Source: a bacterium (lineage in GTDB: Bacteria > DRYD01). From it: a stretch of DNA of 64,000 nt. Location of the stretch: positions 111,232 through 175,231 of the forward strand of contig JAUQQQ010000002.1 in the NCBI GenBank assembly GCA_030549815.1, written 5' to 3'. The translations under genes and the position numbers were made by a program. Below are positions 1 to 64,000 of the stretch, piece after piece. The notes beneath the pieces were generated by a model. It did not search any database. It was not told the origin of the DNA and saw nothing but the letters and a program-made list of their open reading frames with translations. Each line of letters opens with the position of its first letter. The first letter of the stretch is position 1.

Positions 1-1
1 G

Positions 2-820
2 AAAATTAACTACAAAGAGTTTGAAAAATTAATAAAGCATTTAGAGGAAAATAGTGATAGTATTTTGGTTTTTGGGACAACAGGAGAATCCCCTACCCTA
101 ACCCTGGAAGAAAAAATTCAAATAGCTAAATTTGCAAAAGAAACAACAAAATTACCTGTCATAGTAAACATTTCATCAAATAATACTGAAAAATCGCTAA
201 AGGAAATGGAAGAGTTAGAAAAAACAAATGTCGACGGTTTTTTAATAACTACACCTTATTACAATAAACCACCTCAGGATGCTCTTTACGATTATTTCAG
301 CTTATTAGCATCTAAGACTACAAAACCAATCATAATTTATAACATCCCATCAAGAACAGGTGTTGATTTAGAACCAAAAACAATAGCAGAATTATCAAAG
401 ATTAAAAACATAGTTGGATTAAAGCAATCACACAGTGATATTACTAAAATTTCGGAGATACTCCACTTAAATCCCAATTTCACTATTTATTCAGGAGACG
501 ATATTCTAACTCTACCCGCATTGTCCTTAGGTGCTAAGGGAGTTGTCTCAGTTTGTTCTCATATTGCAGGAAAAATGATAAAAAGAATGATAACATTATT
601 CCCAACAAATCCAGATGAAAGTAAAAAAATACATTACCAACTTTATAGATTATTCAAAGTTTTATTCATAACAACAAACCCAATACCTGTTAAATATGCT
701 CTAACTTTATTAGGTTTAGATGTTAATAACTTAAGACCACCACTGAGAAAAGCTAATAAAGAAGAAATGGAGAAAATTAAAGAAGTTGTCCAAGAATTAT
801 TAACCCAAGTTACAAAATAA
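2..820 (+). CDS. dapA: 4-hydroxy-tetrahydrodipicolinate synthase (DapA), 5' end cut by window edge
   Basis: The frame is open from base 2 (..INYKEFEKLIKHLEENSDSILVFGTTGESPTLTLEEK). The translation has typical DapA/NAL-family motifs (FGTTGE, IIYNIPSRTG, GVVSV). The ORF track start at 65 is an internal TTG. Confidence 0.85.
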   Translation, partial: KINYKEFEKLIKHLEENSDSILVFGTTGESPTLTLEEKIQIAKFAKETTKLPVIVNISSNNTEKSLKEMEELEKTNVDGFLITTPYYNKPPQDALYDYFSLLASKTTKPIIIYNIPSRTGVDLEPKTIAELSKIKNIVGLKQSHSDITKISEILHLNPNFTIYSGDDILTLPALSLGAKGVVSVCSHIAGKMIKRMITLFPTNPDESKKIHYQLYRLFKVLFITTNPIPVKYALTLLGLDVNNLRPPLRKANKEEMEKIKEVVQELLTQVTK

Positions 821-844
821 AAAAGATTAATCGAATAGAAAAAT

Positions 845-2833
845 ATGACTTTTGCAGCAACAATAGGAAGATATCAACTAAAAGAAGAAGTAGATAGCAC
901 CCCTTTAGGACAAATTTACCTTGCGTTTGATCCAATAGTTGATAGAGAAGTATATTTACGAATTTTAAGTCCATTTTTATTAGAAAATGATCAGCAAAGA
1001 GATACTCTTTTCAAGGAAGTTCAATTAGCAACTAAAATAAAACATCCCAATATAGCACAAATATACGAAATCCAAGAACAAGAGGGAATATATTTTGTAT
1101 CATTAGAAAAGGTAGAAGGAATTAAGATAGATGAGGTTTTTAAACCTTTAAAAAATCCAACCGAGAGTGATATCCATAAAATAACAGATTTATTCACTAA
1201 AATAGCTGAAGTATTGCAATATATACATGAGTACAATATAATCCACAAAGACCTAAAACCTAAAAATATACTGATACTTGGGGAAAATATAGAAAACATC
1301 AAAATATCGAACATAGCGTTTGGATATTTGGATAGTAATTTTCTTTTTCAGAGTAATCAGTTTTCTGATAAAATGATATTTTGGGCACCTGAACAAATAT
1401 CTAATCCTGATAATATTACAAAAAAGGCAGATATATTTTCATGGGCACTCCTTTTCTACTATTTTTTGACAGGAATTAATCCTTTTGTAAAAGATAGCAT
1501 TACTTTAACTTTAGAAGCAATACAAAAGGAACAGCATAAAAGTTTAAGCAAAGTTATTTCTTTTATTAATCCTTTGCTTTCTTCATTGATAGACAAGTGT
1601 CTTTCTAAGTCTATTGAAGACAGGCCAGAAAATTTCAGAGAAATAATAGATAATCTATATTCCATAAAAAAAGAAAACAAGAAATATCATCTTTCACCTG
1701 CCAAAGCAACCATGCATAACACACTCGGTACAAATTATTTCAAACAAGGTAATTTAGAATTAGCTATATTGGAATGGCAGAAAGCTGTTGATTATGATCC
1801 ATTTAATCCTCTTATTCACAATAATTTAGGAACAGCGTTTGACGGTGTTCAACATTTAAAAGAAGCATTAGAAGAATACAGAAAAGCTGTAGAATTAAGT
1901 CCAGCAAATTTCGTGGCACATTACAACTACGCCTCTGCATTATATAGAATTGGTGAAATAGAAAAATCTATTGAACATTACAGGAAAGTTGTGATGCTTA
2001 ATCCTAAATTTGCAGCAGGACATCACAACTTAGCAAATGCTCTGTATAAAAGAGGATTTACGGAAGAAGCAATAGAAAATTGGCAAAAAGCACTTGTAAT
2101 TAATCCCAATTTAGTTGAAGCAATGTATAATTTAGCCAATGCATATTTTTCTTTAGATAGAATTGAAGAAGCGGTACATTACTGGCAAAAAGTTATAGAA
2201 ATAGACCCTAACTTCGTTATGGCATATTATAGCTTAGCAATATATAATCTGGAAATAGGAGATTTAAACCAAGCAAACGAATATTTCAGTAAATGTATAG
2301 AAATAAACCCTAATTTTGCAGAAGCTTATTTCTATTTAGGTAATATATATTACAACTCATCAGATATATATACAGCGATAGATTATTGGCAAAAATGTGT
2401 TAGCCTAAAACCATCTTTTTGGAAAGCATACTACAATATAGGAAATGTCTATTACATTCAAGGCAATATAGAATTAGCATTGGATAATTGGAAAAAAACA
2501 GTTTTGTATAACCCCGATTTTTGGCAAGCACACTGGAATATAGCAAACGTAAGTTATTTTGAATTGGGAGATATAGATACAGCAATAATAGGTTGGCAAA
2601 AAGTAACAAATATTAATAGAAAACATTGGCAAGCACATCATAATTTAGGAGAAGCGTATTATGTCCAAGGAAAGTATAAATTAGCAATAATGGAGTGGGA
2701 AAGAGTAATAGAACTAAACCCTTATTTCTGGCCTGCTTATTTCAATATAGCTGTTATTTATTTCCAAAGTAAAGAATATTCAAAAGCAATACAATATTGG
2801 ACTAAAGCATTTGCAATAATGCTTTTTGGATAA
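845..2833 (+). CDS. Ser/Thr protein kinase-like domain fused to C-terminal TPR repeats (predicted pseudokinase)
   Basis: It has a kinase catalytic loop HKDLKPKNILI and WAPEQ (APE), followed by about 10 TPR repeats (WQKA..NP periodicity). The Gly-rich loop (LGQIYLAFD), the VAIK Lys (read as VYLRIL) and DFG (read as IAFGY) are degenerate. Confidence 0.7.
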   Translation: MTFAATIGRYQLKEEVDSTPLGQIYLAFDPIVDREVYLRILSPFLLENDQQRDTLFKEVQLATKIKHPNIAQIYEIQEQEGIYFVSLEKVEGIKIDEVFKPLKNPTESDIHKITDLFTKIAEVLQYIHEYNIIHKDLKPKNILILGENIENIKISNIAFGYLDSNFLFQSNQFSDKMIFWAPEQISNPDNITKKADIFSWALLFYYFLTGINPFVKDSITLTLEAIQKEQHKSLSKVISFINPLLSSLIDKCLSKSIEDRPENFREIIDNLYSIKKENKKYHLSPAKATMHNTLGTNYFKQGNLELAILEWQKAVDYDPFNPLIHNNLGTAFDGVQHLKEALEEYRKAVELSPANFVAHYNYASALYRIGEIEKSIEHYRKVVMLNPKFAAGHHNLANALYKRGFTEEAIENWQKALVINPNLVEAMYNLANAYFSLDRIEEAVHYWQKVIEIDPNFVMAYYSLAIYNLEIGDLNQANEYFSKCIEINPNFAEAYFYLGNIYYNSSDIYTAIDYWQKCVSLKPSFWKAYYNIGNVYYIQGNIELALDNWKKTVLYNPDFWQAHWNIANVSYFELGDIDTAIIGWQKVTNINRKHWQAHHNLGEAYYVQGKYKLAIMEWERVIELNPYFWPAYFNIAVIYFQSKEYSKAIQYWTKAFAIMLFG

Positions 2834-2835
2834 AT

Positions 2836-3750
2836 ATGATTAACACCTTCATTTATTCACTAAATAAAAATATTTTCAAATTGCTATCAATATATTTAAA
2901 AAAAGAATATAAAGAAAACATCGATACCCTATCTTTGCCAGTAGAAACTAATGAATTTCGAAAATTGATTAATCTGTTTAATCCACAAAAAATAACATAT
3001 GAAAACATTGTTTTTTATACAAAATCTTCAGAAAAATTCAAAGAAATGGTATCAAGTGATTTCAATATACTAATTTTTAATTCTAAGCAACAAATGGAGG
3101 AAGAAGCAAAAAGTATAAAAGAGAGAGATATTGAAATTATTAATAATTATTTAAATTCCAAAGCAATACAAAAAAATCCTGATCTAAAGCCCAAAATAGA
3201 GCAAATAACAACCTACATAAATAAATTCCCAAGTTTAAAAATTAGTGAATCAATACAAATAAATTCACAATATGAAGAAATAATAACTCTACTAAGTTTG
3301 ATATCAATTAAAAAAAATTTAATAATCGTTGATGAAGAAAAAGTAGAAGAAAATGAAACAATTGTTCTCTATTATCCTCTTTCGTTGTTAGTTGAAATAA
3401 ATGAATTGGAAGAAAACGACGCTAAAACTTTTCTTAGTTCTTTAAATCTATCAACAGATTTAGAAGAAGAAGTAGAAAAAATAGTAAAAAAAATAGTTGA
3501 TAGAATTTTATTACATTGGACCATATTCTATACAGGTAACAAAAAAGAAGTGAAAGAATATTTGGTACCTATAAACACTGATGTATTAAAAGCAAGTAGT
3601 AAAATACACACAGATATAGCCAAAAAATTCATACAAGCAGAAGTTTGCAACATTACTGAAATGGTAGATAATAAATTACCACCATTCAAAACATTCGGAA
3701 AAACATACATAGTTCAAAATCATGATTACCTATCAATAAAAACATCATAA
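2836..3750 (+). CDS. YchF/Ola1-like protein retaining the C-terminal TGS/DUF933 region but lacking the GTPase P-loop
   Basis: The C-terminus KIHTDIAKKFIQAEV...GKTYIVQNHDYLSIK aligns to YchF IHTDFEKGFIRAE...GKDYIVKDGDVM, and FYTGNKKEVKEYLVP matches YFTAGVKEVRAWTIP. There is no GxxxxGKS/T motif anywhere. The gene abuts the upstream kinase stop with a 2 nt gap. Confidence 0.45.
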   Translation: MINTFIYSLNKNIFKLLSIYLKKEYKENIDTLSLPVETNEFRKLINLFNPQKITYENIVFYTKSSEKFKEMVSSDFNILIFNSKQQMEEEAKSIKERDIEIINNYLNSKAIQKNPDLKPKIEQITTYINKFPSLKISESIQINSQYEEIITLLSLISIKKNLIIVDEEKVEENETIVLYYPLSLLVEINELEENDAKTFLSSLNLSTDLEEEVEKIVKKIVDRILLHWTIFYTGNKKEVKEYLVPINTDVLKASSKIHTDIAKKFIQAEVCNITEMVDNKLPPFKTFGKTYIVQNHDYLSIKTS

Positions 3751-3752
3751 AA

Positions 3753-4532
3753 ATGGATGGAGAAAAATTTCTACTTTGGAATTCAGAAGAATCCTCCATT
3801 CTTATAACCACGGGGAGGGGGCTCTCATCACAAGGGAAAGGGCTATCATCCCTAAAAGATAAAATCATTTTTACTCACAAGGGGAAAATAGAGATTGAAA
3901 ACTTAGAGTATGGAGATACCATTTTTTCGACGCAATCAAAAAAATATTTTGTTTTAAAACCTACAAATGAAGATATAAATTCAAAAATAACAAGAAAAAC
4001 TAATACGTTTGTAATAAAAGATTTAAGTATGATTTTGAGCTATACTTCAGTAAACAAGTTTTCGAAAGTTTTAGAGATAGGAGTAGGTAGTGGTGCTTGT
4101 AATATTTTCCTTTCAAATTTTGTTAATAAAGTAGTTTCAATAGATATAGATATAAACAATCTTAGAATTTCCAAAGAAAATATAATAAAATACGGGAATA
4201 GTAGGGATTCATTTTTGATTTTATCGAATGAAAAGTTGATTTCTTTTAAAAAAGAATCATTTGATTGTATTGTTATCGATATTCCCGAGCCAGAGATATA
4301 TGTAGATCTGTGTTATGATGTTTTGAAATTTGGTGGTGATTTGGTTTTTGCTGTTCCAAATATAGAGCAAGTGAAAAGAGCAAGGGAAGTTTTTTCTAAA
4401 CATAAATTCGTTTATTTCAGGACAATAGAAGTATGGGTAAGAAAGTGGTTAGTAAGACCGAATTACAGCAGACCACACCATGAAATGCAAGCACACTCAA
4501 TGTTCTTTACTTTCTGCAAAAAAATAAAATGA
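3753..4532 (+). CDS. trmI: tRNA (adenine-N1)-methyltransferase, TrmI/Gcd14 family
   Basis: SAM motif VLEIGVGSGA. Overall N- and C-terminal collinearity with TrmI (the ..IEVWVRKWLVRP..HSMFFTFCKK tail). 259 aa. Confidence 0.8.
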   Translation: MDGEKFLLWNSEESSILITTGRGLSSQGKGLSSLKDKIIFTHKGKIEIENLEYGDTIFSTQSKKYFVLKPTNEDINSKITRKTNTFVIKDLSMILSYTSVNKFSKVLEIGVGSGACNIFLSNFVNKVVSIDIDINNLRISKENIIKYGNSRDSFLILSNEKLISFKKESFDCIVIDIPEPEIYVDLCYDVLKFGGDLVFAVPNIEQVKRAREVFSKHKFVYFRTIEVWVRKWLVRPNYSRPHHEMQAHSMFFTFCKKIK

Positions 4533-5152
4533 ACATAATTGAAATAGAGGACCTATCTTTTTCATATAAAGATAAACCAATTTTTGAAAAATTATCAGTT
4601 AGAATACCTAATAATTCAATTAATTTTTTAATCGGTACTAACGGAAGCGGAAAAACTACATTTCTTAAAATCCTTTTCTTCAACAATAAAAAATACTTAA
4701 AAACAGATGATTTTCAATTCATATGGGAATTTCAAAATTTATACGAAGAATTAACAGTTCTACAAAATTTTAAAATCTTTTTCCATCTTAACAAAAAGAA
4801 AAATTTGGAATTTGAAAAAGAATTAGGAAAAATACTGAAATACTTTAATATTAAAGAATACTTAAACAAAGAAGTAAAAAAGTTATCCTATGGTTACAAG
4901 CAAAGAGTTTTAATAGCAAGGTCAATAATGATTAATCCAAAGCTATTAATTATAGATGAGCCTTTTTTAGGTTTAGATTATTCTTCTTATCTTTCTTTTC
5001 TAAAAATCATCAATGATTACAATGAAAACACTACGTTTTTAATATCTACACAAAACCCAAATACTAAAACAGAATTCCTAAATATTTTTCAAAGACAAGA
5101 AAAAAATAAAATAAACCTTAACGAACAAATTACACTTTTCACAATATTATGA
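4529..5152 (+). CDS. ABC-type ATPase (stand-alone nucleotide-binding protein)
   Basis: Walker A GTNGSGKTT, Q-loop LTVLQN, signature-like LSYGYKQRV and Walker B LLIIDEP. The start overlaps the trmI stop as ATGA. No permease gene is adjacent. Confidence 0.75.
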   Translation: MNIIEIEDLSFSYKDKPIFEKLSVRIPNNSINFLIGTNGSGKTTFLKILFFNNKKYLKTDDFQFIWEFQNLYEELTVLQNFKIFFHLNKKKNLEFEKELGKILKYFNIKEYLNKEVKKLSYGYKQRVLIARSIMINPKLLIIDEPFLGLDYSSYLSFLKIINDYNENTTFLISTQNPNTKTEFLNIFQRQEKNKINLNEQITLFTIL

Positions 5153-6921
5153 AAGTGGAAAAGAGAACACTTTTTGAATACAAGCAACAGAATGATTTTT
5201 TGAATAAACTTAATGAAGTCCAAAGAATAGCGGTAGAAAGCCCAATTAAGCAACAATTGGTATTGGCTGGCCCTGGAACAGGAAAAACAACCGTAATAAC
5301 ATTCAAAACAATTTTTTTACTTTTAAATAATAACATAAATCCTGAAAAACTATTAATTCTTACCTTTACCAACAAAGCAGCAGATGAAATGATAAGAAGA
5401 ATAAAGCAATATACAAATCAAAAAATACCCTACATAGGAACTTTTCACTCTGTCATAATCAAAATATTGAGAGAAAATTTACCTATAAAAACAACCCAAT
5501 ATTCAATAAATGATAAAATAAACATAGTTGATGAGGAAGAAAAAATCGAAATCATCAAAAACATTTTATCAAAAAATAAAAACAAAAAGAAACATAGCCC
5601 TTATATGATCTCAAACATTATATCTTCGATAAAAAATGGAATACCAGTAAAGGTAAAAAATGATGAAATTGAAGAAATAATTTTTGAATACAACCACTTT
5701 TTAAAGAAGATAAATTCACTCGATTTTGATGATATTATCCTTTGTATGAACAATTTGTTAACCGAAAACAAAAAAACAAAAGAAAAAATTTCTAACAAAT
5801 TCGATTATGTAATTATTGATGAATTTCAAGATATAAACAAAACTCAGTTTGAATTTGTATATCATATAACTGGAAGAGAAAAGGCAATATTTGCAGTAGG
5901 TGACGATGATCAAAGTATATACCGATTCAGAAATTCAGACGTAGAAATAATGCTAAATTTTAAGAAATACTATCCTGAATCAGAACTAATAATATTAAAA
6001 TACAATTATCGATCAGGTTCTAAGATAATAAAAACTTGTAGCCAGTTAATATCTTTTAATATTAATAGATTTGAAAAAAATATCCTTCCTTTTTATTCAA
6101 AAAATGATGAGGTTGAAATCAGGATTTTTAAGGACGAAGAAAATGAATTCGATTATATAGCTCAAAAAATTAATGAAAATAAAGATAAGCATATTGCTGT
6201 TTTATGTAGAACAAATGATGTAGGCAAGGAAATAGAAAAAAACCTTATAAAAAGAGGAATAAACGCAAAATTCGTAGGTAACTATGATTTTTTCGAAAGA
6301 AAAGAAGTAAAAGATATTATCGCTTTCCTTAAAGTTATTAATAATCCTAAAGATGACCTGAACTTAATTAGAATCCTTAAAAATTATTTCAAACTAAAAA
6401 AATCGGAACTAAATAAAATAATTGCTAAAATGGAAGAAAAAAATGTAATAGATGTCCTTGAAGAGGAGAATTTTGAAATATACACAAAAATAAATGAACT
6501 AATCAAAAAACAAAATAAAAGCGTTGATACTGTACTTGAAAAAATTATTGAACTAACAGAAAAAAATGAGATAAATGAAACTTTTTTAAGCTTTGTTAAC
6601 AACTTTTGCAAAAACAATGAAAAAAATGACGTTGAATCATTTCTAAATTACATAACACTTATAAGAATGAACAATGAGCAAAAAGTGGAGAAGAAAAATA
6701 AAGTATGGATAATGACAATGCATTCTTCTAAAGGTTTGGAATTTGAAGTAGTTTTTGTTTGTAGAGTTAAACAAGGAGTAATACCACATTTCAAAACAAG
6801 CGATGATGAAAAAGAGGAAGAGCGAAGGCTATTGTATGTTGCTCTTTCTAGGGCTAAGGAAAAACTATATATAACCACTCCAGTACCTCCCTCAGAATTT
6901 ATTATTCCACTCCTAAATTGA
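5149..6921 (+). CDS. UvrD/PcrA/Rep-family SF1 DNA helicase
   Basis: GPGTGKTT (motif I), VIIDEFQD (motif II), NYRSGSKI (motif IV), MTMHSSKGLEFEVVF and RRLLYVALSRAKEKLYI (motifs V/VI). The start overlaps the ABC ATPase stop by 4 nt. Confidence 0.8.
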   Translation: MKVEKRTLFEYKQQNDFLNKLNEVQRIAVESPIKQQLVLAGPGTGKTTVITFKTIFLLLNNNINPEKLLILTFTNKAADEMIRRIKQYTNQKIPYIGTFHSVIIKILRENLPIKTTQYSINDKINIVDEEEKIEIIKNILSKNKNKKKHSPYMISNIISSIKNGIPVKVKNDEIEEIIFEYNHFLKKINSLDFDDIILCMNNLLTENKKTKEKISNKFDYVIIDEFQDINKTQFEFVYHITGREKAIFAVGDDDQSIYRFRNSDVEIMLNFKKYYPESELIILKYNYRSGSKIIKTCSQLISFNINRFEKNILPFYSKNDEVEIRIFKDEENEFDYIAQKINENKDKHIAVLCRTNDVGKEIEKNLIKRGINAKFVGNYDFFERKEVKDIIAFLKVINNPKDDLNLIRILKNYFKLKKSELNKIIAKMEEKNVIDVLEEENFEIYTKINELIKKQNKSVDTVLEKIIELTEKNEINETFLSFVNNFCKNNEKNDVESFLNYITLIRMNNEQKVEKKNKVWIMTMHSSKGLEFEVVFVCRVKQGVIPHFKTSDDEKEEERRLLYVALSRAKEKLYITTPVPPSEFIIPLLN

Positions 6922-6957
6922 TTTTGTAAAGGTAATTAACTAATTATATAGAATTAA

Positions 6958-8175
6958 TTGATTATGATAAATTACATTTTGTTTTCAATATTTGTCCTAA
7001 TAACGTTTGCTTTAGCATTTTTTACAATAAAAGCTGAAAAAAATAAATTCCAAATAATAAAACATTCAAAAACAATATTATCTATTATCTCTGTCTATTT
7101 TGGCTTTTTTTTACTTATAATTTTTTACTCCATTTTTTCAGGAAAAATATACAATATGCTGGGAATAGATTTTGTAGGTGGAACTCTTACTGAAATAAAA
7201 ATTCCCAAAAACATTACTGATACCGATTTATCAAATATTTATAAAAAATATAATATGGAAATAACAATTCAAGACGTAATTCTGCAAGAACAAGAGAAAG
7301 ATAAAAGAACAATAGTAATAAAGACAAAACCAATGGATGAAAAACAAAAAAATGAAATATTAAAAGAACTAAAAAATATGGGTGCAGAGATAAGAAAAAC
7401 TGAAAATATCAGTGCAACAATAGGAAAAGAAACATTGATAAATGCCCTAATAGCACTCATAATTGCATTAATTGCTCAAGTTATTTATATAGCATTTAGA
7501 TTCGGAAACAATATAATGTACGGAATTATTGCAGATATAGGACTAATACATGATGTTGTTATCATGTTAGGCGTTTATGTTATACTTGGAATGCTTGGTT
7601 TTGCTGGTTTTGAAATAAACAGTATTTTCTTAGCTGCGGTCCTTACAGTAGTAGGATATTCAGTAATGGATACAATCATAATTTTCGACAGAATTAGAGA
7701 AAACCTAAGAATAGAGTTAAAGAAAAATCAAAAAATTTCGTTAGATGAGTTCGACAATTTAATAAATAATTCTATTATTCAAACAATCGTTAGGTCAGTT
7801 TTCACTACTTTCACAGTTTTACTAACATTGTGGGGTATAGTTTTTTTAGGTGGAGAAACATTAAGAAGTTTTGCAATAGCTTTATCAGTAGGAACATTTA
7901 GTGGAGCTTTTTCTTCAATATTTATTGCAGCACCATTGGTTTCAATCTTTAAAGAAAAAATTCTTTCCAAAGATATCAAATTAATAACTGAAGAAGGGGA
8001 ACCTGAGAAAACCAAAGCTTTAGCCCAAAACATAATGCAAATCTTTGCACATCAACAAGAAAATCCCGAAGAAATCCAAGAAGAAGTAAAAAATATAGAA
8101 GTTAAACAAGACCCAAAAAGCATAAGAAATAAATATCTCAGAACCAAATTAATTAGAAAAGAAAAAAATCAATGA
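6958..8175 (+). CDS. secF: protein translocase subunit SecF-like (SecD/SecF family) with a charged C-terminal extension
   Basis: GIDFVGGT motif, a conserved RFG..IHDV..block and TVVGYSVMDTIIIFDRIREN. The protein is predicted to be polytopic. Confidence 0.6.
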   Translation: MIMINYILFSIFVLITFALAFFTIKAEKNKFQIIKHSKTILSIISVYFGFFLLIIFYSIFSGKIYNMLGIDFVGGTLTEIKIPKNITDTDLSNIYKKYNMEITIQDVILQEQEKDKRTIVIKTKPMDEKQKNEILKELKNMGAEIRKTENISATIGKETLINALIALIIALIAQVIYIAFRFGNNIMYGIIADIGLIHDVVIMLGVYVILGMLGFAGFEINSIFLAAVLTVVGYSVMDTIIIFDRIRENLRIELKKNQKISLDEFDNLINNSIIQTIVRSVFTTFTVLLTLWGIVFLGGETLRSFAIALSVGTFSGAFSSIFIAAPLVSIFKEKILSKDIKLITEEGEPEKTKALAQNIMQIFAHQQENPEEIQEEVKNIEVKQDPKSIRNKYLRTKLIRKEKNQ

Positions 8176-8354
8176 AATAATCATTTAAGAAAAATTTAAG
8201 AAAAACCCAAGAAAACTCTCCACAAATTATTCTCATTTGTATTCTTATTAATTCCTGGCGTAAAGGAAATTTTCAAAGACAGTTTCAGGAAGTAGTTTAA
8301 CTATTATCTCCAGTAACTTATGACTATTTAAGACTAAAATTCGTTATTACAAAA

Positions 8355-9414
8355 TTATATTTTAAAAACTTTTATTTTTCCATTTCTTTGGGTAAAAACA
8401 AAATATTTTCCATCATGGGAAATTTTTATATATCCTAACATTTCATTATCAATAACTTTTTCCAAAGCATAATTTTCTTCTTTTTTACCCACGTAAACAT
8501 CCATTCTGTTAAATTTTGGTTTGAAATTACCGATTATTATTGATTCTGAGTTTTTAGAAATGAAATTATATGAAGGTGGGAAATCTATTTGTTTTTGAAG
8601 ATAAATTTTATTTGAACTATAATCGAACAATGAATAATAAATTTGATTATTTTTCTTTATTCCGTATAAAATAAAATTATAAGAAAAACTTAATCCGCTA
8701 AAAGTTTCCCCTTCATCAATTTTCTTCATTTTTAATTCTTTATCAACTAATCCTAAATATTGTTTTTTATTTTCTTTTCCAACAAAAGCAATTTGTGAGT
8801 GGTTTAGAATTACAAAATTTAATGGATCAAATTTTTTTTCAAAAGCAGTTATGTTAAAGCCAGTGTTTATAAAACTTGGTTTATTTTCCACAGATTCTAT
8901 TTTCACGATATAATCATCTGTTGCATTTTGTTTTTCATCCATATAGTATCCTGTTGTAAATAAATTTTCTCCTTCGTACCAAATAAGCCCAAAAAACCTG
9001 AATGATTTCTTCCCATACTTAACAGTCGATAATTCTCTATAAGAATAATTTTTCATATCTATAACAGCTAAGGTAGTCAATTTATTACCTATTAGGAATA
9101 ATTTGCTGTCATCGTTACTAAAAAGGGATTGTTGAATACTATACATAGGTATATCGATTGAATCTATTTTATTGTTCTCCAAATTAATAAAGAATAGTCG
9201 GTAATTTTTATTTTGTTTTTTCATAGATACATTATTTATTGGTGCCATTGCGAATAATATCTTTGATGAATTATTAAATCCTCCTACGTAGAATTTTTTA
9301 GTATCCAGATTTTGGTCCGCTATATTATACAAGTCATATTCTTTAAAAACTGATGCAAAAACTAAGGAGATTATGAAAATAACAAAGGCCATTATACTTA
9401 TAAACTTTTTCATT
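8355..9414 (-). CDS. hypothetical secreted/lipoprotein-like protein, possibly propeller-like
   Basis: The likely true start is MKKFISIMAFVIF at 9414, preceded by AAGGAGG. It has a signal-peptide-like N-terminus and no recognisable catalytic motif. Confidence 0.4.
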
Positions 9415-9481
9415 ATTTGTTTCCTCCTTGGTGGAATAGATCCCACCCTTAAAATGTTAATTCATTTTTTATATTAGACAC

Positions 9482-9521
9482 AAAATAAACTCCCCCTTTG
9501 AAAAAAATATCAAAGGGGGAG
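9482..9521 (-). terminator. intrinsic terminator hairpin downstream of the 9544-10569 gene
   Basis: A perfect 12 bp inverted repeat, CTCCCCCTTTGA / TCAAAGGGGGAG, spans 9490-9521 with a 7 nt loop. It is followed by a T-rich run on the minus strand (TTTATTTT). Confidence 0.7.
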
Positions 9522-9543
9522 CTTGGTTACATGAATTCAATAT

Positions 9544-10569
9544 TTATTTAATATTATTGAATTTTACGCTTAATGCATTTGGATACCAATCCCACATAAG
9601 ATAAATCTTGCCATTTCTTTCAAAACTGCCAATCATATTTGGTGTGTATGAAGTATAAATCTTAGTTATACCTAATTCTTTTATATTTCTAATTTCATTC
9701 CTTTGTATTTTACCATCATTGTTAATGTCCTGATATACGTATAGATTATCCAATTCATTACCACTAATAAATTTATCTCCATTTAAATCCATTTCTTTTA
9801 GTTTTTCAAAACCATTGACATATCCATTAGATTGCCCAAATAATTCTTGCCCATTCAAGAATCCTCTTTGAACTATTTTATCAGGATTATCTGTAACTAA
9901 CAATAATCCATCATTTGGCCCTAACTTTTCAACTAAATCCAAAACTCCATCTCCATCTATATCCATAACTTGCCATGTTCTTTTCTGAATTTCTTCCTTA
10001 GTTGTTATTGGATAATTTATATGTTTTCCTGTAAATGTATCTATTTTCCTGTTTCCGTCCATATCTAATACAAGAGGAGATATGTCGTGAGTAGCCCATA
10101 CATGAACTTTTATTTCACCGGTTATATTACCTTGAATATTGATTTGCACATCACCTTCATCTGCTGCAGTAGCAGAGTAAGACCCAAACGCATCTTTAGA
10201 AGCATTGACATAACCTACACTTTCTCTTCCCGGAAAATAGAAATTATCTATGGAAGGTTGAGAGTAGGTAAGAAAGAAATTAGCATCAGCATATCCTATT
10301 GCTGCTAATATCTCTGCATTGGAATAATAAGTATTGTTAGCAATATCTTTTGCAGTATTTATCATTCCTTGTTTAAACTCTTCAGACCAGGTATTGGTTC
10401 CATCAAAATGATCATAGTAGTAACTTATATACTTTTGTTGTAAAACAATGTCTTTTTGAACAGTTTGAGTAAATGTTTGATCTTCTTGTATATTTCCTTT
10501 CTTTATACCTGCCATTGCAATAGTAATAAGGATAACAGCAATTAACATTAAATATAAAGCTTTCCTCAT
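9544..10569 (-). CDS. secreted protein with four EF-hand/dockerin-like Ca-binding loops
   Basis: Signal peptide MRKALYLMLIAVILITIAMA, with GGAGGTGA 9 nt before the ATG at 10569. Loops DIDGDGVLD, DMDGNRKID, DLNGDKFISGNELD and DINNDGKIQRNE fit the DxDxDG pattern. Confidence 0.45.
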   Translation of the reverse strand: MRKALYLMLIAVILITIAMAGIKKGNIQEDQTFTQTVQKDIVLQQKYISYYYDHFDGTNTWSEEFKQGMINTAKDIANNTYYSNAEILAAIGYADANFFLTYSQPSIDNFYFPGRESVGYVNASKDAFGSYSATAADEGDVQINIQGNITGEIKVHVWATHDISPLVLDMDGNRKIDTFTGKHINYPITTKEEIQKRTWQVMDIDGDGVLDLVEKLGPNDGLLLVTDNPDKIVQRGFLNGQELFGQSNGYVNGFEKLKEMDLNGDKFISGNELDNLYVYQDINNDGKIQRNEIRNIKELGITKIYTSYTPNMIGSFERNGKIYLMWDWYPNALSVKFNNIK

Positions 10570-10676
10570 TATCATTCACCTCCTTTTACATTTATATTTA
10601 TAATCAAAAATTTCTAAAAAATGTTAACAAAATGTTACAAAAATTAAGAAAAATTAAGAAAAAACCACTTCAAAAA

Positions 10677-11237
10677 TTACTGATTTTGATTACTAATCTT
10701 TTTATAATTTTCGTAAAACTCGAGGACTTTCTTAACATAATTTTGAGTTTCTTTGAAAGGAGGAATTCCTTTATGTTTTCTAACATTTCCTGGTCCTGCA
10801 TTATAAGCTGCAAGGGCAAGTCCAAGATCACCGAATTGGTTAATTAATTGTCTTAAGTATTTTGTTCCTCCCATGATATTTTGTTTTGGGTCAAATGAAT
10901 TCTTTACACCAACGGCTTTTGCTGTGTTACTCGTTAACTGCATCAAACCTTTAGCTCCTACTTTTGAAACTGATCTTGGATTAAAATTACTCTCTTTTTT
11001 TATAATTGCTTTTATTAAATTAGGATCTACATTATACTTTTTAGAAGCTTCACAAATTATATCATCAAATTTATCTTCAACACCACCAGCTTTTGCTATA
11101 CTACAAGCCAACTTTTCCTGAATTTCTAATTTTTTCCTATTATTATCAAAACCCTTATGTGTTTCAATTTGATTATTTACAATTACCCGCCTTTCAAAAT
11201 TAATTCTATTCCTTTCAATGTTTGAATTTATATTCAT
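10677..11237 (-). CDS. lytic transglycosylase (SLT domain)
   Basis: KESNFNP, GAKGLMQL and AYNAGPGNV are the classic SLT catalytic motifs. Confidence 0.75.
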   Translation of the reverse strand: MNINSNIERNRINFERRVIVNNQIETHKGFDNNRKKLEIQEKLACSIAKAGGVEDKFDDIICEASKKYNVDPNLIKAIIKKESNFNPRSVSKVGAKGLMQLTSNTAKAVGVKNSFDPKQNIMGGTKYLRQLINQFGDLGLALAAYNAGPGNVRKHKGIPPFKETQNYVKKVLEFYENYKKISNQNQ

Positions 11238-11324
11238 AACTTATTCCCCTCCATTATAATAAATTTACCGATGAATAAAAAATTAAATATTTTTTAAGAT
11301 AAATTTAACAAAAAATTTACAAAC

Positions 11325-12098
11325 CTATTTTCCAAGGAAAAAGAAAGCATAAACAAATCCCAAAATTATTCTGTAAACACCAAAAACAAAAAACGAATTT
11401 TTTGACAGAAAATTTAATAAATACCTAACAACTATTAAAGCAGAAATAAAAGAAGATAAAAAGCCAATAACTAACAAATGAATATCATGAAAAGTCAAAA
11501 TATGAAAAGATTTATAAATATCATAGGTTGATGCCATTAACATAGTAGGCACAGCAAGAATGAACGAAAATTCAGCAGCAGATTTCCTGCTTAATCCCAT
11601 CAGCATTCCACCAATTATTGTAGCCCCCGACCTCGAAACACCAGGTATCATCGCTATGCTCTGAAAAACACCTATTGCAAATGCTCTCCTTAAATCTAAA
11701 GAAGTAATATCATTAATTTTAGCAAATCTTCCAGCATAATTATCCGCAAATATCAATAATAAACCACCAATGATCAAAGATATAACAACAACCAAATCAT
11801 TACCTATTAAATAAGACTTTATCAATTTATACAATAAAAACCCTAAAATTCCAGTAGGAATAAAAGCAATTAATATCCTTTTCCAAACTTGAAAATCCCT
11901 TAGAAATCTTTCAAAATAAACAAAAATAACGGCAAATATTGCTCCCAATTGTATTACTATAGTAAATGTTTTGACAAAATCAGTTTGTTGTATTTTCATT
12001 ATATGAGTAGCCAATGTTAAATGCCCTGTGGATGATATCGGTAAAAACTCTGTTATTCCCTCTATTATTCCTAAAATTATCGCTTGCAAAATACTCAT
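11325..12098 (-). CDS. uppP: undecaprenyl-diphosphatase UppP/BacA
   Basis: N-terminus MSILQAIILGIIEGITEFLPISSTGHL and GVSRSGATI. 257 aa and polytopic. Confidence 0.9.
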   Translation of the reverse strand: MSILQAIILGIIEGITEFLPISSTGHLTLATHIMKIQQTDFVKTFTIVIQLGAIFAVIFVYFERFLRDFQVWKRILIAFIPTGILGFLLYKLIKSYLIGNDLVVVISLIIGGLLLIFADNYAGRFAKINDITSLDLRRAFAIGVFQSIAMIPGVSRSGATIIGGMLMGLSRKSAAEFSFILAVPTMLMASTYDIYKSFHILTFHDIHLLVIGFLSSFISALIVVRYLLNFLSKNSFFVFGVYRIILGFVYAFFFLGK

Positions 12099-12214
12099 TA
12101 ATTTTTTATTCTACAATTCTCTAAAAAATCTTTTATAAAAGGAAATAATAAAAATTTGAAGAAATATCTATTGAGAAATTAAAAATATGTAAGTAAAAGA
12201 AATATTCTCTTATT

Positions 12215-12433
12215 ATGTGTTTAGGTGTTCCATTAAAAATTGTCCAAAAGATAGATGAAAATAACGCATTAGTTGATATTGGGGGAAGCAAAATGGAAGT
12301 ATGTATCGCTTTAACTCCAGAAGCAAAGGAAGGAGATTTTATAATTGTTCATGCGGGATTTTCAATTTCTATCCTTTCAGAAGAAGAAGCAAATTATATT
12401 ATCAATTTAACACAAACCTCAAATTACAATTAA
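12215..12433 (+). CDS. hypC: [NiFe]-hydrogenase maturation factor HypC
   Basis: N-terminal MCLGVP with the essential Cys2. 72 aa. Confidence 0.85.
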   Translation: MCLGVPLKIVQKIDENNALVDIGGSKMEVCIALTPEAKEGDFIIVHAGFSISILSEEEANYIINLTQTSNYN

Positions 12434-12458
12434 GCCCAAAAGAAAGGAGTAAAAAAGA

Positions 12459-14633
12459 ATGAGTATAACAAAAAAAAGATGGATAACTGATTGGTGGCCA
12501 AATAGATTGAACCTTAAGATACTAAGACAAAACTGTCCAACATCAAATCCCTATGGAGTAGATTACAACTATATTGAAGAAGTCCAAACACTCGATATAG
12601 ACGAAGTTATAAAAGATTTAAAAGACTTAATGAAAAAATCTCAGAAGTGGTGGCCAGCAGACTTTGGACACTATGGACCTTTATTTATAAGATTAGCATG
12701 GCATAGTGCAGGAAGTTATAGAATATTCGATGGTAGAGGCGGAGCAAGAGACGGAAGCATAAGATTCCCCCCAAGAATTAACTGGCCTGATAATATTTCT
12801 TTAGACAAAGCAATAAAGCTATTATGGCCAATAAAAAAGAAATACGGAAAGAAACTTTCATGGGCAGATTTAATAATATTATCAGGAACCATCGCTTTCG
12901 AAGATATGGGAATGAAAATATTAGGATTTTCATTAGGAAGAGAAGATATTTTTGAACCTGATGAAAGCGTATATTGGGGACCAGAAGAAGAAATGCTCTC
13001 CTCAAAAAGAGGAAAAGAAGAAAATGTTGAAAGACCATTAGCAGCAACAGAAATGGGATTAATTTATGTTAATCCCGAAGGACCAGGTGGTAATCCAGAC
13101 CCATTACAATCTGCAAAGGAAATTAGGGAAATTTTTGCACGAATGGGAATGAACGATGAGGATACAGTGGCTTTGGTTGCTGGAGGACATTCATTTGGTA
13201 AATGCCATGGTGCCGCTTCAGACAAATATCTTGGAAAAGATCCATCATCCTCACCTGTAGAAATGCAAGGATTAGGCTGGAAATTTGAATATGGAACCGG
13301 TAAAGGACCTGATACATTTACATCCGGATTTGAACTGACCTGGAGCCCTACACCTACCAAATTTGGTATATACTATTTGAAGCTACTATTTGAATACGAA
13401 TGGGAATTAATGAAAAGTCCCGCTGGTAAATATCAGTGGGTAGCTAAAGATGCACCAGAAATAATACCTGATGCACATGATCCAAATAAAAAACATAAAC
13501 CAATGATGTTAACAGCAGATTTAGCCTTTAGATACGATCCCCAATACGCCCAAATATGTAAAAAATTTATCGAAAACCCTGACGAATTTGAAAAAGCTGT
13601 AGCCAGAGCATGGTTCAAACTAACACACAGAGATATGGGACCTAAAACATGTTATATTGGTAAATATGTTCCCCAACAATCTTTCATATGGCAAGATATA
13701 ATGCCAGAAAGAAATTACGAGGTTGTTGATAAAGAAGACATAAGAAAACTAAAAGAAGAGCTTATAAATTCTGGATTGTCAATAAGAGAAATGGTATATT
13801 ATGCCTACGTTTCTGCATCAAGTTACAGAAATTCAGATAGAAGAGGTGGAGCAAACGGAGGAAGAATAAGATTGCATCCATTCAATAAATGGAAGATTAA
13901 CATGCCACAAATACTACCAAAAGTAATCAAGGTATATGAAGAAATTACAAATAAATTCAATAATGAACAAAACAATAAGGGAAGTAAAAAAAGAATATCT
14001 ATAGCAGATTTAATAATATTAGGAGGATGCGTCGGAATAGAACAAGCAGCTAAAAAAGCAGGATTTAATATTGAAGTGCCATTTACTCCAGGCAGAGTTG
14101 ATACTACACAGGAACTTATAGAAGTTGAATTTTATGAAAAAATAGAACCTTTTGCAGACGGATTTATTAACTTCTTTGATAAAGATTTCGACGAAAACAA
14201 TATTTATTCAACACCTGAATACTACTTAGTAGATAAAGCTCATTTACTCACTCTAACAGTTCCAGAAATGTGTGTCCTTTTAGCAGGCTTAAGAACAATT
14301 GGAGCTACTTACAATTTTGAAAATTACGGAGTATTAACGGATAATCCTGAATCTTTATCAAATGACTTCTTCGTAAATATCCTTGATATGAATTACGAAT
14401 GGGAAAGAATTGATAAAAAAGGATATCTATTTAAATGCAAAAATAAAGAATGGACAGCAACAAGAGTTGACCTAATTTTTTCTCATCACGATGAATTGAA
14501 AGCAGTAGCGGAAGTTTATGCATCTGATGATTCAAAAGAAAAATTCATAAATGACTTTGTAAAAGTATGGCATAAATTAATGAATCTCGATAGATTCGAT
14601 TTAATCTTCAAAAAAGAACCATTGAAAGTTTAA
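12459..14633 (+). CDS. katG: catalase-peroxidase KatG
   Basis: WWPNRLNLKIL, RLAWHSAGSYR and a two-lobed 724 aa architecture. The RBS AAGGAG precedes the start. Confidence 0.95.
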   Translation: MSITKKRWITDWWPNRLNLKILRQNCPTSNPYGVDYNYIEEVQTLDIDEVIKDLKDLMKKSQKWWPADFGHYGPLFIRLAWHSAGSYRIFDGRGGARDGSIRFPPRINWPDNISLDKAIKLLWPIKKKYGKKLSWADLIILSGTIAFEDMGMKILGFSLGREDIFEPDESVYWGPEEEMLSSKRGKEENVERPLAATEMGLIYVNPEGPGGNPDPLQSAKEIREIFARMGMNDEDTVALVAGGHSFGKCHGAASDKYLGKDPSSSPVEMQGLGWKFEYGTGKGPDTFTSGFELTWSPTPTKFGIYYLKLLFEYEWELMKSPAGKYQWVAKDAPEIIPDAHDPNKKHKPMMLTADLAFRYDPQYAQICKKFIENPDEFEKAVARAWFKLTHRDMGPKTCYIGKYVPQQSFIWQDIMPERNYEVVDKEDIRKLKEELINSGLSIREMVYYAYVSASSYRNSDRRGGANGGRIRLHPFNKWKINMPQILPKVIKVYEEITNKFNNEQNNKGSKKRISIADLIILGGCVGIEQAAKKAGFNIEVPFTPGRVDTTQELIEVEFYEKIEPFADGFINFFDKDFDENNIYSTPEYYLVDKAHLLTLTVPEMCVLLAGLRTIGATYNFENYGVLTDNPESLSNDFFVNILDMNYEWERIDKKGYLFKCKNKEWTATRVDLIFSHHDELKAVAEVYASDDSKEKFINDFVKVWHKLMNLDRFDLIFKKEPLKV

Positions 14634-14639
14634 CAAAAT

Positions 14640-15743
14640 ATGACAAATCTACAAAGTATCATAAAAATTACAAAAATAGGCAAAGATGAAGTAAACTTCC
14701 TAATTAACGAAATAAGAAAGTTAGCTTCAGACCGTGAATACTGCATAATGGAATTTTGTGGGACTCATACACATGAGATCTCAAGGTATGGTATTAGAAG
14801 TATCCTTCCAAAAACATTAGACCTTAAATCAGGCCCAGGGTGTCCAGTATGTGTAACTGCACAAGAAGATATCGACCATATAACAAGTATAGCAGAAAAA
14901 TACGACTTAGGAATAATCACATTTGGAGATATAATTAATGTTCCTGGTAGTAAAGGTAGCTTAAGCTACCTTAGAGCAAAGGGTAAAGAAGTAAAAGTAG
15001 TATATAATCCATTAGAATCTATCAAAATAGCTCAACAAAATCCAACTAAAAATTATGTTTTAATTGGAATAGGTTTTGAAACAACTGTCCCTGGATTGGC
15101 ATTCACTATAAAGAAAATTATTCAAAACAATATAAAAAATCTTTTTTATTTTTCTTTACATAAATTAACTCCTCCTGCAATGAAAGCACTCCTCGATCAA
15201 GGGGAAATTAAATTAGATGGTATAATCGGACCAGGACATGTATCCACTGTAATAGGAATAAAAAAATGGCAAGAGTTTATAGGAAAATATAACATACCAT
15301 TCGTTATAATGGGATTCGAACCAGAAGACATAATATACGGCATATACATCCTCTTGAAAAAAATAAAAAATAAAGAATATGGAGTTTTCAACACTTATTT
15401 TAGGAGTGTAAGTTTTGAAGGTAATATCTTGGCACAAAAAATCGTAGATGAAGTATTTGAAATATCAGATGCAAATTGGAGAGGATTTGGAATACTACCC
15501 AACAGCGGGTTAGAACTAAAAAAGGAATACCAACATATAGATGCAAAAAAAATATTCAAACTTGATGAACCTATAAAAGTAAAAAAAACTGGCTGTAGAT
15601 GCGGGGAAGTTTTAAGAGGAGTTATAAAACCATTTGAATGTCCTCTATTTAAAGTTGCTTGTAGTCCATCAAATCCAAAAGGTCCCTGCATGGTATCATC
15701 CGAAGGAACATGCTCAGCATATTATTTGTACGAGATAGAATAA
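14640..15743 (+). CDS. hypD: [NiFe]-hydrogenase maturation factor HypD
   Basis: FCGTHTHE, GPGCPVCV and FETT motifs. 367 aa. Confidence 0.9.
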   Translation: MTNLQSIIKITKIGKDEVNFLINEIRKLASDREYCIMEFCGTHTHEISRYGIRSILPKTLDLKSGPGCPVCVTAQEDIDHITSIAEKYDLGIITFGDIINVPGSKGSLSYLRAKGKEVKVVYNPLESIKIAQQNPTKNYVLIGIGFETTVPGLAFTIKKIIQNNIKNLFYFSLHKLTPPAMKALLDQGEIKLDGIIGPGHVSTVIGIKKWQEFIGKYNIPFVIMGFEPEDIIYGIYILLKKIKNKEYGVFNTYFRSVSFEGNILAQKIVDEVFEISDANWRGFGILPNSGLELKKEYQHIDAKKIFKLDEPIKVKKTGCRCGEVLRGVIKPFECPLFKVACSPSNPKGPCMVSSEGTCSAYYLYEIE

Positions 15744-15759
15744 AATTATCATATAACAC

Positions 15760-17088
15760 TTATTTTTCTACATAAAACCTTTTTCTTATTTTCTCTAATA
15801 CTTCATAATGATTAACAATAGGTTGATAATATGGTATTTTATGTTTTATAGGGTTATGTAATTTTTCGGGTTCTATTTTGGATAATTCTGGTAAATATTT
15901 TTTTATATATAAAGCATTGGGATCAAATTTTTGAGATTGCAGGATAGGGTTGAAAATTCTTAATGGTCGAGGATCAGGACCAACACTTGCAACCCATTGC
16001 CAATTACCAATGTTTACAATTTCGTCATAATCAAGTAAATGTTTGGAAAAAAATTTTTCTCCTATCATCCAACTCGAAAGTAAATGTTTAGTAAAAAAAG
16101 AACCAACAATTAGTCTTGCTCTGTTGTGCATCCATTTTTCCGTTTTTAACTGTATTATCGCTGCATCAACTATAGGATACCCTGTTTTTGCTTCAAAAAA
16201 TGCTTCTATGAGTTTTTCATTATTCTCCCACTCTATATTTCTCCTCTTTTCCTGAAATTCAAGATCAACAAAATCATTAAAGTAATGATATATGTGATAC
16301 CAGAATTCTCTCCAAGCTAATTCTTTAACAAAACTCTCACTCTTATTTTTTGAAAGCTGGTATATTTTTCTAATAGAAAATACTCCAAACCTTATATAAG
16401 GAGACAATTTAGAAGATCCATCTTCTGCTAAACTATTTCTTAAAATATCGTATTTGGAAAAATCATAATTTTTTATCCTATCTAAACCAAATTCATAATC
16501 CCAATATAAACCAAAATTTTTAATCTTCTCTTGTATAAAAGAGATAACTTTTTGTGTTTCTATTTCTAAAAAATCATCGAACAATGTTTTAACATTATAG
16601 TTAGGATCACTAATCATCTTTTCATCAACTTTACTCTTCCATTCGTTATAGAAATGCGTGAATATTTTTTTGAAGGGGATTTTTGCATAATCAACCAGAA
16701 CATTATCAAGAATTTGAATTAATTCAATACCTTTTAAGCTGAGGAATTTTTCAATTTTTCTTACTCTATTAATTCCTGCCTTAGTAAGAGGTTTAGATGT
16801 AAAAACCTTCGAAATTTCAAATTTTTCAATTAGCTTTTCAAATACTTTTTCATCTTCTTCAAAAAAAACATAAAGTTTTATCTTCCTTCTTAATTCTTCA
16901 ACTATATTTAAGATAAATTTTAGTCGAGGGTCAAAAAGAAGATTAGAAAAGCTTTGTAAGATAGATGGATTGAAAATAAATATTGGTATAAATTTCTCAG
17001 AATTATTAAAGCAAGCAAAAAGAGCTCTATTATCTTCTATTCTCAAATCTCTCTTAAACCAAAAAACATTTACTTTTTGTTTACTCAT
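15760..17088 (-). CDS. phr: deoxyribodipyrimidine photolyase / cryptochrome-family FAD protein
   Basis: WFKRDLRIEDNRAL N-terminus, WREFW, and TGYPIVDAAIIQLKTEKWMHNRARLIVGSFFTKHL (FAD-binding region). Confidence 0.8.
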   Translation of the reverse strand: MSKQKVNVFWFKRDLRIEDNRALFACFNNSEKFIPIFIFNPSILQSFSNLLFDPRLKFILNIVEELRRKIKLYVFFEEDEKVFEKLIEKFEISKVFTSKPLTKAGINRVRKIEKFLSLKGIELIQILDNVLVDYAKIPFKKIFTHFYNEWKSKVDEKMISDPNYNVKTLFDDFLEIETQKVISFIQEKIKNFGLYWDYEFGLDRIKNYDFSKYDILRNSLAEDGSSKLSPYIRFGVFSIRKIYQLSKNKSESFVKELAWREFWYHIYHYFNDFVDLEFQEKRRNIEWENNEKLIEAFFEAKTGYPIVDAAIIQLKTEKWMHNRARLIVGSFFTKHLLSSWMIGEKFFSKHLLDYDEIVNIGNWQWVASVGPDPRPLRIFNPILQSQKFDPNALYIKKYLPELSKIEPEKLHNPIKHKIPYYQPIVNHYEVLEKIRKRFYVEK

Positions 17089-18517
17089 CTACTACTCTTA
17101 TTTTTCTTTCTTTCAAATTGTATATTCCTGTTATTTTGGTTCCATATTCTATTTCACATAGGATATAATCAGCAATTTGCTTAGTTATTCTTTCACCCGG
17201 TATAATGATAGGTATTCCAGGGGGATAGGTAGTAATCAATTCCGTAGATATTTTTCCGACGCTATCCTTTATACTTATTTCCCTTGATTTAGCAGTATAT
17301 GCTTCTCTTGGTGAGATGACTAATTCAGGCCAATCAGGATACTCCGTTAATTTCCTTAATACACTATTGGGCTTAATATCACCATTCTTAACTTTTTTTA
17401 TTATGTCTTTAATTGCTTTTACAAATCTTTTTAAATCTCTTTTTCTGTCTCCCACAGTAACAAGAATGAGGATGTTAAACAAATCTGAAAGTTCTACTTG
17501 TATATTATAGGAATTTAGTAAAATTTTCTCCACTTCATAACCTGATAACCCATACTTTGATAAATTAACAACAACTTTTGTTATGTCATGATTATCCAAT
17601 AATATTTCTGTATCTACTTTTTCTAGCTCTTTTCTTACAAAGATAGAATTATCAAAAACTCTTTCAAAAATTTCTTTTTTGTTGTTTAGTATATATTGTG
17701 TGTAATCGAGAGAAATGAAGAAGAACGGAGAAGGGCTTGTCGAATTCAACATCAAAACTGTCTGATGTATTTTGGGAATCAAATCAGGAAATTTTTCTAC
17801 TAAAGTATTGTTTAAATGTAAAACAGAAGCTTGAGTAAACGCAAATAATGTTTTATGAGGACTCATTATAATAATGTGAGATTTAGTAGAGGTAGAGCAA
17901 AGAGGAAATTGAGGGTGGAACTTAAAGTGGGATCCCCATGCTTGATCAACGATCAAAAGAATACCCCTTTGATCCAAATAATCCGCTATTTTTTCTATAT
18001 TATTTACCAAACCATAATAAGTTGGATACCCTATTACAACAGCCGAAATATCCTCTTTTTCAACTAAAGCTTTTACTTCCTCAAATTCGACGTTATAATC
18101 GACATTAAATTTATAATCATACTTTGGGTAAACAAATAGAGGTGTAGAACCCGATAAGATTACTGCAGAAAAAACAGATTTATGTGAATTCCTTGGAATT
18201 AAAATTTTTTTTCCTTCCGAAATAGAACTTATTATGGCAATATGATTAGAAATAGTAGATCCCCCAACGATATAATAAGTTTTATTAACGCCATAAGCTT
18301 TAGCCATCAACTCTTGTGAATTTTTCAAAGATTTTTGAGGATTCTGAAAAGTATCAATTAAGCCTATCTCATTAGTATCAAGTATAAACAAATTTTTTTT
18401 CAAAAAATCTTTAAAATTTTTATCAAAAGCTTTCCCAGCTTTGTGCCCAGGACATTGAAACGGCAAAACTCTCCTACCCACATATTCCATTAAACTATTG
18501 ATATATGGTGTATTCAT
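17081..18517 (-). CDS. Orn/Lys/Arg decarboxylase-family PLP enzyme (arginine decarboxylase-like)
   Basis: PLP-lysine motif SPHKTL. 478 aa. Overlaps the photolyase gene by 8 nt. Confidence 0.75.
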   Translation of the reverse strand: MNTPYINSLMEYVGRRVLPFQCPGHKAGKAFDKNFKDFLKKNLFILDTNEIGLIDTFQNPQKSLKNSQELMAKAYGVNKTYYIVGGSTISNHIAIISSISEGKKILIPRNSHKSVFSAVILSGSTPLFVYPKYDYKFNVDYNVEFEEVKALVEKEDISAVVIGYPTYYGLVNNIEKIADYLDQRGILLIVDQAWGSHFKFHPQFPLCSTSTKSHIIIMSPHKTLFAFTQASVLHLNNTLVEKFPDLIPKIHQTVLMLNSTSPSPFFFISLDYTQYILNNKKEIFERVFDNSIFVRKELEKVDTEILLDNHDITKVVVNLSKYGLSGYEVEKILLNSYNIQVELSDLFNILILVTVGDRKRDLKRFVKAIKDIIKKVKNGDIKPNSVLRKLTEYPDWPELVISPREAYTAKSREISIKDSVGKISTELITTYPPGIPIIIPGERITKQIADYILCEIEYGTKITGIYNLKERKIRVVDE

Positions 18518-19305
18518 AATTTCTTTCTATACTCAACTGAATACAGAACTAACGGCTCAGGTGGTGCTAAAAACTTACCTTTTGAAGGACACGGTTGAGC
18601 AAAAGTATCCTCTATATAATTCAAATCTACTTTATCTTCAAGAAAAGCTAAAAACATACCAACAATCTTTCTAATCATATTTCTTAAAAAATATGGAGCA
18701 GTAAAAGTTAAAGTTAATACAAAAAATTCAGGAAAATCGTAAATATCAAAAGAAGTAGTAAGATCGATGACAGTATTTTTACGAACATCTTTATCAGGTT
18801 TATAATAGCTTGAATAGTCCTTTTTACCATTAAATAAATCAATAAATTTATCTAATCTTTCAAAAAGAAAATCTTTATTAATTTTTTTTAGTATTAAAAC
18901 ATTAACAAGGTTGTATTTTTTTATAATTTCTTCATCTTCAACAAAAGCAATTTTATAGACATAATTTTTTTGTATAGCATCAAATCTGGCACTAAATGTA
19001 TTATCAACTTTGAAAAAATCTATAATAAAAATATCATTAGGTAGATTTTTATTTAAAATAGAAATAAAAGAATTGTGATCATTTATTTTTTTTTCGATAA
19101 AAAAGTTGAAGTACTGTGTCAGAGCACTTACTCCTCTATCTGTCCTACCAGTATACGAAGATTTCAATACTTTTGTTTCTAATACTTTTTCCATTGTTTT
19201 TATTACTACCTCTTGTATTGTATTTTTGTCTTCCCTTTGTATTTGCCAACCACTATAATTTATACCACTATAACTTAGTACAATAGTGTAGTTATAAAGA
19301 TGAAT
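18514..19305 (-). CDS. truA: tRNA pseudouridine(38-40) synthase TruA, with probable non-canonical (ATT) start
   Basis: GRTDRGVSA (catalytic Asp). The conserved N-terminal block YSGINYSGWQIQ..TIQE..IKTMEKVL lies in frame upstream of the first ATG at 19194. A strong SD, AAGGAGGGG, sits 8 nt before the ATT at 19305. Confidence 0.65.
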   Translation of the reverse strand: MHLYNYTIVLSYSGINYSGWQIQREDKNTIQEVVIKTMEKVLETKVLKSSYTGRTDRGVSALTQYFNFFIEKKINDHNSFISILNKNLPNDIFIIDFFKVDNTFSARFDAIQKNYVYKIAFVEDEEIIKKYNLVNVLILKKINKDFLFERLDKFIDLFNGKKDYSSYYKPDKDVRKNTVIDLTTSFDIYDFPEFFVLTLTFTAPYFLRNMIRKIVGMFLAFLEDKVDLNYIEDTFAQPCPSKGKFLAPPEPLVLYSVEYRKKL

Positions 19306-19389
19306 AGAGGTCCCCTCCTTCTGTAGATGTAAAAACTACTCCTACACAGAGAGGGATTTCCTCCATAGATAGCTTTATTTTTTAACTTT

Positions 19390-20658
19390 TTATTTCTTCT
19401 CTTGATTACCTTCAGGTATAGGTACATTTTGTGGATTTTGTTGCTGCAAACTTTGTTGCTGTGGATTTTGTTGTTGGCTATATTGAGCATATGTCATGTT
19501 GAACTGTGGATTAAATTGTTGTTGTCCTTGATATGGATTATACGGTTGTTGAAAATAAGGTGGTTGTTGGAAATTTGGTTGGTAAGGTTGTTGAGGATAA
19601 GATTGCTGAGTATAAGGTTGCTGCGGATACTGTGGATACGGTTGTTGTGGATAATTTGGATAAGGTTGCTGTGGATATGAAGGGAAAGGTTGTTGTTGGT
19701 AATACGGTTGTTGATAAGGATACTGAGGGTATGGTCCAGGTCCAGGATATGGAGGTTGTTGATACATACCAAAACGTTTGAAATATTCCTCCTCAGTTAT
19801 ATACATTCCATTTAAGATATTTTGGCACTCTTGAGATTTTATCCATTCATCCAACTCTTTTACTCTATAAGGAACAAATGGATGAGTCATTTGAACCATT
19901 GCAATGTATTTATGAACAGTTTGCAAAAGATTAGTTTCATCCAATTGCCTTGCTTGCATAAGAACTTCATCAATGTTTACTTCTCCATCTGAATATTTAT
20001 GAGAATATCCTGCCAATTTAGACAAAGCTCTTAGTGCAGTATTTCTATCCTGGACAACAAGAAAACCTGCTCTATCAGCAGAGAATTCTGCCATTCTACT
20101 CCAATGTAATAAACCCAATTGCAAAGATAATGCAGCCAATTGACCAACTCCACCTAAAACAGCAGTTATTACACCTACCCCAAGGCTACCTAAAATATAA
20201 GCAATAGTCTTATTCAACATATGATCAAATTTATTGTGTCCTAATTCATGACCTATAACAAAAATTAATTCTTCTTCTGTAAGGATTTCTGTAAGGCCGC
20301 TTGTAACAACAACAAATTTTCTATCCATTCCCATTGCAAAAGCATTAGGAACCTCTGCAGTTTGAAGGAAAAATTCAGGTTCATAAGGTAAATCCAAAAT
20401 TTCTATTGCTTCTCTATAAACTTTGTAAAGCCTTGAATATTGATTAGGAGTAACTCTTAAAGCTTGCCCAGTAAAGATAACATACAGTGCTTCTTCACTA
20501 AATATCTTATTCAATATTTTAAATAACTGTGGTAGAAGTGGTATTTTCTTTAACCCCTCTGTAGCGACAGAATCAAATTTATGTTGAATAGCTTTGAGAG
20601 ATATTCCTGGAAACTTTAGTTTACCACTATCAGTCTTAGGCAAAGTAGTAGCTTGCAT
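19390..20658 (-). CDS. M48-family zinc metalloprotease (HtpX/Ste24-like) with a Q/P/Y-rich low-complexity C-terminal tail
   Basis: HELGHNKFDH (HExxH). The C-terminal ~115 aa consist of PQQPYP/YPQQPY-type repeats. Confidence 0.75.
   Translation of the reverse strand: MQATTLPKTDSGKLKFPGISLKAIQHKFDSVATEGLKKIPLLPQLFKILNKIFSEEALYVIFTGQALRVTPNQYSRLYKVYREAIEILDLPYEPEFFLQTAEVPNAFAMGMDRKFVVVTSGLTEILTEEELIFVIGHELGHNKFDHMLNKTIAYILGSLGVGVITAVLGGVGQLAALSLQLGLLHWSRMAEFSADRAGFLVVQDRNTALRALSKLAGYSHKYSDGEVNIDEVLMQARQLDETNLLQTVHKYIAMVQMTHPFVPYRVKELDEWIKSQECQNILNGMYITEEEYFKRFGMYQQPPYPGPGPYPQYPYQQPYYQQQPFPSYPQQPYPNYPQQPYPQYPQQPYTQQSYPQQPYQPNFQQPPYFQQPYNPYQGQQQFNPQFNMTYAQYSQQQNPQQQSLQQQNPQNVPIPEGNQEKK
19400..19750 (-). 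repeat. imperfect in-frame tandem repeats encoding the Q/P/Y-rich tail
   Basis: Repeated GGTTGTTG/GGATA(T/C)GG units on the plus strand generate spurious overlapping ORFs on both strands (19402-19781). Confidence 0.7.
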
Positions 20659-20664
20659 TCTGCT

Positions 20665-21909
20665 TCACCTCCTTATAAGGGATAGAACTTTATTGACTTT
20701 TTCAACAAAAACATCCAGAATAGCTTGGCTATGAGAGTAATTAATATAGTTAGGCTCAACAGGATGAGGAGCTAATACGATACCTTCACTTAGCAAAGCT
20801 TTATAAAAATCTATAAAAGAAATTATGTCCATATTACCAAGATTTTCCAAGCTTTCTATCCTATCATTAGAAAAATAAAAACAAAACATGCCATTTGTAT
20901 GGTTTATTTTTAAGTAATCATCTTTTACATTCCTAACTATAAAATCAACCTTACTTTTGATAATATTATAAAAATCGGGTATAGACTTAATTATTGATAA
21001 TACCTTGTATCCAGTAAAAACTGATATAGGATGCCCTGCAAAAACACCACTGTGCGACATATTTCCAATCGGTGCCATAACTTCCATATATTCTTTACTT
21101 GATACTATTGCTCCAATAGGGAATCCTCCACCTATAACTTTTCCTATAACCGTTATATCAGGTTTTATATTTCTCCCTAATCCTTCAAAACTTTCTCTAA
21201 AACATGTCGATACTTCATCAAATATTAATAAACATCCAAATTTTTTTGTTAATTCTCTTAATTTATTTAAAAATTTATCAGTTGCCTTTATGAGTAAATT
21301 AGAAGTTTGTATAGGTTCAACGATAACTGCAGCTATTTCCTTTCCATAATTACTAAAAAATTCTTCAATTACTTCCACATCGTTATAAGGTAAGCTAACC
21401 GTATCCTTAATTAATCTCTTTGGAATTCCGCTGGATGAAGATATTTGATTACCAAATTCATTGGATCCCGATTCAACTAATAAGTAATCTATACTACCAT
21501 GATAACCCCCGTCAAATTTAACTATTTTCGACCTTCCTGTAATAGCTTTTGCTAACCTAAGTGCGATAGTATTTGCTTCTGTTCCACTGTTAACAAACCG
21601 TAGCATTTGATGATAAGGATAAGCTTCGATTATTATTTCAGCCAACAAATATTCATATTCAGTTGATAATCCACTATATATACCCTCATTAATTTTTTCC
21701 TTTAATTCATCTATTAATTCAGGATAAGCATCACCAAGTATGATTGATCCCCATCCTGAAATAAAACTAATGTAACTTCTGCCTTCTGTATCGGTTATAT
21801 AAGGACCAACTGACTTTTTAATGTATAGAGGTTTTATATCGATCAATGGGAAAGCTCTAATTGGAGCATTAACTCCACCAACTAAATATTTTTTGGCTTT
21901 TTCATACAT
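20665..21909 (-). CDS. hemL: glutamate-1-semialdehyde 2,1-aminomutase HemL
   Basis: LVGGVNAPIRAF N-terminus and aminotransferase class III features. The start is trimmed to the MYEKAKKY Met because the longer ORF (to 21945) runs into the tRNA-Leu gene. Confidence 0.85.
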   Translation of the reverse strand: MYEKAKKYLVGGVNAPIRAFPLIDIKPLYIKKSVGPYITDTEGRSYISFISGWGSIILGDAYPELIDELKEKINEGIYSGLSTEYEYLLAEIIIEAYPYHQMLRFVNSGTEANTIALRLAKAITGRSKIVKFDGGYHGSIDYLLVESGSNEFGNQISSSSGIPKRLIKDTVSLPYNDVEVIEEFFSNYGKEIAAVIVEPIQTSNLLIKATDKFLNKLRELTKKFGCLLIFDEVSTCFRESFEGLGRNIKPDITVIGKVIGGGFPIGAIVSSKEYMEVMAPIGNMSHSGVFAGHPISVFTGYKVLSIIKSIPDFYNIIKSKVDFIVRNVKDDYLKINHTNGMFCFYFSNDRIESLENLGNMDIISFIDFYKALLSEGIVLAPHPVEPNYINYSHSQAILDVFVEKVNKVLSLIRR

Positions 21910-21915
21910 AATTAT

Positions 21916-22002
21916 TGGTGCGGGTGGTGGGACTCGAACCCACACGCCCTGACGGGCACTACCCCCTCAAGATAGCGCGTCTACCAGTTCCGCCACACCC
22001 GC
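21916..22002 (-). tRNA. tRNA-Leu (anticodon GAG), 87 nt, CCA encoded
   Basis: GCGGGTGTGGCGGAACTGGTAGACGCGCTATCTTGAGGGGGTAGTGCCCGTCAGGGCGTGTGGGTTCGAGTCCCACCACCCGCACCA. It has a 7 bp acceptor stem, a long variable arm and an anticodon loop TTGAGGG. Confidence 0.85.
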
Positions 22003-22014
22003 TTTATACCTTCC

Positions 22015-22281
22015 TTAATCGTTTATCGTTTTCACAATAAATTTTATAGCTGTCCTAACTTCCCCATTTATCTGGACTTCTGTAAAAGCAGGGATAGTAA
22101 CTAATTCATAACCCAAAGGAGCAACATATCCTCTTGCTATAGCAATTGCTTTCACTGCCTGATTTATAGCTCCAGCACCAATAGCTTGAACTTCTGCTTT
22201 ATTACCCTGTTTTATAACCGCAGCCAAAGCAGCAGCCACAGATTGAGGTTTAGATTTTGATGAAACCTTTAATACTTCCAT
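22015..22281 (-). CDS. spoVS: SpoVS-family protein
   Basis: MEVLKVSSKSKPQSVAAALAAV..IGAGAINQAVKAIAIARGYVAP is near-identical in pattern to the SpoVS family. 88 aa. Confidence 0.8.
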   Translation of the reverse strand: MEVLKVSSKSKPQSVAAALAAVIKQGNKAEVQAIGAGAINQAVKAIAIARGYVAPLGYELVTIPAFTEVQINGEVRTAIKFIVKTIND

Positions 22282-22331
22282 TTTTTATTCAACCTCCCAT
22301 AACTTTTCTCTTCTATTTATTTACACATTTA

Positions 22332-24398
22332 CTATATAGTTCCCTTCAGTATTATATTTTCCTGTAAGTTCTGTGGTACCTCTTTATAAGTATATAATTC
22401 CATACTAAAAGTTCCTCTTCCTTGTGTAATAGACCTTAAAACAGTACTGTATCCAAATATTTCTCTTAATGGTACCAATGCTAAAATTTTATTTATTACA
22501 TTATTACCCAACGATTGATATATTGATATTTCCTCTATTTCCCCATTTCTTGCATTGATATCATTTATAACATTACCCAAATATTCTTCAGGAACAATTA
22601 TTTCTAACTTCATAACGGGCTCAAGTAGGATGGGTTGAGCGTTAGATAAAGCTAATTTAGTTGCTTCAAAAGCAGCAACTTTAAAAGCTAAAGGAGTTGA
22701 AAAATCTTTATCGTATTTGCCATCAATAACTCTAACTTTAACTTTGCTACAGGGGAAACCTGCAAGAACTCCAAAAGCCAATGCTTCCACTATACCCTCT
22801 TTTACAAATGGAACGATTTTATCAGGAATTTGATCCGTATCCACAAAAACCTTTATACCTTCATCAATAGGCATTACTTCAAGTTTTACATAAGCTGTTT
22901 GCAATTTATTACCAACTTGTTTTTGGAAATCATACTCCTCTACTGCTTTTTTAGTAATACTTTCCCTAAATTCCACTTGAGGTTTGCCAGAATGTATTTT
23001 TAAATTATAATCCCTTTGTATTCTATCCTTAATAATGTCAAGATGTAATTCTCCCATCCCATAGATAATTATCTGTCCTGTTTCTTCATTTATTTTATAC
23101 TTAAAAGTTGGGTCTTCTTCAGACAATCTTTCAAGTGCTTTAAATAATTTATCTTCATCTGCCCTTGAATAAGCTTCTATAGAAGCGAATATCACCGGTT
23201 CCGGTACAAAAATAGATTCAAGGAAAAGATTTTTTTCCTCATCCAGCAATGTATCACCCGTAGCCGTTTTTTTCAAACCCAATATAGCTCCTATCTCTCC
23301 CATTTTCAATTCCTTAATTTCTTCAATATAGCTTGCGTGCAACTTTATTATCCTATTTGCTCTTTCTTTGATGTTCTTAGTTGAATTATACAAAACATCG
23401 TTTTCCTTTATACTTCCACTGTAAACTCTTACAAAAGAAACTTTACCTATAGAAGGGAAATAAGATATCTTAAAACATAAGGCTAATAATTTATCTGAAT
23501 TTTCTAAAGTATTAACATAAATTTCTTTTTCTAAACCATTTTCAATATAAAAAGCTTTTTGTAAAAATCGATCCTTAGGTGAAGGTAAATAAAGTATGGC
23601 AGCATCAAGTAATAACTGAATACCAATGTTTTTGATAGCACTTCCACACAAAACAGGACTACCAAGATTATTAAGAGTTATCCTCCTTAAAGCATTATTT
23701 ATATCATCAACAGTATACTCGGAATTAAGGTATTTTTCCATAAATTCCTCATCCAATGAAGCAATCTCTTCCAACATGTAGATTCTATCTTTTTCATATG
23801 TAGAATGATCTATATCTTCGTAAACATACTGACTCCCGTCCTCATTAACCCATCTAACTTTTTTCATATTGATCAAATCAACAACTCCAGCAAATTCATC
23901 TTCCCTACCAATAGGAACTTGGATGGGAATAGGATTTATAAGTAATTTTTCCTTAATAGAATTAACAGAGAATTCAAAATTTGCTCCCAACTTATCCATT
24001 TTATTAACAAAGAATATTATTGGAACTTTATATTTTTGAGCTTGTCTGAAAACTGTTTCAGTTTGAGGTTGAACTCCTGCAGAAGCATCAAGTATAATTA
24101 TAATTCCATCCAGAACTCTAATGGATCTTTCAACCTCTATAGTAAAATCCACATGACCTGGTGTATCGATCAAATTAAACTCATAATCTTTCCATTTAAA
24201 GAAAGTTGCAGCACTTTGTATTGTTATACCATGCTCTTTTTCTTGGACCATATAATCCATCGTTGCAGTTCCTTCATCTACACTACCTATTCTGTAAATT
24301 CTGCCAGTATAGTATAGAATTCTTTCCGTAGTAGTAGTTTTACCAGCATCTATATGAGCAACTATTCCTATATTTCTTATTTTATCCAGATTTTTCAT
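22332..24398 (-). CDS. elongation factor G-family GTPase (EF-G paralog outside the str operon)
   Basis: [32 protein letters not shown] and NKMD. 688 aa. Confidence 0.85.
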
Positions 24399-25570
24399 TT
24401 TACATCCTCTATTATTTTTTTAGTATCCAATTTAGTATCTACTTTAGTTGTAGCTTCCTTACTTTTCTTTATCTGGTCGATATAACTTTGTATAATTTTT
24501 TTCATTTCTGGATCTTTAGTATTAAGAGCATTAGCAAAATAAATTTCTGCTATTACCTTGTTTGACTTATTCCAAAATTTTCTACCTATTTCGAGATTAA
24601 TGTATGGGTTTTGGTTTATCAAAACTTTAACCTCTGGACGGTAAACATAAATCTTAGAAATAATTATCTTATAAGCTTCAAAGGTTATTTCAGGCCTATC
24701 AATAAGGAAAAGTAGAAAATTATTCAAATCAATATGATTTAACCCCAAAGATAATGGAATTACACGATCAACAAGAATATCAAAAGGCAATATTTTTGAA
24801 TAAATCAAATAATAGGTGGTTACATCATCGATAGAGAAAGGTTGTTTATTTTTCTTCTTATAATCGATAATAAAATCTATTTTTTCCTTAGCAATTTGGT
24901 ATTTACCACTAATATAATATTGATTTGCTAATAAGTACTTTAGCTGAATATTATTTGAGTATATTTGTTCCAAATTATGTAGTATATTTTCTGCCAAGCT
25001 AAAATTTCCCATATTATTATAAATTTCAACGATGGAAGCTATAATTTGGAAAAACTCTGGGTTTGAAGGCTTAGTTATTTGTAACAATACTATCAAGTAA
25101 TGAAGAATATTATCAATTTTTTCATTTCTTTGATAAGAAGCCTCCAAAAGTTTTACTACCAAATCTCTATTTTCATACAACTGATTAGGTTTAAGAAGAT
25201 TATAAGCTTGTTTTAAATAAGTATAATATTCTTCAGGACTTTTTTCTTTATATAATTCGGCTAAAGCTTTATATATTTCAACGGATGGCCCTTCTTTCTT
25301 TAGTTTATCAAGTATATATTTTTTAGATTGATCAAATAAAATATCTTTTTGACTTTTATTATTCAAAAAGAAAACAATTGAAGAAGAAAAAAAGATAATA
25401 GTAATCAGAGACATAAAGAATACCCGCCAAAAAGAGTAATTAGATTTTCCTGTTTGAATTTCATCATTTCCGTCCTGAAGTTTATCATTTTCTGAAACAG
25501 GTAATACTTTCTTAGAAGAAGTATTCTTTTTCAGATTTTCCTTTTTTTTATACTTCTTTTTCTTATCCAC
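24395..25570 (-). CDS. hypothetical membrane-anchored TPR-like protein with Lys-rich N-terminus
   Basis: [12 protein letters not shown].. followed by one TM segment and helical-repeat composition. The stop overlaps the EF-G start by 4 nt. Confidence 0.4.
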
Positions 25571-25673
25571 ATTTATAAAATTTTAACAAACAACATCAAA
25601 ATCCTTGTATATTCAAAAGGGTATTTTATTTTATGGATAGAAAATATATTTTGAGGGGGTTTTGTAGAGTTTT

Positions 25674-26186
25674 ATGGAATATTATGAATCTCAAAAAATA
25701 TCTCAGGACATAGAAAAAACCATTTTTTCAATTCAAGAAAATATAAAAAACAAAAACTATAATTACATATCAAGCCAAATAGCAAATTTAAACACCCTTA
25801 TACTCAATTACTTGCTGGCATTAGATTATGAAATAAGAAACTTAGACATAAAAGACGAAAAATTAAAGAATATAAAAGAAATAATTAATCTAAATCTACA
25901 AAAGATTACAGAATACTTAAAAACAAAAGATGAAAATTTAATAATAGATGTTCAAAATAGTCTTACTCAAATATATAACACAATTTTCCAACCTCAAAAT
26001 CTGGAAACAACAAATTGGACAGACACAGAAGAACAAACCTTCTTTCAACTACTATCTCAAATATCAACTCTATCCAATAAAGTTTATCAATATTATCAAA
26101 AGAAAAATACAGGAAATATTTCTACAAAAGAAGAATTAAAGGAAATAGCGATAAATATACAAAAATTAATAGAAAAGATACCATAA
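25674..26186 (+). CDS. hypothetical protein (helical, no recognised domain)
   Basis: ORF with a GAGGGGG RBS. 170 aa. Confidence 0.35.
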   Translation: MEYYESQKISQDIEKTIFSIQENIKNKNYNYISSQIANLNTLILNYLLALDYEIRNLDIKDEKLKNIKEIINLNLQKITEYLKTKDENLIIDVQNSLTQIYNTIFQPQNLETTNWTDTEEQTFFQLLSQISTLSNKVYQYYQKKNTGNISTKEELKEIAINIQKLIEKIP

Positions 26187-26193
26187 ATAGATT

Positions 26194-27120
26194 ATGTTAA
26201 AAGCAATTCCTTTAAAAGTATTCCCACTTACAAGAGATATAAATAATAGTAACTATATTTTATTTGAATTTTTCCTCCTACTTGAAAACCTCTCTAAGTA
26301 TAAATATAGTGGATACATAGAAGTTAAAGGATCCAAAAACAGTTTTATTATAATCATAGATGAAGGATTAATAGTTAGTTATGTTGATACAACTGATACT
26401 CCTCATGAAATATCGAATTTAATATTTAAATACAGAATAGAAGAAGAAATAAAAGCTATAACATATACAATGCCAATAGGATTTAGCAATATCCTAAGAG
26501 GATTTTATTTATTTGAAAATCAAATAATGAATTACAATTTAACAAATTACAGAGATTGGGAATCATTATTATTAAAATTAGCAAAGAAAAATACAACTGG
26601 AATAATAGAAATCGAAATCCAAGGACAAACCTATTATATGCTTATTAAATCTGGAAACATATTCTTAAGAACTGATACATTAAATAACAACAACTTGATA
26701 ATATCTTCATACTACTACAATGAAGTAATATTAAAAAAAATAAAAAATGGGGCAAGATGTATTATTAATGTTACAGGAATAGATAACAAAGAATTGGAAG
26801 AAAAACTAAAAGAAAACGACATAAAACATTCATTAGTAAGAGAATTAGAAGTTAGGGAAGCAAAGTTCTTTGGCTTATCAGGAAACACAATATCTTTATC
26901 GCAAGAAATAATTGATTTCTGGGTTTCTACCCTACAAACTACAAAAATAGGAGTAAAAATAGAAGGTTTAGAAGGAAATCTCAATGCGCAAACCAAACCA
27001 GACCCCAAATTACCCCCAGATGTAATACAATTACCTTCAAATATAATACAAAGAATAAAAATAAGAGATAGAAAAATTATGAGTGGAGAAAAAATAATTG
27101 TATACCCCGAAATATTATAA
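26194..27120 (+). CDS. hypothetical protein, possibly two DUF4388-like modules
   Basis: Two internal segments (..YSGYIEVKGSKNSFIIIIDEGLIV.. and ..TTGIIEIEIQGQTYYMLIKSGNIF..) resemble the DUF4388 pattern. The assignment is weak. Confidence 0.35.
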   Translation: MLKAIPLKVFPLTRDINNSNYILFEFFLLLENLSKYKYSGYIEVKGSKNSFIIIIDEGLIVSYVDTTDTPHEISNLIFKYRIEEEIKAITYTMPIGFSNILRGFYLFENQIMNYNLTNYRDWESLLLKLAKKNTTGIIEIEIQGQTYYMLIKSGNIFLRTDTLNNNNLIISSYYYNEVILKKIKNGARCIINVTGIDNKELEEKLKENDIKHSLVRELEVREAKFFGLSGNTISLSQEIIDFWVSTLQTTKIGVKIEGLEGNLNAQTKPDPKLPPDVIQLPSNIIQRIKIRDRKIMSGEKIIVYPEIL

Positions 27121-27138
27121 GGAGAAGATGAACAAAAA

Positions 27139-28269
27139 ATGAGGTTACTTATACTTTTTATAATTCTTGTTTTAACTATTTCATTACCCAATAATCAAAA
27201 CCTTAACATCCTTCTAAATAAGTTGGAAAATTATTACACTTCAAATCAAATTAATCAGTTTAAACTAACAATGGATTTAATTAAAGAAATAGCAATAGAA
27301 AACAACCAAAATGAAAAAGTTATAGAATTTTTGAAACAAAAAATCCTAAACCAAGGATATAAAAACCCATTCATAACAGAACAATTAGCGGATACTATTT
27401 TTGATCTCGGTGATTATGAATTATCACAAAAACTATATACTGAAGCAATAAAATACATCAATCCATCATCCAAAATATCCTCATCAATTTTATCAAGACT
27501 ATTTTTCAAAATATCACAAATAAATCTATTACAAGGACAAATCCAAGACTACATAAATAATCTAAATAAATCATACTTATATGAAATAGAGCCAGAAAAT
27601 AAAATAAATCTAAAAACACAAATAATAAAAGACCAGATAACTTATTTAAAAAATGATCCTACAAAAATAATAAATGAAATAAAAGAATTAATCGAAAAAT
27701 CTAACACTCTACCTAATGAAAAAAAAGAAAAAATCTATATATCTTTGGTAGAAATATACAGTAATCTTAATATGGAAGATGAAGCAAGAAAAATTGTAGA
27801 AAACATACTTCCTCAATTCAATACATCCTCATCCATTATTACACAATATCAATTCGCAAAAGACAAAGAGAAACAAAAACAATTACTTGAAAGGTTAGTA
27901 AAAGAATACCCTAAAATAGACCCTTATTACATTGAACAATTAGCAAATTTATACTATGAAGAAAATAACATAGATAAAGCAAAAGAATTGTATATCCACG
28001 TTATAACTGCTATACCTACCAAATATCACCTACTCTATAAATTAGCCCAAATATCATTAGAACAAAAAAATCTATACGATGCAAAAAAATACATAGATTT
28101 AGCACTAAAACAAACGGGGAATCCTGAATTCTTTGAATTGGCAGGCGACATCTACCAAGGAATGGATAAAAATAAAGCAATCGAATTTTATCAAAAAGCT
28201 TACGAACTATATCAAGAAATAAAAGATAAAGCTAAAGTCAGACAAAAAATTTCTAACCTACAAAACTAA
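27139..28269 (+). CDS. secreted TPR-repeat protein
   Basis: Signal peptide MRLLILFIILVLTISLP, with TPR-like helical repeats through the C-terminus. Confidence 0.45.
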   Translation: MRLLILFIILVLTISLPNNQNLNILLNKLENYYTSNQINQFKLTMDLIKEIAIENNQNEKVIEFLKQKILNQGYKNPFITEQLADTIFDLGDYELSQKLYTEAIKYINPSSKISSSILSRLFFKISQINLLQGQIQDYINNLNKSYLYEIEPENKINLKTQIIKDQITYLKNDPTKIINEIKELIEKSNTLPNEKKEKIYISLVEIYSNLNMEDEARKIVENILPQFNTSSSIITQYQFAKDKEKQKQLLERLVKEYPKIDPYYIEQLANLYYEENNIDKAKELYIHVITAIPTKYHLLYKLAQISLEQKNLYDAKKYIDLALKQTGNPEFFELAGDIYQGMDKNKAIEFYQKAYELYQEIKDKAKVRQKISNLQN

Positions 28270-28468
28270 TTTTTATACGCGTTATTTAAAAAGTACGGAC
28301 AGAAAAAACTTTGAGTAAAGAAAACTTTCATTTTTCAAAACTATTATATATATCCAACAAAGCAATTTTATGAGCTACGGATAATTTCTATGTATTTTAA
28401 AAAGGAGGTTTTATTTCTTTGTCAAATAAAAATTATGGTTAGCTTTGCTAACTATTCTAAAATAATAG

Positions 28469-28493
28469 TTATCAAAGGCTAACTAATTGATAA
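28469..28493. promoter_or_regulatory. operator-like palindrome TTATCAA-N11-TTGATAA immediately upstream of the protoglobin RBS
   Basis: A perfect 7 bp inverted repeat ends 8 nt before AAGGAGG and the ATG at 28510. A second small hairpin, GTTAGC-TTT-GCTAAC, lies at about 28437-28452. Confidence 0.3.
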
Positions 28494-28509
28494 AAAGGAG
28501 GTGTTAAAA

Positions 28510-28974
28510 ATGCACGGATACGATTACGGAAAAGTCCCAAATGCACCTTATACAACTCAAGATATCGAATTACTTAAAAAGACACTCTTATTTACAGATG
28601 AAGATATTAAATACCTAAAATTAGCTGGCCAAGTATTAGAAGACCAAATAGATGATGTTCTTAATCTATGGTATGGATATGTAGGATCTAATCCACACTT
28701 AGTTTATTACTTTACAGATAAAAACACAGGAGAACCTATACAAAAATACTTAGAAAACGTAAGATTAAGATTTGGACAGTAGATAGTAGATCACATACCT
28801 TTACGACATCTTATCGCCTTTATATTTCCAATAACTTTTACAATAAAATCATTTCTTTCTAAGAAAGGCCATTCTCAAGAAGAAGTAGAAAAAATGTATA
28901 ATGCATGGTTTAAAGCAATTGTCCTAACCGTTGTCTTATGGAGTTATCCTTACACAAAAGAAGGAGAATGGTAG
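28510..28974 (+). pseudogene. protoglobin-like (globin-coupled-sensor-type globin) gene disrupted by in-frame internal deletion plus TAG stop
   Basis: The N-terminal segment GYDYGKV..LLFTDEDIKYLKLAGQVLEDQIDDVLNLWYGYVGSNPHLVYYFTDKNTGEPIQKYLENVRLRFGQ is followed by TAG at 28780. The same frame then continues as IPLRHLIAFIFPITFTIKSFLSKKGHSQEEVEKMYNAWFKAIVLTVVLWSYPYTKEGEW. Both blocks align to archaeal protoglobin, but about 38 residues (the predicted proximal-His region) are missing. Confidence 0.6.
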
Positions 28975-29006
28975 ATGTAGAATTATAATTGGGGGAGGTG
29001 AAAATT

Positions 29007-30158
29007 TTGATAGAAAAATTTTTCAATGAAGGGAACACCCACATAAAAAAAGAGAATCCTGTAGAAGAATCCTTTTTGAATAAAAAGATAATTTTTTCAG
29101 AATATCCACTTCTTATATATTGGGAATTAACAAGAGCATGCGATTTAGTTTGTAAACATTGCCGTGCAAATTCAATAAAAAATCCTGAACAAAATGAGTT
29201 AAATACCAACCAAATATTCAAAATAATAGACGATATAAGGGAAAACTTTTCGAAAAATACAACGATTGTATTTACAGGTGGAGACCCATTGAAAAGAAAT
29301 GATCTATTTGAAATTATAGATTACACAAGAAAAAAAGGAGTAAGGTTTGCATTGGCACCATCAGCAACCAATCTTATAACATACAAAATTATTGAAAAAC
29401 TTAAAGAATCCGGTGTAGAATCAATATCTTTAAGTTTAGACTCTCATAATCCAGATATACATGATAAAATTAGAGGAGTAGAAAAAACTTTCCAAAGAAC
29501 AATAGAATTAGCAAATATCATAAATAGTCTAAACATAAACCTTCAAATTAATACCTTAATCTACAAAGAAAATTATAATGATTTAGAAAGAATGTATGAA
29601 TTCTTAGAGAAAAACATAAAACCCCATAGATGGAGTTTATTTTTATTGATCAAGACAGGAAGAGGAACAGAATTAGAAGAGCCAACAGCAAGCGAAGTAG
29701 AAAAATTTAATAATAGACTTTACAAAATACACAAAAATTCTTCTTTTCTAATAAAAACAACAGAATTACATCACTACCGCAGAACATTTATAAAGAGAAT
29801 GATTAATGAGGGTAAAAGTATAGAGGAGATCAAAAAAACAAGTATTTACAGGGGAGCAGGAATAAGAGATGGAAATGGAATAATATTCATCTCATCCAAA
29901 GGATTTGTATACCCATCTGGTTTTCTTCCCTTAATCGTTGGTAATTTGAAAAAAAATATATTATCAGATATTTATAAAAACAGTTCTTTGCTAAAAAAAT
30001 TAAGAGACCCTGATAATTTTGAAGGTAAATGTGGATATTGCGAATTTAGGTATATTTGCGGGGGTTCAAGAGCAAGAGCATTTGCTAAAACCAAAAATCC
30101 TTTTTCTTCTGAACCACTCTGTTTATATAAACCACAAGTTTTTAACAAATTTTATTAA
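29007..30158 (+). CDS. radical SAM / SPASM-domain protein, AhbC/AhbD/NirJ-like
   Basis: WELTRACDLVCKHCRA (CxxxCxxC), TGGDPLKRNDLF, and the C-terminal CGYCEFRYICGGSRA SPASM cysteines. The start is probably the TTG at 29007, 8 nt after GGGGGAGG, although the ORF track starts it at 28989. Confidence 0.75.
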   Translation: MIEKFFNEGNTHIKKENPVEESFLNKKIIFSEYPLLIYWELTRACDLVCKHCRANSIKNPEQNELNTNQIFKIIDDIRENFSKNTTIVFTGGDPLKRNDLFEIIDYTRKKGVRFALAPSATNLITYKIIEKLKESGVESISLSLDSHNPDIHDKIRGVEKTFQRTIELANIINSLNINLQINTLIYKENYNDLERMYEFLEKNIKPHRWSLFLLIKTGRGTELEEPTASEVEKFNNRLYKIHKNSSFLIKTTELHHYRRTFIKRMINEGKSIEEIKKTSIYRGAGIRDGNGIIFISSKGFVYPSGFLPLIVGNLKKNILSDIYKNSSLLKKLRDPDNFEGKCGYCEFRYICGGSRARAFAKTKNPFSSEPLCLYKPQVFNKFY

Positions 30159-30233
30159 AATAAAAAACACAAAATAAAAAAAGAAGAAAACTGTTATTTG
30201 ACATGTTAAATTTTTTTTGCTTTGTAGATTAGA

Positions 30234-32150
30234 CTACTTTATAGAAGCGTTTAATTGTCCTAAGGCAATCCCACTATCGTTAGGTGGAATATTTTTGTGA
30301 AAATAAATCTTAAAAACTCTAAATTTTTCTAATATTGAATAGCAAAGGATTTTATTTTGGAAAACTCCTCCAGAAAATCCGACAGTATCAATCCCATAAT
30401 TATCCATTATATTTTTCGCAATTTCATACATTGCTTGTGTAATAGTATTATGGAATTTTCTTGCTAAATCATTATAATTCTCATAATCCCTTTTTTCAAG
30501 GATATACTTAAAGGTTTCCAAGAAATCAACAATCAGCATATCATTTTCTTTATTAATACTGAATGGTAGGTAAGAATTTTCGCTTGATTTCAACGCCAAA
30601 TTTTCTAATTCTATTGCTGCTTGACCAGAAAACATTATTTTTTGATTTTCTCTTATTTTTAGCAGAACAGCAGCAATATCAAAAAGCCTTCCTACCGACG
30701 ATGTATAATAAACATTCTCATCTTTTTCTATCTGCTTTATTACTATCTGTTTTTGGAAGTTATTAATTTCATTAAATAAGTTCAACTTTTGTGGTAAAAA
30801 TTTAGCAACAAAAGAAAGTGCTATAAACACAGGATTCTCGATAGCAGAGTCACCCGCAACTATAGGGATATACCTAAAATGTGCTACCCTGTATAAATTA
30901 AAAATATCCCCAACAAAAACTTCTCCCCCCCAAATTTTTCCATCTTCCCCATAACCAGTACCATCAAAAGAAAACCCTATTAACTTGTCCTTGATATTCC
31001 TGTCAATTATTAAAGAATATATATGAGCCTTATGATGTTGCACCTTCCTTAATTCAACCCCTATATTATAAGATAAATCCTCAGCAAAAGTAGTAGATAA
31101 ATAATAAGGATGTAAATCGCAAACTACCATTTTTGGATTCAAATCATATAAATCGATCAATTTATGAACCATTTTCTGATAATTATCAAAAACATGTTGG
31201 CTAACAAGATGACCTAACCTTGTAGATAAGAATATTTTATTTTCTTTAACTAAACAAATAGAACTTTCCAATTCTGGCCCTAAACAAATACTATCAAAAA
31301 ATTCATAATCCGTTTTAATAAATTTTCCAACTCTTCCAATTCCTCTCCTAATACATAAACCCAGCTCATTATAAACAATAGAAAAATCCTGAATGTTATT
31401 GATTTTTAAATTATTATAAACAATGTATTTTACTTTATCATAAAATTTTTCTAAAACTTCTTCATCATCTATATAAGGGCTTTCTGAAGAAATATTTAAA
31501 CTACTAAATACCAAGGGTTTATTAAAAAAATTAAAAATCAAAACAAAAAAAGGATCATTAGCAATCCATATTCCGAAATAATCGTTACTTGAAATCTTGG
31601 AAGAAAATTTAGAATTTAAAGCTCTGATGATTTTTATATCAAGAGAATTATCATCGATCTTTTCCTCTGTTGTAATATATTCCTTCAACATTTCAAGAGA
31701 GGAAAAAGCTATAGGTAAAGGTTTTTGAGTTCTCTTTATACTTCTTAATTTTTCAATAGCTGATTCATTAGTTGCATCACAAATTAGATAATAAATATTA
31801 GAAGTCTTTAAAGCAATAATCTCTCCTTTACTTAAGATCATAGAAATCTCTTTGAACAGCAAGTAGTAATCTTCGAAATATTGGTTGTTCAAATATATCT
31901 TTGGACCACATTTAGAACAACATATAAAACTATACTTAAATCTTCTTGATTTAACATCATCATATTCTTTTTTACATTCATCACAAATATCAAAATACAA
32001 TTCTTTTTTTGAAAATATTGAAAAAAAAGAACCGCAATTATTACAACCACTAAAAGGATAAAAATATCTCCTACTATTTGGGTCCAAAATTTCATTCCTA
32101 CATTCCTGACAAATAGGTTTATCATTGTTTTCTTTAACTATTTCAATCAT
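30234..32150 (-). CDS. hypF: carbamoyltransferase HypF lacking the N-terminal acylphosphatase domain
   Basis: Two CxxC-x18-CxxC zinc fingers at the N-terminus, a YrdC-like block and a Kae1/HypF C-terminal domain. 638 aa. Confidence 0.85.
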   Translation of the reverse strand: MIEIVKENNDKPICQECRNEILDPNSRRYFYPFSGCNNCGSFFSIFSKKELYFDICDECKKEYDDVKSRRFKYSFICCSKCGPKIYLNNQYFEDYYLLFKEISMILSKGEIIALKTSNIYYLICDATNESAIEKLRSIKRTQKPLPIAFSSLEMLKEYITTEEKIDDNSLDIKIIRALNSKFSSKISSNDYFGIWIANDPFFVLIFNFFNKPLVFSSLNISSESPYIDDEEVLEKFYDKVKYIVYNNLKINNIQDFSIVYNELGLCIRRGIGRVGKFIKTDYEFFDSICLGPELESSICLVKENKIFLSTRLGHLVSQHVFDNYQKMVHKLIDLYDLNPKMVVCDLHPYYLSTTFAEDLSYNIGVELRKVQHHKAHIYSLIIDRNIKDKLIGFSFDGTGYGEDGKIWGGEVFVGDIFNLYRVAHFRYIPIVAGDSAIENPVFIALSFVAKFLPQKLNLFNEINNFQKQIVIKQIEKDENVYYTSSVGRLFDIAAVLLKIRENQKIMFSGQAAIELENLALKSSENSYLPFSINKENDMLIVDFLETFKYILEKRDYENYNDLARKFHNTITQAMYEIAKNIMDNYGIDTVGFSGGVFQNKILCYSILEKFRVFKIYFHKNIPPNDSGIALGQLNASIK

Positions 32151-32151
32151 G

Positions 32152-34023
32152 TCAGGATACCTCCTGAAAATTTTTTGAAAATTCTCGAGGGAAATTTTTC
32201 ATTGCAGTAATCAAAGGAATAGGAGCAGCTTGTCCCAATCCACATAAACTTGCATTCATAACAGTCCTAATTATTTCATCTATTTTTCTATCTAAATTTT
32301 TACCGTTAAGGAAATCATTCAGTTTTTCAGTTAATTTAACTGTGCCAACTCTACACGGGATACATTGACCACAACTCTCATCAGCAAAAAACTGCATTAA
32401 ATCCCTTACTAACTCTGGAATACTCATGCTATTGGGAATAGCAAAAATTGCTCCTGATCCTAACATAGCCCCTTCCCTCTGTATATCCTCATATGTATAA
32501 TCCAAATCAAGAGAAGAATTTGTTAATATCCCTCCTGACGGACCACCTATTAACAATCCTTTATTAGGTTCTCTAAAACCAAATCCAATTTCCTCTATTA
32601 TTTTTCTAACTTTTATCCCATATGGAACTTCGTTAACACAAGGATTATTAACATTTCCTGTTAACGAAATCATCTTCGTTCCAATAGATTGTCCTTTACC
32701 GTATTCTTTAAACACTTCTGGTCCGTAACTAACAGCACATGCTAAAGCAGCTAATGTTTCAACGTTATTTATTAAAGTAGGTTTTCCAAAAAGTCCTTGC
32801 TGGAAAGGGAAAGGTGGTCTATTTCTGGGCATAGCCTTCTTACCCTCTATTACTTCCAACATTGCAGTTTCTTCACCTGCAATATAAGCACTTGGCGACC
32901 TTCTTATTTCTATGTCAAAATCATTACTTACAAAATTAAAAAATCCCATATCCTTTGCTTGTTTTATAACATTTTTCAACCTCTCTATAGCTTCCTTAGC
33001 TTTGTAATTAACGAAGATATATCCTTTTGTTGCCCCCACAACATAAGCAGCAATAATTATTCCTTCAATAATAATGAAAGGATTAGATTCAGCAAGGATT
33101 ACATTACAGTAAGAAGCAACTTCACCCTCTTCCAGATTAGCAACTACAAATTTTGGATTTTCTTTCTGCTGCATTACTCCTTGCAATTTTATATGCAATG
33201 GGAAAGCGGCTCCTCCCCTACCCCTTATACCTGCCTCTTTTGCAATCTCTATAATTCTTTCCTTTCCTAATTCCACCGCCTTTTTTATACCTTCAAAACC
33301 ACCAATTTTAATATAACTGTCAATATTAAAAGGATCAACAAAATCATTGTATTTCATTATAATTTTGCCTTTTCTATCAAAATTTAAGAAATTCTCTCTA
33401 TTTATAATCGTAGGATCTTGTTTAATTTTATTAAGAAAAGTTGGTGATAGCTGAAAAACTTTGTTATCAATAATTCCTACAGGAGCAAAACCACAAAATC
33501 CTAAACAACCACAGTTCTCAACATCAAATCCTGATAAATCTACATCCTTATGTAAGCAATTACCAGCAACACATCTCCTTATCTTTATCTTCCCATTAAC
33601 ATTTGAGTTAAAAGATATGTTCCTTTCTAAATTTTTTACATCCGGATTTTTAATATTAATGATATATTCCATTTTTTGATTAAGAATAAAGCGATCTTTA
33701 AATTTAACTACCGGAGCTTGAGCACATTTCTTGAAACAATAAGATCTTCTTACATCAAACCCCTGTTTTTGTAGTTCTTCATATAACTTTCGAGAACCCT
33801 TTTCTAAACAAGATATTCCAAAACACACATAAACAGCATTTTTATTTTTTATTTCTGAAAACTCTTTATAAAAAGATATAATGGCCTTTATTTCATTTTT
33901 TACAATTTCCAATTCTTTTGACAAATTTTCTATATCTTTTTCTTCTATTCTTCCTTTTTCTTCCAAAATATCAAACAGTTTTTCTATGAGCAAAGATTTT
34001 TTTATTTGGTTCTCCTTTAACAT
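32152..34023 (-). CDS. NuoE-NuoF-like fused flavoprotein (NAD(P)-linked hydrogenase/diaphorase subunit, HndC/HoxF-like)
   Basis: An N-terminal thioredoxin-like 2Fe-2S motif (CFGISC..CFKKC), then RGRGGAAFP (FMN/NADH site) and CGQCIPCRVG (N3 4Fe-4S). Confidence 0.8.
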   Translation of the reverse strand: MLKENQIKKSLLIEKLFDILEEKGRIEEKDIENLSKELEIVKNEIKAIISFYKEFSEIKNKNAVYVCFGISCLEKGSRKLYEELQKQGFDVRRSYCFKKCAQAPVVKFKDRFILNQKMEYIINIKNPDVKNLERNISFNSNVNGKIKIRRCVAGNCLHKDVDLSGFDVENCGCLGFCGFAPVGIIDNKVFQLSPTFLNKIKQDPTIINRENFLNFDRKGKIIMKYNDFVDPFNIDSYIKIGGFEGIKKAVELGKERIIEIAKEAGIRGRGGAAFPLHIKLQGVMQQKENPKFVVANLEEGEVASYCNVILAESNPFIIIEGIIIAAYVVGATKGYIFVNYKAKEAIERLKNVIKQAKDMGFFNFVSNDFDIEIRRSPSAYIAGEETAMLEVIEGKKAMPRNRPPFPFQQGLFGKPTLINNVETLAALACAVSYGPEVFKEYGKGQSIGTKMISLTGNVNNPCVNEVPYGIKVRKIIEEIGFGFREPNKGLLIGGPSGGILTNSSLDLDYTYEDIQREGAMLGSGAIFAIPNSMSIPELVRDLMQFFADESCGQCIPCRVGTVKLTEKLNDFLNGKNLDRKIDEIIRTVMNASLCGLGQAAPIPLITAMKNFPREFSKNFQEVS

Positions 34024-35021
34024 ATTCTTGGTAATATATCTCCTTTCAAACTTTCTAATATTCTTCTGGTTCCTATTCTTGTAATGAGAAAAGTTTTCGG
34101 TTTTTCAAAGCTTTTTACTTTTCCTATAACTTTAGCATTTTTTCCTAATGGATGTTGATGAAGATACTCAATTATTTGCTGGGATTGGTTTTTGGAAGCG
34201 ACGATCACAGCTTTCCCTTCATTTGCAGCATATAGTGGGTCAATCCCCAATACTTCAGAAGCACTTATAACCCATTCTTTAACCGGTATTTCCTCTTCAT
34301 AAATTTCAATCTCAACTTTATATTTTTGGTTAATTTCATTGAGAACAGTAGCAACTCCACCCCTTGTTGCATCTCTAACAAACTTTATGCCATCAAATTT
34401 ATCAAGTAAAGGTAATATAAGGTTACTCAAGTTAGCCAAGTCTGATTGAACCTCATCATCAGTTTCTACTCCTAACCTTTCAAGCATAATATAAAGTCCA
34501 TGCTCTCCTATGGATCCAGTAACAATAATAACATCCTCTGGCTCTATTTTTCTATCTTTCCATTTTCTTTGTTTATCTATTATTCCTATACCCGATGTAT
34601 TGATAAAAACTTTATCTCCTTTATTTTTTTCAACAACCTTCGTGTCTCCTGTTATTATTTTTACATTGGCTTCCTGAGCTGCCTGCGAAATAGAATTGAG
34701 TATTCTTTTTAGATCTTTCATTTCGAATCCCTCTTCAAAAATAAAAGCAAGAGAGAGAAATAGTGGTTGAGCACCAACAACACAAAGATCATTAACCGTC
34801 CCAAAAACCGCCAACTTTCCTATATCCCCATTCTTAAAAAATATCGGATTAATAACATAAGAATCAGTAGTAAAAGCCAATGTACCAGAAATTTCAAATA
34901 TCCCCGAATCTAAAAGTTCATCAAGTATAGGATTAGAAAAATATCTCAAAAAATCTTTTTCTATTAAGTTCCGCATTGATTCTCCACCACTACCATGAGC
35001 CAACAAAATTAAATCACTCAT
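34017..35021 (-). CDS. hypE: [NiFe]-hydrogenase maturation factor HypE
   Basis: N-terminal LAHGSGG and the diagnostic C-terminal PRIC. 334 aa. Confidence 0.9.
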   Translation of the reverse strand: MSDLILLAHGSGGESMRNLIEKDFLRYFSNPILDELLDSGIFEISGTLAFTTDSYVINPIFFKNGDIGKLAVFGTVNDLCVVGAQPLFLSLAFIFEEGFEMKDLKRILNSISQAAQEANVKIITGDTKVVEKNKGDKVFINTSGIGIIDKQRKWKDRKIEPEDVIIVTGSIGEHGLYIMLERLGVETDDEVQSDLANLSNLILPLLDKFDGIKFVRDATRGGVATVLNEINQKYKVEIEIYEEEIPVKEWVISASEVLGIDPLYAANEGKAVIVASKNQSQQIIEYLHQHPLGKNAKVIGKVKSFEKPKTFLITRIGTRRILESLKGDILPRIC

Positions 35022-35164
35022 TCACACCACCACCTACTCAAAAAAATACAATAAACTAAAAACTTTACCTTCTTTTTTAATCTCAACAAAACAGTAAAAG
35101 GAATTAAATTTGTTCAGGAAAAATTATAATAATGAAGCAATAAAAAATAAATAGGAGGAAAATA

Positions 35165-36127
35165 ATGATAGAATTGGCAAATAAAATAGAAAAACTAAAA
35201 GAAATCACAAAAAACAAAAATGTAGCTGTCTTATTTCCAGGTCAAGCAAGCCAATACAAAGACATGGGAATGTCATGGTACAACTGTTTTGATAAATTCA
35301 AACAAACATTTGATTATATCAACAATAAAATTGAAAAAGAGTTTAAAGATTACTTAGGTTCTAATTTGTTTGAAATTATAAAAGACGAAGAAAAATTGAA
35401 TATAACACTCTATAGTCAAATCTCAATATTTGCAGTATCCATTTCATGTTATTACACAATAAATGAAACAATAGAAAATGTAGTTTGTTTTGCTGGACAT
35501 AGTTTAGGAGAATACACAGCTTTAACTGCTTCAAATACTATAAATCTTGACGATGCAATAAATTTAGTAGTAAAAAGAGGATATTATATGCACCATTATT
35601 CACAAAACGGTACAATGTTCGCTATCATCTACCCCTTCTCAACAGAATCAATCTCTAAATTAGAAAATATCCTACAAAATTACAATGCAGTTATAGCAAA
35701 TTACAACTCATACAACCAATTAATAGTATCATCTCCTATAAACAATACAGAACAAATAAAAGAAGAAATAAAAAAAGAATTCAACAGTTGCAAGATTATC
35801 CCACTAAAAGTTTCAGGCGCTTTCCACAGTTATTTAGTAAATCAAGCTAATAACTATTTGGCACAAGAAATAGAAAAAGTAGAATTCCAAAAACCACAAA
35901 AACCAATATTCCTTGACACACAACCAGTAACTGATCCGCAACAAATAAAAGAAATAATGAAAAAACAAATGATAACACCTGTAAATTGGATAAAAACAGT
36001 AGAAAATATCAATAAAAAATACTCAAATCTAATATTACTTGAAGTCTTACCAAACAAAATCTTAACAAATTTAGGTAGAAAAGGACTTAATGTGGGCGAA
36101 ATATCAATATCAATCGAAGAAATTTAA
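35165..36127 (+). CDS. fabD: [acyl-carrier-protein] S-malonyltransferase FabD
   Basis: LFPGQASQYKDMG and GHSLGEYTAL (active-site Ser). Confidence 0.85.
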   Translation: MIELANKIEKLKEITKNKNVAVLFPGQASQYKDMGMSWYNCFDKFKQTFDYINNKIEKEFKDYLGSNLFEIIKDEEKLNITLYSQISIFAVSISCYYTINETIENVVCFAGHSLGEYTALTASNTINLDDAINLVVKRGYYMHHYSQNGTMFAIIYPFSTESISKLENILQNYNAVIANYNSYNQLIVSSPINNTEQIKEEIKKEFNSCKIIPLKVSGAFHSYLVNQANNYLAQEIEKVEFQKPQKPIFLDTQPVTDPQQIKEIMKKQMITPVNWIKTVENINKKYSNLILLEVLPNKILTNLGRKGLNVGEISISIEEI

Positions 36128-36148
36128 CAATAAAAAACTTAACTTAAA

Positions 36149-38203
36149 GTGCAACAAATAAAAGAATTAGAAAAAATCAAAGAAATTATAATAAATCAAA
36201 CATCTAATTTAGGGAAAATTTTAACAGATTACATCTTTTCAAAGATATCAAAACAAGAAAATTTAACAGGATTAAAAGAAATATCCTTCGAATATTATCA
36301 ACTTATTTCAAATCAAGAGTTCTTATCGAAAGTTCATAAAAGATTCAACGATAACTACATAACTAAATTATTTTCAATAGAAATAATAGAAGGAGAAAGT
36401 ATTCAATCCTTAGTTTTTTCAATAAAACCAAACTATTCTATATTCGATGCAAAAAGCATATTAACTATTGGAGAATTCATACAATCGTTTGTCAATTACA
36501 AAAAATTATTTCTCAACTTTATTTCTGAAAACAACCTACCTTATAAAAACATAAGGAATTTTGTTTCATCAACCTCCAATTTCAAAGATCTTCTGAACAC
36601 GATATTTTACTTTATTGATAGTAAAGGAAACATAAGGGACGACGCTACAGTAGAATTAAAAAAAATAAGACAAGAAATATCAAACTTGATTAAATATATA
36701 CCAAACAAACTTCATGAATTTATTAGAGAAAATAACCAATATTTAGTTTCTAACGAAGTAAGTTATAGGAATGGAAGGTATGTTATTTTACTAAATTCTC
36801 AATATGTAAGCAATTTTGAAGGAATCGTCCAGGATTACTCATGGACCCATAAGACCGCATTCTTTGAACCACACTTCATAATTAATCTCAATAATAAACT
36901 AACTATATTACAAAACATGGAAAATATTGAAATACAGAAAATTTTATCTCATTTATTTCAAAAAATAGTGGAAAACATAGAAAATATAGGAACATTAATA
37001 AAGGTTTGCTCATTCTTGGAATTTTTTAACAGTTATTTTTCTTTATCTTCTTACTTTTGCTTAGCAGAGGTAAATCAAGAAAGAAAAGTTGAAATAAAAA
37101 ACTTGATCAATCCATTAATAAAGGAATGTGTACCGATTGATATAGAATTTAATGAAGGTTTAATGATAGTGGGGCCCAATAGTGGAGGAAAAAGTGCAGC
37201 ACTAAAATCCACATTTTTAGCATTAATGTTTTCTGCGTGTGGATTACCAATCTTTGCTACAAAAGCCTCATTACCATTTAATAGCAATACAGAACGAATA
37301 AAAGTTTTTTACGATATTCCTGACCCTCAAGATATCACTTTAAACATAAGCACATTTTCAGGACACGTCAAATACTGGAAATACATAATAGAAAATTTAA
37401 ATAAGGATAATTTGGGAAAAACAAAGATTTTTATAATAATGGATGAGCCAGCTTCAGGTACTGAACCAATAGAAGCAAGCACAATAACAATTGCTATAAT
37501 AGAATACTTCTTATCAAAACAAGCATTCGTTATTTTCACAACTCACTACGACTACGTAAAAAATTATTTTTATAAAAAAATAACTACAGCCTCAGTGGAT
37601 TATGATTTTCAAACCAATCATCCCAAATACAAACTCGTCTATAATACCCTACTTCCATCATTACCCACTAACTTACTTTCTTCATTACCAGACTCCATAC
37701 TAACAAGAATAAATGAATTAAAAAACTATTTTCTATCCAACGAATATCAACAAAAATTAAAAGAAATTTACTTAGAAATAAACTCAATAAAACAAGATAT
37801 TCAAGAAAAACAAAAAATAATAGAACAAAAAATTAGAGAAATAGAAGAAGAAAAATTCACGATTAAACAGAAACTTAAAAACGAGCTTATACATAAATTA
37901 TACAATGAATACTCACAAAAAATAGAGAAAATTATCCAAGAATGGGAAAAAGAATTAATCAAAGAAAAAAACAAAGGTATAGATAAATTAGAAAAAAAAT
38001 TGAAATCAATAAAAAATTTTGATCTTATAGATTACTTATCAATGATTGAAACAGAACAAGAAAAAGAAGATATCAAAATAGGAGATGTTGTAGAAATTAA
38101 ATTCCTGCAAGAAAAAGGAATCGTAAAAGAAATCAAAGGAGACAAAATAGTTGTCGAAATAAAAAACAAAAATTTTACTTTGTCAAAAAAAGATATAAAG
38201 TAA
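36149..38203 (+). CDS. MutS2-family protein lacking the C-terminal Smr domain
   Basis: MutS domain V with Walker A GPNSGGKSA and IIMDEPASGTEP. The C-terminal KOW-like IGDVVEIKF..GIVKEIKGDKIVVEI is followed directly by the stop. 684 aa, GTG start. Confidence 0.7.
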   Translation: MQQIKELEKIKEIIINQTSNLGKILTDYIFSKISKQENLTGLKEISFEYYQLISNQEFLSKVHKRFNDNYITKLFSIEIIEGESIQSLVFSIKPNYSIFDAKSILTIGEFIQSFVNYKKLFLNFISENNLPYKNIRNFVSSTSNFKDLLNTIFYFIDSKGNIRDDATVELKKIRQEISNLIKYIPNKLHEFIRENNQYLVSNEVSYRNGRYVILLNSQYVSNFEGIVQDYSWTHKTAFFEPHFIINLNNKLTILQNMENIEIQKILSHLFQKIVENIENIGTLIKVCSFLEFFNSYFSLSSYFCLAEVNQERKVEIKNLINPLIKECVPIDIEFNEGLMIVGPNSGGKSAALKSTFLALMFSACGLPIFATKASLPFNSNTERIKVFYDIPDPQDITLNISTFSGHVKYWKYIIENLNKDNLGKTKIFIIMDEPASGTEPIEASTITIAIIEYFLSKQAFVIFTTHYDYVKNYFYKKITTASVDYDFQTNHPKYKLVYNTLLPSLPTNLLSSLPDSILTRINELKNYFLSNEYQQKLKEIYLEINSIKQDIQEKQKIIEQKIREIEEEKFTIKQKLKNELIHKLYNEYSQKIEKIIQEWEKELIKEKNKGIDKLEKKLKSIKNFDLIDYLSMIETEQEKEDIKIGDVVEIKFLQEKGIVKEIKGDKIVVEIKNKNFTLSKKDIK

Positions 38204-38224
38204 ATATAAAGAGAAGGTTTAAAA

Positions 38225-38575
38225 ATGGGAATAAAATTATCAGAGATATTAGGTAGTCTAAGCCAAGCCTTGGATATGACAGAAGGACAATTAAGAGGAC
38301 ATTCAAAAAGAACAGCATACATAGCATTAAAAATAGCAAGAGAATTATCATTGTCAGATTTCTGGGAATCTTCCAAATTCGCATTAAAATTTGTAAAAAA
38401 GTCTAACTTCCTACAAAAGGTATTTCATCTATACAAGGAAACAGGGCTATCTCCAAAAATAATGGATGATTTGACATTAACAAGATGTACTAATGGTTCA
38501 AAAATAGCAACATATATTGGCTTTAGTAGTGAAGTTGCCAAAGCTATCGAATGCTTAGATGAGCACTGGGAATAG
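38225..38575 (+). CDS. degenerate HD-GYP-like N-terminal fragment (HD motif lost)
   Basis: LSQALDMTEGQLRGHSKRTAYIALKIAREL resembles the HD-GYP entry segment, but no HD dipeptide follows. This may be a decayed tandem duplicate of the next gene. Confidence 0.3.
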   Translation: MGIKLSEILGSLSQALDMTEGQLRGHSKRTAYIALKIARELSLSDFWESSKFALKFVKKSNFLQKVFHLYKETGLSPKIMDDLTLTRCTNGSKIATYIGFSSEVAKAIECLDEHWE

Positions 38576-38636
38576 AATTAGTAAATATTGCTTTCAAATT
38601 TAAGGACAATAAGGAATTCTGGGAAATATACAAAAA

Positions 38637-39155
38637 ATGCTAAACAATCCAGCATTAAACATAAGTTTGGGAATAGAAAATATTGAAGAAAAATTAACTG
38701 TAGATGATATAGATAGAATATGCCAAGCTTTTGCAATGATAATCGACGCCAAAAGTAATTACACTTATGAACATTCATCAAGGGTAGCCAAATATTCAGT
38801 AGCAATTTCTAAAAAAATTGGATTTGATGAAGAAAAGATAAAATTCATATACAGAGCAGGACTTTTACATGATATTGGAAAATTAGGAATACCATCATCT
38901 ATCATAGATAAACCTGGCAAATTAACCAATGAACAAAAGCTCAACGGCAAAGGATATCATCGCAAATTAAAAGGTCAAGAAATAAACGTAGAGTCAAGAA
39001 TTCTGGCAGTAGCAGATGTGTTTGATGCACTTCACAGTGAAAGACCATACCGCCCAGCAATGCCCATTGAAAAAGTCTTTAAAATAATGCAAGAAGAAAT
39101 GAAAGAAGAACTTGATCAAAACATAGTCCTTACACTAAAAGAAATTATCCAATGA
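38637..39155 (+). CDS. HD-GYP-like HD-domain protein with shortened, divergent GYP region
   Basis: YEHSSRVAKYSVAISKKIG..AGLLHDIGKLGIPSSIIDKPGKLT, then directly KGYHRKLKGQEI (GYP read as GYH), then AVADVFDALHSERPYRPA. The usual block carrying the HHE residues appears to be absent. Confidence 0.55.
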   Translation: MLNNPALNISLGIENIEEKLTVDDIDRICQAFAMIIDAKSNYTYEHSSRVAKYSVAISKKIGFDEEKIKFIYRAGLLHDIGKLGIPSSIIDKPGKLTNEQKLNGKGYHRKLKGQEINVESRILAVADVFDALHSERPYRPAMPIEKVFKIMQEEMKEELDQNIVLTLKEIIQ

Positions 39156-39490
39156 CAAAAATAAGAACCTGTATATTCTGCAAAAAAAAATTCAAACAAG
39201 AAAAAATGTTAAGAATATTCTTTATTAATTCTCCTATCCTATTTTACAATAAAAAAGCAATCGATCTAGAAAAACAAGAATACCTTAAAGACATAAAAAC
39301 AATATTCAAGAAAAAAAGTAGAAGTTTTTATATTTGTTTAGAATGTTTATTTAAAGAAAATTATCGAAAATCTGAACGAATAAGACAAATAAAATATGCT
39401 CTTTCAAAATTTAAGGATAATTCTATCAAAATCAATCCAGAATATCTATTTTCCAAAATTGAAGAACTAAAAACGAAAATTTTTATATAG
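39152..39490 (+). CDS. YlxR-like (DUF448) small protein
   Basis: KIRTCIFCKKKFKQEKMLRI and ..SRSFYICLEC fit the YlxR pattern R.C..C..K.EL.R / GRGAY.C..C. Confidence 0.4.
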   Translation: MTKIRTCIFCKKKFKQEKMLRIFFINSPILFYNKKAIDLEKQEYLKDIKTIFKKKSRSFYICLECLFKENYRKSERIRQIKYALSKFKDNSIKINPEYLFSKIEELKTKIFI

Positions 39491-39493
39491 AAC

Positions 39494-40099
39494 ATGATTG
39501 AGAAAATATTAGGAATCGATTTAGCAGGAAGTGAAAGAAGAAAAACAGGAATTACTTTCGTAAAAAATGAAAAACTGATCACTTTTGAAATTAATACAGA
39601 TAATGAAATTCTTGATATCATTGATTATGTTCAACCTAATCTCATTTGTATCGATGCACCATTGTCTATACCAGAAGGTAGAAAATCAATAGACGATAAA
39701 AGAGGAAAACACTTGAGAGAGTGCGATAAAATTCTTCTTAAAATGAAAATAAAATTCTTTCCCATTACATTAGGTCCTATGAGAATGCTAACAAAAAGAG
39801 CAATATTTCTATTACAAAAGATAGATAAAAATATAGAAACCATAGAAGTTTTCCCAGGAGCATTATATGATTCAATAAAAATAGGAAGAAAAAACAAAAT
39901 ACAAATCACAAAAACTTACAGTAAAATATTTGCAAAAATGAATGTATTTTTTGAAATACGAGAATATTCACAGGATGAATTAGACTCCATCGCCTGTTTT
40001 TTAACAGGAGTTTTATATAAACAAAATAAAACAATAATCCTTGAAGGTAAAGATGGAAAAATCGTTATCCCAATAAATGATTTTACCGAATATATTTAA
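39494..40099 (+). CDS. DUF429-family protein (predicted RNase H-fold nuclease)
   Basis: ILGIDLAGSE and ICIDAPLSIP, and RECDKIL motifs are characteristic of DUF429. Confidence 0.5.
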   Translation: MIEKILGIDLAGSERRKTGITFVKNEKLITFEINTDNEILDIIDYVQPNLICIDAPLSIPEGRKSIDDKRGKHLRECDKILLKMKIKFFPITLGPMRMLTKRAIFLLQKIDKNIETIEVFPGALYDSIKIGRKNKIQITKTYSKIFAKMNVFFEIREYSQDELDSIACFLTGVLYKQNKTIILEGKDGKIVIPINDFTEYI

Positions 40100-40102
40100 T
40101 CT

Positions 40103-40996
40103 TTAATAAAGAATCATCCAGATACCATAATTAAGTCTTGGTTCTATCCTTTTCGAGATAGAATTACCTCCCAAAATCTTTTCTAATGGTGTTTTTTTAT
40201 AGAGTTTTATCTCCACAAATTTCAGTTTATCATCCTTCAATATTTCCTTTGCTTTCTCTTTAGCATCATCAAGAACACCAACCTTATCAACAAGACCATA
40301 TTTAAGTGCAGTGTTAGAAGAAAAAACTCTTCCATCAGCTATTTCATATAATTCCTTTATTTGTGATTGTGTTTTGAAATTTCTATTTTCAGCAACGTCC
40401 CTAACAAATTGATAATAATACTCCATAACGAGTTGTTGAAAATATTCTTGTTGATCCTTGGAAAGAGGTTTAAAAGGACTAAGGCTATCTTTATACTTTC
40501 CACTTTTTATATTAATTATTCTCACTCCTATCTTATTCATCAAATCGTATACTTGTGGAACAGATATAATTACTCCAATACTGCCAACGATTGCCTGCGG
40601 GTTAGATACGATATAAGTTGAAGCGGAGGATAAATAGTATGCTCCAGATGCTCCCAAATTTTGGATGTAAGCAATTACAGGCTTTTGCTTTTTTAACTTT
40701 CTAATTTTATATGTTATTTCAAGGCTTGGTGCAGCCATCCCACCTGGACTATCAACTATCAACAAAACCCCTTTGTATTTTTTGCTCTTTTCTATTTTAT
40801 CCAGGACAGAAATAACTTGGTTTGAATTAACTGTTCCTTCCTCATCCTCAGTATTAGTTATTATACCTTGAATTCTTATAACAGCAACAGAATTATCAGA
40901 TTGGCCTTCCTCATCTTTGGGTATCAAAAAAATTAGAATCCCACAACCTATCAAAATAATAAAGAAAATTAAAAAGATCGTTTTTATAAATCTCAT
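40103..40996 (-). CDS. sppA: signal peptide peptidase SppA (36K type)
   Basis: N-terminal TM segment, YIQNLGASGAYYLSSAS and GSIGV (Ser/Lys dyad region). Confidence 0.85.
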   Translation of the reverse strand: MRFIKTIFLIFFIILIGCGILIFLIPKDEEGQSDNSVAVIRIQGIITNTEDEEGTVNSNQVISVLDKIEKSKKYKGVLLIVDSPGGMAAPSLEITYKIRKLKKQKPVIAYIQNLGASGAYYLSSASTYIVSNPQAIVGSIGVIISVPQVYDLMNKIGVRIINIKSGKYKDSLSPFKPLSKDQQEYFQQLVMEYYYQFVRDVAENRNFKTQSQIKELYEIADGRVFSSNTALKYGLVDKVGVLDDAKEKAKEILKDDKLKFVEIKLYKKTPLEKILGGNSISKRIEPRLNYGIWMILY

Positions 40997-41031
40997 TCTT
41001 ATACCTCCTTTATGTCATTAATAACACTTAT

Positions 41032-42207
41032 TTAATTAGAAAAAGTTCTTACATCTAATTTCATAGATAATATTTGTTCCAAATCTTTTATTATTCTTCC
41101 TTTTCTACCTATTATATCTTTTTTATGTTTTTCACTTACCCAAATTACAGCATATTTTTGATTGATTAACTCCACTTTGAATTTCTTATTGTCAAGTATT
41201 GCTCTTACACTATCTTCAACTTTTTTTATAATCTCCTCATTATTCTTTTGTATGTTTTTGGAAACGGGTACAATTATCGTTTGTTCTCCAAAAGTGTATA
41301 TTTCATATTCCAAATTATTATCTATGAAATTCCTTACTTCAACGACGGGACGAGCCAATCCAGGGTCCGCCATACCCTCGGGAACCTTAACCAATATATT
41401 AAGTGTAAGAACTTTGGCTATCTTACCTTTATCAACGAATATAACTGTATCAATAACATTAGGTATTACTCCCAGCTCTATCCTATGTATAAATCTCTGT
41501 ATTGCAGCAAAAGGGGACGTAGAATGGACAACGCCAACCATCCCAACACCAGCTAACCTCAAATCTATATACAAATTAAAATCCTCATCGTTTCTCATTT
41601 CATCAAATATCACATAATCGGGTCTTGAAAGTAATAAGATATCATATATCTCATTAATACTTGCATAGTTTTTGGAATACTGAGTTAGATCAGCCTCTAT
41701 GTATAGATCTCTTGGAGATTCCAGAGTTTTAACTATTTTTTTGTTTTTTGAGAAGTATTCGGTAAGAGCCTGAGCAAATGTAGTCTTACCCTGTCCAGGA
41801 GCACCCGCTATTAATAAACCCTCAACTTTTGCATTTATTCTTTCCTTGAGTTTTTCAAGCGAATTTTCACCATATTCCCTGAAGCTTTCCAAATATTCAT
41901 CCAAAGATAACTTCTTTATTGGCCTGACGCAAGTTATTTCTGTTTTATCAGAAACAGGTGGAAAAACTATAACTATCCTAAACCTCTCCAACTGAACAAC
42001 TTTTGTATACTGTCTATCTATTTCGACAACAGCTTTTGGGGAACTCAATATTTCATTGATTATTTCTCTAACCTCTTCTTCAGAAAATACTTTATCCTCT
42101 CTAATTAGTTTCCAATCAGCTGGTGTGCCCTCTTTTTTTAGAATATATCTATCAGCTTTTATATGAACACTTGTCGTTAATTTATTAAAAAGTTCCTCTA
42201 ACTTCAT
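41032..42207 (-). CDS. PilT/VirB11-superfamily-like P-loop ATPase with C-terminal KH domain
   Basis: Walker A GAPGQGKTT, Walker B VIFDE, a His-box-like GVVHSTSPFAAIQRF and a C-terminal KH-like IIGRKGRIIKDLEQI. Confidence 0.5.
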   Translation of the reverse strand: MKLEELFNKLTTSVHIKADRYILKKEGTPADWKLIREDKVFSEEEVREIINEILSSPKAVVEIDRQYTKVVQLERFRIVIVFPPVSDKTEITCVRPIKKLSLDEYLESFREYGENSLEKLKERINAKVEGLLIAGAPGQGKTTFAQALTEYFSKNKKIVKTLESPRDLYIEADLTQYSKNYASINEIYDILLLSRPDYVIFDEMRNDEDFNLYIDLRLAGVGMVGVVHSTSPFAAIQRFIHRIELGVIPNVIDTVIFVDKGKIAKVLTLNILVKVPEGMADPGLARPVVEVRNFIDNNLEYEIYTFGEQTIIVPVSKNIQKNNEEIIKKVEDSVRAILDNKKFKVELINQKYAVIWVSEKHKKDIIGRKGRIIKDLEQILSMKLDVRTFSN

Positions 42208-43043
42208 AGTTCTTTTGTGCTAAACAATAAATTACATATACTTAAGAAAAAGATAATATAAGAAATTCCATATATAAAGGCGAAAAATACATACCATGGA
42301 TTTAGAGGAATACCAGTAAAAACAACAGCTTGGGTTATATTAAAATAATCAAAATATGGAAATAAAAGTTTTATAAATAAGAGGATCTTCTGTAAAATCC
42401 CCTCAGATATTGTTGATACATAAAGAACAGATAACTCACTAAAAGTGTAAAAAAGAAGAGTTAATGTTATATTAACAGGAGCAGAAACATATATTGACAA
42501 AATCATTGTAAATGCCAAAATTATCATCGATTTTATTAACTGAAGTCCTAAAGCAGCAAAGATAATAAACATTAATTTTTTGGTATAAAAATAAACAATT
42601 AAAAAAGTTTCAAAACTAAAGAGCAAAAATGCAAAAAAAAGGAAAAAAGAAGTTCCTAAAAATTTCCCAATAAAATACTGATCCCTTGATAAAGGTTTAC
42701 TGATAAAAGTATATATTATTTTTCTTTCAATTTCAAAAGCAATGTTTGACACACCTAAACTTATTGCCAAAATTAATAATAATAATCCTATAAGAGTAAG
42801 AGAGATATCATAAAAAACCCGTTCCTGGAATTTTAATCCAAAAAAGTTAAATGTTGAACTTATAGCTACAAAAACCATCCCAAGAAACAGAATAGTATGA
42901 GGTAAAAATCTTCTAAACTCGAAATCTATCGTATATTTTGCGATAGTTATTATATTCTTCAAATCCATTCTATTTATTAGTATTCTCCCGAAACTTACTA
43001 TCTTCCTGCCTATTGGAAATTTAATAGAAAACAGATATAACAA
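42204..43043 (-). CDS. polytopic membrane protein (ABC-2-like permease fold?)
   Basis: At least six hydrophobic segments. Overlaps both neighbouring genes. Confidence 0.4.
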   Translation of the reverse strand: MLYLFSIKFPIGRKIVSFGRILINRMDLKNIITIAKYTIDFEFRRFLPHTILFLGMVFVAISSTFNFFGLKFQERVFYDISLTLIGLLLLILAISLGVSNIAFEIERKIIYTFISKPLSRDQYFIGKFLGTSFFLFFAFLLFSFETFLIVYFYTKKLMFIIFAALGLQLIKSMIILAFTMILSIYVSAPVNITLTLLFYTFSELSVLYVSTISEGILQKILLFIKLLFPYFDYFNITQAVVFTGIPLNPWYVFFAFIYGISYIIFFLSICNLLFSTKEL

Positions 43044-43572
43044 CAGGCAAAGCTAAAAAAATATAATTTTTATTTGCATCAAGAAAATTGTTAATATTTA
43101 CATTATAACTATCCTCGAAGATTGTAGATCCTGCTTTGTATATGGTCGCAAAAACAAGATTATTCTTATCAACAACTTCATATTCTAATAACTTCTTTCT
43201 ACGACACATAAAAACTAAATTCCTACCTTCGAAAATATTAAAACTAAAAACAATAGGTAAAAAAGAGCCAAAAGTTTCAATTCTATACAAATCATAAAAA
43301 TTTTCTTCAAAAGGATACTTCAAATAAATTGAACTCTTAAATTGATCTTTTACTAATTTAAAAGCAACATCGTCTCCTATTAAAAAATCAAACTCAATTT
43401 TACCAATAAGCCTAAAGGTAATAACATTAAGTATCTTTGAAAAAATATCTTTCGAGGAGTTATTTTTTATTTTCAAAATCGTTTGGTTAGATAACGGATC
43501 AATGATTAAACCATCTTTATTTAAATTACTAATTTTAACTAAGAAATTTTTTCTTCCAGAAAACATCATCAA
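43021..43572 (-). CDS. hypothetical protein
   Basis: ORF whose ends overlap both neighbours (translational coupling). Confidence 0.3.
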   Translation of the reverse strand: MMMFSGRKNFLVKISNLNKDGLIIDPLSNQTILKIKNNSSKDIFSKILNVITFRLIGKIEFDFLIGDDVAFKLVKDQFKSSIYLKYPFEENFYDLYRIETFGSFLPIVFSFNIFEGRNLVFMCRRKKLLEYEVVDKNNLVFATIYKAGSTIFEDSYNVNINNFLDANKNYIFLALPVVISVFY

Positions 43573-44654
43573 TAACTTCTATTAACAAGAGAATATACCA
43601 AATTGCGTAAAGCACCTCCAAAAAATGAATCAAAATTAATTTTATTAAGAACTTCACTAAATCTATCCATATCCATAAATTCATTAGTTTTTTGGAAAGA
43701 ATTAAGAATAATACTTTTATTATTTTTTATTAATTTTCTAACAAATCCTGAAAATGATGAAGGATTTTTTAACCATATCTTTCTCATCTTTTCCTTATCA
43801 TTATTCGACAATAGAACTATCAGGGGATAAGTAACTCTACCACTTAATAGATCATTGTTAGAATCCTTTTTTAATATTTTCTCATCTTGAGTATAATCAA
43901 GCAAATCATCCACTATTTGGAAAGCAACTCCAAACTTATCAAAAATCTCTGCTAATAAAACAGAAATTGCTTCATCATAATTAATATTTAAGTATTTACA
44001 AGACAAATGGTAAGCAATTTTACTTATTGCACCAAATAAAACACCCGTTTTCAAAGAAAGTATCCTAAAGTATTCTTTCTCATCCAAGAAAACGTTAAAT
44101 TTATTTTGATATTGTAAGATTTCTCCTAAACACATATTTTTCAAAGCTTCCATCAAAATTTTGGAATAAATTGGTTCTACCTCAAAAGCTTTATTCAAAA
44201 CAGAAATAATAAGTATATCACCAAATATAATAGCTCCATCAATACCAAATTTCACATGAACAGCATCTTTTCCTCTTCTCTTTTTAGCCCCATCAAGTAT
44301 ATCATCATGAACCAATGTAGCAGAATGAGACAATTCAAAAACAGCTCCCAATGTAAATAACCTATCCCAGAAATCATAATCAAAATCAAATACATCTTTA
44401 CTATTACCTCTTATCATTCCTAAAACAAATAGATAAAAAAATGAGGAACGAAGCATCTTTCCACTGTAAACAATATATTCATTTATCCTTTCTAACAACC
44501 AATTCTCCTTACTAAAATCAGTAATCCTTTTAAAATAGTCAATCGTATATTTTCTTAGATCCGAAATAAACAAAATCAAATTTACTTCATCACCTATATC
44601 TTTGAACCTATTTAAGTATTCCAAATCTATTTTTTCACTTACTAAATTACCCAT
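43569..44654 (-). CDS. polyprenyl diphosphate synthase (trans-isoprenyl diphosphate synthase family)
   Basis: FARM LVHDDILDGAKKRRG and SARM FQIVDDLLDY. Confidence 0.85.
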   Translation of the reverse strand: MGNLVSEKIDLEYLNRFKDIGDEVNLILFISDLRKYTIDYFKRITDFSKENWLLERINEYIVYSGKMLRSSFFYLFVLGMIRGNSKDVFDFDYDFWDRLFTLGAVFELSHSATLVHDDILDGAKKRRGKDAVHVKFGIDGAIIFGDILIISVLNKAFEVEPIYSKILMEALKNMCLGEILQYQNKFNVFLDEKEYFRILSLKTGVLFGAISKIAYHLSCKYLNINYDEAISVLLAEIFDKFGVAFQIVDDLLDYTQDEKILKKDSNNDLLSGRVTYPLIVLLSNNDKEKMRKIWLKNPSSFSGFVRKLIKNNKSIILNSFQKTNEFMDMDRFSEVLNKINFDSFFGGALRNLVYSLVNRSY

Positions 44655-46482
44655 TCACTATTCCATCCAATTCATTGTAGATATGCTTTATTTTTTCTTC
44701 CACTTCCTGAAGAGTAATAAAAATAGATAAACTATCAAAAAGTTTTGAAATGAATTCAGAATTAATTTTTTTATTTGAAATCGTCTTAGGAAAATTTGGA
44801 TTAACTTTAATTTCTACTAAACCTTCTTTTATCTTATTTCCGATTACAATACAAATGGGAATTCCGATTAACTCCCAATCCTTAAATTTAGTTCCAGCAG
44901 ATTCTTTCCTGTCATCCCACAAAACTTCAAAATTACTCAAACCATTATAAATATTATCAGAAATCTTATACTGTGCTTCATCATCCATATTAATTGTTAT
45001 CAAATAGACAAAAAATGGAGCAGAATTAAAAGTCCAAGTCATAGAATTTTCAGAAGAATAAGCTTCCAATATTGCAGAAATTATCCTACTAACACCTATT
45101 CCATAGCATCCCATTATCATTGGCTTAATCTTACCATCCTTATCAGCAAAATAAGCTTTCAAAGGCTCACTGTATTTTGTTCCCAATTTGAATATATGCC
45201 CTAATTCAAGAGCAGGAAAAATTCTATATTCTTCCCCACACTTAACACACTTATCCCCATCAATAACTGTCGAAACATCCGCAAATGAATCAATTTCAAT
45301 ATTGTCAAAATCAATTCCTACAAAATGGTAATCCTTCTCATTAGCACCTACAATAACATCTTTCAAACCATACACAGAGAAATCCGCTATAATCTTTAAG
45401 TCAATCTCATCACTTAGTTTCTTCTCATTTTTCAAAAACAAGATTTTATCTTTCAAATTCAAAGGTCCAATAAATCCAATAACACTTCCTAATCTATCAA
45501 AATCATCTTCCTTAGCCATTGAAATTTCTTCCATAATTTTCAATTCATTCTTGATGTATTTTTCTAACTTTATTTCGTTAACTTCTTTATCTCCCCTTAC
45601 CAAGACAAGTATATAAGTTGAACCAACCCTATACAGAACACTTTTAACAAAATTTTGAGGTTTTTTACCAAGAAAATTAACAAGTTGCTCAACAGAACTA
45701 ACAGAAGGAGTATGAACTTTATTTAATTTATCAATTGGTTTATACTTATAATTGATTTCAGGTTTTTTGATCTGTGCTATTTCAGTACTTGCAGCATATC
45801 CGCAATTAGTACATTTTACGAATTTATCTTCCCCTGCCTCAGTTACAACCATAAATTCGTGTGATACATCTCCACCTATTGGCCCAGAAAAAGCTTCCAC
45901 AGATTCAACAGGAATCGACAACCTTTCGAAAATTCTGACATAAGCTTGATAAACATCTTGATATGTTTTATCTAAGCATTCCCAATTAGTATGAAAACTA
46001 TATAAATCTTTCATTATGAATTCTCTTGCTCTAACTAACCCACCTTTTGGTCTTATTTCGTCTCTAAATTTAACTTGTATCTGATAAAGCAACAAAGGTA
46101 AATTTTTATAACTCTTGACGAATTTAGAAACTATATCAGTTATTATTTCTTCATGGGTTGTTCCAAGTACCATGTTTGCGCCTTTTTTATCTTGTAGCTT
46201 AAACATTACGTTATCCATTGTTTGCCATCTTCCGGTTTTTTCCCACAGATCTGAGGGATGCAAAGCAGGCATAAGAACTTGTAATGCTCCAATCCTATCC
46301 ATTTCTTCTTCAATAACCTTCCAAACTTTTTTCAAAACCCTAAACCCAATAGGAAGAAAATTATAAATACCAGAGGAAAGCTGAGAAATAAAACTACCTC
46401 TAATTAACAAAGAATGGCTAATATTAATAGCTCCAGCAGGATTCTCTTTACTGGTAAATAAAAAATATTTGCTATACCTCAT
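44647..46482 (-). CDS. proS: proline--tRNA ligase ProS (bacterial type with editing insertion)
   Basis: MRYSKYFLFTSKENPAGAINISHSLLIRG..SGIYNFLPIGFRVL N-terminus, with class II motifs. 611 aa. Confidence 0.9.
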   Translation of the reverse strand: MRYSKYFLFTSKENPAGAINISHSLLIRGSFISQLSSGIYNFLPIGFRVLKKVWKVIEEEMDRIGALQVLMPALHPSDLWEKTGRWQTMDNVMFKLQDKKGANMVLGTTHEEIITDIVSKFVKSYKNLPLLLYQIQVKFRDEIRPKGGLVRAREFIMKDLYSFHTNWECLDKTYQDVYQAYVRIFERLSIPVESVEAFSGPIGGDVSHEFMVVTEAGEDKFVKCTNCGYAASTEIAQIKKPEINYKYKPIDKLNKVHTPSVSSVEQLVNFLGKKPQNFVKSVLYRVGSTYILVLVRGDKEVNEIKLEKYIKNELKIMEEISMAKEDDFDRLGSVIGFIGPLNLKDKILFLKNEKKLSDEIDLKIIADFSVYGLKDVIVGANEKDYHFVGIDFDNIEIDSFADVSTVIDGDKCVKCGEEYRIFPALELGHIFKLGTKYSEPLKAYFADKDGKIKPMIMGCYGIGVSRIISAILEAYSSENSMTWTFNSAPFFVYLITINMDDEAQYKISDNIYNGLSNFEVLWDDRKESAGTKFKDWELIGIPICIVIGNKIKEGLVEIKVNPNFPKTISNKKINSEFISKLFDSLSIFITLQEVEEKIKHIYNELDGIVNG

Positions 46483-47207
46483 GAAACCACCGTTTCAAAT
46501 TTTCTTATTCTTTTTCCTTTAGATTCAAGGAATTTGGGCATATCAAACCTTCTGGTTTTTGATATTTCTTTATTTTTCATATACAAAGCACCCGTGGGAC
46601 ATACCATCACACACTTTCCACAACTAATACAAGTAGAAGATTCACCCCATTTATCATCAAAATCAATTATTATCCTCGAATTAGCTCCCATATTTTTAAC
46701 ATCCAATGTATGTGGCCCCGCATATTCATGACAAATCCTAACACACCTAAAACATAATATACACCTATTATGATCAATAACATAGAGCTTATGTGTATCA
46801 TCAACAGGAATATTTTCTTCATTATAATCAACTAATCTACCGTTTATCTCAAATATTTTATACTTCCAATTTTGTAGATCACAATACCCATCAGCTAAAC
46901 ACACATAACAGGGATGTGGTCTTTCCCCAAACAAAAACTCTGTTAAATACTTTCTATAAATTTTTAGTTTTTCAGTGTTTGTATAAACATGCATACCATC
47001 AAATGGTTTTGTTATGCAAGAAGAAACAGGACGTCTAAAACCTTTCACTTCAACAATACACATCCTACAAGCACCAATCGGAGTTAAACCATCCAGATGA
47101 CAACCCACAGGAATATACTTTCCTAAACTGCTAATTATCGAATACAAAGTTTGATTACTTTGTTCTTCATTTAACTCTATTTCTTGATCATCTATAAATA
47201 TCTTCAT
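46479..47207 (-). CDS. NuoG/HydA-N-terminal-like iron-sulfur protein (2Fe-2S plus 2x 4Fe-4S ferredoxin)
   Basis: C..CRMC..C 2Fe-2S, then CILCFRCVRIC and CISCGKCVMVCP. Confidence 0.65.
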   Translation of the reverse strand: MKIFIDDQEIELNEEQSNQTLYSIISSLGKYIPVGCHLDGLTPIGACRMCIVEVKGFRRPVSSCITKPFDGMHVYTNTEKLKIYRKYLTEFLFGERPHPCYVCLADGYCDLQNWKYKIFEINGRLVDYNEENIPVDDTHKLYVIDHNRCILCFRCVRICHEYAGPHTLDVKNMGANSRIIIDFDDKWGESSTCISCGKCVMVCPTGALYMKNKEISKTRRFDMPKFLESKGKRIRKFETVVS

Positions 47208-47218
47208 AATTCCCCCCG

Positions 47219-48934
47219 CTATAGCTGTATTATTTGCAAATACTCACCTATCGATTTAGAAAACGAATGAAAATTAATCACACTCAAATTCTTGGAAAAA
47301 CTATTTAATAAATAGGAAATTGCTTTGGGAATATATTCTATGAACAAGGACGGATTTGAGGATATGAAAGAATTATCTTTTTTTGCTAATTGCCCAGCTA
47401 AACCATGTATAAATACAGCATTATTAACAGCGCTCAATATTGGATCATGGATATTTTTATTAATATTAAAATTATAAGCTGCTATAAAAGCAGCAATCAT
47501 ACCAGCTAAAACATCCCCACTACCAGCTTTTGCCAATGCCAAGCCATTTGTCAAATTAATATAAACATTATCAACCCCATCAAAATAACAAATAAACGTA
47601 GGATTACCCTTAGAAACAACCAAACTATTCGGAATAAAATTTGCTAATCTACTAGAATTATTTAATCTATCAATATCATCAACAACAGAAGCCTTAACTT
47701 TAGAGGATAATTTAGAGAAGAAACTTGTTAATTCCCCTGGATGAGGAGTTAAAACAATCTTTCTTAAATTTGTTTTAAAATCATTCTTGTTTGCTATAAA
47801 ATAATCATAAAACATGTGTAATCCCGTTCCATCAATAACCAAAACACCATTAAAATTATTGATAATGTGCTTCAATATATTGAAATTGACTTGGTTATCC
47901 TCTATCCCATTACCAAAAAGTATAACCTGAACCTTAGAATAATAACTACTAAGTATTTCTTCAAAATTGTTTTTATCATATGCTTCAACTATTTCCTCAG
48001 TTGTTTTAGAAGAAATGATATTATGTATAGATTTATCAACCATTAAGTAGACCATACCTGCGCCAGAGTATAGGGCTGCTTTAGATGCCAAAACAGGGGC
48101 ACCCGTATATTTATGGCTCCCACCAATGATAAGAACATTACCTAACCTATTTTTGTAGTAGTTGGGAGGGAAATACTGAATAGAATCAGCAACTTCAAAC
48201 GGCAAAATAACGTTTAAATTAGGATTTTCTTTTTTGTTTATGTAAGGTATAGAAATATTTGCAAGTACCAATTTACCAACGTATAGGTAAGAAGGATATA
48301 AGAATAATCCCAATTTTGGATAAGCAAAAGTAACAGTTGTAGTTGCTCTTATCGGCTCAGTAGCAAAAAATTTACCCGTATCAACATCTAAACCACTTGG
48401 AACATCAACACTAATAATAACATTAGCAAATTTATTTACCGTTTGTATTATTCTATCATAAAATTTTCCGATATCAGATTTAACTCCTATACCTGTTAAA
48501 GCGTCAACAACAACCTGAGAGAAACCTATATCAACAGTTAATTTCTTAATAAAATTTTCCTGTTCATTTTCATCATCTTCCGATTCTTCTAAATAAACAA
48601 TTGGTACTTTTAAATTTTTAAGTATATTGAATTGAGTAAGAGAATCGGATTTCAATTTACTAATTTTAGAAGCGATATAAACTTTTACGGGTATATTTCT
48701 TAAAAACAGGTGTCGTGCAATAGCCATTCCATCCCCACCATTATTTCCACTTCCACAAACAACTAACACTCCAAGTCTTGCAATATCTAAATAATTGTTG
48801 TGAATAACTTCAACTACAGAAAGAGCAGCGTTCTCCATTAACACAACAGAAGGAATCTTTATCTTTTCAATTGATTCCTTATCGATTTCCTGCATTTGTT
48901 TTCTTGTCAAAACTTTCATAAAAATCCACCTCAA
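47219..48934 (-). CDS. nnr: bifunctional NAD(P)H-hydrate repair enzyme Nnr (epimerase + ADP-dependent dehydratase)
   Basis: YjeF-N motif VVCGSGNNGGDG and C-terminal AKAGSGDVLAGMIAAF. The start may be the internal Met at MKVLTRKQ. Confidence 0.85.
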   Translation of the reverse strand: MRWIFMKVLTRKQMQEIDKESIEKIKIPSVVLMENAALSVVEVIHNNYLDIARLGVLVVCGSGNNGGDGMAIARHLFLRNIPVKVYIASKISKLKSDSLTQFNILKNLKVPIVYLEESEDDENEQENFIKKLTVDIGFSQVVVDALTGIGVKSDIGKFYDRIIQTVNKFANVIISVDVPSGLDVDTGKFFATEPIRATTTVTFAYPKLGLFLYPSYLYVGKLVLANISIPYINKKENPNLNVILPFEVADSIQYFPPNYYKNRLGNVLIIGGSHKYTGAPVLASKAALYSGAGMVYLMVDKSIHNIISSKTTEEIVEAYDKNNFEEILSSYYSKVQVILFGNGIEDNQVNFNILKHIINNFNGVLVIDGTGLHMFYDYFIANKNDFKTNLRKIVLTPHPGELTSFFSKLSSKVKASVVDDIDRLNNSSRLANFIPNSLVVSKGNPTFICYFDGVDNVYINLTNGLALAKAGSGDVLAGMIAAFIAAYNFNINKNIHDPILSAVNNAVFIHGLAGQLAKKDNSFISSNPSLFIEYIPKAISYLLNSFSKNLSVINFHSFSKSIGEYLQIIQL

Positions 48935-48955
48935 AACATTAATTAAATTTTATAG

Positions 48956-50212
48956 TTATAATTTCTTCAAATAATCCTCTCTTACCTCCTTAATTACATT
49001 TTCAAACTTATCAGCAAGGAATTGTATAGAATAGTTTTTTTCTACGAATTTTTTTCCTTTTAATCCCATTTCCTTTCTTTCTTCTTCTGATAAATTCATT
49101 AATTTTTTTATTGCATCTATAACTTCGTCTAAATTTTTTACAGTAATTCCGCATCCAGCTTCTTGAACTATATTATTTGGAACATTTGCAAAGAATATTA
49201 TCGGTTTACCAACAGCCATATAATCAAATAATTTATTACTACTAATGCCATACTTAAAAACATTAGCATCAGCAATATGAAAAATAAAAGCATCAAAAAA
49301 TGAAAGTACTCTATGTATATCATTTTTAGAAAAAGTTTGCTGGAATAAAATAATGTCTTCTAACCCATTTTCTATTATATTCTTTTTAAAATTTTCCTGT
49401 TCGTAACCACTACCCATGATATAAAATTTAACATTCATAGAATTATCCTTAATGTACTTTCCAAGGTTAATCAAAAAGTGCAAATCATTACCTTTTCCCA
49501 TTGCTCCAGCATAACCAATTTTAAGAAATTTACTATCCTCACTTTGGATAGGAGATGTTTCTTTTTCCAATCCTTGGATTCTTTCAACATCAAATCCGTT
49601 GGGTATCCAAATTAGTTTTTTTTCAACCCCGAATTTTTCGAAGTAATTTTTTGAATTTGGCAAAAGTGTAATTATTTTTTGGGCTCTTCTATACAGGAAC
49701 TTTTCCAAAATAGAAAGCAGAAGAATAAATGGATGATACTTACTGATACCCAAATCAATCAGAGTTTGTGGCCAAATATCCCTTATTTCCAAAATAAAAG
49801 GAACATTAAATTTCCTTGATAAAAAATAAGCAGAAAGTGGGGCAAAAAGATGAACAGAAGAGCCAATTATAATATCTGGCTTCTCTTTCTTACCAATCAA
49901 ATTACCAACAATAAAAGATCGATAAGAATAGACTAACATATTAACAACTCTTTTCCAATCGCTTCTTTCATAAGGTGGAGTCTTTATCCAAACAAATTTA
50001 ACAAATGAATCATTATTCTCATAAACTTTTTCCTCGATAAAAAAACTCTTTACGTAATTTTTTGTTTCTTTTAGAAGTAAATAGTGAAAACTTGAAGCAA
50101 AAATGGTAACCTTATGTCCTCTTTTTACTAATTCTTTGGAGAAATCGAAATGTCTTGTAGCGCCCGGAAAATCTGGAGTAGTCGCATAATGATTAAAAAT
50201 CCATATGTTCAT
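48956..50212 (-). CDS. glycosyltransferase family 4
   Basis: MNIWIFNHYATTPDFPGATRHF N-terminus (WbuB/WcaI-like) and a GT4 C-terminal E-x7-E region. Confidence 0.8.
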   Translation of the reverse strand: MNIWIFNHYATTPDFPGATRHFDFSKELVKRGHKVTIFASSFHYLLLKETKNYVKSFFIEEKVYENNDSFVKFVWIKTPPYERSDWKRVVNMLVYSYRSFIVGNLIGKKEKPDIIIGSSVHLFAPLSAYFLSRKFNVPFILEIRDIWPQTLIDLGISKYHPFILLLSILEKFLYRRAQKIITLLPNSKNYFEKFGVEKKLIWIPNGFDVERIQGLEKETSPIQSEDSKFLKIGYAGAMGKGNDLHFLINLGKYIKDNSMNVKFYIMGSGYEQENFKKNIIENGLEDIILFQQTFSKNDIHRVLSFFDAFIFHIADANVFKYGISSNKLFDYMAVGKPIIFFANVPNNIVQEAGCGITVKNLDEVIDAIKKLMNLSEEERKEMGLKGKKFVEKNYSIQFLADKFENVIKEVREDYLKKL

Positions 50213-51489
50213 ATATTAATTTGTTTTCGCATATACTCAACAAATTCCTGATTGTTCTTAGTTTTCTTAATATATTCTATTATTTTCTGTGTAGCTTCTT
50301 CAGGTTCAAGCTTACTTATTAGCCTTCTTAAAGTCCATACCACGTTTAGAGTATTAGAATCAAGAAGCAACTCTTCATGTCTTGTGCCTGACTTGTTTAT
50401 ATCGATGGCCGGAAATATTCTTTTTTCGCTTAAAGTTCTTGATAAATGCAATTCCATATTTCCGGTTCCTTTAAATTCTTCAAATATAACTTCATCCATT
50501 TTACTTCCTGTTTCTACAAGAACAGTAGCAACAATCGTTAAACTTCCACCATTTTCTATTTTTCTCGCAGCTCCAAAGAATTTTTTAGGTCGATAAATAG
50601 CAGAGGTATCTAATCCGCCTGACAATGTTCTACCCGTAGGAGGTAAAACCATATTACAAGCCCTCGTTAACCTTGTTAAACTATCCATAATAATTAAAAC
50701 ATCCTTACCTAATTCGACCATACTCTTAGCCTTTTCAACAGCTAATTCAGTAACCTTAAGATGCTTTTCAGGGACTTCATCAAAAGTAGATTTAACAATT
50801 TCAGCTTTAATCGATCTTGACATATCCGTTACTTCCTCAGGACGCTCATCAACAAGTAATGCTATGACATAAACTTCGGGATGATTACGATTAACAGCTT
50901 GTGCTATTTTCTTAAGCAAAGTTGTTTTACCTGCTCTTGGTGGAGCAACTATCAAAGCACGTTGCCCTTTACCTATTGGAGTAAAAAGATCTATTATCCT
51001 TAAAGAAACATCTCCTGGAATTTCTAAATTCAACTTCTGATGTGGAAAGATAGGGACCAATTTTTCAAAAGGTTGCCTTTTTTGAATTTCATCAGGTGTT
51101 AAATCTGATATTTTAAATATTCTTTGTAAATTTCTGTATTTTTCACCATCCTTAGGTAATCTTGCCCAACCTACAATGTAGTCCCCGCTTCTTAAATTAT
51201 AGCGCTTTATCAATTGTAAAGAAACATAAACATCATCAGGAGAAGGATTATAGAAATCCTTTCTTAAAAAGCCATAATTTTCCAATATTTCCAATGTTCC
51301 TTCAACCTTTTCAAATCCAGTAACCTTAGCTTCATACTCAAGAATATTTCTTATGATATCCTCTTTTGTAGATTTAGAACTAACTTTTATTCCCACAGCC
51401 TTCGCTATTTCTATCAACTCTTCCTTATCAAGTAAGAACAAATTCAATGAAAGTTCAGTGTCATTTTGTAATTCTTTTATTTCTTTCAT
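50209..51489 (-). CDS. rho: transcription termination factor Rho
   Basis: Walker A ppRAGKT, RPKKFFGAAR and LVETGSKMDEVIFEEFKGTGNMEL. The start is placed at MKEIKEL (51489) after a GGAG RBS, because the longer ORF overlaps the upstream gene by 50 nt. Confidence 0.9.
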   Translation of the reverse strand: MKEIKELQNDTELSLNLFLLDKEELIEIAKAVGIKVSSKSTKEDIIRNILEYEAKVTGFEKVEGTLEILENYGFLRKDFYNPSPDDVYVSLQLIKRYNLRSGDYIVGWARLPKDGEKYRNLQRIFKISDLTPDEIQKRQPFEKLVPIFPHQKLNLEIPGDVSLRIIDLFTPIGKGQRALIVAPPRAGKTTLLKKIAQAVNRNHPEVYVIALLVDERPEEVTDMSRSIKAEIVKSTFDEVPEKHLKVTELAVEKAKSMVELGKDVLIIMDSLTRLTRACNMVLPPTGRTLSGGLDTSAIYRPKKFFGAARKIENGGSLTIVATVLVETGSKMDEVIFEEFKGTGNMELHLSRTLSEKRIFPAIDINKSGTRHEELLLDSNTLNVVWTLRRLISKLEPEEATQKIIEYIKKTKNNQEFVEYMRKQINI

Positions 51490-51493
51490 CTTC

Positions 51494-52354
51494 CTACTCC
51501 CATACCACTCTTTGCATTTCTTTGTTATTCCTTTTAACAACAATGTAAATGACTAAAAATAAAGATACAATCAAAAAAATAAAATAAGGTTCAAATTTGA
51601 AATCTCCAAAAATAGGCCCTAAAACAAACATCAAACCAAAGAAAAAATTAATAAATGAAAAAAGATGATAATTTTTCATAACCCACGAAAGAACTCCATA
51701 AACATAAGAAGCAAAGAAAAATAAAAACAAAATCATAATCAACTCATTACTAAAACCAAAAATTAAAGTATATATACCAATAACTAACAACAATAATAGA
51801 GTAGAAGAAAAAGATTTAGATAAAATTAACATATTAACATCATCAAAAATTAAAGCAGTTTTCTTTATCTTTTCTCTATACACTTCAGAAGATACAAATG
51901 AAAAAAGGCTCCACAAACCAAATCCCAACATCATTTTTGAAAAAATATCAATATTATATTCCTCATAATAAACACTAAACTTGATAGGATCAACTAACCC
52001 TTTTTCTGAAAAATATATCTTATAAAACATTAAATTAACAAAAGGGACAAATTTAAGAGCATTAAACTTATTAACTTTAACATTAACTATCCAGTAATTG
52101 GACTGAAGATCTACATTGACAACTAAATCAGGATCATTTCCTGCTATAACTATCTTTCCCGAATAATAGTTATCGACAAAATTTCTTATTTTTTCACTAA
52201 TGTTAATAGGAGCATTTATTTGCATCTTAAATCTTGTATCTATCATAAATTTAGCAAGAAAATAATAAATTACTAAAATAGCACTCATAATTAATATAAA
52301 CCTTGACTTTAATATTAGTAAAAAATCCTTATAAAGAAGGTAAAGAAATTTCAT
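51494..52354 (-). CDS. hypothetical membrane protein
   Basis: Several hydrophobic segments. Sits between rpoZ and rho. Confidence 0.35.
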   Translation of the reverse strand: MKFLYLLYKDFLLILKSRFILIMSAILVIYYFLAKFMIDTRFKMQINAPINISEKIRNFVDNYYSGKIVIAGNDPDLVVNVDLQSNYWIVNVKVNKFNALKFVPFVNLMFYKIYFSEKGLVDPIKFSVYYEEYNIDIFSKMMLGFGLWSLFSFVSSEVYREKIKKTALIFDDVNMLILSKSFSSTLLLLLVIGIYTLIFGFSNELIMILFLFFFASYVYGVLSWVMKNYHLFSFINFFFGLMFVLGPIFGDFKFEPYFIFLIVSLFLVIYIVVKRNNKEMQRVVWE

Positions 52355-52356
52355 AC

Positions 52357-52617
52357 TTAAGGTAAATATTGTTCAGCAATAAGCTTGAGTATATCATCTT
52401 TTTTTTCTTCTTTTTCTAAGATAATTTTTACTTTGTCATTATATATTTCTTCCAATGCTCTTTCAAAAGGTTTTGAGAGTTTATAATTTATGGGAATGAT
52501 AGATTTATTTTCAATTATTTTTTTTGTTCTCAAAGCTGCAGCATTAATAAGAACAAACCTTGAATTAGAAGGAGTCTTCTCTAAGAGTTCATCATTAGGT
52601 GGATAAAATCCTTCCAT
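52357..52617 (-). CDS. rpoZ: DNA-directed RNA polymerase subunit omega
   Basis: SRFVLINAAALRTKKI resembles the RpoZ NRFELVLLAARRARQL core. It sits in the classical position immediately downstream of gmk. Confidence 0.6.
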   Translation of the reverse strand: MEGFYPPNDELLEKTPSNSRFVLINAAALRTKKIIENKSIIPINYKLSKPFERALEEIYNDKVKIILEKEEKKDDILKLIAEQYLP

Positions 52618-52646
52618 AATTCTCTCCTTTCATTTACAGGGATTTT

Positions 52647-53312
52647 TTATTCTGCTTCCCTGTTAGCAGTAATTGAAAGGCTTTGAACTTTTGAACTCAT
52701 TTTCTGGACTTTTAAAATATTTTCGACATCTTCGATGCATTTTCCTAAATCGTCATTAACAACAATATAATCATATGCATTGATATAATTTATTTCAATA
52801 AGAGATGTTGTTATTCTCGTAGCAATTTCATCCATGTTTTCAGTGTTCCTTTTATATAATCTGTTAAGTAATTCCTTACCTGTGGGAGGAATAATATATA
52901 TTAAAGTTGTCGAATTAGGTAGTTTACTTTTTACTTGAATAGCTCCTTTAACATCAATATCGAGAATAACATCTATATTATTTTCTAATTTTGATAAAGT
53001 AATAGATTTTGGTGTGCCGTAGAAATTATCATTAACTACTGCCCATTCCAAAAATTCATCTTTAAGGATCATTTTTTTGAAAGTTTCCTTATCAACGAAG
53101 TGGTAATCCACGCCTTCAACCTCATTTTCTCTTTTCCTTCTTGTTGTGTAAGATACAGAGAAATAGATTTGTGGGTTTCTTGATAAGATTTCCTTAATAA
53201 TAGTTCCTTTACCAACTCCTGAAAAACCAGATATAACGAATAAATGCCCTCTTGTCGTAATATTGAATTTGAATGTTTCAAAAAAATCTATTAATTCGTG
53301 TTTAATATTCAT
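52647..53312 (-). CDS. gmk: guanylate kinase
   Basis: P-loop ISGFSGVGKGT and SVSYTTRRKRENEVEGVDYHFV. Confidence 0.9.
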   Translation of the reverse strand: MNIKHELIDFFETFKFNITTRGHLFVISGFSGVGKGTIIKEILSRNPQIYFSVSYTTRRKRENEVEGVDYHFVDKETFKKMILKDEFLEWAVVNDNFYGTPKSITLSKLENNIDVILDIDVKGAIQVKSKLPNSTTLIYIIPPTGKELLNRLYKRNTENMDEIATRITTSLIEINYINAYDYIVVNDDLGKCIEDVENILKVQKMSSKVQSLSITANREAE

Positions 53313-53347
53313 TTTTTACTGCGATCAGGTTTAATTAGATGGGGGAG

Positions 53348-53420
53348 CTCCAGCGGCAGGACTCGAACCTGCGACCCGGTGCTTAACAGGCACCTGCTCT
53401 ACCACCTGAGCTACGCTGGA
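53348..53420 (-). tRNA. tRNA-Asn (anticodon GTT), 73 nt, CCA not encoded
   Basis: TCCAGCGTAGCTCAGGTGGTAGAGCAGGTGCCTGTTAAGCACCGGGTCGCAGGTTCGAGTCCTGCCGCTGGAG. Cloverleaf with anticodon loop CTGTTAA. Confidence 0.85.
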
Positions 53421-53519
53421 TTACTATCATTATTATATTTCTACAAAAAAAATTATACTCCTTCTTTTTTAATATTATTTATTCTATTTTTATAACAAAT
53501 GCATCTAAATTAAAAACAT

Positions 53520-53740
53520 TGGAACTAAATCCTGTGATATAAACTCTTCCACTTTTATATTGAAGAAGCAAAATCATGAGAATTTCCATCAGCGATATTG
53601 TTTAGAATAACAGCACTGTTGTTATCACCATTTCTGCTTATATCTCTTCCCAACAAACTACCAAATTTGTTTTATGCTTTTCCTACAACATTTAAACCAC
53701 TACCCCAACCTGATATCATTAGTATTACCAATCCTATCAT
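53520..53740 (-). pseudogene. possible decayed ORF remnant in a 650 bp non-coding gap
   Basis: Minus-strand frame reads ..VILMISGWGSGLNVVGKA*NKFGSLLGRDISRNGDNNSAVILNNIADGNSHDFASSI*. It has protein-like composition interrupted by stops and no intact ORF. Confidence 0.2.
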
Positions 53741-54077
53741 TACTAATAAACACAACTACCCACTCTTTTTTCACTATTAATATAGCTTTAAACCAGCCGC
53801 TATTTTCACTATTATAAGTAGGAGTTTCCTACTTGCGTTTGATATTATACTTTTTTATTAGCTAACAACAATAACAAATAATTGATTACAGTTTATACCT
53901 GGATTATTTTACTAATTACTATCCTCTTTTGACCCTCTTTTATATTTCTATAAGCAGAACAAATTTCTTATTTCCCATATTTATGTATAATACATTACAA
54001 AATAAAAAAGGAAAAATTTCTCTCTTCTTTCCTTTTTTCTTTCTTTTTTATCCTCTAACCTATATTTCGTTCTACGT

Positions 54078-54824
54078 TTATTTTTTTATACTTATTCCAG
54101 TAAGATAGAAAAGATAAGGGATAACAAGAGGTAGAGTGCAAGGAGAAAGGAAAAGAAAAATACCAGCAATAAAAGAAACAACAGCAGTAGATAAAGAAAA
54201 ATTTGTTATTTCATAATTCATCTTTTCAAGTAGATCAGTACCCAAACCTAATGATAAAAATATATTTGCTTTTGAAAAGATAATAAGTAATCCTAAAATT
54301 ATAAAAATAACTCCCATAACCCTTTCTAAAAATATAGAAACTTTTGAAAGTTTGCTTATAATATTACCAAAAATAATAACGATAAAAGACACTAATAAAA
54401 AGCTTGTCATTAATCCGGTGGTCATTATTAACAACAAAAGAATAGCAGATAATAAATTTTGCTGATTAGAAAGTAAAGATAGTAACCCTAACATTACAGG
54501 GCCTACACAAGGTGCCCATCCTGCAGTAAAACTAATACCCACAAAAATTGAACCTAAAAAAATACCTAATAACCCCCTCTTACTATCAACCTGATTAACT
54601 TTGTAATCAACAAACTTAAAATATCTACTCAAAAGTGGTATTTTTAAAACATCTAATAAAATAAGCCCAACCATGATCAAAACAATTCCACCAAGATAAG
54701 ATATAAATATTTTTACAGAGTTTATTAAAGATAATCCAATAAAAGGTAAGGAAATTAGAAAAAACATTAGTCCAAAGCCTAAGGAAAAACCTAAAGCAGC
54801 AATTAAAACTCTAATCTTATCCAT
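54078..54824 (-). CDS. ccdA: cytochrome c biogenesis / thiol-disulfide transporter CcdA (DsbD family)
   Basis: Polytopic, with the two signature Cys motifs GWAPCVGP and LSPCTLP. Confidence 0.7.
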   Translation of the reverse strand: MDKIRVLIAALGFSLGFGLMFFLISLPFIGLSLINSVKIFISYLGGIVLIMVGLILLDVLKIPLLSRYFKFVDYKVNQVDSKRGLLGIFLGSIFVGISFTAGWAPCVGPVMLGLLSLLSNQQNLLSAILLLLIMTTGLMTSFLLVSFIVIIFGNIISKLSKVSIFLERVMGVIFIILGLLIIFSKANIFLSLGLGTDLLEKMNYEITNFSLSTAVVSFIAGIFLFLSPCTLPLVIPYLFYLTGISIKK

Positions 54825-56892
54825 CCTTCTTAATATCCTTTCCTTCTAGAAAATCAAGACTAAGCTTTATAAAAATTACTCCTTTTCTTAAATTAATCTC
54901 TGGATCAAAATTAAAACGAAGAGGATAAGTATCAAAATAAACTATAATGATACCTTTAAATACATCTTTATTTGTAATAAATATCTTTTCAGGAAGCTTT
55001 TCCAGTAATTCTTGAAGATCTTCATTATTAATTACATTTTTTTCAATGAAAATGTGGGAGGCAAAAATTCTGTTATTCGAATACTCACTTTTAAAAACAA
55101 AAATCCTTTCATACATTTCTTTATTTGTAATTATTGCATAATTATTATACGAATTTAGAAATAAAAAGAGAGAATTTTCACTCTTAATACTAATTTTAAC
55201 AAAGTGAATAGAATTGGAATATATTTTTTCGACAAATAGTATCCTATCGATTTTCACATTGCTCAAATTAGTTTCTTTTTGCACACTTAAATTTTCAAGA
55301 AATATAAATTTTTCTTTACCCTTGTAATCGATTTTGTTAAACTTTAAAAAAATTTTACTGTCATTTTCTGGAATACTTATTAAAGACTCAACTGGACTAA
55401 TGAAAACTTTATTGTTATCAATTAATAGGTAATTATTATTGACATTAAAAAATTTGTTATTAAAATCTTCTATTTTAATAGTAGGTTTTTCATTATTTTC
55501 TCCAAATGGTTCCATTATGCTAATAATTCTATCTATATTTTTTATGAATTTAGTGAAAAAGTAGGGGGACAATTCTAAATCAACATTTTGTTTATATTTT
55601 AAATTAACTGAGTTTTGAATTTTCTTTCTAAATTCGTCAAAGTTTTTTACACTTATTTCCAATCCTGCTGCTTTTTTATGCCCTCCAAATTTAATAACCA
55701 GTTCCTTGTAGTTTGATATAACATCAGTAATATCGAGCCCATCTATTGGATTTCTTATGGATCCCTTTAATACATCTCCCCTTTTTACAAGAATAAAAGT
55801 TGGTTTTTTATAATGATTAGATATTTTTCCTGCAACTATCCCAACGACACCAAGTTCTAATCCATTTTCCTCTTCAATATAATCCGGAATTATAATACTA
55901 TTGTTATAAAACTCTTTTTCTTGAATATTCTTTATAATTTTATCCAAAATTTTTTTTTGTATTTGTTGCCTTCTAATATTAATATTCTCTATTTCTTGCA
56001 ATTCAGTTTCTATATCTTCCTCTTCATTAGTATATGATTGTTTTATTGTTTTGTATATCAATTTAAAAGATATAAGAGGATCATCTATTCTTCCAGGAGC
56101 ATTTAAGCGTGGAATGATAATGTATGAAAAATGAAATGAATTAGATGGAATTGTTTCTTTTCCATATGCTTTACTAAACATTCTAAAAATAGGGTAAGGA
56201 ATGTATTGACTTCTAAGTAACCCGAACATTTTTTTCACTATTTTTCTATTATCTTCAAGTAAAGGAACAACGTCCGCAATAGTTGCCATTCCCGCTAAAA
56301 AAGTAAAAACCTTTTCCAAAGTTTCATTATTTTTTATCCAATTAAGTAAAAATAGAGACAGCTTATAGACCAAACCAGAAGCACATAAATATCCATATCC
56401 AATATCAAAAAAATGAGGATGCACTATTATATCAGCCTTAGGAACATGATGATCAGGTTTATGATGATCAATAACGATTATTTTTAAACCTTCTTTTTTT
56501 AAGCATTCTATTTCATTATAAGAAGATATACCATTATCAACTGTTATAATAGTATCAATCTTTCCTCTATACTGATTGATTATAAACTCAACTGTATTCT
56601 TATTTAATCCATAACCGTGGCGAAACCTATTAGGTATAAAAACATTTATTTTCTTCTCATTTCCAAATAATTGTTTTAAGACAAAAAAAAGCATAGAAGT
56701 AGAAACTACTCCATCTACATCATAATCCCCTACTATCAAAATTGAATTACTTTTTTTTACAAGATTCAAAAAACTATAGAAATATGGTATTTTTATATCT
56801 TGTGTATAGTGTTGATTTATATACTTTTCTATTTCTTCTTCTGTAAAGTTACGATTTTTGAGAATGTGTTTTAAAAAAATGGAATCCCACAT
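54817..56892 (-). CDS. recJ: single-stranded-DNA-specific exonuclease RecJ
   Basis: DHH motifs GDYDVDGV, TVDNG and IVIDHH, and DHHA1 GGHKKAAG. 691 aa. Confidence 0.85.
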   Translation of the reverse strand: MWDSIFLKHILKNRNFTEEEIEKYINQHYTQDIKIPYFYSFLNLVKKSNSILIVGDYDVDGVVSTSMLFFVLKQLFGNEKKINVFIPNRFRHGYGLNKNTVEFIINQYRGKIDTIITVDNGISSYNEIECLKKEGLKIIVIDHHKPDHHVPKADIIVHPHFFDIGYGYLCASGLVYKLSLFLLNWIKNNETLEKVFTFLAGMATIADVVPLLEDNRKIVKKMFGLLRSQYIPYPIFRMFSKAYGKETIPSNSFHFSYIIIPRLNAPGRIDDPLISFKLIYKTIKQSYTNEEEDIETELQEIENINIRRQQIQKKILDKIIKNIQEKEFYNNSIIIPDYIEEENGLELGVVGIVAGKISNHYKKPTFILVKRGDVLKGSIRNPIDGLDITDVISNYKELVIKFGGHKKAAGLEISVKNFDEFRKKIQNSVNLKYKQNVDLELSPYFFTKFIKNIDRIISIMEPFGENNEKPTIKIEDFNNKFFNVNNNYLLIDNNKVFISPVESLISIPENDSKIFLKFNKIDYKGKEKFIFLENLSVQKETNLSNVKIDRILFVEKIYSNSIHFVKISIKSENSLFLFLNSYNNYAIITNKEMYERIFVFKSEYSNNRIFASHIFIEKNVINNEDLQELLEKLPEKIFITNKDVFKGIIIVYFDTYPLRFNFDPEINLRKGVIFIKLSLDFLEGKDIKKDG

Positions 56893-57972
56893 TTATTTTC
56901 TTTTAGATGAAGCGGAGATTAACCTTTCTAATTCTTCAGGATTGAATGCTGCTGCAAGAGCGTATTCCAAAGATATTAATCCTTGCAAATACAGGTCTCT
57001 GAGGCTTTGGTCGAAAGATATCATTCCATCCTCTGCTCCTGATTGGATTGCGTTTGGTAGCATATGCGTTTTCCCTTCTCTTATTAAATGTCTTACTGCA
57101 GGTGTGCCCGTCATGATTTCCAAAGCCAATACTCTTCCAGAGCCAGTTGCTTTGGGGATCAAATTCTGAAAGATTACACCTTCTAATATCATTGATAACT
57201 GTACTCTAACTTGATTTTGTTGGTGGGGAGGAAAAATATCGATAATTCTATCTACCGCATTGGCACAACCTGTGGTATGTAATGTTCCCAAAACCAAGTG
57301 TCCCGTTTCTGCTGCAGTAATTGCAGTTTGTGTAGTTTCAAAATCTCTTAGCTCACCGACCAGAATAACATCAGGATCCTGTCGCAAAGCCGATTTAAGG
57401 GCATTTGCAAAACTATGAGTATCCGAACCAAGCTCCCTTTGGGAAATAATAGCTAATTTATCCTTGTGTAAAAACTCTATAGGATCCTCAATAGTTATAA
57501 TATGGCACTTCCTGTTAGAATTAATATGATCTATCATTGCGGCCAATGTTGTTGATTTTCCTGATCCTGTTGGTCCTGTAACTAAGACTAATCCCCTTGG
57601 CCTTAATGCCAAATATTTAAATATATCAGGTAATTCAAGTTCATCTATGGAAAAAGGTCTTGATGGAATTATTCTTACTGCCAAGGCCCAAGAATTTCTC
57701 TGAAAATAAGCATTACATCTAAACCTGGCTAATCCTGGGACAGAATAAGCAAAATCCAACTCTCTTTCAGCAACAAGCTTTGCCTTTTGTTGCTCTGTAA
57801 TCATACTTTCTATTATTTTTCTTATTGCATTAGGCGGAAGCACTTGTGGAATAGCAGGTTCTAATTCTCCATCTATTCTCAACATTGGAGGAGAGCCAGC
57901 TTTTAAATGTAAATCACTGGCATTTTTCTCTACCATCATTTTTAACAAAACATCTATTGGATTTTCTTGCAT
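56893..57972 (-). CDS. pilT: type IV pilus retraction ATPase PilT
   Basis: N-terminal ASDLHLKAGSPPMLRIDGEL, Walker A GPTGSGKST and a His box. 359 aa. Confidence 0.85.
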   Translation of the reverse strand: MQENPIDVLLKMMVEKNASDLHLKAGSPPMLRIDGELEPAIPQVLPPNAIRKIIESMITEQQKAKLVAERELDFAYSVPGLARFRCNAYFQRNSWALAVRIIPSRPFSIDELELPDIFKYLALRPRGLVLVTGPTGSGKSTTLAAMIDHINSNRKCHIITIEDPIEFLHKDKLAIISQRELGSDTHSFANALKSALRQDPDVILVGELRDFETTQTAITAAETGHLVLGTLHTTGCANAVDRIIDIFPPHQQNQVRVQLSMILEGVIFQNLIPKATGSGRVLALEIMTGTPAVRHLIREGKTHMLPNAIQSGAEDGMISFDQSLRDLYLQGLISLEYALAAAFNPEELERLISASSKRK

Positions 57973-58004
57973 ACTACCTCACCCTCCTTTTAATTAATTA
58001 TCAA

Positions 58005-59966
58005 TTAACTAATTATCAATAAATTAGATCCTGAACAAAGTAAATGAATTTTGTTATTATAATAAGCAATTGCAAAAATATTATCGAAAGTGTTTAATCT
58101 AATTTCTTGATAATTATCAAAGTTATCAGTTTTATAGAATCCCCCACTATTTGAACAAATATAATAACTGCCATTTACAAAATCGATATCATTAACTTCT
58201 AAATAAGATTTAGGTAAATTGTATTTAACTATTTTTTGATTATCAAATTTTGCCAATAAACCAGATCCTAAAATAAATAAATCATTACCCAACACCTTTA
58301 CTTTTTTGATTTGCTGATAAGAACCCGTTTGATATTCTTGCAATTTTTCAAATTTCTCATTAAATATTAAAATACTGCTACTACCTCCTATTATTTTTCC
58401 ATCAAAAACTTCTAAAAAATTAATATTAATACTTTTCTCTTCCACTACTTTTCCTTCCTGTAGGGTATATAATCTTCCGCTACTTAAGGCAAAAATTTGG
58501 TTATTATAAATAATAAAGTCTAAAATATCGCTGTATCCTATTTTGTAAAAATTAACAACGTTAAAATCCTGGTCTATTATTAACATACTACCTGATGAAC
58601 CACTCAAGTATATTTTATCATCTATTTTTTTAACTTTTTTTATCCTGAAATTCAATTCCTTAATTTTTATTTCTTGAAAAGAATATGTTGGTAAGTTACT
58701 TACAAGAAGATAGATTTTGTTTTCTGAAAAAACAATAAATTTATCATTCAATGTTAAATAGAATAGGAGGTTTTCAAAGGAGGGAAGTCGTATTTTTTCT
58801 ATATTGAATGTATTTTCAAGCTTAGTTGATGGTTGTTGTATAGGTTGGTATTCAGATTTTTGTTCAACTTTTTGTTCAATTTTTTGTTCAATTTTTGATT
58901 CAACTTTTGGTTCAACGTTTGATTCATCTTTTGATTCATCTCTTCGTTCAATTCTTGGTTCAACTTTTGGTTCCATTTTTGGTTCTATTTTTTGCTTTAT
59001 TCTTTGTTCTGCTTTTTGTTCAGATGATTTAGCAATCTCGGATGATTTATTTATATTTGTTAATTCGAAAGAGCTTATTTCTTTTTCTTTCTCTTGTTGG
59101 AATTCTATTTCCACAGCAATTCTATCCTTTAAGCTATTAGATCTTATATCAATGAATTTTATGATATTTTGAATGTGTGTTTGTAAGTCTTCAATTTGTT
59201 TTTGATTACCATACTTTTGGTACATATTTCTTATTTCTTGGTTAATTAATCCTAATTCATTAAGTTCTTCTGCAAAAATTTGCTTATTCATTAATTTTTT
59301 TAGTTCAAGGATATTTTTAGATTTTATTGCATCTTCAATTTGTTTTACTTTATATACTACTTGATCTTTTACTTTTTGTATTCTTTGAGCTAAGTTTTTT
59401 ACATCATTTAAAAATTGATATTTAGTATCTGAATCTTGTTTAGTAGATGGTTCTTCGAAGGAGGTTGTTGATTCTGCTGACATCAATGGTTGCCTTTCTT
59501 GGTTAGTTTGTTGAGTTTGAGAAGAAAACTGTAAAGGGTTAAGGGAATAAAGTTTTATTAATTCTAATTCACCTGAATCGAGGAATATACCGCAACCATT
59601 AGAACATATATCAACCCAAATATTACTGTCTTTTGAATAATTAACAAGCGTCAATTGTTTTTGACAGATGGGGCAAATTCTCTTTCCACTACCTTTAACA
59701 CTTTGTTTGGTCTTTGAGGGAAAGTATTTTGATATGTCTTTCAAATCAATTTCTAAAGCTTTAACCAATTCTCCTCTGTCAAACCATAAAGATTCACATT
59801 CCTGGCAAAAATCAAGTTCAAGATAATTATTTCCATAATTTCCCAAAATTTTGATTGATATTTTCTTCATCACGGAATAGCAATTTGGACATTTTAAATT
59901 GGGAGGTCTTTTATATCCTGTTATTCCTAAATCTTTTAAAATATCATTAAATAAGTCTTTAAACAT
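58005..59966 (-). CDS. novel protein: two TFIIB-type zinc ribbons + coiled coil + (K-I/V-E-P/Q)n repeat tract + C-terminal propeller-like repeats
   Basis: CPNCYSV..FCQECESLWFDRGEL and CPICQKQL..CSNGCGIFLDSGEL match the zf-TFIIB-like (PF13453-type) pattern. The tract KIEPKMEPKVEPRIERRDESKDESNVEPKVESKIEQKIEQKVEQK follows. The C-terminus has recurring ..KIYLxxSxG.. and ..NQIFALSSG.. blades. 653 aa. Confidence 0.5.
   Translation of the reverse strand: MFKDLFNDILKDLGITGYKRPPNLKCPNCYSVMKKISIKILGNYGNNYLELDFCQECESLWFDRGELVKALEIDLKDISKYFPSKTKQSVKGSGKRICPICQKQLTLVNYSKDSNIWVDICSNGCGIFLDSGELELIKLYSLNPLQFSSQTQQTNQERQPLMSAESTTSFEEPSTKQDSDTKYQFLNDVKNLAQRIQKVKDQVVYKVKQIEDAIKSKNILELKKLMNKQIFAEELNELGLINQEIRNMYQKYGNQKQIEDLQTHIQNIIKFIDIRSNSLKDRIAVEIEFQQEKEKEISSFELTNINKSSEIAKSSEQKAEQRIKQKIEPKMEPKVEPRIERRDESKDESNVEPKVESKIEQKIEQKVEQKSEYQPIQQPSTKLENTFNIEKIRLPSFENLLFYLTLNDKFIVFSENKIYLLVSNLPTYSFQEIKIKELNFRIKKVKKIDDKIYLSGSSGSMLIIDQDFNVVNFYKIGYSDILDFIIYNNQIFALSSGRLYTLQEGKVVEEKSININFLEVFDGKIIGGSSSILIFNEKFEKLQEYQTGSYQQIKKVKVLGNDLFILGSGLLAKFDNQKIVKYNLPKSYLEVNDIDFVNGSYYICSNSGGFYKTDNFDNYQEIRLNTFDNIFAIAYYNNKIHLLCSGSNLLIIS
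58856..59020 (-). repeat. 12-nt in-frame minisatellite (~13 units) inside the 58005-59966 gene
   Basis: Plus-strand units of the form GTTCAAnTTTTT / GATTCATCTTTT / GGTTCAACTTTT, each encoding a 4-aa K-x-E-x period. Confidence 0.7.
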
Positions 59967-60096
59967 TCCTTTATCTCCTTAAAAAATTTGCATTTCCTAT
60001 TTAAATTTTTCTCATAAAAAAAGAAAAAACCTGCAAAGGTTAATTTACTGAACAAGGATATGATAATTTAGTGTGGAATTATAAAAATAAGATGGT

Positions 60097-61470
60097 ATGA
60101 AAGTTTTTTATAGTTTTGGTACAGATGGAATAAGAGAGAAATATCCATTTTTAAACGATCTTGTAGCATACATAGTTGGAAAAAGCTTTGCCAAAATTGT
60201 TGATAAAAAGGAGAAAGTTGTAATCGGGTTTGATACAAGATTTAACAGCTACTCAATGTCATTGGCACTATCTTCCGCATTGGTTAGCAGTGGCTTCAAA
60301 GTTGAACTTTCTTCTAATCCCATATCTACTCCAGCCTTAGCTTTTATAACAAAACATAGAAAATGCTTTGGATTTCAAATTACAGCATCCCACAACCCCT
60401 ATTACTATAATGGTATAAAAATACTACACAAAGGTTTAAAAATAAATGACAGTTTAGAAAAAAAAATAGAAAATGAATTAAATAATTACTTTGAGTTATT
60501 ACATCAAGATTTTTCTAATTACTTACAGCTTTTTAAAGATAATATTAATTCACACAACAATTTTAAAATTTCTAACTTTGCAAATATTTACATAAAACAC
60601 CTCTTGCTTTTTGCAAAAAAGAAAATATTCTTTGAAAAAAAACCACCAGAATTGTTGGTTATAATAGATTTAGCTAATGGAGCATTATCAACATACGCTT
60701 TAACCATTTTTAAACAATTAACTAAAAATGTAAAAGTCATAAACAATAAACCAAACGGTTTTAACATCAATGATAACTGTGGAGCAACGAACATAGAAAC
60801 ATTTAAAAAGACTTTTCAAACATTATCGAAAAATTATCAAAAAGCTATAGGATTTACCTTTGATGGGGATGGAGATAGAGTGTTATGTACATACAAAGAA
60901 AACAAGAATTTATTCGTTTTAGATGGAGATGTTATTTTATTAATAATTTCCAAATTTTTAAAAAATTTCTATCCTATAAATACGGTGGCTTTAACCCATA
61001 TGAGTTCGTTAGGAATAGAGAAAGCGTTTGTCAGTCAAGGGATTAATGTATTAAGGACAGAAGTCGGGGATAAATATTTAACAAAAGCAATACTGGAAGG
61101 TAAAGCTCAATTAGGAGCAGAACAATCAGGACATATAGTTATTCCTCCTTTCCTCTATACAGGAGATGGCATTTTATCTTCCCTGTTTTTACTTTCTGCT
61201 TTAAATTATACTAATGTTGATAACATAATACAATCTATCGAAAAATTTGAACAAAAATTAATAAACGTGAAAGTTTTAAATAAAAAAGAATTCATTGAAA
61301 AAAATAAAAGCTTATTTGAAAAAATACAAAAACAATATCCAAATAGCAGGATCTTTGTAAGACCATCTGGCACAGAAGATGTTGTTAGAATACTAATAGA
61401 ATCGAAAGAAAAACAAAAAATAGAGGAAATTGAGGAAATAATAAACAAAGAGGTGGTTATAAATGTTTGA
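60097..61470 (+). CDS. glmM: phosphoglucosamine mutase (GlmM-like phosphohexomutase)
   Basis: FGTDGIRE, ITASHNPYYYNGIK (phospho-Ser loop) and FDGDGDRV (Mg site). Confidence 0.75.
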   Translation: MKVFYSFGTDGIREKYPFLNDLVAYIVGKSFAKIVDKKEKVVIGFDTRFNSYSMSLALSSALVSSGFKVELSSNPISTPALAFITKHRKCFGFQITASHNPYYYNGIKILHKGLKINDSLEKKIENELNNYFELLHQDFSNYLQLFKDNINSHNNFKISNFANIYIKHLLLFAKKKIFFEKKPPELLVIIDLANGALSTYALTIFKQLTKNVKVINNKPNGFNINDNCGATNIETFKKTFQTLSKNYQKAIGFTFDGDGDRVLCTYKENKNLFVLDGDVILLIISKFLKNFYPINTVALTHMSSLGIEKAFVSQGINVLRTEVGDKYLTKAILEGKAQLGAEQSGHIVIPPFLYTGDGILSSLFLLSALNYTNVDNIIQSIEKFEQKLINVKVLNKKEFIEKNKSLFEKIQKQYPNSRIFVRPSGTEDVVRILIESKEKQKIEEIEEIINKEVVINV

Positions 61471-62842
61471 AAAATTAGTAGATAGCTTCAGTAAAATAGT
61501 TAAAGGTTTATCAGGAAAAGGTAAAATATCTAAGGAAGAAATTGAACAGACCATAAGAGAAATCAGAATAGCCCTCTTAGAAGCAGATGTCCATCTAAAT
61601 GTTGTGAGAGATTTAACATTAAAAATTAAGGAAGATGTAGAAAAATTAGAAAGTAGTGAATTTTTTACTCCTTCACAATTAATAATAAGGTCAACAAGAG
61701 ATAAGATTTTGGAAATATTAGGAGGAGAAGCCACAAAATTGGAAATAAATAAAAATCCATCCATAATTCTAATGGTAGGGTTACAAGGGTCTGGTAAAAC
61801 CACAACAACTGCAAAATTAGCTTATTATTTTAAAGAACAAGGATATAACCCTGTAGTAGTAGCAGCAGACTTTAACAGACCAGCTGCTATAGATCAATTG
61901 GTTCATATCTCTACAACAAATTCCATACCTGTAGTTTTTGATAAAAATTCCAATTCAATGAATATCGTTAAAAAAGCAGTAGAAGAAGCAAAGGAAAAAG
62001 GGTATAATCCAATAATTGTTGATACAGCAGGAAGAATTCATGTAGATCAAGAAGTATTGGATGAAATAAAAAAGTTGAAAGAAAAATTTGATGTAGAACA
62101 TACAATTTTAGTAATAGATGCAATGATTGGTCAAGAAGGTGTAAGTGTAGCACAAAAATTTGATGAAAGCATCAATTTAAGCGGATTTATCGTTACCAAA
62201 ATGGATGGAGACACAAGAGGTGGTGTAGCACTATCAATAAGATACATTACAGGAAAACCACTGTATTTTATAGGTGTTGGTGAGAAAATAACAGACTTGG
62301 AAGTGTTCCATCCTGATAGAGTAGTATCAAGAATACTTGGTATGGGAGATATACTTACTTTCATTGAAAAAATCGAAAAACAAATAGAAGAAGATCAATT
62401 ACAGAAAGTCGAAAAATATCTTGAAGGTGAATTTACATTCGTAGATTATCTATCTTATTTGAGAATGATAAAAAAAATGGGAGATTTTAAATCTATTCTT
62501 TCAATGCTTCCTCTGAAAATGTTTGGAATAGATCCAATAGCACTAAGGGATGTTCAAGTAGATCCCAAAACAATCGATAAAATAGAAGCAATCATAAATT
62601 CTATGACCAAAGAAGAAAGGACAAAACCCGATATAATAAACAGCAGTAGAAAAGCAAGAATAGCACGTGGTAGCGGAACATCAATAAGAGAGGTAAATAA
62701 TCTTATCAAACATTTCAGAGAAATGAGAAAAGTGTTGAAGAAAATGGGAGGGATCGTAAAGAAAGAAAATATACCAGAATTAAACATGCCTTTTAAACCA
62801 ACAAACATAAAAGATATAATGAGCATGTTTGGAAATAAATAA
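61463..62842 (+). CDS. ffh: signal recognition particle protein Ffh
   Basis: NG domain GLQGSGKTTT, DTAGR, and an M-domain Met-rich C-terminus. Overlaps glmM by 8 nt. Confidence 0.95.
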   Translation: MFEKLVDSFSKIVKGLSGKGKISKEEIEQTIREIRIALLEADVHLNVVRDLTLKIKEDVEKLESSEFFTPSQLIIRSTRDKILEILGGEATKLEINKNPSIILMVGLQGSGKTTTTAKLAYYFKEQGYNPVVVAADFNRPAAIDQLVHISTTNSIPVVFDKNSNSMNIVKKAVEEAKEKGYNPIIVDTAGRIHVDQEVLDEIKKLKEKFDVEHTILVIDAMIGQEGVSVAQKFDESINLSGFIVTKMDGDTRGGVALSIRYITGKPLYFIGVGEKITDLEVFHPDRVVSRILGMGDILTFIEKIEKQIEEDQLQKVEKYLEGEFTFVDYLSYLRMIKKMGDFKSILSMLPLKMFGIDPIALRDVQVDPKTIDKIEAIINSMTKEERTKPDIINSSRKARIARGSGTSIREVNNLIKHFREMRKVLKKMGGIVKKENIPELNMPFKPTNIKDIMSMFGNK

Positions 62843-62859
62843 AAAGGAGGTTAAAAATT

Positions 62860-63111
62860 ATGTTAAAGATAAGATTATCAAGGTATGGCCACAGACATAA
62901 TCCTTGGTATAGGATAGTTGTTGCAGACGCAAAAAACAAAAGAGATGGGAAATATGTTGAAAAAATAGGATATTACAATCCAAGAATGCAACCAAAAATC
63001 TTAGAAATAAATTTAGAGAAATTTAAGTATTGGGTTAACAAAGGAGCTCAACCAACTGAAACCGTTAAAAAGTTAGTCCAAAAATATCAAGAAAAATTGC
63101 TAAAAAAATAG
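62860..63111 (+). CDS. rpsP: 30S ribosomal protein S16
   Basis: MLKIRLSRYGHRHNPWYRIVVADAKNKRDG. Confidence 0.95.
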   Translation: MLKIRLSRYGHRHNPWYRIVVADAKNKRDGKYVEKIGYYNPRMQPKILEINLEKFKYWVNKGAQPTETVKKLVQKYQEKLLKK

Positions 63112-63150
63112 AAACATAAAAAAATAGAAAAATAAGAGGGGTGTAAATTT

Positions 63151-63711
63151 ATGCTAATAACTCCTAATGATTTTCATAGAGGAGTTATAATAGAATATGA
63201 TGGTAGTTTATGGCAAGTTGTAGATTATCAACATACAAAAATTGCTCAAGCGAGAGCTTTTGTTGCAACAAAAATAAAAAACCTTAAAACAGGACAAGTT
63301 TTAGAAAAAAAATTTGATAGTGAAGAAAAATTTAAAAGAGCAATCGTAGAAACGAAACAAATGCAAGCACTATACAGAGATTCCGAATTTCTATACTTAA
63401 TGGATAATGAAACTTTTGAACAATATTCACTACCTTTAAACTTAGTAGAAAAAGAAATAGGGTTTATAAAAGATGGAGATACAGTTAATGTTTTGATGTA
63501 TGAAGGAAATCCAATAGGTGTTCAATTGCCATCAACAGTGGTATTAAAAGTAGAATATACAGAAAAAGCAGTAAAAGGAGATAGAGTATCAAGCGTAATG
63601 AAACCTGCAACATTAGAAACAGGAATAACAGTAAATGTACCCATATTTATCGACATAGGTGATAGCATAGTCGTAAATACCGAAACAGGTGAATATGTAA
63701 GTAGAGCATAA
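63151..63711 (+). CDS. efp: elongation factor P
   Basis: MLITPNDFHRGVIIEYDGSLWQVVDYQHTK..ATKIKNLKTGQV. 186 aa. Confidence 0.95.
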   Translation: MLITPNDFHRGVIIEYDGSLWQVVDYQHTKIAQARAFVATKIKNLKTGQVLEKKFDSEEKFKRAIVETKQMQALYRDSEFLYLMDNETFEQYSLPLNLVEKEIGFIKDGDTVNVLMYEGNPIGVQLPSTVVLKVEYTEKAVKGDRVSSVMKPATLETGITVNVPIFIDIGDSIVVNTETGEYVSRA

Positions 63712-63733
63712 AATACTTTATTAAGATAATAAA

Positions 63734-64000
63734 ATGATCCAAAAGCTCTTTTTATTAACTACGAAAGTATCGGTATTGATACTTTTTTTTCTATTTATTC
63801 TTTTTTGCTTTGCATATACAAATAATGGTAAATCTATTCCTTTTAGTTTCGAAAACAAAACGTCAATATCCATCTTTGACGTTTATTCAAATGAAATAGT
63901 TTATTTTTATAAAGAGCGAGAATTATTAATGCCAGCTTCAACGATGAAATTAGTAACATCAATAGATGCTCTTTCTATTCTTGGACCATATTACATCTTC
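63734..64000 (+). CDS. D-alanyl-D-alanine carboxypeptidase/endopeptidase (PBP4/DacB family), 3' end beyond window
   Basis: Signal peptide followed by the LMPASTMKLVTSIDAL active-site SxxK region. The ORF is open at the window end. Confidence 0.6.
   Translation, partial: MIQKLFLLTTKVSVLILFFLFILFCFAYTNNGKSIPFSFENKTSISIFDVYSNEIVYFYKERELLMPASTMKLVTSIDALSILGPYYIF

Follow-up and report, generated by a model that had tools for sequence, protein, structure and literature searches.

A probable oxygen-independent heme synthase gene of the AhbD lineage beside a disrupted protoglobin gene in an uncultured bacterial lineage

We found a bacterial gene that probably encodes an O2-independent heme synthase of the AhbD lineage, of an "AuxI-less" subtype that is modelled as the NCBIfam family TIGR04053. 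This radical SAM gene (29007..30158, + strand; 383 aa, TTG start) lies in a stretch of 64,000 nucleotides that was analysed as a whole and is called the window here. Profile matches, an alignment and an AlphaFold2 model contribute to the assignment. The most likely function, by analogy, would be O2-independent decarboxylation of coproheme to heme b. An earlier note on this DNA had suggested either a heme synthase fed by the siroheme-dependent pathway or a peptide or cofactor maturase. Our analysis is mostly a clarification of that suggestion: the window gene appears to be an ordinary functional heme-synthase homologue and not a peptide maturase, and we found no evidence for a siroheme pathway. 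The kind of enzyme is already known and bioinformatically predicted, and its operon with a protoglobin gene is modestly novel.

The radical SAM gene and its family

The + strand ORF stops at 30158, and its longest version opens at TTG 28989. The start at TTG 29007, also used in the earlier note, agrees with the gene call of an independent assembly (P0001, 383 aa). It begins 5 nt after a Shine-Dalgarno-like GGGGGAGGTG (28992..29001, + strand) that we read off the sequence, and this motif also occurs ahead of the radical SAM gene in the related locus L097. The ORF is real and intact and is under strong purifying selection, with a dN/dS of 0.058 between the window and L097, whose protein is 96% identical. 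Between the window and another related locus, L007, the gene has 8 synonymous and 4 non-synonymous differences. As a side observation, the radical SAM gene of locus L009 looks split by a single frameshift in a MAG of 3.7x coverage, which we left uninterpreted.

The protein passes the cut-off of TIGR04053 (407.9 bits versus 395, E = 4e-122, model positions 3–366 of 366). The next NCBIfam models in rank are the AhbD equivalog TIGR04545 (289.5 bits, failing its cut-off of 500), NirJ2 (199.5 versus 500), NirJ (147 versus 515), NirJ1 (146 versus 650) and AhbC (143). Thus, the top six matches all belong to the AhbC/AhbD/NirJ branch or are TIGR04053 itself, in agreement with the earlier note, which had placed the gene in that branch. 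Both motifs it quoted are present, WELTRACDLVCKHCRA at residues 39–54 and TGGDPLKRNDLF at residues 90–101. The Pfam model Radical_SAM (PF04055) is matched with 86.8 bits against a gathering score of 29.5, a match that, like the one to TIGR04053, is much too strong for chance. The SPASM model (PF13186) reaches 18.6 bits, under its gathering score of 21.5. Given that NirJ2, NirJ and NirJ1 are all within the top five models, a NirJ function in heme d1 biosynthesis could be considered. However, their scores of 146–200 bits fall far below cut-offs of 500–650, neither nirS nor nirD/L/G/H/F genes occur in the window, and no nir genes were seen in any related locus examined. We regard this reading as extremely improbable.

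Close relatives of the window protein also score near the TIGR04053 cut-off of 395 (L097, 402 bits; L089, 406.5 bits; P0003, 388 bits and so under it), and a member from a heme operon scores 464.8. The window's clade therefore appears to be a divergent subclade of TIGR04053 that scores at the cut-off and is 45–50% identical to the heme-operon members. In an alignment that includes Acidobacteriota, Armatimonadota, Chloroflexota, WOR-3, Bipolaricaulota and other phyla, about 72 positions are invariant between the clade and the heme-operon members, including all 7 cysteines, E253 and S354. The earlier note had proposed a subfamily profile search and a phylogeny. In a rough neighbour-joining tree, the window's clade is nested in bacterial TIGR04053, which is sister to the AhbDs of haloarchaea and crenarchaea, and the AhbDs of methanogens and sulfate reducers, with their full SPASM domains, fall outside. 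This tree is only indicative, given that the AhbD references are partial sequences from a machine-read supplementary PDF and one alignment block is missing. A full-text literature search for "TIGR04053" returned no papers, and we found no assayed bacterial member in the literature, so the function proposed here is read from context and homology.

Cluster motifs and predicted structure

The protein has seven cysteines in total. Three of them, C45, C49 and C52, form the CX3CX2C motif of the radical SAM [4Fe-4S] site (29139..29162, + strand) and are invariant in the alignment. The other four, C342, C345, C351 and C372, form a C-terminal CX2CX5CX20C motif (residues 342–372; 30030..30122, + strand) that is predicted to hold a single auxiliary, AuxII-type [4Fe-4S] cluster. 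The pair CX3CX2C and CX2CX5CX20-38C is reported for all AhbDs (PMC10452713), and the window protein fits this definition. A full SPASM domain would have 7–8 C-terminal cysteines for the AuxI and AuxII clusters, but only four are present. According to the published AhbD alignment (PMC10452713 supplement), E253 in the block TTELHHYRR (29757..29783, + strand) occupies the position of the AuxI ligand C223 of Methanosarcina barkeri AhbD. Similarly, S304 in the block YPSGFLP (29910..29930, + strand) aligns with the AuxI ligand C274, and S354 in the block CGGSRAR stands in for the AuxI ligand C324.

The replacement of AuxI cysteines by Glu, Ser and Ser was described for AhbDs of non-methanogenic archaea (PMC10452713), which include those of Crenarchaeota and Halobacteria (APE_1655, SSO1631 and Hlac_1215). 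These proteins have the same cluster architecture as the window protein and the same three substitutions. They are 35–39% identical to it over about 275 aligned residues, and the blocks TTEAPxYRR, RDGxGxxF, YPSGFLP and CGGSRAR are nearly identical. The AhbD of Haloferax volcanii is a relative that has this subtype. Deletion of ahbD in H. volcanii led to poor growth only under anaerobic conditions, which was rescued by added protoheme (PMC5746218). The biochemically characterised AhbDs of M. barkeri and Desulfovibrio vulgaris, which belong to TIGR04545, are 33–35% identical to the window protein. They share its radical SAM cluster and AuxII motif, and presumably catalyse the same reaction. By contrast, they have a full SPASM domain with AuxI (C223, C256, C274 and C324), which the window protein lacks.

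The AlphaFold2 model of the protein has a pLDDT of 91.4, with values under 50 for the first 13 residues. In a fold search of the PDB, the best solved match is SuiB, and PqqE, CteB, SkfB and anSME are also among the top matches; these are generic SPASM enzymes. All five are peptide maturases, and such a SPASM-type fold is what would be expected if the gene encoded a maturase of peptides or RiPPs (of the sactipeptide, ranthipeptide, PqqE or MftC type) that was acquired with the globin. However, a genuine AhbD is reported to give these fold matches too, and the top match for the M. barkeri AhbD model is likewise SuiB (PMC10452713). None of the peptide- and RiPP-maturase models, whose cut-offs are 265–850 bits, scores above 113 (best, 112.6 versus 650). 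The N-terminus is too short for an RRE or other recognition domain, and there is no AuxI site, where some maturases bind their substrate. The earlier note had recommended a check for a short precursor peptide ORF nearby, and we sought one at 28270–29010 and downstream of the gene. No plausible candidate was detected there, no conserved or Cys-rich small ORF adjoins the gene, and the window lacks an equivalent of the 79-aa ORF that follows the gene in locus L001. We therefore reject the maturase proposal, which we consider highly improbable.

Heme genes and the source of coproheme

An AhbD-type enzyme could belong to either of two routes. In the siroheme-dependent pathway, which the earlier note had raised as a possibility, AhbD carries out the same coproheme decarboxylation but is fed from siroheme by AhbA/B and AhbC. 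The chemistry would be identical to that of our preferred explanation, AhbD is the second-best model, and the similar AuxI-less archaeal AhbDs work in organisms with the siroheme pathway (PMC10452713). On the other hand, the AhbD equivalog cut-off is failed, and the 64-kb window has neither ahbA/B/C nor genes for siroheme synthase or NirD/L-like proteins. The loci of the close relatives examined also contain no ahbA/B/C or siroheme genes. Moreover, unlike the non-methanogenic archaeal AhbDs, the bacterial family members accompany genes of the coproporphyrin route, and the window protein falls into the bacterial branch. Thus, the siroheme-dependent source appears unlikely.

The association of the family with the coproporphyrin route can be seen in several phyla. 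At least one heme gene occurs within 7 kb in 36 of 77 TIGR04053 loci (GTDB species from other phyla). Among these 77 loci, hemY is found in 30, hemA in 21, hemL in 15, hemB and hemE in 14 each, hemH in 13 and hemD in 9. The genes hemE, hemY/cgoX and hemH/cpfC adjoin 16–32 of 80 distant family loci. In 9 loci, the region ±10 kb around the radical SAM gene includes a hemQ-like gene. In a WOR-3 MAG (L028), the operon reads hemAC-hemD-hemB-hemQ-like-TIGR04053-hemL-hemE-hemH-hemY, and the hemQ-like gene is directly upstream of the radical SAM gene with a 4-nt overlap. The family loci with heme genes are coproporphyrin-type operons (hemY/E/H) and not ahbABC operons. In several phyla, TIGR04053 genes thus occur within hemE-hemH-hemY operons, in some loci right after a hemQ-like gene.

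We infer the following mechanism for our preferred reading, an O2-independent heme synthase, by analogy with characterised AhbDs. The CX3CX2C cluster would cleave SAM reductively to give a 5′-deoxyadenosyl radical. The substrate would be Fe-coproporphyrin III (coproheme), and the radical would take a hydrogen from one of its propionate side chains. The propionates of rings A and B would be decarboxylated oxidatively in turn to vinyl groups, yielding heme b, while the single C-terminal CX2CX5CX20C cluster would remove the surplus electron. Judging from the gene context of the family, coproheme may be supplied by the coproporphyrin-dependent route (HemE, HemY/CgoX and HemH/CpfC). In that case, the enzyme would be the anaerobic counterpart of HemQ/ChdC. 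The same net reaction is proposed for both, but HemQ/ChdC has an unrelated, chlorite-dismutase-like fold and depends on H2O2/O2, whereas the window enzyme would use SAM and an Fe-S cluster. According to reviews, the role of ChdC in the coproporphyrin pathway is expected to be taken over under anaerobic conditions by a radical SAM enzyme that resembles AhbD (PMC10114771, PMC13564367). TIGR04053, which by its motifs is AuxI-less like crenarchaeal and haloarchaeal AhbD, is a candidate family for this predicted replacement.

The window itself has little to add on the pathway. Searches with tblastn (at 1e-8) gave no match to hemE, hemY/cgoX, hemH/cpfC or hemQ within the 64 kb, and the sole heme-pathway gene is a divergent, borderline hemL-like aminomutase gene (20665..21945, − strand). 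It passes NF000818 (408 versus 398) but fails TIGR00713 (401 versus 527). A tRNA (21919–22002) overlaps the 5′ end of its longest ORF, so the true start of the hemL-like gene is further downstream. The window also has katG, encoding a heme b-dependent catalase-peroxidase (12459..14633, + strand; TIGR00198, 1156 bits). The earlier note had cited hemL and katG as signs of a heme-centred neighbourhood. Both genes are present, with the reservation on hemL, but they are 7–15 kb from the radical SAM gene in separate transcription units and not in its operon. The idea of an anaerobe-like genome is doubtful, because the window encodes KatG and a photolyase. Riboswitches and other RNA elements were also sought in the window, and nothing relevant was found, with two tRNAs as the only matches.

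The window's clade differs from the main TIGR04053 family in its gene neighbours. The main family is found in hemY/hemE/hemH/hemQ operons, while no member of the clade was seen inside a heme operon. Instead, clade members are next to protoglobin or have moeA directly upstream with moeB, moaE and moaD. This lack of heme-operon context, the divergence of the clade, the absence of heme genes other than hemL from the window and the existence of an AhbD homologue with another substrate are points against a heme synthase.

That homologue is the GMGT lipid synthase Gms, from the SPASM/Twitch radical SAM branch to which the window protein also belongs. Gms shares 36% identity with M. barkeri AhbD and demonstrates that AhbD homologues can take non-heme substrates (PMC11214058). 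Conceivably, the clade was likewise recruited to a different substrate, either for Gms-like cross-linking of lipids or in molybdenum/tungsten cofactor metabolism, to which the gene order moeA-radical SAM-moaE-moaD of the closest relatives would point. A sequence search of the PDB detected no close solved homologue, and its best match is the lipid synthase Tes (E = 6e-11, core only). In six contigs, the gene of the relative P0003 (74% identical) follows moeA after 28 nt; moeB, moaE and moaD are close by, and the surrounding 21 kb lack moaA. However, Gms proteins have at least 400 aa and an N-terminal lipid-binding COG4001 domain of about 100 aa (PMC11214058). The window protein has 383 aa, its core begins at about residue 34–36, and it has no COG4001-type N-terminal domain. 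MoaA models match only the N-terminal core and reach 62–66 bits against cut-offs of 284–325, and a tungsten-cofactor maturase model reaches 68 bits against 380. The seventy-odd positions that are invariant with heme-operon members also argue against a changed substrate, which we consider very unlikely. A replacement for MoaA, suggested by the moeA context in relatives, was ruled out by these model scores and this conservation.

The protoglobin gene and its deletion allele

The radical SAM gene is immediately downstream of a protoglobin remnant (28510–28974), as the earlier note had stated, and the link to the globin proved firmer than was thought there. Where a full-length protoglobin would have about 190 aa with the proximal His, the window has two fragments. 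The N-terminal part, of 90 codons (28510..28782, + strand; Pfam Protoglobin, E = 6e-12), closes at an in-frame TAG (28783–28785), and the C-terminal remnant (28786..28974, + strand) follows in the same frame.

Intact protoglobin genes of 191–198 aa occur directly upstream of the radical SAM gene in three related loci. One is L090, the only true relative recovered when metagenome contigs were scanned with the window protein, with 99.75% nucleotide identity to the window; it was decisive for recognising the deletion. The others are L097 and L089, where the radical SAM protein has 96% and 72% identity, respectively, to that of the window. The N-terminal part of the window globin has the same amino acid sequence as the intact L090 protein and differs in 2 residues from that of L097. 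Comparison with L090 (blastn and translation) places the junction of a 108-nt in-frame deletion at 28783..28792 (+ strand). The 36 residues lost (RDLTRAEYDQNWINYQYEIAIRHHKNKKNKTDDVNS in L090) contain the proximal-His "IRHH" segment, and the deletion also makes the TAG. It destroyed the globin of the window strain recently. An assembly error was also considered and was rejected because the independent assembly L007 carries the same deletion allele. Relative to L007, the N-terminal fragment has 4 substitutions, every one synonymous, and the C-terminal remnant has 7, every one non-synonymous.

In this uncultured, deep-branching bacterial lineage, the AhbD-type gene has moved into a conserved two-gene unit with protoglobin. 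The stop of the protoglobin gene overlaps the start of the radical SAM gene in L089 (ATGGTAA), and the spacers in L097 and the window are 69 nt and 32 nt. No + strand terminator is predicted at 28270–29007. The intergenic region upstream of protoglobin (28270..28509, + strand) presumably includes the promoter of the unit, and within it 28276–28394 is swapped for unrelated sequence in L007. The pairing is specific to this lineage, since other protoglobins that we examined have no radical SAM neighbour. These are archaeal (from Caldarchaeales and one further MAG) or bacterial (two, from one MAG and from Ca. Calescibacterium), and the archaeal ones instead adjoin an HxlR-type regulator.

One interpretation of the unit is a dedicated pair. 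The target of the enzyme might be the globin or the tetrapyrrole bound to it, such that heme is finished on the globin or handed to it, or bound heme is modified. Conversely, the globin might serve an oxygen-labile synthase as a gas sensor, O2 scavenger or heme acceptor. The persistence of the pairing even where the radical SAM sequences are only 72% identical, the overlap and short spacers, and the fact that the clade was not seen in any heme operon are in line with this idea. If true, it would give the first hint at the physiological role of protoglobin and represent a new kind of heme-delivery module. We know of no established physiological role for protoglobin. Nevertheless, the synthase gene is under strong purifying selection even in strains with the destroyed globin, and sister genomes retain it beside moeA with no globin nearby. 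The other protoglobins do without such a neighbour, and co-expression of a cofactor synthase with its client would account for the pairing without any special interaction. A dedicated pair is therefore quite unlikely.

The simplest reading of the unit, in which the gene for protoglobin, a heme b protein, is first and that for the putative synthase second, is that heme synthesis would be co-expressed with a heme client. After loss of the globin, the synthase was presumably kept under purifying selection because other heme proteins, such as KatG, would still require heme. The 108-nt deletion allele represents a natural "knock-out" of the globin among otherwise near-identical strains.

An AhbD-like protein and its predicted iron-sulfur clusters

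The radical SAM ORF runs on the + strand from a TTG at 29007 to a stop at 30158 and encodes 383 amino acids. The start codon is preceded by GGGGGAGGTG (28992-29001), and the same start is called in an independent assembly (P0001, a homologous protein that is 99% identical). The earlier note rightly recognized a real gene as AhbD-like, of a kind already anticipated bioinformatically, and both motifs that it quoted are present in the sequence.

The protein passes only one curated NCBIfam cut-off, that of TIGR04053 (titled “radical SAM/SPASM domain-containing protein”; 407.9 bits versus 395, full-length match). Next in rank come the models of AhbD heme b synthase (289.5, cut-off 500), NirJ2 (199.5), NirJ (147), NirJ1 (146) and AhbC (143). 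These scores therefore support the assignment to the AhbD/NirJ/AhbC branch that had been proposed, but the protein belongs to a family that is sister to the characterized AhbD. That it is a NirJ is effectively excluded, since all three NirJ models fail their cut-offs. A RiPP maturase, the alternative that the earlier note had allowed, is likewise effectively excluded: no model for a peptide maturase, PqqE, the mycofactocin maturase or MoaA exceeds 113 bits, and there is no precursor peptide candidate beside the gene. In Pfam, Radical_SAM is a clear match and SPASM falls below threshold. The AlphaFold2 model is confident (pLDDT 91.4), and its best solved fold match is SuiB, which was likewise reported as the top match of the Methanosarcina barkeri AhbD model (PMC10452713). 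None of the solved structures is from a close homologue.

Our protein contains seven cysteines in total, C45/C49/C52 (CX3CX2C) and C342/C345/C351/C372 (CX2CX5CX20C). Exactly these two motifs are common to all AhbDs, according to Fix et al. (PMC10452713). Four extra cysteines, for a second auxiliary cluster (AuxI), occur only in AhbDs of methanogens and sulfate reducers, and non-methanogenic archaeal AhbDs have Glu, Ser and Ser in place of three of them (PMC10452713). When aligned to the supplement of that paper, TTE(253), YPS(304)GFLP and CGGS(354)RAR of our protein correspond to ATC(223), FPC(274)GYLP and CAGC(324)RAR of M. barkeri AhbD. E253 and S354 are invariant among 28 diverse family members, and position 304 is Ser or Ala. 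In a rough neighbour-joining tree, whose AhbD references are partial sequences transcribed from the same supplement, the clade of our protein is nested within bacterial TIGR04053; haloarchaeal and crenarchaeal AhbDs form the sister group of the latter, and the full-SPASM AhbDs branch outside.

Gene context of the family and predicted function

We scanned one genome per GTDB species, which gave at least 584 relatives, and retained the best 80 loci. We clustered every ORF lying up to 7 kb from the radical SAM gene and named the recurrent clusters with NCBIfam. Among these best loci, the heme clusters are hemY (30 loci, mostly immediately adjacent to the TIGR04053 gene), hemA (21), hemL (15), hemB (14), hemE (14), hemH (13) and hemD (9). 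At least one heme gene lies within this distance in 36 of 77 loci, and a hemQ-like gene occurs in 9 loci within the ±10 kb fetched. An operon in a WOR-3 MAG (L028) comprises a hemA-hemC fusion, hemD, hemB, a hemQ-like gene, TIGR04053 (464.8 bits, with a 4-nt overlap between its start and the stop of the hemQ-like gene), hemL, hemE, hemH, hemY and ferritin. The coproporphyrin-dependent route consists of hemE, hemH, hemY and hemQ. Adjoining genes for O2-dependent and O2-independent enzymes are the pattern expected of isofunctional pairs.

According to reviews, ChdC is presumably replaced under anaerobic conditions by a radical SAM enzyme of AhbD type (PMC10114771), and AhbD is found in coproporphyrin-pathway bacteria that have no other Ahb genes (PMC13564367). 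A Haloferax volcanii ΔahbD strain has a growth defect under anaerobic conditions only, remedied by heme (PMC5746218); on our reading of haloarchaeal sequences, this AhbD would fall in the AuxI-less group. In the literature, we came across no bacterial TIGR04053 protein that had been assayed.

O2-independent decarboxylation of coproheme to heme b is the most likely predicted function, and a reasonably probable one. The family gene context favours the coproporphyrin route as the source of coproheme. Supply from siroheme, a possibility that the earlier note had raised, is unlikely and found no support: the 64-kb window has no ahbA, ahbB, ahbC or siroheme genes. Nor did tblastn detect hemA, hemB, hemC, hemD, hemE, hemH, hemY or hemQ homologues in it.

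In Acidobacteriaceae (L015, L021, L055, L075 and others), the hemY-TIGR04053 pair is flanked by genes for a universal stress protein, a Crp/Fnr-family regulator and multiheme cytochrome c, which is compatible with oxygen-responsive control.

Homologues of our protein form two tiers: a few have 71-75% identity, and thousands more have 50% or less. The close tier straddles the TIGR04053 threshold (388-408 bits), and none of its members was seen in a heme operon among the loci of close relatives. P0003 (74% identical; six contigs) is encoded 28 nt 3′ of moeA, in the company of moeB, moaE and moaD, and no globin adjoins its gene on these contigs. A molybdenum-cofactor-related role, or a substrate switch as in Gms, an AhbD homologue with a changed substrate (PMC11214058), is possible but disfavoured, with little probability; the N-terminal domain of Gms is absent from our protein. 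Conserved residues and model scores speak against a MoaA-like role, which the moeA context had suggested. Across L001-L006 (about 8696-12397) and L009, the closest relatives that lack the globin, the radical SAM gene keeps this 28-nt spacing from moeA with moeB/thiF, moaE and moaD flanking, a 79-aa ORF of no known family follows it, and neither moaA nor moaC occurs in the 21 kb fetched.

Pairing with protoglobin and a deletion allele

The globin remnant (28510-28974) directly upstream has intact counterparts, which bears out the association of globin and radical SAM gene noted earlier. L089 encodes a radical SAM protein 72% identical to ours and an intact protoglobin of 191 aa, whose gene ends in ...GAATGGTAA with the radical SAM ATG within this string. 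L097, whose radical SAM protein is 96% identical, shares the gene order of the window from the EF-G paralogue up to and including the TPR gene, and has an intact protoglobin, 69 nt, the radical SAM gene, fabD and mutS2. Compared with L097, the radical SAM gene is strongly constrained (dN 0.0175, dS 0.30, ratio 0.058). L090, whose DNA is 99.75% identical to window 25795-36155, likewise encodes a complete protoglobin of 191 aa. A 108-nt stretch of that gene is deleted in the window; it encodes RDLTRAEYDQNWINYQYEIAIRHHKNKKNKTDDVNS, which contains the proximal-histidine region, and its loss leaves TAG at the junction. The same deletion is present in L007, an independent assembly of 98.6% identity. 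Between the window and L007, the globin N-terminal fragment has 4 synonymous and 0 non-synonymous changes, and the C-terminal remnant has 7 non-synonymous changes. The intact pairs, the shared deletion and this substitution pattern show that the remnant is a real allele that has recently lost its function, and that the globin gene ordinarily makes up a unit with the radical SAM gene.

Other protoglobins examined, archaeal ones and two bacterial, have no radical SAM neighbour, and the pairing is therefore specific to this lineage; the archaeal ones adjoin an HxlR-type regulator. In the lineage of the window, a heme synthase would be co-expressed with a client protein of heme b. A dedicated partnership of globin and enzyme is rather improbable, and is the most interesting of the readings still standing. 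The modest novelty lies in the conserved unit of protoglobin and putative heme synthase and in its polymorphic 108-nt deletion.

In place of the intergenic segment between the TPR gene and protoglobin (28276-28394), L007 (9021-9388) has a longer, dissimilar one of about 370 nt, so the presumed promoter region of the unit varies between strains. Directly upstream of the unit is a conserved block that begins with an EF-G-like GTPase (22332-24398, − strand, 688 aa) and continues with three uncharacterized genes (391, 170 and 308 aa) and the gene for a TPR protein; its synteny is kept in L007 and L097.

Other genes of the window and the host lineage

The window also encodes katG, hypD, a photolyase, a divergent hemL-like gene, hypF, a nuoE-nuoF fusion, hypE and housekeeping genes. 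Its RNA elements are two tRNAs and nothing else. ProS is closest to unclassified “bacterium” MAGs (55-71% identity), then to Aquifex, Thermotoga and Thermodesulfobacterium (about 47%), which places the host in a lineage represented by such MAGs only.

The longest hemL-like ORF (− strand) begins at GTG 21945 and overlaps a tRNA (21919-22002), and its true start is therefore downstream; the product is called as 414 aa in L007. The protein passes NF000818 (408 versus 398) and fails the hemL equivalog TIGR00713 (401 versus 527); it is either a HemL that has diverged or a paralogue.

The hypF, nuoE-nuoF fusion and hypE block (30133-35097, − strand, about 5 kb) is missing from the otherwise syntenic L097, where fabD follows the radical SAM gene after 263 nt of unrelated sequence. 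This hydrogenase-maturation block has been inserted or deleted at the level of strains or species. Against its model, HypF aligns only from position 97 of 741, and so has no N-terminal acylphosphatase domain. hypD (14640-15743) is next to katG, 15 kb from this block.

An HDOD/HD-domain gene (38225-39490) is split into three ORFs (116, 172 and 112 aa) and is intact in L097 (440 aa), relative to which segments of about 139, 160 and 100 nt are missing. Window 38588-39125 is also missing from L007. Together with the 108-nt globin deletion, these gaps point to repeated loss of short internal segments within this population.

An ATPase at 41032-42207 passes NF010335 (499 versus 340). It is similar to PINA, a branch-migration ATPase of Holliday junctions, whose model NF053733 it matches with 416 bits, short of the 800-bit cut-off. 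The 662-aa product of 845-2833 joins a Ser/Thr kinase to a long array of TPRs.

Follow-up and report, generated by a model that had tools for sequence, protein, structure and literature searches.

A two-zinc-ribbon, beta-propeller protein encoded next to pilT in Calescibacteriota, a possible PilT-associated adaptor

The window analyzed in this study is a 64-kb stretch of bacterial DNA (64,000 nucleotides), in which a minus-strand ORF for a protein termed X here is followed by the retraction ATPase gene pilT (Table 1). The X gene starts with an ATG codon and has a good Shine-Dalgarno sequence, as judged by ORF inspection. X is a cytoplasmic, uncharacterized protein in which two zinc ribbons are followed by a helical region, then a repeat-bearing spacer, and finally a seven-bladed propeller. 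Kyte-Doolittle analysis of the whole protein revealed neither a signal peptide nor a transmembrane segment; the highest 19-residue mean, 1.25, is located within the propeller. This agrees with the absence of a signal peptide claimed in an earlier, sequence-only reading of the locus, and rules out a secreted or surface protein. An anti-phage defence protein was likewise ruled out, with no PADLOC family matching X. An ORF listed mechanically on the opposite strand (58804-59172, +) lies wholly inside X, opposite the repeat/low-complexity region, and was rejected as a gene.

Table 1. Features of the X-pilT locus (coordinates are positions in the window).
Feature	Residues or size	Coordinates	Strand	Family identity	Basis
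X gene	653 aa	58005..59966	-		ORF; ~24 full-length homologue clusters; AlphaFold2 model
N-terminal amphipathic helix (MFKDLFNDILKDLG)	aa 1-14	59925..59966	-		helix 2-12 in both models
Zinc ribbon 1 (CPNC...CQEC-ESLWFDRGEL + helix)	aa 24-70	59757..59897	-		PF13453; Cys invariant
Inter-ribbon segment (LEIDLKDISKYFPS...SVKGSGKR)	aa 71-95	59682..59756	-	68-79%	family alignment
Zinc ribbon 2 (CPIC...C-SNG-C-GIFLDSGELELIKLYS)	aa 96-141	59544..59681	-	76-85%	family alignment
Disordered linker 1	aa 142-175	59442..59543	-	14-20%	pLDDT <50
Helical region	aa 176-300	59067..59441	-	28-40%	AlphaFold2 pLDDT 75-88
Low-complexity charged disordered spacer	aa 301-384	58815..59066	-		pLDDT <50
In-frame 12-nt tandem array	~12-14 units	58851..59022	-		TRF; copy number polymorphic
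Seven-bladed beta-propeller	aa 385-653	58008..58814	-	32-52%	invariant GSSG, GYSDI, LPKSY-E-NDI motifs
X-pilT spacer, strong Shine-Dalgarno (AAAGGAGGGTGAGG)	32 nt	57973..58004	-		sequence; terminator absent
pilT, retraction ATPase	359 aa	56893..57972	-		TIGR01420 (479.6 bits vs 319.1); PF00437

The two TFIIB-type zinc ribbons proposed for the N-terminus were confirmed by Pfam, in which PF13453 (Zn_ribbon_TFIIB) matched X in two stretches above the gathering score (42.2 bits against a cutoff of 22, E=5.1e-11), with the Cys pattern aligned. All eight cysteines (26, 29, 54, 57, 98, 101, 121, and 125) are invariant in 22 homologues; each ribbon offers four putative metal ligands, arranged as a pair of Cys knuckles, and then enters its helix through the G-x-W/F-x-D-x-GEL motif. 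The CPxC..CxxC pattern, claimed earlier for both ribbons, holds for ribbon 1 but not for the second knuckle of ribbon 2, which is C-x3-C in X (C121-SNG-C125) and C-x-C in a more distant subgroup. In P0030 and P0031, two distant members of the family, ribbon 1 reads CPVD. Ribbon 1 of X aligned to PDB 8yoz_A (E=0.015; 8yoz_A against P0030, E=6e-6). The N-terminal 150 aa modelled alone reached a pLDDT of only 65, and a Foldseek search with this model returned no PDB match at E<=0.001. Ribbon 2 is the most conserved part of X and holds the best PF13453 stretch (aa 97-137); the inter-ribbon segment, with many invariant columns in the family alignment, is more conserved than ribbon 1. Identity across the family falls from these parts through the propeller and the helices to <20% in the linkers. 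In the N-terminal helix, M1, F2, K3, D8, and I9 are nearly invariant among homologues, and its hydrophobic moment of 0.65 is the 99th percentile within X. This helix is retained in P0030 and P0031.

The coiled-coil segment predicted to follow the ribbons appeared in the AlphaFold2 model as a helical region of ~125 aa, with helices at 176-216, 219-227, 232-252, and 256-321; linker 1, which precedes it, carries a 3-aa indel between strains. The propeller-like C-terminus was also borne out: its seven four-stranded blades close a ring and resemble solved propellers. However, the propeller is only 6-16% identical to every solved propeller, and its fold neighbours are generic. No propeller family in Pfam reached its gathering score with X. 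PF17005 (WD40_like) was rejected, since it scored 28.2 bits against a cutoff of 40 and covered aa 406-498 only; Ycf48/BNR (PF14870) gave no Pfam match, and the X family profile reached PSII_BNR proteins only at E ~1e-5 to 1e-6. P0030 shows Asp-box-like motifs, which in X are degenerate. Compared with WD40-like scaffolds and with Ycf48/BNR-type and DUF6242 propellers, X is set apart by its motifs GYSDI and LPKSYxExNDI, which match no described family.

The domain combination had been called unfamiliar, and homology searches found no characterized family into which X falls. The family is tiny and almost confined to the hot-spring phylum Calescibacteriota: searches gave ~25 clusters in a set of 5.8 billion proteins and 8 in 185,579 species genomes, all of them Calescibacterium-like MAGs. 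A word-indexed search with the N-terminal 145 aa yielded one protein among the 10 candidates scored, and this proved to be a frameshifted piece of an orthologue from group B. Between the two groups of orthologues, A and B, the identity of X drops to 32-35%.

The gene that follows X encodes a member of the PilT/PilU family, whose translation contains GPTGSGKS (Walker A) and AVRHLIRE; an AIRNLIRE-like helix is a feature of the PilT type. The co-occurrence of X with pilT, suggested as a check on the locus, is complete: pilT lies directly downstream of X on the same strand in 17/17 full-length loci, and in the 16 intact loci the two genes are 16-72 nt apart; the seventeenth is a frameshifted assembly. 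No terminator-like site was found in 56700-60300. X had been described as heading a minus-strand string with pilT, recJ, and ccdA. X does stand at the head of this string with pilT. The first two labels stood, recJ as a RecJ-like gene (TIGR00644 314.9 bits, below the 396.9 cutoff; DHH/DHHA1 domains), but the "ccdA" label received no support from Pfam or NCBIfam. Upstream of X in the window is a divergently transcribed phosphoglucosamine/phosphoglucomutase gene. In group A, the X-pilT pair is flanked by PGM and Ffh genes upstream and by recJ downstream; in group B, a pilin-like N_methyl gene, the gene of an 810-843-aa protein, and HtrA lie upstream, and icd and lepA downstream. The 44 larger ORFs scanned in the window are mostly housekeeping genes and form no pilus gene cluster; the window also contains a weak T2SSE-like ATPase, ~15 kb away.

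The double ribbon is also widespread in stand-alone form, as tandem zf-TFIIB (PF13453) proteins around 140 aa long (~125-160 aa). They are 26-39% identical to X aa 24-137 and share with X the tandem arrangement; the CPxC...CxxC-G-x-W-x-D-x-GEL ribbon and helix is common to X, to these proteins, and to 8YOZ, which has a single ribbon. Like X, they are encoded by the first gene of an operon, but they lack the N-terminal amphipathic helix, helical stalk, spacer, and propeller of X. Their partners also differ: in 26-31 of 41 loci, the stand-alone gene heads an operon with LemA and an HtpX-like M48 peptidase, whereas the partner of X is PilT, and in the window pilT and recJ come next instead. Since the stand-alone ribbons lead operons for membrane machinery, the double-ribbon module is suggested to work as an adaptor between proteins and not to bind DNA. 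A literature search on LemA, M48, and zinc ribbons together returned nothing relevant.

We tentatively propose, with somewhat less than even confidence, that X is a soluble cytoplasmic adaptor or scaffold associated with PilT and co-transcribed with pilT. The amphipathic helix, both zinc ribbons, and the inter-ribbon segment would together form a highly conserved docking end. Its partner, just as conserved, would be either PilT itself or, on the cytoplasmic side, the pilus machine or the membrane. A rigid or oligomerizing stalk may be provided by the helices, and the charged disordered spacer may act as a flexible tether, with replication slippage causing its length to drift. The seven-bladed propeller would be a second protein-binding platform that recruits or holds one more partner, for example a regulator, a substrate, or a positional landmark; X could thereby control the place or timing of PilT action. 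The domain anatomy, the restriction of the family to one lineage, the constant X-pilT pair, and the repeat polymorphism are observed directly; physical contact between X and PilT, the binding roles of its two ends, and any effect on retraction are inferred.

Several observations support the PilT adaptor reading. The adjacency is invariant in the full-length loci, and it is kept despite the different flanks of groups A and B; in the window, no terminator separates the two genes, and translation of pilT can start from a strong Shine-Dalgarno site of its own, 32 nt past the X stop. The downstream partner is a true PilT, as indicated by TIGR01420, and X itself is cytoplasmic. The PilT proteins of X-bearing genomes are 87-96% identical; together with the steep conservation gradient within X, this is what would be expected if the N-terminus docks onto a partner under strong conservation. 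Other observations stand against the reading. PilT is too invariant for covariation to lend support to a contact. P0031, which has the same architecture as X, is encoded 12 nt downstream of dnaJ with no pilT nearby (the P0030 contig is too short to show whether pilT adjoins), and none of 76 other double-ribbon loci has an adjacent pilT. No type IV pilus gene besides pilT was recognized in the 64-kb window. The literature search returned nothing on PF13453, zf-TFIIB, or 8YOZ proteins, including any tie to pili, and nothing relevant on TFIIB-type zinc ribbons in bacteria or joining PilT with a zinc ribbon or beta-propeller. Adjacency within a single phylum could also be inherited synteny, although the two gene contexts argue otherwise.

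The dnaJ neighbour of P0031 is also relevant to another explanation, namely that X is an adaptor in proteostasis or envelope quality control, with its double ribbon docking on a protease or chaperone system and its propeller capturing substrates, and that the adjacency to pilT is incidental. This is consistent with the LemA and HtpX-like M48 operons led by stand-alone double-ribbon genes and with the arrangement in group B, where a same-strand gene for an HtrA-type Trypsin_2-PDZ protease precedes X by 49-92 nt. We consider it unlikely, however: the protease or chaperone neighbour varies by group and is missing from group A, including the window, whereas pilT is the sole neighbour kept in every full-length locus. 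Furthermore, no LemA gene was recognized among the scanned window ORFs of at least 150 aa, and the only M48 peptidase of the window sits 38 kb away.

Shared ancestry is the basis of a further alternative, in which X serves the cytoplasm generally, as a scaffold or a landmark of position unrelated to PilT, and the gene pair is synteny inherited within one phylum. The MAGs are closely related and their PilT proteins are ~90% identical, so ancestry could explain the adjacency, and the generic fold neighbours of the propeller would suit a general scaffold. But all the other flanking genes have been reshuffled between groups A and B while X and pilT stayed together with short gaps, and the divergence of X between the groups implies ample time for separation, which makes this explanation quite improbable. 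It is very unlikely that X is a nucleic-acid-binding factor whose ribbons bind DNA and which works with PilT retraction and RecJ in natural transformation. Other bacteria do use PilT-driven retraction and RecJ for transformation or recombination, the group A gene order is X-pilT-recJ, and JGI names the homologues "Zn-finger nucleic acid-binding protein"; yet this name is an automatic COG-style label, recJ is no longer adjacent in group B, the homologous stand-alone ribbons go with membrane protease operons and not with DNA genes, and no DNA-binding family in Pfam or NCBIfam matches X.

The proposed role of X as a PilT-associated adaptor has parallels in known systems. The place and timing of pilus ATPase action are set by soluble multi-domain proteins, such as FimX-PilZ-PilB in Pseudomonas and Xanthomonas, and MglA, SgmX, FrzS, and SopA in Myxococcus (PMC5595344, PMC8389850, PMC11580455). 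X may be analogous to these regulators, as it is also soluble, multi-domain, and genetically tied to a pilus ATPase; however, the target of the known examples is PilB, the motor for extension, and the gene linked to X is that of PilT, the motor for retraction. X has no relationship to them in sequence or domains: PilZ, GGDEF/EAL, MshEN, TPR, and receiver domains were absent from X in Pfam and NCBIfam searches at E up to 1. ZitP of Caulobacter and GltJ of Myxococcus, membrane-anchored proteins that organize pili or the gliding machinery, use an N-terminal cytoplasmic zinc ribbon of the MJ0042 type as a protein-docking module. X differs from both in having PF13453 ribbons and no transmembrane segment.

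A more specific version of the adaptor reading, which appears unlikely as a whole, makes X a dedicated PilT docking adaptor and the tandem zf-TFIIB unit an "operon-leading" adaptor module through which soluble factors would be linked to machines at the membrane. In this version, the tandem ribbons would clamp either the base of the pilus or the hexamer of PilT. The variable-length tether would join them to the propeller, whose own partner would have a positional or regulatory role; the machine would be PilT here and the LemA-M48 peptidase system in many other bacteria. Pilus-motor accessory factors are known mostly for PilB, and a protein genetically locked to PilT may offer a new handle on the positioning or gating of retraction. 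For the widespread bacterial PF13453 ribbons, a tandem unit heading membrane-machine operons is a first contextual clue to their role, and the double-ribbon operons bear on the long-unexplained LemA family. The phylum that carries X is deep-branching, hyperthermophilic, and uncultured, which limits the practical impact.

The spacer between the helical region and the propeller contains 17 E and 14 K residues (net charge -1) and varies from 27 to 105 aa across orthologues. The in-frame 12-nt minisatellite reported in it, with ~13 units, was recovered by TRF as a period of 12 with 11.8-12 copies (58851-58994/59022, ~80% matches, score 83-151); by eye, 14 units of E-(P/Q/S)-(K/R)-(I/V/M) are seen at aa 316-371. 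It had also been named a candidate for length variation between isolates, and its copy number does differ among near-identical strains. Among seven X variants of 97-100% identity, three length alleles occur, the array differs by 1-4 units, and every allele is in frame; against a 99%-identical strain, the difference is one 12-nt unit at the DNA level. In other orthologues, the same position holds unrelated 9-, 12-, or 18-nt arrays, and the 9-nt array of loci L004 and L015 also differs by one unit. Because the 12-nt unit is a multiple of three, the repeat cannot switch the frame on and off, and with all alleles in frame, on/off phase variation is ruled out. That the repeat is a contingency locus for adaptive phase or antigenic variation, as the three alleles and the one-unit differences in the 12-nt and 9-nt arrays might suggest, is highly implausible: such a unit never makes an expression switch, X is cytoplasmic and therefore not exposed to selection by immunity or as a phage receptor, disorder is predicted for the spacer, and its spread in length and the unrelated repeats of the orthologues are hallmarks of a tolerant linker. 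The repeat is probably a slippage-prone flexible spacer rather than a phase switch, and would represent a clean natural case of a disordered tether drifting in length through slippage. Its polymorphism could also be used as a strain marker in population studies of hot springs.

The minus-strand gene under study (table below) starts with ATG behind a good ribosome-binding site and encodes a 653-aa ribbon-propeller protein. PF13453 (Zn_ribbon_TFIIB) matched it twice in Pfam (42.2 bits; gathering score, 22), and on HMM and ligand grounds the protein is a member of this family; the two TFIIB-type zinc ribbons proposed in the sequence-only reading are borne out. All eight N-terminal cysteines are invariant in an alignment of 22 homologues. 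The proposed Cys pairs were recovered in ribbon 1 (CPNC...CQEC) and ribbon 2 (CPIC...C-SNG-C), with a small correction, since the second knuckle of ribbon 2 is C-x3-C rather than CxxC, and C-x-C in a second subgroup of homologues. Ribbon 1 aligns with the only PDB relative found by sequence, 8yoz_A (82 aa, "transcription factor zinc-finger domain-containing protein"); a literature search for PF13453, zf-TFIIB or 8YOZ found nothing. In the AlphaFold2 model, built from the 22-sequence alignment, a helix follows each of the two small ribbons. Disorder is predicted for a linker (aa 138-178) and for a second stretch containing the repeat (aa 301-384); four helices cover aa 176-321 (pLDDT 75-88), and the C-terminal domain has 28 strands (pLDDT about 90). 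Residues 1-14 make up a helix that is strongly amphipathic and almost invariant; a separate model of the N-terminal part was of low confidence and gave no fold matches. As the earlier reading held, the protein has no signal peptide, and hydrophobicity over 19-residue windows nowhere reaches the level of a membrane helix.

Features of the window discussed in the text
Feature	Coordinates	Strand	Remarks
Ser/Thr protein kinase domain fused to large TPR array, 662 aa	845-2833	+	
Hydrogenase maturation genes (hypD, hypF, hypE-like AIR-synthase-related gene)	14640-15743, 30234-32150, 34017-35021	+, -, -	scattered
M48 peptidase, 422 aa	19390-20658	-	long C-terminal Gln/Pro/Tyr-rich tail
NuoF-like flavoprotein	32152-34023		adjoins hydrogenase maturation genes
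T2SSE-like ATPase candidate, 391 aa	41032-42207	-	weak PF00437 match, 32.8 bits; about 15 kb from pilT
ORF upstream of ATPase candidate	42204-43043		no family
Next ORF	43021-43572		
248-aa membrane protein	54078-54824	-	earlier labelled ccdA
RecJ-like gene, 691 aa	54817-56892	-	NCBIfam recJ 314.9, below cutoff of 396.9
pilT	56893-57972	-	
Ribbon-propeller gene, 653 aa	58005-59966	-	
Repeat array in this gene	58851-58994/59022		period 12 nt, about 12 copies (Tandem Repeats Finder)

Full-length relatives are rare. Among 5.8 billion protein clusters, 24 were found at 32-51% identity, together with one 99%-identical cluster; those that carry a name are listed as "zf-TFIIB domain-containing protein" and come from Candidatus Calescibacterium or from unclassified MAGs. 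In a set of one genome per species (185,579 species), the full-length protein occurred in 8 species, all 8 of them MAGs. The window has a G+C content of 29% and its Ffh shares 83-89% identity with that of these MAGs, indicating a relative of Calescibacterium, a hyperthermophile that branches deeply and lives in the streamer communities of Yellowstone. A propeller-only profile found 4 proteins below 1e-30 among 1.84 billion representatives, and also recovered two distant proteins of the same architecture, P0030 and P0031; the remaining matches were all weak (Ycf48/BNR, DUF6242 or WD40 propellers). The link to Ycf48/BNR propellers is thus remote, and judged by sequence the propeller does not appear to belong to any described propeller family. 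Membership of PF17005 was rejected, the score being under the cutoff, and PADLOC gave no match. The family is a real, well-delimited and lineage-restricted one of unreported architecture. Its modules are known; for their combination, which the earlier reading did not recognise, no precedent came up in these databases or in the searchable literature.

The gene was said to head a string with pilT, recJ and ccdA. The first is a bona fide PilT gene (TIGR01420, 479.6 bits; cutoff, 319), which starts 32 nt downstream behind a strong Shine-Dalgarno sequence, with no terminator between the two in the window. In genomes and metagenomes, PilT follows directly on the same strand in 17 of 17 full-length loci; the gap is 16-72 nt in 16 intact loci, and the seventeenth is a frameshifted assembly. 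Two sets of loci differ in their surroundings. Group A, including the window, has PGM and Ffh on one side and recJ and the 248-aa membrane protein on the other, while group B has a pilin-like gene (N-terminal methylation motif), an unknown 810-843-aa protein and an HtrA protease upstream, and icd and lepA downstream. Only the pair with pilT is common to both, and between them the ribbon-propeller protein is 32-35% identical and PilT 87-96%. The genetic tie is robust. Neighbouring genes evolve at very unequal rates (window and L001-L023): PilT keeps 87-96% identity across genomes where the ribbon-propeller protein has only 32-51% and RecJ about 50%. In group B, a pilin-like cluster precedes the pair by about 1-5 kb (L001:2678-6620, L004:2538-6659, L019:2563-6434); it consists of a no-family 170-194-aa protein, a pilin-like PF07963 protein and the no-family 810-843-aa protein, which could be a PilY1-like tip factor, followed by the HtrA-type protease. 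P0031 (L008:6690-9791, GCA_053996615.1) shares the two ribbons, low-complexity linker and propeller, and its gene is flanked by dnaJ, 12 nt upstream, and by a CLC channel gene downstream. No pilT is near it, so the PilT link may not extend beyond Calescibacteriota.

Regional identity to the window protein was highest in ribbon 2 (group A 85%, group B 76%), followed by the inter-ribbon segment (79%, 68%), ribbon 1 (61%, 46%), the propeller (52%, 32%) and the helices (40%, 28%), with linkers under 20% in both groups. This makes the N-terminal unit the most constrained part, a pattern that contact with a highly conserved partner would be expected to produce. Our tentative reading, held at a little short of even confidence, is that the protein is a PilT-associated cytoplasmic adaptor or scaffold. 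Its physical interactions, all of which we infer, would involve the conserved N-terminal helix and double ribbon as docking end, a helical stalk and flexible tether of variable length in the middle, and the propeller as second binding platform. Known pilus-motor regulators work on the extension motor PilB (PMC5595344, PMC8389850, PMC11580455), and none of the PilZ, FimX, SgmX or FrzS domains matched the protein; a dedicated PilT partner would be unusual. Confirmed contact with PilT would make the finding of greater interest, and so would confirmation that tandem zf-TFIIB modules act more widely as adaptors.

The tandem ribbon unit is also encoded alone, at hundreds of loci in the metagenome scan. 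The best 76 non-family loci nearly all encode 125-160-aa proteins without the N-terminal helix, and none of the 76 has an adjacent PilT. Of the loci for which at least 5 kb of sequence is available (41 in all), 26-31 show the ribbon gene followed on the same strand by LemA and then by a gene for an HtpX-like M48 peptidase; usually 2-90 nt separate the ribbon gene from LemA. This zf-TFIIB/LemA (PF04011)/M48 (PF01435) operon was seen at L024-L099 (e.g., L064:5004-6026, L051:1146-3366), and no published description of the three-gene module was found. The association also feeds a proteostasis or envelope-quality-control adaptor role, as do the position of group-B copies after HtrA and of P0031 after dnaJ; we consider this role unlikely, but the foremost alternative to PilT association. 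An unrelated scaffold, paired with pilT through inherited synteny, is quite improbable. A DNA-uptake or nucleic-acid-binding factor, as the JGI label "nucleic-acid-binding" on the module might imply, is very doubtful: the double ribbon recurs at the head of operons that encode membrane-associated machines, which favours a protein adaptor.

The 12-nt in-frame repeat, encoding 14 units of E-(P/Q/S)-(K/R)-(I/V/M) (aa 316-371), is demonstrably polymorphic. In a 99%-identical strain the array is longer by exactly one unit, and within the 90%-identity cluster three length alleles occur among its seven members (0, +1 and -3 units relative to the window), all in frame; the length variation predicted from the sequence was thus correct. 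Orthologues carry unrelated 9-, 12- or 18-nt arrays in the same place, one 9-nt unit separates two near-identical group-B loci, and spacers in the family are 27 to 105 aa long. The unit length is a multiple of three, the protein is cytoplasmic and the segment is predicted to be disordered, so the array is most simply read as slippage in a flexible tether that tolerates it, rather than as a phase switch, and the same properties make an adaptive contingency repeat most improbable.

Besides the weak T2SSE-like candidate, possibly a divergent ATPase of the secretion or pilus type, the 64-kb window holds no further recognisable pilus genes, the remainder being housekeeping. Downstream of pilT, the recJ assignment stands as RecJ-like: the gene begins 1 nt past the stop of pilT and shares 8 nt with the gene that follows it, and its product extends about 200 aa C-terminally past the NCBIfam model. 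The ccdA label is not supported, as the 248-aa product matched neither Pfam DsbD/CcdA nor any NCBIfam model. It is kept after recJ in group-A genomes (51-69% identity) and has two Pro-Cys motifs, APCVGP mid-protein and SPCTLP at the extreme C-terminus, in an order that looks permuted relative to typical CcdA. The window's M48 peptidase has no LemA gene beside it and is weakly similar to the LemA-linked peptidases (31% over 121 aa); its tail consists of degenerate YPQQP-type repeats (aa about 300-410).
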